Part shown: positions 1 to 64,000 of the stretch, piece after piece
Layout of the letters: each line of letters opens with the position of its first letter
Position numbering within the stretch: the first letter of the stretch is position 1
NCBI GenBank assembly: GCA_030390025.1
Contig: JASTWF010000277.1
Coordinates: 310,001 to 374,000, forward strand
Length of the DNA stretch: 64,000 bases
Source of the DNA: Squalus acanthias
Lineage: Eukaryota
Direction of reading: 5' to 3'
Notes under the pieces: generated by a model
What the model was told of the DNA's origin: nothing
Seen by the model: only the letters and a program-made list of their open reading frames with translations
The model's database searches: none
Translations under genes and position numbers: made by a program

Positions 1-119
1 AATGTTTGTTTTGTGGTGGCTCTCATTTCAGCTTTGTGACCAGGAGGACGCTGTGATGTTCTGTGACAGAGGGATGGTAAGATGGGGAACTGGTGAGCAA
101 CAGGCATGTGGAGTTTCAT

Positions 120-670
120 TCACTGGAACTGGAATCTGATGAGGCGCTCACGGACAGCCTGTCCAGAACAAGGATCTACTGCCTGCCTCCTCCCTTCTCC
201 ATCCTCCTCTTCTTCGTTCTCCTGCTCTTCCATTTCTACCTATTCCGCCTCCTGCTCTTCCTCCTCCTCCTCTTCCTCCACTTCCTCCTCCTCCTGAGGT
301 GGTCCCAGAACCCGTGGTGGCAATCACTTCGCCCTCAAGATGGCCAAGTTGTGGCGCATGCAGCAGATCACCACTAAATGGGCCTCCAGTGTTTACTGGA
401 GAGCTCCTCATGAGCGGTCAAGGCTGAGGGACCGTTGCTTTAACACCCCGATAGTCTGCGCGATGAGGTACCTCGTGGCAGCATGGCTCTCATTATATGA
501 GTGCTGGCCGCGAGTGGTGGGTTATTGGTGAGGTGTCATCAGCCAGGTGCATAGCGGAAAGCCCTCGTCTCCGAGCAGCCACCCTTTGGTTTGACATGGT
601 GGCTGGAAGATTGCTGGTAAACTAGACTGGTGCAGGATGAAGGCATCATGACTGCTGCCAGGATACCAGG
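120..670 (-). mobile_element. PIF/Harbinger DDE transposase remnant (C-terminal half, stop-interrupted)
   Basis: Minus-strand translation YPGSSHDAFIL...GWLLGDEGFPLCTWLMTP...YNESHAATR...IGVLKQR...LDRS*GALQ...CCMRHN, then an acidic (GAG)n tract and GQAVRERLIRFQF*; these are HARBI1/DDE_Tnp_4 motifs. Confidence 0.85.
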
Positions 671-674
671 CAAT

Positions 675-747
675 CACCCCAATGTGGGGCTCGACCGAAC
701 CTCCCTGTAAGTTAAGAGTCTCCGAGTGTACCGGGTAAACCAGCCAG
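675..747 (-). pseudogene. tRNA-Lys(CTT) pseudogene, heavily degenerate
   Basis: ccaatgtggggctcga...ttaagagtctc resembles the reverse complement of vertebrate tRNA-Lys-CTT; compare the copy at 19570. Confidence 0.6.
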
Positions 748-1400
748 AACTATTGCTGGCTTCCCCTTATCTGTTGTTACAGGGAGGGAGCTGTCGGCTC
801 AGCTTGTTCTACAAATAATGAAGCAGGTTCTCCAGAATTCCAAGGTGTAGAAATAAATCGGCCAACTTCAATAATCAATCATATAATTTAGATCTTCTGT
901 GGGAAGGGCCGAGGCTCCATCCCCGTCCTGAGGTATATTAATTTATCCAATCTGCTCTGTATTGAACTGTAATATCATGTTAGCTGCTCAATTCCTGATT
1001 TGATGTTGATAAATAAATTGACATATAAGTGGAAAAAGTATGTCTGTTTCATGCAGCCACAGACACTGTTTATTTCTCAGTCACTTTCCCCTGTGGTCGA
1101 TTAGTGGCCAATTATTGCCAGAAGCTCAAAACTAAATATTGCACTGAGAAAAAACAGAGGCAGCAAACAAGTGGATAAGCCCAGTGACTCAGGGAGTGTG
1201 TTCCGGATTGCGCTGCCTGAAAGGGCGGTGGAAGCAGATTCAATAGGAACTTTCAAAAGGGAATTGGATAAACTATTGAATGGGAAAAATTTGCAGGGCT
1301 GATATCTGAGACATACATACACAAAGAGAGCACACTCACATGTCTGTGTGTGTGTTTGAATCTTTGCCTCAAGCACTGCATAACTACTTCCTCTACCAGG

Positions 1401-1440
1401 TCCTTGATAGTAAAGTGATCAGTGTTCAATTTCCCGACGG
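1401..1440 (+). pseudogene. tRNA-Asp derivative lacking anticodon and variable arms
   Basis: The 5' part of tRNA-Asp (tccttgatagtaaagtgatcagt) is fused directly to the T-loop/acceptor part (ttcaatttcccgacgg). Confidence 0.65.
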
Positions 1441-1493
1441 CTTCTCTCTGTCTGTGTGTCTCTGTGTTTCTTTCTGTCTCTGAGGAAAAGCTA

Positions 1494-1522
1494 CGATCCG
1501 GATTCGATTCTCGGTAAGGAAA
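1494..1522 (+). pseudogene. tRNA-Glu 3' fragment
   Basis: cgatccggattcgattctcggtaaggaaa resembles CGGCCCGGGTTCGATTCCCGGTCAGGGAA. Confidence 0.45.
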
Positions 1523-2057
1523 CATTGGGTTTTGCGGCTGTTTGAACTGCCACCAATCAAAGCAGCCTGATCAACCTTTCAACTTGCTGCACCGCTGCTA
1601 CTGCCGCAACAGTCAGCAGCGCATCATTCGGTGCAGCAATCCAAAATACACTTCCTTGCCTTCTTTAAAATGACGGCCACCTTTGCCACCGAGGCGGAGA
1701 GACTCATCTTTCTGTTTATTTGTGTTCCTGGGTTTGTTGATGAACGTTGAACTGGCGGCCTGTTCCAGTTAATGGTCACAAGCGGGTAAGAGACAGACAG
1801 AGCGGCTCTGACCCCGCGAAATGGGCAAAAGGCTTCAGTTCAGGACAAATACATCAATGAAATTTTCACCCGGCACCGAGAGAGACAACATCCAGAGAAA
1901 AGCACAGAAGGAAATAGATACTAAAAAAAAGATATACATATACATCCTTGATGTCTCTCTATTCCATCGCCAACCCTTCAGTGCCGGATAAGTAATTCCA
2001 GTTTAAATCGTTCCGGTCGAGAATGGCAGCGGAAAGAAACTCAAATAAACTTTAAAT

Positions 2058-2126
2058 TAGTGAAACCCGGGACTGAACCAGGGACCTTTAAGATCTTCAG
2101 TCGCTCCCCAACTGCTTTATTTCCGC
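2058..2126 (-). pseudogene. tRNA-Phe(GAA) pseudogene
   Basis: gaaacccgggactgaaccagggacctttaagatcttcagtc...caact is the reverse complement of tRNA-Phe with indels. Confidence 0.8.
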
Positions 2127-2466
2127 TACAGAGCAAGCGCTACTGTTTTTGGAGGGAAAGGGAAGGGTTTGTGTCATGAATTTGCCGCGTTTGTATCAAG
2201 CATCTAATTCACCTGCAGGCTGGAGGAGCAGAGGAGGCTGGAGGGAAAGAAGTGATAGGAACAGAAGGTGAAGCCATTTGAAACTGGCAGAATCTTGTGT
2301 CTGACTTGTTTCAAATGATGTTTTAGACATGGAAACATGTCCATCAGCAGCTTGTGGTAATATTTCATCTCACTGTGCATTTCAAGTGGATGCCGACCCG
2401 CACTTGGTGCTGTGGTTGCGCGAACATGTCTTTTGTGTTCTCACCTAAAATGTCATTTTTTACAAA

Positions 2467-2527
2467 CAGTTGGATGAACGTTAGACTGAAGATCTAAAGG
2501 TCCCTGGTTCAATCCCGGGTTTCGGCA
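2467..2527 (+). pseudogene. tRNA-Phe(GAA) pseudogene, 5'-truncated
   Basis: cgttagactgaagatctaaaggtccctggttcaatcccgggtttcggca is near-identical to tRNA-Phe; the 5' acceptor strand is missing. Confidence 0.85.
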
Positions 2528-2827
2528 GTTTTCAATTCATTGGAGTTTTCTGCCGGTGCCCGTTCTCGAACTAAACGATTTTAACTGAAATTATTTATCC
2601 GACACTGAAGGTTTGGCGATGGAATAGAGAAACAACAATGATGGGAAATATGTATATCGTTTTATATTCATCGATTTGCTTCTGTCCTTTTCTCTGAATT
2701 TTCTCTCTCGCGCTGCCGGGTGAACATTTCATTTGATGCATTTGTGCTAAACTAAAGCCTTGTCCACTTCTTTCTTTGTGAAGCTTGTATTTTAAATGTT
2801 AGAAAAGACCGTGACATAATAAATTAT

Positions 2828-3547
2828 GGGCCCTATTTTCCGATCGGACGCTTCCCGCGTGCGGAGGCCTCCGATCTGGAGAAAATCTACTGACTTACCT
2901 GAGGGCTCCCGAGGCCCGGGCACTTCCGCTCCTGGGCCTCTCCACTCGAAATCTGCAGGACCCACGTATCCCAGAGGCGCATGCGGTTCGCAAGCGTTCC
3001 TGGGATCACGTAGGTCATGTGGAGCCAATCAAAGAAGAGAATCTCCCTTCATACACTTGACAGATAGACCTGTCAAATATATGAATGGAGATCACCCCAA
3101 AACACTTTAAAATATTAAATATATATATTTTTAACCTCATTTTTAAAATTAGTTGAAATTACAATAAATTAAATATTTTAAACAAAAATGTAATCTTTTG
3201 AAAAAAATAATTAAAGATTATTATGGGGCTAAAAATAAACTTACCTTTTTTGAAATATTTTTAAATGATAAATGAGTGAAAACAAATGTTTTTAACTTTT
3301 TTCAAATCTTACGCCTGCTTTTACCAGGTGTAAGATTTTTAAGGGCAGAGGTTCTCCAGAAAGCGAAACTATCCGCCCACAGAGGCCCTTCTCCAGGGAA
3401 GGCATCCGATCTGTCAAGAGCATTCTTGACAGAACGAAAATGCCAGTTTCAGCGTATGGGCTTCGCATGCCTGAAACCGGCATTTCCGATGTCCCCGCGG
3501 GTGTGTCCACAACGCGAACACACCCCTAGCAATCGGAATATCCGGCC
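2828..3547. mobile_element. Harbinger-type MITE (~720 bp)
   Basis: Terminal inverted repeats gggccctattttccgat / atcggaatatccggccc, GC-rich arms and an AT-rich centre; same architecture as 40494-41235. Confidence 0.7.
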
Positions 3548-3559
3548 CAATAAGTATGA

Positions 3560-3603
3560 TGGTTCCGTATGGGAATCGCACCCACAAGCTATGGTGTTAT
3601 CAC
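3560..3603 (-). pseudogene. tRNA-Ile 3' fragment
   Basis: tggttccgtatgggaatcgcaccc...ggtgttat resembles the Ile copy at 37166. Confidence 0.4.
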
Positions 3604-3806
3604 TCGGTGACCATGTTAGGATTTCCTTCAGACTGAAACAGAAAGTTGATTCATCAATTAGAACAATTGTTCATCATTTTACAGAGTTTAATGAGTTTTG
3701 CCAAATTATGATAATAAAGTGTATTAATACAAATGTTAATCCCGGACCTGCATTTGTAGACTGCGGTTCTCTTCTGTGATGTTCTTACAACCATTGCCGG
3801 GGCAGA

Positions 3807-3880
3807 GTTTCCGCAGTGTAGTGGTCATTATGTTTGTCTTCACACGCGAAAAGTCCACGGTTCGAAACCGAGCGGAAACA
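3807..3880 (+). pseudogene. tRNA-Val(CAC) pseudogene
   Basis: gtttccgcagtgtagtggtc...cacacgcgaaaagtccacggttcgaaaccgagcggaaaca followed by tttt; several stem mismatches. Confidence 0.85.
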
Positions 3881-3947
3881 TTTTGAAAACCTTCCCCATT
3901 AAAATTGAATAAATTTACAAAATTGAAGAATTCCTGTTGCGGTTAAA

Positions 3948-4170
3948 TACGCAGCGAGTGGTGATGACCTGGTACTCGGTGCCAAGGGAAGTGGTGGAAG
4001 CAGAGACGCTCAATGTTTTCAAGGGGAGACTGGACAGGCACTTGAGGGAAATAAACTTGCAGGGCTACTGGGACAGAGCGGGTGAATGGGACTGACTGGA
4101 TTGCTCTACAGAGAGTCGGCACGGACTCGATGAGCCGAATGGCCTCCTTCTTTGCAGTAATGACTCTATG
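3948..4170 (+). mobile_element. CR1 LINE 3' fragment
   Basis: ORF2 C-terminal remnant, CR1 3'UTR (gggccgaatggcct-like) and gactctatg tail. Confidence 0.8.
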
Positions 4171-4717
4171 AGTAAAATGACCTTTCTCACAGAATCCGTA
4201 TATTTTCTTTGTACAATTCTGCACAGACTCAAACTCAGCACAGATACCGAAGGTATCTCTCCCTCACTCCCGTTTCCTGCCCTGACGGTGCAGAAAGCTC
4301 CTCTCAAAGCTGCACATTCGACTGGTTTCAGTGGATCCGCGGGAGATCTTTAAAGGATCCTGCAGCGTCGCCTCGGATAATAACCCTAGATCGCCACCAT
4401 ATTTCACACACCGCAGCAACCCCGTCCATTTCAGTCTAAGTCCCCTTTTCAACGGTCTTAATAAGTCTTAATTACTGCCAAATAACCTCTCTGGCACCGA
4501 AAATTTACCTATATACATGTGGAGTCTCATTCATTCAGAATTCAATTGTATTAGATTTTTAAAATAATTAAAATATTTTTACTTTATTCTGTTTGTTTTT
4601 TCTCTCTCTTGATCCAATCTTTCTTTTCCTCTCTTTATTTCGCTTTCAATGCCTGATTTGGTATTGAATTCACTGTTCTAACTTACATTTCCAGCTTCAG
4701 ACTCTGTGCTGCTCATT

Positions 4718-7202
4718 AACTGTATCTGAATGCAAGAAACATTCGTAATAAGGTAAATGAATTAACAGCGCAAATATATGTAAACGGATACAATATAATT
4801 GCGATTACGGAGACATGGCTGCAAGGTGACCGAGGCTGGAAGCTGAATATCCAAGGATATTCGATATTTAGGAAGGACAGGCATAAAGGAAAAGGAGGTG
4901 GGGTGGCGTTGTTAGTAAAGGATGAAATCAGTGCAATACTGAGAAAGGATATTGGCTCAGAAAATCAAGATGCAGTATCAGTCTAGGTGGACCTAAGCAG
5001 CACCAAGGACAGAAAACATCGGTGGGAGTTGTCTATATGCCTCCAAACAGTAGTGGTAATGTTGGGGATGGCATCAAACAGGAAATTAGAGATGCATGTA
5101 ACAAGAGTACGACAGTAATCATGGGTGAGTTTAATCTGCTTATAGACTGGCCAAACCAAATTAGCAATAATACTGTGGAGGATGAGTTCCTGGAGTGTGT
5201 ACGAGATGTTTTTTTTGGACCCGTACGTTGAGGAGCCAAATAGGGAACAGGCTATCCTAGATTGGGTATTGTGGAATGCGAAGCAAATAATTAATAAACT
5301 TGTTGTGCAGGGTCCTTTAGGGAAGAGTGACCTTAACATGATAGAATTCTTCATTAAGATGGAAAGTGAAGAAGTCCAATCCGCAACTAGGATTCTTAAA
5401 CTAAACAAAGGAAACTACGAAGGTATGAAGAGTGAGTTTGCTATGATAGATTGGGGAGCTTCATTAAAATGCATGATGGTGGATAGGCAATGGCTAACAT
5501 TTAAGGAACGAATGCATGAATTGCAACCGTTATACATTCCTTTCTGGCGCAAAAAAACAAAAGGAAAAGCGGCCCAACCATGGCTAACAAAAGAAATTAA
5601 GGATAGTATTAGATCCAAAGAGGTGGCATATAAAGTTGCCTGAAAAAGTAGCAAGCCTGAGGATTTGGAGCAGTTTAGAGTTCAGCAAAAAAGGACCACG
5701 AGATTGATTAAGAAGGAACATAAAAGTGGACTGCAAAGGCTTCTACAAGCATCTAAAAAGAAAAAGATTAGTGAAGACAAATGTTGGTCCCTTACAGTCA
5801 GAAACGGGAGAATTTATAATGGGGAACAAGGAAATGGCTGAGCAATTAAACAAATACTTTGGTTCTGTCTTCAAGAAAGAGGACACACATAACTTTTCAG
5901 AAATGCTAGGGAACCAAAGGTCTAGTGAGAAGGAGGAATTAAAGGAAATTAGTATTAGAAAAAAATTAGTTTTGGAGAAATTAATGTAACTAAAGCCGAT
6001 AAATCGGCAGGGCCTGATAATCTGCATCCCAGAGTACTAAAAGAGGTAGTCATGGGAATAGTGGATGCCTTGGTTTTCATCTTCCAAAATTCTATAGATT
6101 ATGGAACAGATCCTGAAGATTGGAGGGTGGCAAATGTAACCTCACTATTTAAAAAAGGGGGGAGAAAGACAACAGGGAACTACAGACCGGTTAGCCTAAC
6201 ATTAGTAGTAGGGAACATGCTAGAGTCTATTATAAAGGATGTGATAACCGGACACTTAGAAAATATCAACGGGATTAGACAAAGTCAACATGGATTTATG
6301 AAAGGGAAATTGTTTTTGACAAACCTACTGGAATTTTTTGAGGATGTAACTGTTAGAATAGATAAGGAAGAACCAGTGGATATGTGTATTTGGATTTTCA
6401 GAAGGCCTTTAATAAAGTCCCACATAAGAGGTTAGTGTGTAAAATTAAAGCACATGGGATTGGGAGTAATATACTGGCATGGATTGAAAATTGGTTAACA
6501 GACAGGAAACAGAGAGTAGGAATAAATGGGTCTTTTTCGGGGTGGCAGGCGGTGACTAGTGGGGTACCACAGGGATCAGTGCTTGGGCCCCAGCTATTCA
6601 CAATATATATCAATGATTGGATAAGGGAACCAAATGTAATATTTCCAAGTTTGCAGATGACACGAAACTAGGTGGGATTGTGAGTTGTGAGGAGGATGCA
6701 AAGAGGCTTCATGGCGATTTAGTCAAGTTGAGTGAGTGGGCAAATACATGGCAGATGCAGTATATCGTGGATAACTGTGAAGTTATCCAGTTGAGTAGGA
6801 AAACCAGAAAGGCAGAGTATTATTTAAATGGTGATAGATTGGGAAATGTTGATGCACACAAGGACATGGGTGTCCTTGTACACCATTCACTGAAAGCAAA
6901 CATGCAGCAAGCAGTTAGGAAGGCAAATGATATGTTGGCCTTCATTGCAAATGATTTGAGTACAGGAGCAAGGATGTCTTACTACAGTTATACAGGGCCT
7001 TGGTGAGACCATACCTGGAGTACAGTGTGCAGTTTTGGTCACCTTACCTAAGAAACGACATACTTGCCATAGAGGTGCAGCGAAGGTTCACCAGAATATA
7101 TTTAAGAAGGAGATAAATTTCTAGACACAAAAGGTATCACGGGGTATGGTGAGAGAGCACGAATATGGTATTGAGATAGAGGATCAGCCATGATTATATT
7201 GA
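4718..7202 (+). mobile_element. CR1 LINE, degenerate near full-length ORF2 (APE + RT)
   Basis: Fragmented ORFs with YLNARNIRNK/AITETW (endonuclease), [22 protein letters not shown] and FADD motifs; multiple stops and frameshifts. Confidence 0.92.
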
Positions 7203-8210
7203 ACCCAGCTGTTTACATTATATATTAATGATTTGGACGAAGGGATTAAATGTAATATCTCCAAATTTGCGGATGACACTAAATTGGGAGGCAGTGTGAA
7301 CAATGAGGAGGATGCTAGGAGGCTACAGAGTGACTTGGACAGGTTGGGTGAATGGGCAAATGTATGGCAGATGAAGTACAATGTGGATAAATGTGAGGTT
7401 ATCCACTTTGGTGGTAAAAATAGAGAGGCGGACTATTACCTGAATGGTGGCAGATTAGGGAAAGGGGAGGTGCAACGAGACCTGGGCATCATGGTACATC
7501 AGTCATTGAAGGTGGGAATGCAAGTGCAGCAGGCAGTCAAGAAAGCAAACGGAATGATGGCCTTCATAGTAAGGGGATTTGAGTACAGGAGTAGGGAGGT
7601 GATGCTGCAGTTGTACAGGGCCTTGGTGAGGCCACACCTGGAGTATTGTGCGCAGTTTTGGTCTCCTAACTTAAGGAAGGACATTCTTGCTATTGAGGGA
7701 GTGCAGCGAAGGTTCACTAGATTGATTCCTGGGATGGCCGGACTGACATATCAAGAAAGATTGGGTCAACTGAACTTGTATCCTCTGGAGTTCAGAAGAA
7801 TGAGGGGGGATCTTATAGAGACATTTAAAATCCTGACTGGTTTAGACAAATTAGATGCGGGCAGAATGTTCCCAATGGTAGGGAAAACTAGAACCAGGGG
7901 TCACAGTCTAAGGATTAAGGGGAAGCCATTTAGAACTGAGCTGAGGAGGAACTTCTTCACCCAGAGAGTGGTGAATCTATGGAATTCTCTTCCACAGAAG
8001 GTTGTTGAGGCCAGTTCGCTAAATATATTCAAAAGGGAGTTAGATATAACACTCACAACTAGGGGGATCAAGGGGTATGGCGAGAAAGCAGGAATGGGGT
8101 ACTGAGGTAGCATGTTCAGCCATGAACGCATTGAATGGCGGTGCAGGCTCGAAGGACCGAATGGTCTACTCCTGTACCTATTTTCTATGTTTCTATGTTT
8201 CTATGTTTCT
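7203..8210 (+). mobile_element. Younger 5'-truncated CR1 nested in the 3'UTR of the preceding CR1
   Basis: Uninterrupted 290-aa ORF (7233-8105) from FADD to the C-terminus, with a (tttctatg)n tail; the host element's 3'UTR resumes at about 8211. Confidence 0.92.
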
Positions 8211-9134
8211 ATGAATGGTGGAGCAGGCTCGAAGGGCCGAATGGCCTACTCCTGCTCCTATTTTACCATGTTTTCTATGTTTCTATGTTTAACGATTAAT
8301 GACGTGCTATGGCGTCACAGTGGTTCTGTTACTCGACCAGTAATCCAGAGACCTGGACTAATGATCCGGGGCCGTGAGTTTAAATCCCACTGCGCCAGGT
8401 GGGTGAAATACGACACCAAGGTCGCGAACAGACTGGTTCAGCCTCAGACAGTGGCCAGGGATATTGATGGAGTCGGTGGCCAGGGAACGGAGTTTGTGGC
8501 GGGGACCAGCACTCAATGGCGATACATTGCTGCCCCCTCAAGGCTACTTGCAAAATTGCAAATAGTGGGCAAGGTTATCTCCATTATTCCACTTGGGCTC
8601 GGCCTTTCCTCATCCATAGCTACAGATTCAACACTTTCCCCTCTGCTAAGTGTCGATGCTGAGCTAATCACACAGCTGTCGTCAAGGCTATCGGTTCTGA
8701 AGTCGCTACTTCTGTTTCACACTGCACAGCACAGCTTGTATTACAGTCTTATCAGATAGAAAGTGTATAAGCATTGCAAGGCACTGATGCACAAAGCTGC
8801 AAAAGACAATGTAAAGTTTGCTCGAGGGCGAGAACACAATACATGTAATGCTGCATTTCAGGAAGCACTGCTTTGAGGTTCTTCATGTCTACCAGCTGAA
8901 TGCAGATGGAAATGAACATTTCATCAAACAGCATTCTGTTGAGCAGTCAAACGCTGCATTGAACAACAAACTTTCTCTTCCGCTGATTTGGAACAGGAAA
9001 ATTATGATTTGACAGGTAGACAAGGAGCTCAATCCGCATTGATTCAGGCAGCAAACTGCCCAGAGCAGCGATTGGCTCAGGTGCCTTTTACTTCTTTGTT
9101 CTAAATTTTCCAACAGCTGGGACAAGGAGAAATC

Positions 9135-9206
9135 AGGTTCCACCGAGATTTAAAATCAGATCACTGGATTCAAAGTCCAGAGTGATCACCATTACACCAT
9201 GGAACA
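9135..9206 (-). pseudogene. tRNA-Gln(TTG) pseudogene
   Basis: Reverse complement of GGTTCCATGGTGTAATGG...GGACTTTGAATCCAG; the B box is mutated. Confidence 0.85.
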
Positions 9207-9279
9207 CACACCCGCTGCTTGAGCCAACTCTGTTTTCTCAATCTCTGCTACCATTCACAGCCAGTGGAATCGTTTCTGC

Positions 9280-9470
9280 CAGTGCTGGAAATACTCAACA
9301 GGTCAGGCAGCATCTTTGGAGAGACCAACAGAGTTGTGACAAAGGGTCATTCACCTGAAACGTTAACTCGGTTTCTCTCTCCACAGATGCTGCCTGACCT
9401 GCTGAGATTTTCCAGTATTTTCTGGAGGGTTTTTAGATTTCCAGCATCCGCAGTATTTTGCATTTGGAAT
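9280..9470. mobile_element. Short palindromic element (Penelope-like/MITE-like) with degenerate hammerhead-like core
   Basis: Inverted arms tgctggaaatactca..caggtcaggcagcatct / agatgctgcctgacctg..ttccag around gtgacaaagggtcattcacctgaaacgttaac; absent from the paralogous Gln module at ~10690. Confidence 0.6.
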
Positions 9471-9728
9471 CTTTTCTGACTCCAGTTCAATGGCACTTGT
9501 TGTATGTTGCAAAGGGATGAATCGTTTCAACTGAAAAGTGAACTATCTCAGTCAAGAGCAAAATCTGTCATTGTGCCAGGAGCTGGTTTGAGAGCTCCAG
9601 TAACATGGATTGAAGCAGCAGTTCAGGCGACTGGGGGTTTGTGGAATGTTGTAGTCCAGAATCGATCTGTCCGCAGATTTTAACAAGTGTCTGCATTTAC
9701 ATGTAAAACACAGAGACTGACACAAATC

Positions 9729-9799
9729 AGGTCCTACTGAGATTTAAATCAGGTCGTTGGATTCAAAGTCCACAGTGTTCACCATTACACCATGGAACC
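9729..9799 (-). pseudogene. tRNA-Gln(TTG) pseudogene
   Basis: ggattcaaagtcc...accattacaccatggaacc. Confidence 0.8.
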
Positions 9800-9857
9800 G
9801 ACACTGACATCTTATTGAGAGCAAATATTTGAAAGAAACTTGCCTCTTTTGTCATAA

Positions 9858-10230
9858 ACAACAACTTGCATCTATATAGTGCCTTTACCGGCGTAGACCG
9901 TCCCAAGGCGCTTCGCAGAAGGGTTCTGAACCAAATTGTGACACCTAGCCGCGAAAGGAATTATTAGCACAGATGATCGAAAGTTGGTCACAGAGGTAGG
10001 TTTTAAGGAGCGCGTTAAAAGAGGAAAGAGAGATAGAGAGGCGGAGAGGTCAGGGAGGGAATTCCAGAGCTGAGGTCCTCGGCAGCTGAAGGCACGGCCA
10101 CCCATGGTGGAGCGATTAAAGTCAGGGCTGTTTAGAGCCCTGAATTGGAGGAGCGCAGATATCGCGGGGAGTTGTAGGGCTGGAGGAGTTTACAGAGATA
10201 GGAAGGGGCGTGGCCTTGGAGAGATTTGCA
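9858..10230 (-). mobile_element. L2-type LINE 3' fragment
   Basis: Minus-strand translation GGRAFSCRGPQLWNSLP and a (ttg)n-type tail. Confidence 0.7.
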
Positions 10231-10557
10231 CTAGTGCGAGAGCACAGTACATGCAATGTCTGCATTTCAAGAAGCAATGCTTTGAAACTCTACAAGTCTG
10301 ACTTCTGAATGCAGATTACAAAGAGAAGTTCAGCAAACACCATGATGTTGTGCAGACAGACGCTGCATTGGACAACAAACAACTTTCACTTCCGCTGATT
10401 TGGAACAGGGAAAGACAGGCTGAGCTTGTGATTGGACATTTAGACAAGGAGATCGATCCTCATTGATGAAGGCAGCAAACGGCCCAGAGCAGCGATCGGT
10501 TTCCAGGAGACTTTTCATTGTTTTTTCCAAATTTTCCAACAGCCGGGACAAGAATTC

Positions 10558-10622
10558 AGGTTCCACCGAGATTTAAACTCAGATCACTGGATTCAAAGTC
10601 CAGAGTGCTCACCATTACATCA
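10558..10622 (-). pseudogene. tRNA-Gln(TTG) pseudogene
   Basis: aggttccaccgagatttaaactcagatcactggattcaaagtccagagtgctcaccattac; the 5' acceptor strand is lost. Confidence 0.8.
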
Positions 10623-10935
10623 TTCCACGTGCGCTCCTCTGAGCCAACTCTGTTTTCTCCAGCTCTCCGACCATTCACAGTCACTGGAATCTTTCTTAAC
10701 TCCTGCTCAGTGAGACTTGTGGTCTGACACAAAGAGACGCATCGTTTCAACAATCTCCGCCAAGAACAGCATTCTGTCATTGTGGCAGGAGCTGGACTCA
10801 GAGCTCCAGTAACATGGATTGCAGCAGCAGCTCAGGATTGGAGGCTTGTGGAATGTTATCTACTAGAATCGATCTGTCTGCAGATTTTAAAAAGTGTCGC
10901 CATTTCCATGGGAATCATAGAGATTGACACAAAAC

Positions 10936-11005
10936 AAGTTCCACCGAGATTTGGACTCAGAGCGCTGGATTCAGGGTCCAGAGCGCTCACCATTACACCA
11001 CAAAC
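10936..11005 (-). pseudogene. tRNA-Gln(CTG)-like pseudogene
   Basis: gttccaccgagatttggactcagagcgctggattcagggtccagagcgctcaccattacacca. Confidence 0.75.
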
Positions 11006-11284
11006 AGGAAAGAACGTGTCAAAGGCGAGATTGAATTGTTGATTCTCTCTCTCTCTATCCACTGGCGCTCTTTTACTAACATTTCCCCAATCGAATATAT
11101 TGGAACATATTTCATTCCAAAGTGAGTAACCTCCTGAAAAGCTCCGTGATTTCCCTCGCCGAATCACATCACTCTCGTTGGGATCAATTTCGACGAGAAA
11201 CAGCTGTGACGTCCTGAGTGGGTGAAAGGCGCTGCAGAAAGACAAGTCTTTCTTGCAAAAGTTTCAACTGCAATTTCAAAACGC

Positions 11285-11368
11285 GGGCACCTCCGGGATT
11301 TGAATCCGGGAACTTCCGGCAAAATGTAACCAACAACCCCGAAGCGAGAATCACAACCCGAGACCAAC
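11285..11368 (-). pseudogene. tRNA-Pro(CGG) pseudogene with 16-nt insertion at position 37/38
   Basis: Minus strand reads gttggtctcgggttgtgattctcgc-tt-CGG-g[gttgttggttacattt]tgccggaagttcccggattcaaatcccggaggtgccc. Confidence 0.7.
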
Positions 11369-38657: not shown

Positions 38658-38711
38658 TTGCGAAACCCGGGATTGAACCAGGGACTTTTAGATCTTCAGT
38701 CAAACGCACTC
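38658..38711 (-). pseudogene. tRNA-Phe 3' fragment
   Basis: gaaacccgggattgaaccagggacttttagatcttcagtc. Confidence 0.75.
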
Positions 38712-38714
38712 GGC

Positions 38715-39245
38715 ATATTTGTAGCCGGTCCGCCATGGCGGGTTGCAGCTCCCACAATGCAGCGCGGCAAGGAAAGGCCCCTATCTCTGTGACACTCTGG
38801 GAGCAGAGTTCGGACATGCACACCTCACCCACCCGATGAGCCGCCGCTTTCTCTCTGCGGCGCGGGACAAACTTTCAGTCTCTCGGTTCAGAGTGAGCGG
38901 TGATTTTGCTGGAAACTGACGTCACTTTTCTTTTTAATTGCGCGGTTTCATGGACGTAAAAAGCGCGCATGCGCAGTGATCTGGGTCACACCAAAATGGC
39001 GGTCGGACGGCCGGTGACGCTCAAATCCGCGATGACGTCAGAGGGCCGCTGACTGGCGGTTTGACCAGGGGCCGAGGGTCAGGGGTCAGGGGGCGGCTCC
39101 AGCCCCGGTCAGAGAGAGAGGGCGGGCGCTGAGATTGGAGCCAGCCGGGGGCAACCTGCATTTCCCCAGCGCCTTTCACAGCCTCAGCCCGGCCCCGAGC
39201 CTCACACACAATGGGGGGATGGGAAGGGAGCTCACTCCAGGAAAA
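38715..39245. promoter_or_regulatory. CpG-rich Pol II promoter-like patch
   Basis: ZNF143/Staf-like gcagctcccacaatgcagcgcg (~38745), CRE TGACGTCA at 38917 and 39033, NRF1 GCGCATGCGC at 38965, YY1 AAAATGGCGG at 38993, and high CpG density. Confidence 0.6.
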
Positions 39246-39250
39246 GCGGC

Positions 39251-39940
39251 AGGCACTGTGGGCACAGCGAGATCCCACACACAGCACTGTGGGCACAGCA
39301 AGATCCCACACACAGTACTGTGGGCACAGCAAGATCCCACACACTGCACTGTGGGCACAGCAAGATCCCACACACAGCACTGTGGGCACAGCAAGATCCC
39401 ACACACAGCACTGTGGACACAGCAAGATCCCACACACAGCACTGTGGACACAGCAAGATCCCACACACAGCACTGTGGACACAGCAAGATCCCACACACA
39501 GCACTGTGAGCACAGCAAGATACCAAATACTGCACTGTGGGCACAGCAAGATCCCACACACAGCACTGTGGACACAGCAAGATCCCACACACAGCACTGT
39601 GGGCACAGCAAGATCCCACACACAGCACTGTGGACACAGCAAGATCCCTCACACAGCACTGTGGGCACAGCAAGATCCCACACACAGCACTGGGGACACA
39701 GCAAGATCCCACACACAGCACTGTGGACACAGCAAGATCCCACACACAGCACTTTGGGCACAGCAAGATCCCACACACAGCACTGTGGACACAGCAAGAT
39801 CCCTCACACAGCACTGTGGGCACAGCAAGATCCCACACACAGCACTGGGGACACAGCAAGATCCCACACACAGCACTGTGGACACAGCAAGATCCCACAC
39901 ACAGCACTTTGGGCACAGCAAGATCCCACACACAGCACTG
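39251..39940. repeat. 31-bp minisatellite (~22 copies)
   Basis: Unit CACTGTGGGCACAGCAAGATCCCACACACAG. Confidence 0.95.
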
Positions 39941-39956
39941 ATCAAAAGACAAAAAT

Positions 39957-40490
39957 TCAAGGTTCGTTCCATCCCTGGCCATAGCCTTTATTTTGATGCA
40001 CTTCCCAAGTCCCTTCGTGTCTGGAGCGGAGCTCCCCGTCCCTTCCCCTGCGCATTGTACACAGCAGGTAGAGAACTATCCCGAGCTGGCAGACCAACAA
40101 AAGATGGGAAGCCATCCTGATCCAGGAAGGCACCTCTATATTCTCGAAAATATCCCACCAGGGTGGAACTACTATATCCAAAATCTCTGCCCTTATTTCA
40201 ACTGTTTTCTGTTCCAGGGTGTAGAAATGTTTTTGTGAAATCTCTACAGCTTTAAGTAGGATGGTAAGATGTTCGGGTAGAGGGGGAATTTTATATCCAA
40301 AGTAAGTCACATACTTTTGCAGGTTGGTGATGTTTTCTGTTACAGTGAGGTGAACAGTGGAGGGTTCAGGAATGGGGACAATCGTTCCTGGGCCACTTGA
40401 ACTTCTGCCTTTGTATAAAGCAGAAACTGCTGTCACTTACCGGACACCAGAAGTGTCCATGCTGGTAGTGGAACGCACCTGTGGTGACAC
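39957..40490 (-). pseudogene. Endogenous viral env/F-like gene, C-terminal segment (heptad, Trp motif, transmembrane, tail)
   Basis: CVTTGAFHYQHGHFWCPVSDSSFCF, frameshift(s), then IVPIPEPSTVHL...LEQKTVEIRAEILDI..PPWWDIF...SHLLLVCQLGIVLYLLC. Confidence 0.7.
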
Positions 40491-40493
40491 AGT

Positions 40494-41235
40494 GGCCCAG
40501 AAATTGATCTCGCTCTGTGCCCGCGGGGGTAAGGGTTTCCCGCGATCTCTCACCTGGCTTGTGCTTTTTCAGATCCAGCTCGCACGAACTTGATGTTCTA
40601 GAGATCAGCTGGGCAGTGCTTGCGTATCCCAGCGGCGTAGTGAATTCGTGCGAGCTGTGGGATCACGTGACTCAGTTAGAGCCAATGGCAGCACACCATC
40701 TCCCATTCATAAGTTTCACAGCACGGCAGTGAAATCTATGAATCTTACACCCCCCCAAAATAACAGCTAAACCTCAATTACATAAAAAAAAAACCATCAC
40801 ATTAATAAAATAAGTATAGTTAATTAAATTAACCATTTTAAATAAAAAATTAAATTTTTGAAAAAATTTAAAATCTTTTAAAAAGTTATAAAAATAAACT
40901 TACCTGTCTTTAAAGTCTCTAAAAAAGATATACCTGTTAAAAAAAATTCAAAAAAATACTTAATTCACTACTTACCTTCTTAAAAGTGGGTCTTACTCCT
41001 CCTTTTTATATTTCCAAAATCTTCCGTACTTACCTGCGCGTCCAAAGCATGAAGTGCACAGCGTGCGCGCAGCCTGTAGCACGCACGCGATGCACCGAGG
41101 TCCCGCCCCCTTTTCAGAAGAGCAATTGCCGGTTTTCACCGCATGCGCAGGGCATGCAGAAAACCGGCAATTGGAGTGGGAATACGCGAGAGTACGCAGT
41201 GCGTACTCTCGCGTCCCGGGATCAATTTTCGGCCC
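40494..41235. mobile_element. Harbinger-type MITE (742 bp) with 3-bp TSD
   Basis: TIRs ggcccagaaattgatctcg / cgggatcaattttcggccc with AGT on both sides (40491-93, 41236-38); removal restores the env frame. Confidence 0.85.
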
Positions 41236-41305
41236 AGTATGTTCCACCCCCTATATTTGCTACCTCTGGGGAAACATGGCCGTGTGCCATCACCTCCATG
41301 GTACA
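41236..41305 (-). pseudogene. Endogenous viral env/F-like gene, middle segment
   Basis: CTMEVMAHGHVSPEVANIGGGTY joins both neighbouring env segments in frame. Confidence 0.75.
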
Positions 41306-44300
41306 TAGAACATAGAACAGTACAGCACAGTACAGGCCCTTCGGCCCTCGATGTTGTGCCGAGCATTGTCCGAGACCAAGATCAAGCTATCACACTCCCT
41401 ATCACTCTGGTGTGCTCCATGTGCTTATCCAATAACCGCTTGAAAGTTCCTAAAGTGTCCGACTCCACTATCACAGCAGGCAGTCCATTCCACACCCCAA
41501 CCACTCTATGAGTAAAGAATCTACCTCGGACATCCCTTCTATATCTCACCCCATGCACCTTATAGTTATTCCCCCTTGTAACAGCTGCCTCTACCCGAGG
41601 AAATAGTCTCTGAACATCCACTCTATCTATCCCCCTCATCATCTTATAAACCTCTATTAAGTCGCCTCTCATCCTCCTCCGCTCTAAAGAGAAAAGCCCC
41701 AACTCCCTCAATCTTTCCTCATAAGACCTCCCCCCCAAACCAGGCAGCATCCTGGTAAATCTCCTTTGCACTCTTTCCAATGCTTCCACGTCCTTCCTAT
41801 AGTGAGGTGACCAGAACTGCACACAATATTCCAAATGTTGTCTCACCAAGGTCCTGTACAGTTGCAGCATAACCTCACGGTTCTTAAACTCAAACCCTCT
41901 GTTAATAAACGCCAACACACCATAGGCCTTCTTTACTGCTCTATCCACTTGAGTGGCAACCTTCAGAGATCTGTGGATATGAACCCCCAGATCCCTCTGC
42001 TCCTCCACGTTCCTCTGAACCCTGCCGTTGACCCTGTAATCCTTATTCAAATTTGCCCTACCAAAATGAATCACCTCGCACTTATCAGAGTTAAATTCCA
42101 TCTGCCATTTTTCGGCCCAGCTCTGCATCCTATCAATGTCTCTTTGCAGCCTACAACAGCCCTCCACCTCATCCACTGCTCCACCAATCTTGGTGTCATC
42201 AGCAAATTTACTGATCCACCCTTCAGTCCCCTCTTCCAAGTCATTGATAAAAATCACAAACAGCAGAGGACCCAGCACCGACCCCTGTGGCACACCGCTG
42301 GTAACTGGTCTCCAGTCCGAAAATGTTCCATCCACCACCACCCTCTGCCTTCTATGAGATAGCCAGTTACTTATCCAATCGGCCAAATTTCCCTCTATCC
42401 CACAACTCCGTACTTTCTTCATGAGCCGACCATGGGGTACATTATGAAACGCCTTACTAAAATCCATGTATACGACATCAACTGCTCTACCTTCATCTAC
42501 ACACTTAGTTACCTCCTCAAAGAATTCAATCAAATTTGTTAGGCAAGACTTACCCTTCACGAATCCGTGTTGACTATCCCTGATTAAGTTGCCTCTTTCC
42601 AAATGATCATAAATCCTATCCCTCAGGACCTTTTCCATTATCTTACCAACCACCGAAGTAAGACTAACCGGCCTATAATTACCAGGGTCATTCCTATTTC
42701 CTTTCTTGAAGAGAGGAACAACATTCGCCACTCTCCAGTCCTCTGGCACCATTCCCGTGGACAGTGAGGACCCAAAGATCAAAGCCAGAGGCTCTGCAAT
42801 CTCCTCCCTTGCCTCCCAAAGAATCCTAGGATATATCCCATCTGGCCCAGGGGACTTATCGACCCTCAGGTTCTTCAAAATTGCTAAAACATCTTCCCTC
42901 AGAACATCTACCACCTCCAGCCTATCCACCTTTATCACACTCTCATCCTCAAGAACATGGCCCCTCTCCTCGGTGAACACTGACGAAAAGTATTCATTCA
43001 TCACCTCTCCTATCTCTTCTGACTCCATGCACAAGTTCCCACTACTGTCCTTGACCGGCCCTACCCTCACCCTGGTCATTCTTTTATTTCTCACATAAGA
43101 GTAAAATGCCTTGGGGTTTTTCTTGATCCGACCCGCCAAGGACTTCTCATGCCCACTCCTAGCTCTCCTAAGCTCTTTTTTTAGCTCATTCCTTGCTACC
43201 TTGTACCCCTCAATCGACCCAACTGAACCTTGTTTTCTCATCCTTACATACGCTTCCTTTTTCCTCTTGACTAGACATTCAACCTCTTTTGTGAACCATG
43301 GTTCTCTCACTCGGCCATTTCCTCCCTGCCTGACAGGGACATACCTATCAAGGACACGCAGTAATTGCTCCATGAAAAAGCTCCACTTTTCGTTTGTTCC
43401 TTTCCCTGATAGTTTCTGTTCCCATCTTATACTCCCTAATTCTTGCCTAATCGCATCATAATTACCCCTCCCCCAAGTATAAACCCTGCCCTGCCGTATG
43501 GCCCTATCCCTCTCCATTGCAATAGTGAACGTTACCGAATTGTGGTCACTATCTCCAAAGTGCTCTCCCACATACAAATCAAACACTTGGCCCGGTTCAT
43601 TACCCAGTACCAAATCCAACGTGGCCCCAGCTCTTGTCGGCCTATCCACATATTGTGTCAGGAAACCCTCCTGCACACACTGTGCAAAAACTATCCCATC
43701 CGAACTGTTTGACCTATAAAGGTTCCAATCAATATTTGGAAAGTTGAAGTCACCCATGACAACTACTCTGTGACTTCCAAACCTAATCATAATCTGCTTT
43801 GCAATTTCTTCCTCCACATCTCTATTACTATTTGGGGGCCTGTAGAAAACTCCTAACAACGTGACCGCTCCTTTCCTATTTCTAACTTCAGCCCATATTA
43901 CCTCAGACGGCAGATCCCCCTCGAACTGCCTTTCTGCCGCTGTTAAACTATCCTTGATTAACAATGCTACTCCTCCACCTTTCTTACCAACTTCCCTACT
44001 CTTACTGAAACATCTGTACCCCGGAACTTCCAACAACCATTCCTGTCCCTGTTCTAACCATGTCTCCGTAATGGCCACCACATCGTAGTCCCAAGTACCA
44101 ATCCACGCTCCAAGTTCTCCTACCTTATTCCGGATGCTCCTTGCATTGAAGTAGACACACTTCAAGCCATCTTCCTGTCTGCCGGTACATTCCTGCGACG
44201 ATGATACCCTCCTCAGTACCTCCCTACACTCACCACTGGCTCCTGGACTACAGCCCTTTTTCCCATCCCGCTGACAAATTAGTTTAAACCCCCCCGAAGA

Positions 44301-44646
44301 GCCGTAGCAAATTTCCCTCCCAGGATATTGGTGCCCCTCTGGTTCAGGTGCAAACCGTCCTGTTTGTACAGGTCCCACCTTCCCCAGAATGTGCTCCAAT
44401 TATCCACATAACTGAAACCCTCCCCGCTATACCATCCCTGCAGCCACGTGTTTATCTGCACTCTCTCCCTGTTCCTCAACTCGCTAGCACGTGGCACCGG
44501 CAACAAACCAGAAATGACAACATGGTTTGTACTGGCTCTCAGCTTCCAACCTAGCTCCCTAAATTCCTGTTTTAAATCCCCGTCCCTTCTCCTACCTATG
44601 TCGTTGGTACCGATGTGTACCACGACTTGTGATTGTTCCCCCTCCC
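41306..44646 (-). mobile_element. Young CR1 LINE: 3' part of ORF1 (SGNH esterase) plus open ORF2
   Basis: ORF1 VVHIGTND...DGLHLN (44279-44646); ORF2 open to the stop at 41382; short 3'UTR and (ttctatg)n tail. Confidence 0.95.
41382..44278 (-). CDS. CR1 ORF2 endonuclease/reverse transcriptase; no stops or frameshifts (true start uncertain)
   Basis: YFNARSIRNK, AITETWL, MGDFN and SDH (APE); [22 protein letters not shown] and FADD (RT). Confidence 0.9.
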
Positions 44647-45370
44647 CAATTGATAGGTCGTGCGCCAGCAGCTCTGAACCCGCATTGCAGTTTCGAATAG
44701 GCGTTCAAGTGCTGGGGACACATTATTATGTGTGAACCCCGGCTCCGGCACCCGGACAGGTCAGTACCTGTCATGGCGTGCTCCCACTTTATGACATAAT
44801 GTGGGACCGCTGTAAAACGTATGTGTGCACCCCCTTGAATGACTCCAATGTTCTCCACCCTGTATACCGGTACGGGTCGGGCTGTCCCACTCATGACCGG
44901 CATTCTCACTACTATCCCCATGATAGTCTGATTTGAACGCCCACAATATATTGGGACAGGGTAGGCTTCAGAGGCTAGATGAAATTGGCATGGGCTCAGC
45001 GAATTACTAAACGGGTGGAGGGCTGCGAGGTGCTTGTTGCTGATCCAGGAGGGGACTAAACCTTGCTTTAAATCCTCCAGGTTGCTACGGCCCTCGCCCT
45101 GCAACCATGCCCCGTACAGCACACACACCTCATTCTGTGCAGCCTGATCCGATGCATTCCTATCCTCCCGTATGAGTGCATTTACTGTTTTGGCATGCCT
45201 TTCCAATTCTGCAATAATTTCCTTTAAATGAACCGACATAGCTTGGTCCTCATGTAGCTCTGAGCCTACCACTGTGTTCCCATCCTTCAGGATCTTCCTT
45301 AACTGGGTTTTTGAAACATTTATCTCTGTCTGTAATTCCATGTCAGCCAGTCTATTTATGACAGAGGACT
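44647..45370 (-). pseudogene. Endogenous viral env/F-like gene, ectodomain segment
   Basis: Open ~235 codons: a heptad-like helix, then VRMPVM..PVYRVENIG..VPHYV..DLSGC..IMCP..QCG..PIN, a cysteine spacing reminiscent of paramyxovirus F1. Confidence 0.7.
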
Positions 45371-45379
45371 AACCCATTT

Positions 45380-45537
45380 GTCTCATCCAAAAGACGGCAC
45401 CTGCGACAGTGCTGCACTCTCTCAGCACCACTCTGCAGTGTCAGCCTGGATTTTGTGCTTAACTCTCTGGAGGGGTGCTTGAACACACAACCTTTATGAT
45501 TCTAGAAGCGCGAGCGTGTTACCAATGAGCCAAGGCC
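45380..45537 (-). mobile_element. tRNA-derived SINE (DeuSINE/SacSINE1-like) 5' part
   Basis: ctcatccaaaagacggcacctgcgacagtgctgcact core plus a tRNA-like head. Confidence 0.65.
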
Positions 45538-45869
45538 GACACTGAGTACTTCAGAATGGTCCTTAATTCTTCCGTCCCCTAACCCGATGTGTCTTTCTTC
45601 CACAGGAGAAGTCATGCCGGAACTTCCAGGAATTTTGAGAAGGAATTTTGACCGGATATGAAATGTTCCGGAGAATACTTCATTCCGACTGGAAACTGCT
45701 TTGGATGATCACATGGCCGGGAGACATCGAGACAATTCGATGAGACTGTGAAGGACGTCCAGTGAAATCATGGACATGGCGAGCAACGGTCTGAATGTAA
45801 CTGGGGGATCCCCGGGGTAATGGCCACTCTGTTCAGGTGGGCAGTTTAAAAGGAAGTGGAACATGCGGG

Positions 45870-46905
45870 GAGAAAGTTGGCGGAGGACAGGAAACAGAGG
45901 GTCAGCGTTAATGGGAGTTGCTCAGATTGGTGAAGGGTTGGAATTGGTTACCCCAGGGGTCAGTGCTGGGCCCACTTTTCTTCTCCGTATACAGAGACTG
46001 TTCGGATTTAGGAATCAGGAGCACAATCTGAACATTTGCTGATGGCACAAAAGTAGGAGGTTTGACAAACAGTAATGAGACTGTAAATGTGTTCAGGAAG
46101 ACATTGTGCAGAAAAGAAAAAATCAACCTGTCACTCAATTATTTTGGTCTTAAATTGATATCATCTAGTTACCGACTCACGAACCAGTGGGGATAGTTTT
46201 TTTCTGTTACTTCATTAAAAACCCCCTCAAAATGTTGAACCCCTCTATCTGGTCTCCTTTTCAACTTCTCTACTCTTAAGAAAAGTTATGTGAAGACTCC
46301 CGTCCTTGGGATCATCTTAGTTAATCTCTTCTGCACCTCTCCATGGCCTTGACATTCTTACTAAAATAATGCAACAAAAACTGGAGACAATATTCTGACT
46401 GTGGCCGAACCAATGATTTGTCCAGGTGTAGCTTTAACTCTGCTTTTATACTCTATGTCCTTATTTATAATTCCTCGGATCTCATGTGGAATTTTGTAAA
46501 ACAGCTTTATCAACTTGCCTCCCACATTTAAAGATTTGTCTATCTGAATCCCTGAATCTCTCTGCTCCTCCACTCCTTTTACAGATTTATCGTATAGTGT
46601 CAATTTCCTCTCCTTATTCTTCTCACCTCACATCTCTCTGCATTAATTTCCATCTGACATCTACCTGTCCAATCTGCGCATCTGTCTATCTCCTCCTGAA
46701 GTTCTCTACAGTCCTCTTCATGGTTAACCTCACTCCTTATCTTTGTGGAAGCTGCAATGTTTGTTATTGTGACCTCAACACCCAAATTCAGGTCAATCAT
46801 AACCACATATATTGAGAAAAGCAATGGTGCCCACACTGACGCCTGGGGATCACCACTGTTTAAATTCTTCCAGTGCAAGAAACAGCTGTTAACCACAACT
46901 CTCAG
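45870..46905. mobile_element. Old CR1 fragments on both strands
   Basis: PQGSVLGP-like and MEINAERCEV remnants. Confidence 0.7.
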
Positions 46906-47189
46906 TTTTTTTGTGATTCACCCATCCTGTCTCTCTCTCTCTCTCTCGCTCTCTCGGACTCTCGCTCTCTCTCTTTCTCCTTTCCAACCTCTCATGTTCT
47001 TTATCCCTCAGTTCTCGAGTACAAACAGTCTCTTTACCCCTTTTCTCCCTCCTCATCATTAAAAAGTGTTTCTCCCCATTGTCGCCCAAAGTCTCTGTTC
47101 TTCTCACTCTTGTATGCACACCTTCTCTCTCCCTCCCTCTCTCACTCGCTCCCTCCCTTTCCGACCCTCCCTCATTCCCATGCTCATTC

Positions 47190-48536
47190 TCACACACAGC
47201 CTCTGAGTCTCACTCTCTCTCACACTGTCTCTCTGAGTCTCACTCTCTCACACACCGTCTCTCTCAGACTCACTCTCTCACACTGTCTCTCTCAGACTCA
47301 CTCTCTCACACACTCTCTCTCTCTCAGACTCTCTCTCACATACTGTCTCTCTCAGACTCACTCTCTCACACTGTCTCTCTCAAACTCTCTCTCACACACT
47401 GTCTCTCTCAGACTGTCACACACTGTCTCTCTCAGACTCACTCTCACACACACTGTCTCTCTCAGACTCTAACACACTATCTCTCTCAGACTCTCTCACA
47501 TACTGTCTCTCTCAGACTCTCTCACACTGTCTCTCTCAGATTCTCTCTCAAACTGTCTCTCTCAGACTCACTCTCTCACACACATTGTCTCTCTCAGACT
47601 CTCTCTCACACACTGTCTCTCTCAGACTCTCACACTATCTCTCTCCGACTCACTCTCTCACACACTGTCTCTCTCAGAATCAGTATCTCACACTCTCTCT
47701 CAGATTCACGCTCACACTCTCAGATACACTCTCTCAAACACTGTCTCTCTCTCACACTCACTCTCTCACACACTGTCTCTCTCAGACTCACTCTCACACA
47801 CTCTCTCACACACTGTCTCTCTCAGACTCTCTCACACACTGTCTCTCTCAGACTCACTCTCTCACACACTGTCTCTCTCAGACTTTCTCTCACACTGTCT
47901 CTCTCAGACTCACTCTCTCTCACACATTGTCTCTCTCAGACTCACTCTCTCACATACTGTCTCTCTCAGACTCACTCTCTCACACTGTCTCTCTCAGACT
48001 CTCTCTCACACACTGTCTCTCTCAGACTCACTCTCTCACATACTGTCTCTCTCAGACTCACTCTCTCACAGTGTCTCTCTCAGACTCTCTCTCTCTCACA
48101 CTGTCTCTCTCAGACTCACTCTCTCACCCACCATCTCTCTCAGACTCAATATCACACACACTGTCTCTCAGTCTCTCTCAAACTGTCTCTCTCAGATTCA
48201 CTCTCTCACACTGTCTCTCTCAGACTCACTCTCTCACACACCGTCTCTCTCAGACTCACTCTCTCACACACTGTCTCTCTCAGACTCACACTCTCACATT
48301 GTCTCTCTCAGACTCTCTCTCTCACACACTGTCTCTCTCAGACTCACTCTCTCACCCACCATCTCTCTCACACTCACTCTCACACACACTGTCTCTCAGA
48401 CTCTCTCACACTGCTCTTTCAGACTCACTCTCTCACACTGTCTCTCTCAGACTCACTCTCCCACACACCATCTCTCACAGAATCACTCTCACACTGGCTC
48501 TCTCACACACTGTCTGTCTCAGACTCACCCTCGCAC
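47190..48536. repeat. CT/CA-rich satellite (~28-30 bp unit)
   Basis: CACACTGTCTCTCTCAGACTCACTCTCT repeated up to the gap. Confidence 0.95.
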
Positions 48537-49036
48537 NNNNNNNNNNNNNNNNNNNNNNNNNNNNNNNNNNNNNNNNNNNNNNNNNNNNNNNNNNNNNNNN
48601 NNNNNNNNNNNNNNNNNNNNNNNNNNNNNNNNNNNNNNNNNNNNNNNNNNNNNNNNNNNNNNNNNNNNNNNNNNNNNNNNNNNNNNNNNNNNNNNNNNNN
48701 NNNNNNNNNNNNNNNNNNNNNNNNNNNNNNNNNNNNNNNNNNNNNNNNNNNNNNNNNNNNNNNNNNNNNNNNNNNNNNNNNNNNNNNNNNNNNNNNNNNN
48801 NNNNNNNNNNNNNNNNNNNNNNNNNNNNNNNNNNNNNNNNNNNNNNNNNNNNNNNNNNNNNNNNNNNNNNNNNNNNNNNNNNNNNNNNNNNNNNNNNNNN
48901 NNNNNNNNNNNNNNNNNNNNNNNNNNNNNNNNNNNNNNNNNNNNNNNNNNNNNNNNNNNNNNNNNNNNNNNNNNNNNNNNNNNNNNNNNNNNNNNNNNNN
49001 NNNNNNNNNNNNNNNNNNNNNNNNNNNNNNNNNNNN
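48537..49036. other. Assembly gap (500 N)
   Basis: Run of N; the round length suggests a scaffolding placeholder. Confidence 0.99.
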
Positions 49037-52000
49037 CATTCACAGACTCCGAAAGTTCATTTCACAAATCCAGACAGCTCCATTCCTAGACACAGAGAGC
49101 TCCATTCACTGACCCAGGCAGCTCCATTCACAGACACAGACAGCTCCATTCAGAGACCCAGACAGCTCCATTTACAGACTCTCGCAGCTCCATTCACAGA
49201 CCCAGACAACTCCATTTACAGACTCTGACAGGTCAATTCACAGACACAGACAGCTCCATTCAGAGACCCAGACAGCTCCATTTACAGACTCAGACAGCTC
49301 CATTCACAGACCCAGACAGCTCATTCACAGACACAGATAGCTCCATTCACAGACCCAAAGAGCTCCAATCACAGACCCAGACAGCTCCATTCACAGACAC
49401 AGATAGCTCCATTCACAGACTCAGACAGCTCCATTCACAGACACAGATAGCTCCATTCACAGACTCAGACAGCTCAATTCACAGACCCAGACCGCTCCAT
49501 TCACAGACACAAACAGCTCCCTTCACAGACCAAGACAGCTCCATTCAAAGACCCAGATATCTCCATTCACAGACTCAGACAGCTCCATTCACAGACCCAG
49601 ACCGCTCCATTCAAAGACCCAGACAACTCCATTCAGAGACTGAGACAGCTCCATTTACAGACTCTGGCAGCTCCATTTACAGACCCAGACAGCTCCATTT
49701 ACAGACTCAGACAGCTCTATTCACAGACTCAAAAAGTTCATTTCACAGATCCAGACAGCTCCATTCACAGACCCAGACAGATCCATTCACAGACTCAGAC
49801 AGCTCCATTCACAGACCCAGACAACTCCATTCACAAACCCAGACAGCTCCATTTACAGACCAAGACAGCTGCATTTACAAACTCTGACAGCTCATTTCAC
49901 GGACACAGACAGCTCCATTCACAGACCCAGGCAGCTCCATTCACAGACACAGACAGCTCCATTCAGAGACCCAGACAGCTCCATTTACAGACTCTCGCTG
50001 CTCCATTCACAGACCCAGACAGCTCCATTTACAGACTCTGACAGCTCAATTCACAGACACAGACAGCTCCATTCAGAGACCCAGACAGCTCCATTTACCG
50101 ACTCTCGCAGCTCCATTCACAGACCCAGACAGCTCCATTCACAGACCCAGACAGCTCCATTTACAGACTCAGACAGTTCCATTCACAGACCCAGACAACT
50201 CCATTCACAAACCCAGGCAGCACCATTGAAAGACCCAGACAGCTCCATTCACAGACCCAGACAGTTTCTTTCACAGACCCAGACAGCTATATTCACAGAC
50301 CCAAACAGGTACATTTACAGACCCAGACAGCTCCATTCACTGACCCAGACAGCTCCAGTCACAGACCCAGAGAGCCCCATTTACATACCCAGACAGCTCC
50401 ATTCACAGACCAAGACAGCTCCATTCACAGACTCAGACAGCTCCATTCACAGACCCAGACAGCTGATTCAACAGACCCAGACAGCACATTTCACAGATCT
50501 AGACAGCTCCATTCAAAGACACAGACAGTTCATTTCATCGACCAAGACAGCTCCATTTACAGACCCAGACAGCTCCATTCACAGACTCCGAAAGTTCATT
50601 TCACAAATCCAGACAGCTCCATTCCTAGACACAGAGAGCTCCATTCACTGACCCAGGCAGCTCCATTCACAGACACAGACAGCTCCATTCAGAGACCCAG
50701 ACAGCTCCATTTACAGACTCTCGCAGCTCCATTCACAGACCCAGACAACTCCATTTACAGACTCTGACAGGTCAATTCACAGACACAGACAGCTCCATTC
50801 AGAGACCCAGACAGCTCCATTTACAGACTCAGACAGCTCCATTCACAGACCCAGACAGCTCATTCACAGACACAGATAGCTCCATTCACAGACCCAAAGA
50901 GCTCCAATCACAGACCCAGACAGCTCCATTCACAGACACAGATAGCTCCATTCACAGACTCAGACAGCTCCATTCACAGACACAGATAGCTCCATTCACA
51001 GACTCAGACAGCTCAATTCACAGACCCAGACCGCTCCATTCACAGACACAAACAGCTCCCTTCACAGACCAAGACAGCTCCATTCAAAGACCCAGATATC
51101 TCCATTCACAGACTCAGACAGCTCCATTCACAGACCCAGACCGCTCCATTCACAGACCCAGACAACTCCATTCACAGACTGAGACAGCTCCATTTACAGA
51201 CTCTGGCAGCTCCATTTACAGACCCAGACAGCTCCATTTACAGACTCAGACAGCTCTATTCACAGACCCAGACAACTGCATTTACAGACTCTGGCAGCTC
51301 AATTCACAGACACAGACAGCTCTATTCAGAGACCCAGACAGTTCCCTTTACAGACTCTGGCAGCTCAATTCACATACACAGTCAGCTCCATTCAGAGACC
51401 CAGACAGCTCCATTTACAGACTCACGCAGCTCCATTCACAGACCCAGACAGCTCCATTTACAGACTCTCGGAGCTCCATTCACAGACATAGACAGCTCCA
51501 TTCACAGACCCAGACAGCTCCATTCACAGACACAGACAGCTCCATTCACCGACTCAGACAGCTCCATTTCCAGACCCAGACAGCTCCATTTACAGACCCA
51601 GACAGCTCCATTCACAGATCAAGACAGTTCCATTCACAGACTCAGACAGCTTCATTAAAAGACCCAGACAGCACATTTCACAGATCCAGACAGCTCCATT
51701 CAAAGACACAGACAGCTCATTTCATCGACCAAGACAGCTCCATTTACTGACCCAGACAGCTCCATTGAAGATAGTTCTTCGACCTGAAAGGTAAACTCTG
51801 TTTCTATCTCCACGGATTGTGCCTGGCCTGCAGAGTTTTCCAGCGTTTTCTGTTGTTAGATTCATTCACAGATTCAGACAGCTCCATTCACAGACTCAGA
51901 AAGTTAATTTCATTTCAGAGAACTAGATAAAACCATTCACAAACAGACAGTTCCATTCACAGACCCAGACAGCTTAATTCACAGACTCCGAAAGTTCATT

Positions 52001-55000
52001 TCACAGATCCAGACAGCTCCATTCACAGACCAAGACAGATCCATTCACAGACTCAGCTCCATTCACAGACCCTGACAACTCCATTCACAAACCCAGACAG
52101 CTCCATTTACAGACCCAGACAGCTGCATTTACAGACATAGACAGCTCCATTCACAGACACAGACAGCTCCATTCATAGACCCAGACAGCTCCGTTTACAG
52201 ACTCTCGCAGCTCCATTCACAGACATAGACAGCTCCATTCACAGACCCAGACAGCTGAATTTACAGACTCAGACAGCTCCATTCACAGACCCAGACAACT
52301 CCATTCACAAACCCAGGCAGCTCCATTCAAAGACCAAGACAGCTCCTTTCACAGACCCAGACAGCTTCTTTCACAGACCCAGACAGCTCCATTCACAGAC
52401 CCAGACAGCTCCATTCACAGACCCAGACAGCTCCATTTACAGACCCAGACAGTTCCATTCACAGACTCAGACAGCTTCATTAAAAGACCCAGACAGCACA
52501 TTTCACAGATCCAGACAGCTCCATTCAAAGACACAGACAGCTCATTTCATCGACCAAACAGCTCCATTCACAGACCCAGACAGCTCCATTGACGATAGGC
52601 CTTCGACCGGAAACGTTAACTCTGTTTCTCTCTCCACGGATTGTGCCTGGCTGCAGAGTTTTCCAGCGTTTTCTGTTGTTAGATTCATTCACAGATTCAG
52701 ACAGCTCCATTTACAGACCCAGACAGTTCCATTCACAGACTCAGACAGCTTCATTAAAAGACCCAGACAGCACATTTCACAGATCCAGACAGCTCCATTC
52801 AAAGACACAGACAGCTCATTTCATCGACCAAAACAGCTCCATTCACAGACCCAGACAGCTCCATTGACGATAGGCCTTCGACCGGAAACGTTAACTCTGT
52901 TTCTCTCTCCACGGATTGTGCCTGGCCTGCAGAGTTTTCCAGCGTTTTCTGTTGTTAGATTCATTCACAGATTCAGACAGCTCCATTCACAGACTCAGAA
53001 ATTTCATTTCAGAGAACTAGATAAAACCATTCACAGACACAATCAGTTCCATTCACAGACCCAGACAGCTTAATTCACAGACTCCGAAAGTTCATTTCAC
53101 AGATCCAGACAGCTCCATTCACAGACCAAGACAGATCCATTCACAGACTCAGCTCCATTCACAGACCCAGACAACTCCATTCACAAACCCAGACAGCTCC
53201 ATTTACAGACCCAGACAGCTGCATTTACAGACATAGACAGCTCCATTCACAGACACAGACAGCTCCATTCAGAGACCCAGACAGCTCCGTTTACAGACTC
53301 TAGCAGCTCCATTCACAGACATAGACAGCTCCATTCACAGACCCAGACAGCTCAATTTACAGACTCAGACAGCTCCATTCACAGACCCAGACAACTCCAT
53401 TCACAAACCCAGGCAGCTCCATTCAAAGACCAAGACAGCTCCTTTCACAGACCAAGACAGCTCCTTTCACAGACCAAGACAGCTCCTTTCACAGACCCAG
53501 ACAGCTTCTTTCACAGACCCAGACAGCTTCATTCACAGACCCAGACAGCTCCATTCACAGACCCAGACAGCTCCATTCATGACACAGACAGCTCCATTCA
53601 CAGACCCATGCAGCTCCATTCACAGACCCAGACAGCTCCATTCAAAGACCAAGACAGCTCCTTTCACAGACCCAGACAGCTTCTTTCACAGACCCAGACA
53701 GCTTCATTCACAGACCCAGACAGCTCCATTCACAGACCCAGACAGCTCCATTCATGACACAGACAGCTCCATTCACAGACCCATGCAGCTCCATTCACAG
53801 ACCCAGACAGCTCCATTCACAGACCCAGACAGCTCCATTCACGATAGGTCTTCGACCTGAAACGTTAACTCTGTTTCTCTCTCCACGGATTGTGCCTGGC
53901 CTGCAGAGTTTTCCAGCGTTTTCTGTTGTTAGATTCATTCACAGACTCAGACAGCTCCATTCACAGACCCAGACAACTCCATTCACAGACTGAGACAGCT
54001 CCATTTACAGACTCTGGCAGCTCCATTAACAGACACAGACAGCTCCATTTACAGACCCAGACAGCTCCATTTACAGACTCAGACAGCTCTATTCACAGAC
54101 CCAGACAACTGCATTTACAGACTCTGGCAGCTCAATTCACAGACACAGACAGCTCTATTCAGAGACCCAGACAGTTCCCTTTACAGACTCTGGCAGCTCA
54201 ATTCACATACACAGTCAGCTCCATTCAGAGACCCAGACAGCTCCATTTACAGACTCACGCAGCTCCATTCACAGACCCAGACAGCTCCATTTACAGACCC
54301 AGACAGCTCCATTCACAGATCAAGACAGTTCCATTCACAGACTCAGACAGCTTCATTAAAAGACCCAGACAGCACATTTCACAGATCCAGACAGCTCCAT
54401 TCAAAGACACAGACAGCTCATTTCATCGACCAAGACAGCTCCATTTACTGACCCAGACAGCTCCATTGAAGATAGTTCTTCGACCTGAATGGTAAACTCT
54501 GTTTCTATCTCCACGGATTGTGCCTGGCCTGCAGAGTTTTCCAGCGTTTTCTGTTGTTAGATTCATTCACAGATTCAGACAGCTCCATTCACAGACTCAG
54601 AAATTTCATTTCAGAGAACTAGATAAAACCATTCACAAACAGACAGTTCCATTCACAGACCCAGACAGCTTAATTCACAGACTCCGAAAGTTCATTTCAC
54701 AGATCCAGACAGCTCCATTCACAGACCAAGACAGATCCATTCACAGACTCAGCTCCATTCACAGAACCTGACAACTCCATTCACAAACCCAGACAGCTCC
54801 ATTTACAGACCCAGACAGCTGCATTTACAGACATAGACAGCTCCATTCACAGACACAGACAGCTCCATTCATAGACCCAGACAGCTCCGTTTACAGACTC
54901 TCGCAGCTCCATTCACAGACATAGACAGCTCCATTCACAGACCCAGACAGCTGAATTTACAGACTCAGACAGCTCCATTCACAGACCCAGACAACTCCAT

Positions 55001-58000
55001 TCACAAACCCAGGCAGCTCCATTCAAAGACCAAGACAGCTCCTTTCACAGACCCAGACAGCTTCTTTCACAGACCCAGACAGCTCCATTCACAGACCCAG
55101 ACAGCTCCATTCACAGACCCAGACAGCTCCATTCATGACACAGACAGCTCCATTCACAGACCCATGCAGCTCCATTCACAGACCCAGACAGCTCCATTCA
55201 CAGACTCAGACAGCTCCATTTCCAGACCCAGACAGCTCCATTTACAGACCCAGACAGTTCCATTCACAGACTCAGACAGCTTCATTAAAAGACCCAGATA
55301 GCACATTTCACAGATCCAGACAGCTCCATTCAAAGACACAGACAGCTCATTTCATCGACCAAAACAGCTCCATTTACAGACCCAGACAGCTCCATTGACG
55401 ATAGGCCTTCGACCGGAAACGTTAACTCTGTTTCTCTCTCCACGGATTGTGCCTGGCCTGCAGAGTTTTCCAGCGTTTTCTGTTGTTAGATTCATTCACA
55501 GATTCAGACAGCTCCATTCACAGACTCAGAAATTTCATTTCAGAGAACTAGATAAAACCATTCACAGACACAGACAGTTCCATTCACAGACCCAGACAGC
55601 TTAATTCACAGACTCCGAAAGTTCATTTCACAGATCCAGACAGCTCCATTCACAGACCAAGACAGATCCATTCACAGACTCAGCTCCATTCACAGACCCA
55701 GACAACTCCATTCACAAACCCAGACAGCTCCATTTACAGACCCAGACAGCTGCATTTACAGACATAGACAGCTCCATTCACAGACACAGACAGCTCCATT
55801 CAGAGACCCAGACAGCTCCGTTTACAGACTCTAGCAGCTCCATTCACAGACATAGACAGCTCCATTCACAGACCCAGACAGCTCAATTTACAGACTCAGA
55901 CAGCTCCATTCACAGACCCAGACAACTCCATTCACAAACCCAGGCAGCTCCATTCAAAGACCAAGACAGCTCCTTTCACAGACCCAGACAGCTTCTTTCA
56001 CAGACCCAGACAGCTTCATTCACAGACCCAGACAGCTCCATTCACAGACCCAGACAGCTCCATTCATGACACAGACAGCTCCATTCACAGACCCATGCAG
56101 CTCCATTCACAGACCCAGACAGCTCCATTCACAGACTCGGACAGCTCAATTCACAGACCCAGGCAGCTCCATTCACAGACTCAGAATGTTCATTTCACAG
56201 AACCAGACAGATCATTTCACAGACCCAGATAGCTCATTTCACAGACCCAGACAGCTCCATTCACAGACGCATTCACTGACCAAGACAGCTCCTTCCACAG
56301 ACGCAGACAGTTCCATTCACAGACCAAGACAGCTCCATTCACAGACGCCGAAAGATCATTTCACAGATCCAGACAGCTCCATTCACAGACCCAGACAGAT
56401 CCATTGACATACTCAGACAGATCCATTGACAGACTCAGACAGATCCATTCACAGAGCCAGACAGCTCCATTCAGAGACTCAGACAGCTCCATTCACAGAC
56501 CCAGACAGCTCCAGTCACAGACCCAGACAGCTCCATTCACCAACCCAGACAGCTCCATTCACAGACCCAGACAGCTCCAGTCACAGACCCAGACAGCTCC
56601 AATCACAGACCGAGACATCTCCATTCACAGATCCAGACATCACCATTCACAGATCAGACAACTCATTTCACAGACTCAGACAGCTTCAATCACAGACCCA
56701 GACAACTCCATTCACAGACTCAGACAGTTCCATTCACAGACCCAGACAGCACATTTCACAGATCCAGACAGCTCCATTCACAGATTCAGACAGCTCATTT
56801 CACAGATTCAGACAGCTCATTTCACAGACCCAGACAGCTCCATTCACAGACACAGGCAGTTCCATTCACAGGCCCAGACAGCTCCTTTCACTGACACAGA
56901 CAGCACATTTCACAGACCCAGACAACTTATTAATAGACACAGACAGCTCTATTCACAGACTCAGACAGCTCAATTCACAGACCCAGACAGCACCATTCAC
57001 AGACCCAGACAGCTCCATTCAGAGTCCCAGACTGCTCAATTCACAGACCCAGACAGCACCATTCACAGACCCAGACAGCTCCATTCACAGACCCAGAGAG
57101 CTCCATTTACAGACTCAGACAGCTCCATTCACAGACCCAGACAGCTCAATTCACAGACACAGACAGATCCATTCACAGACCGAGACAGCTCCATTTGCAG
57201 ACTCAGACAGCTCCATTCACAGACTCAGACAGCTCCATTCACAGAAACAGACAGCTCCATTCACAGTCTCAGAAAGCTAATTTCACAGACCCAGACAGCT
57301 GCATTCACAGACTCAGACAGCTCCATTCACAGTCTCCGAAACTTAATTTCACAGATCCAGACAGCTCCATTCACAGATCCAGACAGATCCATTCACAGAC
57401 CCAGACTGCTACATTCAGAGAAACAGACAGCAACATTCACAGACATGGAAAGCTGATTTCAAAAACACAGACAGCTCATTTCACAAACTCAGAAAGTTCA
57501 TTTAACAGACCCAGACAGCTCCATTCATGACACAGACAATTAATTTCACAGACCTGTACAGCTCCAATCGGAGACTCAGTCATCTAAATTCACAGACCCA
57601 GTCATCTCCATTCACAGACCCAGACAGCTCCATTCACAGACCCAGACAGTTCCATTCACAGACTCAGAATGTTCATTTCACAGAACCAGACAGATAATTT
57701 CACAGACCCAGACAGCTCATTTCACAGACCCAGACAGCTCCATTCACAGACTCTGACAGCTCCATTCACAGACCCAGACAGCTCATTTCACAGACCCAGA
57801 CAGCTCATTTCACAGACCCACGCAGCTCCATTCAAAGACCCAGACAGCTCCATTCACAGATTCAGACAGCTCAATTCACAGACCCAGACAGCTCCATTCA
57901 CAGACCCAGACAGCTCCATTCACAGACTCAGACAGCTCAATTCACAGACCCAGGCAGCTCCATTCACAGACCCAGACAGCTCCATTCACAGACCCAGACA

Positions 58001-58350
58001 GCTCCATTCACAGACCCAGACAGCTCCATTCACAGACCCAGACAGCTCCATTCACAGACCCAGACAGCTCCATTCACAGACCCAGGCAGCTCCATTTTCA
58101 GACCCAGACAGCTCCATTCACAGACCCAGACAGCTCCATTCACAGACCCAGACAGCTCCATTCACAGACCCAGACAGCTCCATTCACAGACCCAGACAGC
58201 TCCATTCACAGACCCAGACAGCTCCATTCACAGACCCAGACTGCTCCATTCACAGACCCAGACAAATCCATTCACAGACTCAGACAGCAACATTCACCGA
58301 CATTGAAAGCTGATCACAAAAACACAGACAGCTCATTTCCCAAATTCATT
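49037..58350. repeat. 22-bp satellite array (~9.3 kb) with higher-order structure
   Basis: Unit CACAGACCCAGACAGCTCCATT; the variant block at 49037 recurs at 50577; six embedded ~95-bp non-satellite blocks. Confidence 0.97.
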
Positions 58351-58359
58351 AAGTTCATT

Positions 58360-58825
58360 TCAACAAAAATCATATTTTTAAAATAACTATAAATTCCATA
58401 AAATCACTATTTTAAACAATAATTTGAACATTTCAAAAAAATAATTACAGTTTTTAACGTGGCTAAAAATAAACTTAGCTTTCTTTAAAGTATTTAAAAA
58501 TAATAAATCTGTGGAAAAAATGTTTTAATTTTACTTAATTCACCACTTATCTTGTTAAAAGCAGGCCTTGCGCCTGCTTTTTGCCGCGCAGCTGCCAGGG
58601 ACCTACCCGCAGGGAGAAACCTGTAAAAAAAAGCCGAGTGTTCGCTACGTTCGCGCTGCCTCTCCCGGCCCACGCGGTTGACCCGCGAACCACTTCCTTC
58701 ACAAGACCGGAAGTTCCGGTTTCCCGTGCATGCGCAGTGCATGCGCGAAACCGGCACTTCCGGTGCCCCTACGGGTGAGTACACAGCGTGTACTCACCCG
58801 TGGGGACCCAAATTTCTGGGCTTTA
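58360..58825. mobile_element. Right half of a Harbinger-type MITE
   Basis: AT-rich centre, aaaaataaactta motif and a GC-rich arm like those at 3230-3547 and 40890-41235. Confidence 0.65.
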
Positions 58826-58849
58826 GTGTACAGTGCACAGTCCTCGACT

Positions 58850-59762
58850 CCATATCACACTTGGTGTACTTTGCACAGTTCAGGTCTCCATGTCACACTT
58901 AGAGTACTGTGCACAGATCTGGTTTCCATATCACACTTAATGTACTGTGCACAAATCTGGTCTCCATATCACACTTAGATTACTGTGCAAAGTTATTGTC
59001 TCCATATCACACTTAAAATACTGAGCACAAATCTGGTCTCCATATCAAACTTAGATTACTGTGCACAATTCTGGTCGTCATATCACACTTAGAGTACTGT
59101 GCACAGTTCTGGTCTCCATATCACACTTAGAATACTGTACATGATCCTGGTCTCCACATCACACTTCGAATACTGTGCAGAGTCCTGGTCTCCATATCAC
59201 ACTTCGAATACTGTGCAGAGTCCTGGTCTCCATATCACACTTCGAATACTGTGCAGAGTCCTGGTCTCCATATCACACTGTGAATACTGTGCAGAGTCCT
59301 GGTCTCCATATCACACTTCGAATACTGTGCAGAGTCCTGGTCTACATATCACACTTCGAATACTGTTCAGAGTCCTGGTCTCCATATCACACTTCGAATA
59401 CTGTGCAGAGTCCTGGTCTCCATATCACACTGTGAATACTGTGCAGTGTCCTGGTCTCCATATCACACTTAGAATACTGTGCAGAATCCTGGTCTCCATA
59501 TCACACTTAGAATACTGTGCAGAGTCCTAGTGTCTAAATCACACTTAGAATACTGTGCAGAGTCCTGGTCTCCAAATCACACTTAGAATACTGTGCAGAG
59601 TCCTGCTCTCGATATCTCACTTAGAATACTGTGCAGAGTCGTGGTCTCCATATCACACTTAGAATACTGTGCAGAGTCCTGGTCTCCATATCATACTTAG
59701 AATACTGTGCAGAATCCTTGTCTCCATTTCACACTTAGAATACTGTGCAGTGTTCTGGTCTC
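58850..59762. repeat. 38-bp minisatellite derived from CR1 ORF2 (~24 copies)
   Basis: Unit CACACTTAGAATACTGTGCAGAGTCCTGGTCTCCATAT; it translates as HLEYCAESWSPY versus CR1 HLEYCAQFWSPY. Confidence 0.9.
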
Positions 59763-59877
59763 TGGAAATGCCAGGTTAGTGTGAGCCTGTCAGTAAAGGA
59801 CCTGTTTAAATATAAGGACACTATGCATTTCTTAGTCATTTATTTCGCAATGAATGTCAATAACATGTCTTCCCTAA

Positions 59878-60186
59878 ATGACTCCATCCATCCAACTGTT
59901 ATCCTCACGGGGAGTGCCAGGGACCAAATCACCAGCAGCAAATATGCAACCGTCGTGTGTTCAATCATGGATTTCCGTCCAGAGTCACTGACCGTGAATT
60001 GGCTGAAGAATGGACAACTCATGCATTCGGGCTTCGTCACCTCTCCCGTCTCTGAAGTGAACGGGATCTTCTCGGCGATCAGTCTGCTGACAGTGCCCGC
60101 CGGGGATTGGTTCACCGGCTCGGTCTACACCTGCCAGGTCACTCATGATGGGGTCACCCAAAGCTGAAACATCGTCAGCTCTCAGG
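59878..60186 (+). pseudogene. IGHM: IgM heavy-chain constant exon Cmu2 (pseudogene)
   Basis: [56 protein letters not shown] matches shark IgM CH2 as recalled. TGA at 60165, GT donor at 60187, and the acceptor reads AA instead of AG. Confidence 0.88.
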
Positions 60187-60489
60187 GTAAGAGACACAGA
60201 CCCTGGAAGTTCCAGACCGTGTCGAGTGCCGATCTGAGTCAGGATTTTATTGGAATAAGTCCAAAGCACAGCACACTGTCTAATTTACAATCAAGCAGTT
60301 TGGTGTTTTCTTCCCATGTAAGTGGGATTCCTCACGGTTCAGAATTCCAAAACTTCGCCTGTAAAGAAGGATTCCCTCAGCTGTAATGTCAGACAGTGAG
60401 TGAGGTGTCCTTGGTCTCAGGTTTATCCTGAGTTCGCTCTGTTTCTAATGGACAATCGGGCAGTTTGTGTGTCCTTCCGAAGTAAAAGA

Positions 60490-60906
60490 AAATAAAAAAT
60501 TGGCTTTATACAGCGCCTTTTGGGGCCTCAGACTGTCCGAAACCGCTTGACAGACAATGAAATACGTTTGAAATGTGGCCACTTTTGTAATGTTCAAAAA
60601 GCGGCAGACAATTTGTGCACAGCAAGCTCCCATAAACAGCAATGTGATAATGACCAGATTTTTTTTTGTTTAGTGATATTTGTTGAGGAGTAAATATTTG
60701 CCACGGCACCGGGAGAACTCCCTGCTTTTCTTTGAAATGGTGCCATGGGATCTCTTAAGTCCAATTGAGAGGGCAGACGGTTCCTCGGTTTAACACCTCA
60801 TCCGAAAGACAGGCTCGCCCTCCTTCAGTACTGCATTGGGACTGTCAGCTTCCATTCTGTGTTCAAGTTTCTGGAGGAGGACTTGAACCCACCATCTTCT
60901 GAATTA
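60490..60906 (-). mobile_element. tRNA-derived SINE (DeuSINE/SacSINE1-like)
   Basis: B-box-like gacttgaaccc head, ctcatccgaaagac core and tttatacagcgccttt tail. Confidence 0.7.
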
Positions 60907-61109
60907 GGATTCCTCACGGTTCAGGATGTATTAACCTCGCCAAAGAAGGTTTCCCTCTGCTATGATGTCAGACAGTGAGTGAGGTGTCCTTGGGCTCAGG
61001 TTTACCCTGAGTTGGCAGATCATTTCCGAGCGGCAGTAGGTGTCTGGAGGCCTTTACTGGTAACTGTCCATGTACCCACTGCTAGAAAGGACATCTACCC
61101 TATTTAGAG

Positions 61110-61610
61110 AACTGCGTTCAATTCTGGGCTCTTGGAGCGGGTTCAGTGCAGATTTACCCAGAACGATACGGGGTTAAAAGTTTAAATTATGAGGACAGGT
61201 TGCACTGAATAGGCTTGTATAGCTTTGAGTATAGAAGATTAAGGGGTGAACTAATTAAGATAATTTTTGTAATCAGTAGTTAGATAGAGTTAAAGTATTT
61301 CCTCTGCTGGGGAGTCCAGAACAAGCGGGAATAACCTTAAAATCAGAGCTAGGCCGTTCAGGGGTGATGTCAGGCACCACTTCTTTGTGCAAAGGACTGT
61401 GGGAATCTGGAACTCTCAAAAAGCTGTTGAAGATGGGCGTCAATTGAAAATGTCAAAACTGAGATTGCAGATTTTTGTTAGGCAAGAGTATCAAGGGTTA
61501 CAGAAACAATGCAGGTAGATGGTTTTGAGCTCCAGATCAGCCATGATCTCTTGAATGCCGGGACAGGCTGGATGGGTTTAATGGCCCCCTCCTGTTCCTG
61601 TGTTGCTATT
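61110..61610 (+). mobile_element. Degenerate CR1 3' fragment
   Basis: ORF2 C-terminal remnant and gatcagccatgatc 3'UTR. Confidence 0.7.
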
Positions 61611-62293
61611 GCTGCCCTGAGGTCATATTTCATTCCGACTATCTCTCACCAGGCATGAGAAATGCTCACTATGACAGAAATTAAGAAACTACCTCACACC
61701 GGCATTACAAATTATTCCCCACGAAAAAGACCCCTTCAGAATTCCAATCACCCGACCTTTCACTTCTTCTCTGACTATTTCTTGCACATTTTCATCGCCC
61801 CAAAAATCGCAACAAGAGACCAAAAAAATCACGTTTTTCCTGTTGCACCTAAAATCCTGAATTTTGTTGGCACTCGTTTTGAACCAGTGTGATTTTCGTG
61901 TAGAGCTCTTGACCTGGGGGCGGGGCCATTATAATGAGCGGAGATGTATTCGGGCACCAGGATCTATAAACGAGCGTAAAGGAGCAAGAGATTTCGGGAA
62001 GAGCGCTATTCTGTGCGTAAAACAATTGCGCCCGAATTTATTCATTGTTTAACGCCGGGTATTTGCTTCACAGCCCATTACAGGAAGTTCTGGGTGCAAA
62101 AGAACAGGAAATGTTAAAGAGTCTCCCGGAATCGTTGCCAATTCATTGTCCTTCTATTAACGATGGTGCTTAAGCTACAGCGAGATGTTGATATCTCAAA
62201 GGAGATTTAGTAGCTTTGAGACAGTAATGGCTGAATACTGGTGTCCGGATTCTGAAGATGAGGCATTGCTTGACTTTCATTTCTGTTTCACAG

Positions 62294-62602
62294 ATCCTTC
62301 CTCAAGCAACGGTCCAGTGATTACACTTCGGCAACCGTCATTAGAACAGGTCTTACTGGAGGCGACGGTGACCTTAACCTGCGTCGTGTCCAAGGCTCCT
62401 GATGGAGTCACCGTGACCTGGACCCGAGAAAAGGAGATTCTGAAATGAGACAGTGCCGTTCAACCCGGAGAGGATCCCAACAGCGTGATCAGCAACATCA
62501 ACATCTCGACACAAGCCTGGCTGAGTGGGGATGAGTTCTACTGCGTGGTGAGCCATCAGGATATTCCGAGTGCGATAAGAGATTCCATCCAGAAGGAAAC
62601 AG
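62294..62602 (+). pseudogene. IGHM: IgM heavy-chain constant exon Cmu3 (pseudogene)
   Basis: cag|AT acceptor; [73 protein letters not shown]; G|gtgag donor; TGA at 62446. Confidence 0.92.
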
Positions 62603-63064
62603 GTGAGCGGTGAGATTGTAGCAATAAGTGAAACACTGTGTCTATTTCCAATGTTTGTGTAAGGGCCAAGTGCTATAATGGACTACTCTGATAATTCAGA
62701 TTGGTTATTCCACTGACGAAATATTCTGGGACCCGAGAACATGCATTTAAGGGGAAGCGAGATAAGTTCATGAGGGAAAAAAGAATAGAAGGATATATTA
62801 TTGGGGTAAGCTGAAGTAAGGTGGGAGGTGTCTCCTGTGGCGGAAAAAACTTCGGCACAGAGCTGTTGGACCGAAAGGCCTGTTTCTGTGCTGTAAATTC
62901 AACTCTCCAAGCACTCAGAGAGAAGGATTGCATATTCCTCAGCTGCGGGCTGGAAACTGAACAGGGTGCAGAGGAGAAAATAATTCCTTCATCAATTTCA
63001 GCGGAAAGCACATTTCTTTCTCAGCCACTGGTAACTGAAGTGAGGGCCACACACGAACACGAAA

Positions 63065-64000
63065 AGTACTCCCAACCAGAGAGAGAGAAAAGAGCAATAG
63101 TTAACTCACTTTACCCCTCTCCAAAACCAGAGAGAGGGGAAAGGGCAATTGTTAATTCACTGTACCCCCACTCCCCACCAGAGAGAGAGAAAAGAGCAAT
63201 AGTTAACTCACTTTACGCCTCTCCAAAACCAGAGAGAGGGGAAAGGGCAATTGTTAACTCACTGTACCCCCACTCCCCACCAGAGAGAGGGGAAAGGACA
63301 ATTGTTAACACACTGTACAACCACTCCCCACCAGAGAGAGAGAAAAGAGCAATAGTTAACTCACTTTACCCCTCTCCAAAACCAGAGAGAGGGGAAAGGG
63401 CAATAGTTAACTCACTGTACCCCCACTCCCCCATCAGAGAGAGGGGAAAGGGCAATTGTTAACTCACTGTACCCCCACTCCCCACCAGAGAGAGAGAAAA
63501 GAGCAATTGTTAACACATTGTACCCACACTCCCCCATCAGAGAGAGGGGAAAGGGCAATTGTTAACCCACTGTACCCACACTCCCCCACCCGAGAGAGGG
63601 GAAAGGGCAATTGTTAACACATTGTACCCCCACTCCCCCATCAGAGAGAGGGGAAAGGGCAATTGTTAACACATTGTACCCCCACTCCCCCACCAGAGAG
63701 AGGGGAAAGGGCCATTGTTAACTCACTGTACCACCACTCCCCACCAGAGAGAGGGGAAAGGGCAATTGTTAACTCACTGTACACACACTCCCCCATCAGA
63801 GAGAGGGGGAAGGGCAATTGTTAACCCACTGTACCCACACTCCCCCACCCGAGAGAGGGGAAAGGGCAATTGTTAACCCACTGTACCCTCACTCCGCCAC
63901 CAGAGAGAGGGGAAAGGGCAATTGTTAACTCACTGTACCCACACTCCCCCATCAGAGAGAGGGGAAAGGACAATTGTTAACCACTGTACCCCACTACCCC
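63065..64000. repeat. ~51-bp tandem repeat running off the window
   Basis: Unit CACTCCCCACCAGAGAGAGGGGAAAGGGCAATTGTTAACTCACTGTACCCC. Confidence 0.95.

Follow-up and report, generated by a model that had tools for sequence, protein, structure and literature searches.

The window analysed here, a 64,000-nucleotide stretch of the Squalus acanthias genome, holds the fossil of an env gene whose ectodomain is paramyxo/pneumovirus-F-like. What survives is an inert, non-functional, 5'-truncated env fragment of about 1.3 kb that belongs to an endogenous retrovirus (ERV) family of cartilaginous fishes. The reading that we favor (probability about 0.68) is that this dead fragment, with its class Ib envelope, derives from an ERV whose parent was most likely related to snakehead retrovirus (SnRV; clade III, 'Huo'), and that it was inserted in a SINE. 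The lokiretrovirus label attached to the gene in a first-pass annotation is probably wrong.

Four minus-strand pieces make up the env (45368-39957; see the table), and when compared singly with natural homologs by tblastn they show 55-80% identity to successive stretches of shark and ray proteins that are themselves uninterrupted. Piece 1 contains the second half of the fusion peptide, the long first heptad helix and the beta-rich and cysteine-rich F1-like domains, whereas piece 4 contains the second heptad, the PWW motif, a transmembrane helix (40115-40059, KD 2.05), a 33-residue tail and the stop codon (39959-39957). Two insertions, a young CR1 and a MITE, break up the gene, and its reading frame changes twice. 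Because homologs P0021, P0003 and P0013 run uninterrupted, and collinear with the pieces, across both insertion sites, the pieces are parts of one gene, as the first-pass annotation had proposed from the minus-strand segments; the PPWW motif and membrane helix that it described are also present, and its frameshifts near 40385-40410 correspond to the two frame changes, although the zone is slightly wider, with the reading frame switching between about 40420 and 40360 (frames -2, -1, -3). Its remarks on what the locus lacks were borne out as well: the env locus yielded neither a pol remnant nor an LTR-like repeat, none of the 27 proteins compared carries a CX6CC or immunosuppressive-domain (ISD) pattern of the gamma type, and the one CX6CC that occurs when 39900-45400 is read in its three minus frames lies inside the CR1. 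Coiled coils and the membrane helix are seen in the window itself, and the full fusion peptide and the RxxR upstream of it only in homologs, namely those long enough to reach that region.

Features of the env locus and of the reference SINE copy (window positions; percentages are tblastn identities)
Feature	Position	Strand	Remarks
Env piece 1	44647..45368	-	240 codons, 0 stops; 45368-44649 = P0021 residues 46-284 (69% of 240); P0002, 80%, E 7e-130
Env piece 2	41237..41305	-	23 codons; 41305-41237 = P0013 43-65 (74% of 23) and P0003 195-217 (70%); P0021 from residue 285
Env piece 3	40361..40491	-	Cysteine-containing beta domain with two reading-frame changes inside; 40494-40408 = P0013 65-94 (53% of 30); P0026 18-43 in frame -2, then P0026 41-62 in frame -1, pattern repeated with P0023 and P0025
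Env piece 4	39957..40382	-	40382-40047 = P0013 104-218 (56%), extended to 40005 by P0015 391-500 (67% of 111); P0016 598-705; hydropathy
Junction sequence	45369..45381	-	Neither SINE nor env; in-frame stop at its end
CR1 LINE	41306..44646	-	5'-truncated inside ORF1; ORF2 open; microsatellite tail
MITE	40494..41235		Non-coding; terminal inverted repeats; 3-bp flanking duplication
SINE 5' part (tRNA-derived)	45382..45536	-	81/108 bases vs 60912-60797; 5' limit approximate
SINE 3' part	39253..39957	-	Resumes at env stop; 42/56 bases vs 60661-60605
Array end and SINE 3' tail	39167..39291	-	88/124 bases vs 60646-60511
Second SINE copy, uninterrupted	60511..60912	-	In-window reference

As judged from sequence profiles and predicted models, the proteins of the env family are fusogens of class Ib (paramyxo/pneumovirus F-like). 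A profile of 15 natural homologs matches hPIV3 F0 with an E-value of 2e-4; the 221 positions involved are collinear and their cysteines correspond, and the cleavage site gives a second, weak match. A 16-sequence profile matches another F0 (8tvb) at E 0.032, with a syntaxin helix ranked above F. The stretch of piece 1 that had been likened to measles F1 is the one matched by Pfam Fusion_gly (PF00523), but the match is weak and below the cut-off (E 0.11, or 0.02 for a sub-piece), and at E<=1 Fusion_gly matched none of 20 homologs. The AlphaFold models of two homologs are poor (mean pLDDT 54 and 50); Foldseek searches with these low-confidence models gave best E-values of about 1e-6; at E<=0.001 there were 22 matches to one model and 70 to the other, and among the matches listed all are paramyxo/pneumovirus F or foamy Env, the latter at E 7e-6 (8rm1) and 1.4e-4. 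Epsilonretroviral Env also appeared in the fold search, weakly. Superposition of the low-confidence models gave TM-scores of 0.33 or less, and VIA-align returned no match at Z>=8, the best F-like one having Z 6.5 (rmsd 17.9, 222 aligned); the model of P0021 predicts a helix at residues 87-146. The class Ib order of cleavage site, fusion peptide, first heptad, cysteine-rich beta domains, second heptad and membrane anchor is present across the family. The first-pass annotation had called the gene an F-like env fossil and proposed profile and structure searches; the hPIV3 and Foldseek matches found by such searches support it. With its parts assigned by homology, and by analogy with known F and foamy Env structures, the viral Env would have been cleaved at RxxR, the fusion peptide would then have inserted in the target membrane, and the two heptads would have zipped into a six-helix bundle next to the C-terminal anchor, in the style of paramyxovirus F.

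The lineage call is indirect, because there is no pol in the window, and comes from a pol-env link in one gene model (P0008) and one relative of it (P0027). P0008 holds the end of the reverse transcriptase (RT), RNase H, the integrase zinc finger and an env piece in proviral order, and its env portion shares 61% identity with piece 1. P0027 is 59-69% identical to the pol fragments of P0008 in three blocks and has the layout PR-RT-tether-RNase H-IN. In a hand count over 150 columns (three ungapped blocks against four reference sequences from the PMC7947760 supplement, which does not amount to a tree), the RT of P0027 matches SnRV at 79 positions, the foamy virus FFV at 63, WDSV at 61 and Loki-Bsp at 57. 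The bit scores of the RT core (foamy Pol 133, MLV 99, Ty3 81) are consistent with clade III, and scores for the whole Pol (Ty3 232, MLV-type 230, foamy 195) give no separation. SnRV-like ERVs are known from a chimaera and across vertebrates (PMC6001957, PMC4422223), and PMC11089739, in the part available, describes clade III RT as dominant in cartilaginous fish.

The first-pass annotation suggested a lokiretrovirus (lokiortervirus) as the source of the env; this reading, by which cartilaginous fishes would join the hosts of that group, is unlikely. By eye, Loki Env and the shark env have in common the order of a GPxxGxVL strand, RxKR, fusion peptide, I/VPxY/W and cysteine spacing; the tether and integrase of P0027 resemble Loki Pol, also by eye, and P0027 has a dual RNase H (RT_RNaseH E 9e-18, RNase_H E 2e-18), a feature found in canonical retroviruses too. 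An F-like Env is not diagnostic of lokiretroviruses, since foamy Env has the same fold according to the available part of PMC11468914, and the linked RT is of SnRV type not only by the hand count but by its LPQG and KVNPKK motifs, where the Loki RTs compared carry CPFG or TPFG; VNPKK had no match in the searched part of the PMC7947760 supplement. In the Loki Envs compared the signal peptide stands directly before the GPxxGxVL strand and the GxGxYCV..CP cysteines are lacking, whereas P0005, P0015 and P0016 are longer at the N-terminus by about 190 residues or more. Moreover, the genomes listed in the lokiretrovirus screen include five from chondrichthyans, and its abstract reports no lokiretrovirus from the class; one of the five is Scyliorhinus torazame, which has a homolog (P0004) of this env.

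A parent among foamy-like or other deep clade III retroviruses, not related to SnRV, is improbable. Foamy Env (8rm1) is the best long match in VIA-align in addition to its Foldseek E-value, among PDB entries foamy Pol matches the RT core best, and the reference list of PMC11468914 cites endogenous foamy viruses of cartilaginous fish. Against this, the RT is closer in the hand count to SnRV, whose RT is absent from the PDB matches, than to foamy virus; the receptor-binding module of foamy Env sits between the subunits, as PMC11468914 describes in the part available, whereas the shark homologs are extended N-terminally, the most complete-looking one having 739 residues.

The two insertions in the env are readily classified. 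The CR1, with 0 stops in 926 codons, is a young insertion with an open ORF2 frame (41382-44399) that encodes endonuclease and RT domains (Exo_endo_phos, E 1e-21; RVT_1, E 1e-36) and an ORF1 remnant (44644-44282) that encodes a GDSL esterase (Lipase_GDSL_2, E 4.6e-11), so that all the features of a CR1 LINE are present, including the microsatellite 3' tail and the 5' truncation. The MITE, which we take to be PIF/Harbinger-like, likewise has all the features of its class, with inverted arms at 40487-40512 and 41217-41242 (77% over 26 nt), a short flanking duplication, no coding sequence and dispersed copies, its relatives at 58369-58801 and 3001-3485 being 66-73% identical.

Alignment with the uninterrupted copy places the env fragment inside one old SINE, where it evidently replaces about 135 bp of the SINE centre; the reference segment in question (60796-60662) is missing from the env locus. 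The alignment scores were 71 for the 5' part (best of 200 shuffles, 39), 51 for the 3' part (shuffles, 29) and 75 for the 3' tail (shuffles, 34). The 5' part has an A-box-like motif at 45532 and no match to a strict B-box pattern, and in the 3' part a 31-bp piece of the SINE has been amplified to 22.2 copies (39253-39940, 94% matches). The SINE said by the first-pass annotation to cut off the fusion-peptide end does adjoin the 5' side, but its halves flank the env on both sides. We presume that the family is of the SacSINE1/Deu type. In the part of PMC5499810 available, the SacSINE1/DeuSINE family is described in sharks and skates.

The env appears to be younger than the SINE, because 420 env codons without a stop, a count that omits the 5' junction stop and 60 bases surrounding the frame changes, suggest less than about 5.5% neutral divergence, while the two SINE copies, a single pair possibly of different subfamilies, differ by 25-29%. 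The old SINE would have been present first, and the env fragment would then have taken the place of its centre; one templated insertion at a break would be simpler than insertion of a provirus followed by two deletions. Later the MITE and the CR1 would have inserted, the two frame changes arisen and the SINE piece at the 3' junction been amplified. This SINE-embedded anatomy is a small example of a lone env fragment in a genome without LTRs.

Primate SVA provides an analogy for a composite retroposon. A mobile element of that kind, with SINE head, env, tandem array and SINE tail joined by template switching, is very unlikely here: the two SINE ends flank the env in register, the head carries an A-box and the array lies within, but the SINE seems much older than the env, there is one copy only in the window, no clear flanking duplication is seen (the longest shared words are 5 nt) and P0002, P0008, P0015 and P0024 continue into upstream env or pol. 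Exchange of SINE modules via template switching is discussed in the available part of PMC5499810. It is still less probable that the locus was a domesticated env exon (syncytin-like or antiviral) kept open under selection until recently. The absence of stops and a CpG-rich, promoter-like island about 0.7 kb past the env stop might suggest as much, but recent insertion would account for open frames too, the island comes after the env when the env strand is followed, and the env itself starts inside the fusion peptide, lacks both signal peptide and cleavage site, and is broken by two insertions and two shifts of frame. Endogenisation of an F gene from a true paramyxovirus or pneumovirus would fit the best structural and profile matches, which are to Mononegavirales F, and a lone gene without LTR or pol resembles an mRNA-derived EVE as presented in the available part of PMC11089739. 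This reading is largely refuted by the retroviral pol joined to env in P0008; identity to the F proteins is only 10-15%, and sharks and rays carry the family in multiple copies.

We return, then, to an ERV with SnRV-type Pol as the probable parent. The interest lies at the level of the family, the locus being a dead fragment and the family poorly annotated; the named homologs are annotated as 'uncharacterized' or 'hypothetical', and two of them have been merged with host gene models (Niban-like and cadherin-like). Neither Gag nor Env domains were found by PMC10699275 in its shark and jawless-fish elements. Clade III Pol with a class Ib Env is apparently an undescribed combination, the published SnRV-like chimaera ERV having a gamma-type Env. 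More tentatively, and with rather less than even odds, sharks and rays may harbor a diverse ERV family that joins SnRV-type Pol to an F-like Env with a coronavirus-spike-like N-terminal receptor-binding extension, the F-type being ancestral and class Ia later. If true, replacement of F-type by class Ia Env would be caught inside one Pol clade, and its direction could be read from class Ib Env on SnRV-type Pol beside class Ia on the related chimaera Pol. Such a reading would combine foamy, Loki and possibly epsilon Env with the shark env, and it would conflict with the 'independent acquisition' scenario favored in PMC9040795. What gives the family weight is the question of where retroviral Env came from: PMC7947760 gives four scenarios, none excluded, and PMC11468914, in the part available, divides class I fusogens into Ia and Ib with separate origins.

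Among known systems, the F proteins of paramyxo- and pneumoviruses (hPIV3, RSV, hMPV, measles) give the best profile and fold matches, with a collinear cysteine-rich region and two heptads, but at low identity, and the context of the shark env is retroviral. The F-type ENV of invertebrate errantiviruses (bioRxiv 2023.10.26.564294) is likewise an F-like envelope on an LTR element, but with a Ty3/gypsy Pol, and the available part of that preprint reports that intact homologous elements were not found in vertebrates. Loki Env (PMC7947760; PMC9040795) is also a retroelement Env with RxKR, fusion peptide, coiled coil, transmembrane helix and weak PF00523 similarity, and by eye its distant homology and common motif order with the shark env come with roughly 20% identity in the best block; the shark family, unlike Loki Env, has extra cysteines, the PWW motif and the N-terminal extension, and lokiretroviruses are unreported from cartilaginous fishes. 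Foamy Env (PMC11468914, in the part available; PDB 8rm1) is likewise retroviral with a paramyxo/pneumovirus F core, but with a membrane-spanning leader at its N-terminus and a receptor-binding domain as an insert, whereas the shark Env is shorter and carries its extension at the N-terminus instead. SnRV and SnRV-like ERVs (Huo, PMC6001957; CmiERV lineage I, PMC4422223) have the closest RT of the four references, but the env of CmiERV scaffold 2 is of gamma type, with ISD-like and CX6CC motifs (by eye, from the printed DNA), and the tail of SnRV Env has 136 residues compared with 33 in the shark env.

Four minus-strand stretches within 45368-39957 resemble one protein family (see the table), and their tblastn matches are consecutive along the homologs, of which P0021, P0003 and P0013 (the P numbers denote stored natural homologs) cross both interruption sites without a gap. 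The first-pass annotation had taken these segments for parts of one gene, and the order of the matches and the ungapped homologs bear this out; two frame changes lie within about 40420-40360. The homolog set comes from searches with piece 1 (45368-44647), which gave 19 matches at E<=0.001 in a set of 1.84 billion representatives and two among 933 longer candidates, the named sources being Pristiophorus japonicus, Scyliorhinus torazame and Rhinoraja longicauda; these suggest a cartilaginous fish as the origin of the window. In a tree of the 16 of 26 sequences with at least 130 residues aligned to piece 1, the window piece groups with P0002 and P0003 (98/92) inside a six-member group (96/97), with low support at the deeper branches. 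The 739-residue homolog P0016, 24% identical to piece 1, has the appearance of a complete, open env from a distant sub-lineage. P0007, P0026 and P0015, among them Niban-like and cadherin-related gene models of the host and an uncharacterised one from a skate, also contain env pieces; these are probably mis-joined ERV exons, the alternative being real exonisation.

Features located in the window, with homolog residues and percentages for the env matches
Feature	Position	Strand	Remarks
Env, P0021 46-284	45368-44649	-	tblastn against window, 69%
Env, P0013 43-65	41305-41237	-	tblastn against window, 74%
Env, P0013 65-94	40494-40408	-	tblastn against window, 53%
Env, P0013 104-218	40382-40047	-	tblastn against window, 56%
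Env, P0015 391-500	extends match to 40005	-	tblastn against window, 67%
CR1 ORF2	41382-44399	-	fully open
MITE family members	3001-3485, 58369-58801		strong internal palindromes
Vault RNA match	27452-27541	-	inside tRNA cluster; 51 bits, E 1.7e-8, above Rfam gathering score
CpG-rich island	38640-39250		GC 0.61, CpG o/e 0.83
Large tandem arrays	47188-58301, 58829-59762, 63071-64000

The locus is a real env fossil, and it is F-like. The stretch that had been likened to F1 does coincide with a match of piece 1 to Pfam Fusion_gly, but this match is weak (E 0.11, or 0.02 for a sub-piece), and Fusion_gly is found at E<=1 in none of 20 homologs. Profiles built from natural homologs gave better matches: one placed hPIV3 F0 first at E 2e-4, with 221 collinear positions and the cysteines aligned, and another matched an F0 chain at E 0.032, second behind a syntaxin helix. 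In Foldseek searches the low-confidence AlphaFold models of P0021 and P0016 (mean pLDDT 54 and 50) gave 22 and 70 matches, respectively, at E<=0.001, with a best E of about 1e-6, and among the matches listed all were either a foamy virus Env or the F protein of a paramyxo- or pneumovirus. Together with the hPIV3 result, these matches uphold the F-like reading of the annotation. TM-scores were at most 0.33 and no VIA-align Z of 8 was found, so the assignment leans on the agreement of methods rather than on a clean superposition.

A wide VIA-align search was dominated by unrelated coiled coils; of the 50 matches listed, a foamy Env alone had an alignment longer than about 100 residues. Against BFVD the matches were weak and of mixed kinds: the top three were glycoproteins from Sanxia water strider virus 4, Hubei myriapoda virus 8 and Canya virus, and the Env proteins of feline foamy virus, WEHV1 and WDSV came at E 0.02-0.08; the Env of snakehead retrovirus (SnRV) was absent among the 50 matches listed. 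Single-sequence searches with piece 1 gave no match in the PDB at E<=10 and no usable match in the ESM Atlas, and with P0016 the sole lead was to an unnamed chordate cluster, at 0.82. In the homologs the fusion peptide is preceded by RxxR, and neither a CX6CC nor an ISD pattern occurs in any of the 27 stored proteins, which agrees with the absence of both motifs claimed for the locus. This layout conforms to the class Ib (F-like) design described in PMC11468914, and we infer by analogy that the env family would share the class Ib fusion mechanism.

P0005, P0015 and P0016 carry at least 190 N-terminal residues ahead of the F-like core. This extension differs between sub-lineages, has nothing similar in Pfam or the PDB, and is a candidate receptor-binding module. 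An immunoglobulin-like nature for it in P0015 and P0016 found no support: there is no such Pfam family, no PDB match and a pLDDT there of mostly 22-30.

Both inserts that interrupt the env are mobile elements. The CR1 (41306-44646) keeps a remnant of its esterase ORF1, an ORF2 for endonuclease and RT that is still open, and a tail of microsatellite sequence. Its open frame has no stop in 926 codons, implying less than 2.3% divergence in a simple neutral model, and the remaining CR1 pieces in the window are only 65-71% identical to ORF2; the intact frame and these distant relatives suggest that the element belongs to a recently active lineage. The MITE (40494-41235) ends in inverted repeats, and the window holds further copies related to it.

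The env fragment stands in place of the centre of an old SINE, for which a second copy (60912-60511) serves as reference. The 5' part of this copy matches 45502-45382 (81 of 108 bases). Its 3' part aligns with the sequence beginning at the env stop (42 of 56) and a second time beyond a 31-bp, 22-copy array (88 of 124), which is itself an amplified piece of the SINE 3' part; all three match scores lie above those of 200 shuffles. As the second copy matches both flanks of the env, the SINE at the locus was split, and about 135 bp of its centre have no counterpart there. The SINE head has no Rfam tRNA match, and the family is probably of the SacSINE1/Deu type. A SINE family of such a kind in sharks is described in PMC5499810. 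A short repeat lies on either side of the second copy (60279-60437 and 60979-61016; 79-92% identity).

As had been claimed, pol and LTRs are missing: the window holds no pol or 5' env remnant (the best stray match, E 0.04, is in a low-complexity tract), and no repeat is common to the 1.8 kb on the upstream side of the env and the 4 kb on its downstream side. Between the two SINE copies the divergence is 25-29%. The env pieces have no stop in 420 codons, which gives under about 5.5% divergence on the same neutral model; this count leaves aside the stop in the 5' junction and the 60 bases surrounding the frame changes. The simplest order would be the SINE first, then the env, and lastly the MITE and CR1. 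The env may have arrived in one step, by templated insertion at a break where target sequence was also lost; insertion of a provirus that was then reduced by two deletions would require three events instead of one. The locus has no signal peptide, cleavage site or continuous reading frame and so cannot encode a functional fusogen.

Elsewhere in the window, tRNA genes and tRNA-like sequences cluster at 9135-36376, mostly on the minus strand, with 11 Rfam tRNA matches and six ARAGORN calls (Lys, Trp, Ile, Leu, Val and one labelled Asp with anticodon atc). The CpG-rich island contains TGACGTCA twice, along with other promoter-like motifs. It is followed, at about 38710-38660, by a sequence that resembles the 3' portion of a tRNA-Phe, with no Rfam or ARAGORN call. 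One of the tandem arrays is TC-rich and stops at an N stretch (about 48540-49035); the others have units of 22 bp (about 420 copies), 38 bp and 52 bp.

The env family is linked to pol through a single predicted protein, P0008. It carries, in proviral order, the end of an RT, RNase H, the zinc finger of an integrase and an env segment 61% identical to piece 1; alone, P0008 matches MLV RNase H only at E 0.5. With its pol part as query, one protein was found among 550 candidates, P0027, a PR-RT-tether-RNase H-IN polyprotein 59-69% identical to P0008 over three blocks. The RT core of P0027 scored 133 bits with foamy Pol, 99 with MLV and 81 with Ty3, the first being a PDB match that we read as foamy from its protease family A9 and the name 'Pr125Pol'. 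A hand count over three ungapped blocks and four references only, with RT sequences from the PMC7947760 supplement, gave matches in 79 of 150 columns for SnRV, 63 for FFV, 61 for WDSV and 57 for Loki-Bsp. The parent virus was probably related to SnRV and not a lokiretrovirus, judging from these sequence comparisons, although the whole-Pol scores do not discriminate and count against the SnRV reading.

A lokiretrovirus had been the first choice as the source, on the ground that Loki Env resembles F. By eye, Loki Envs are indeed distant homologs (PMC7947760 supplement), and the tether and integrase of P0027 are Loki-like too; but foamy Env has the F-type fold too, the Env proteins of feline foamy virus, WEHV1 and WDSV appear in the BFVD search, the env-linked RT favours SnRV over Loki-Bsp, and in the portion of PMC7947760 available none of the five chondrichthyan genomes screened carries the asterisk taken to mean 'found'. 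A Loki origin is improbable.

F-like envelopes are already known on retroelements, namely Loki, foamy viruses and invertebrate errantiviruses (bioRxiv 2023.10.26.564294 and PMC12583693). In the literature searched, mostly non-subscription papers with supplements partly covered, we found no description of SnRV-like or elasmobranch ERVs that carry a class Ib or F-like Env, and the accessible parts of PMC11521997, PMC11089739, PMC9040795, PMC10699275, PMC8227577 and bioRxiv 2021.11.05.467493 hold no account of such elements. SnRV-like ERVs themselves are described across vertebrates (PMC6001957, PMC12193657, PMC4977317) and in the elephant shark (PMC4422223), where the scaffold 2 element has an RT like that of P0027, whereas its env, judged by eye from the printed DNA, is of the gamma type instead.
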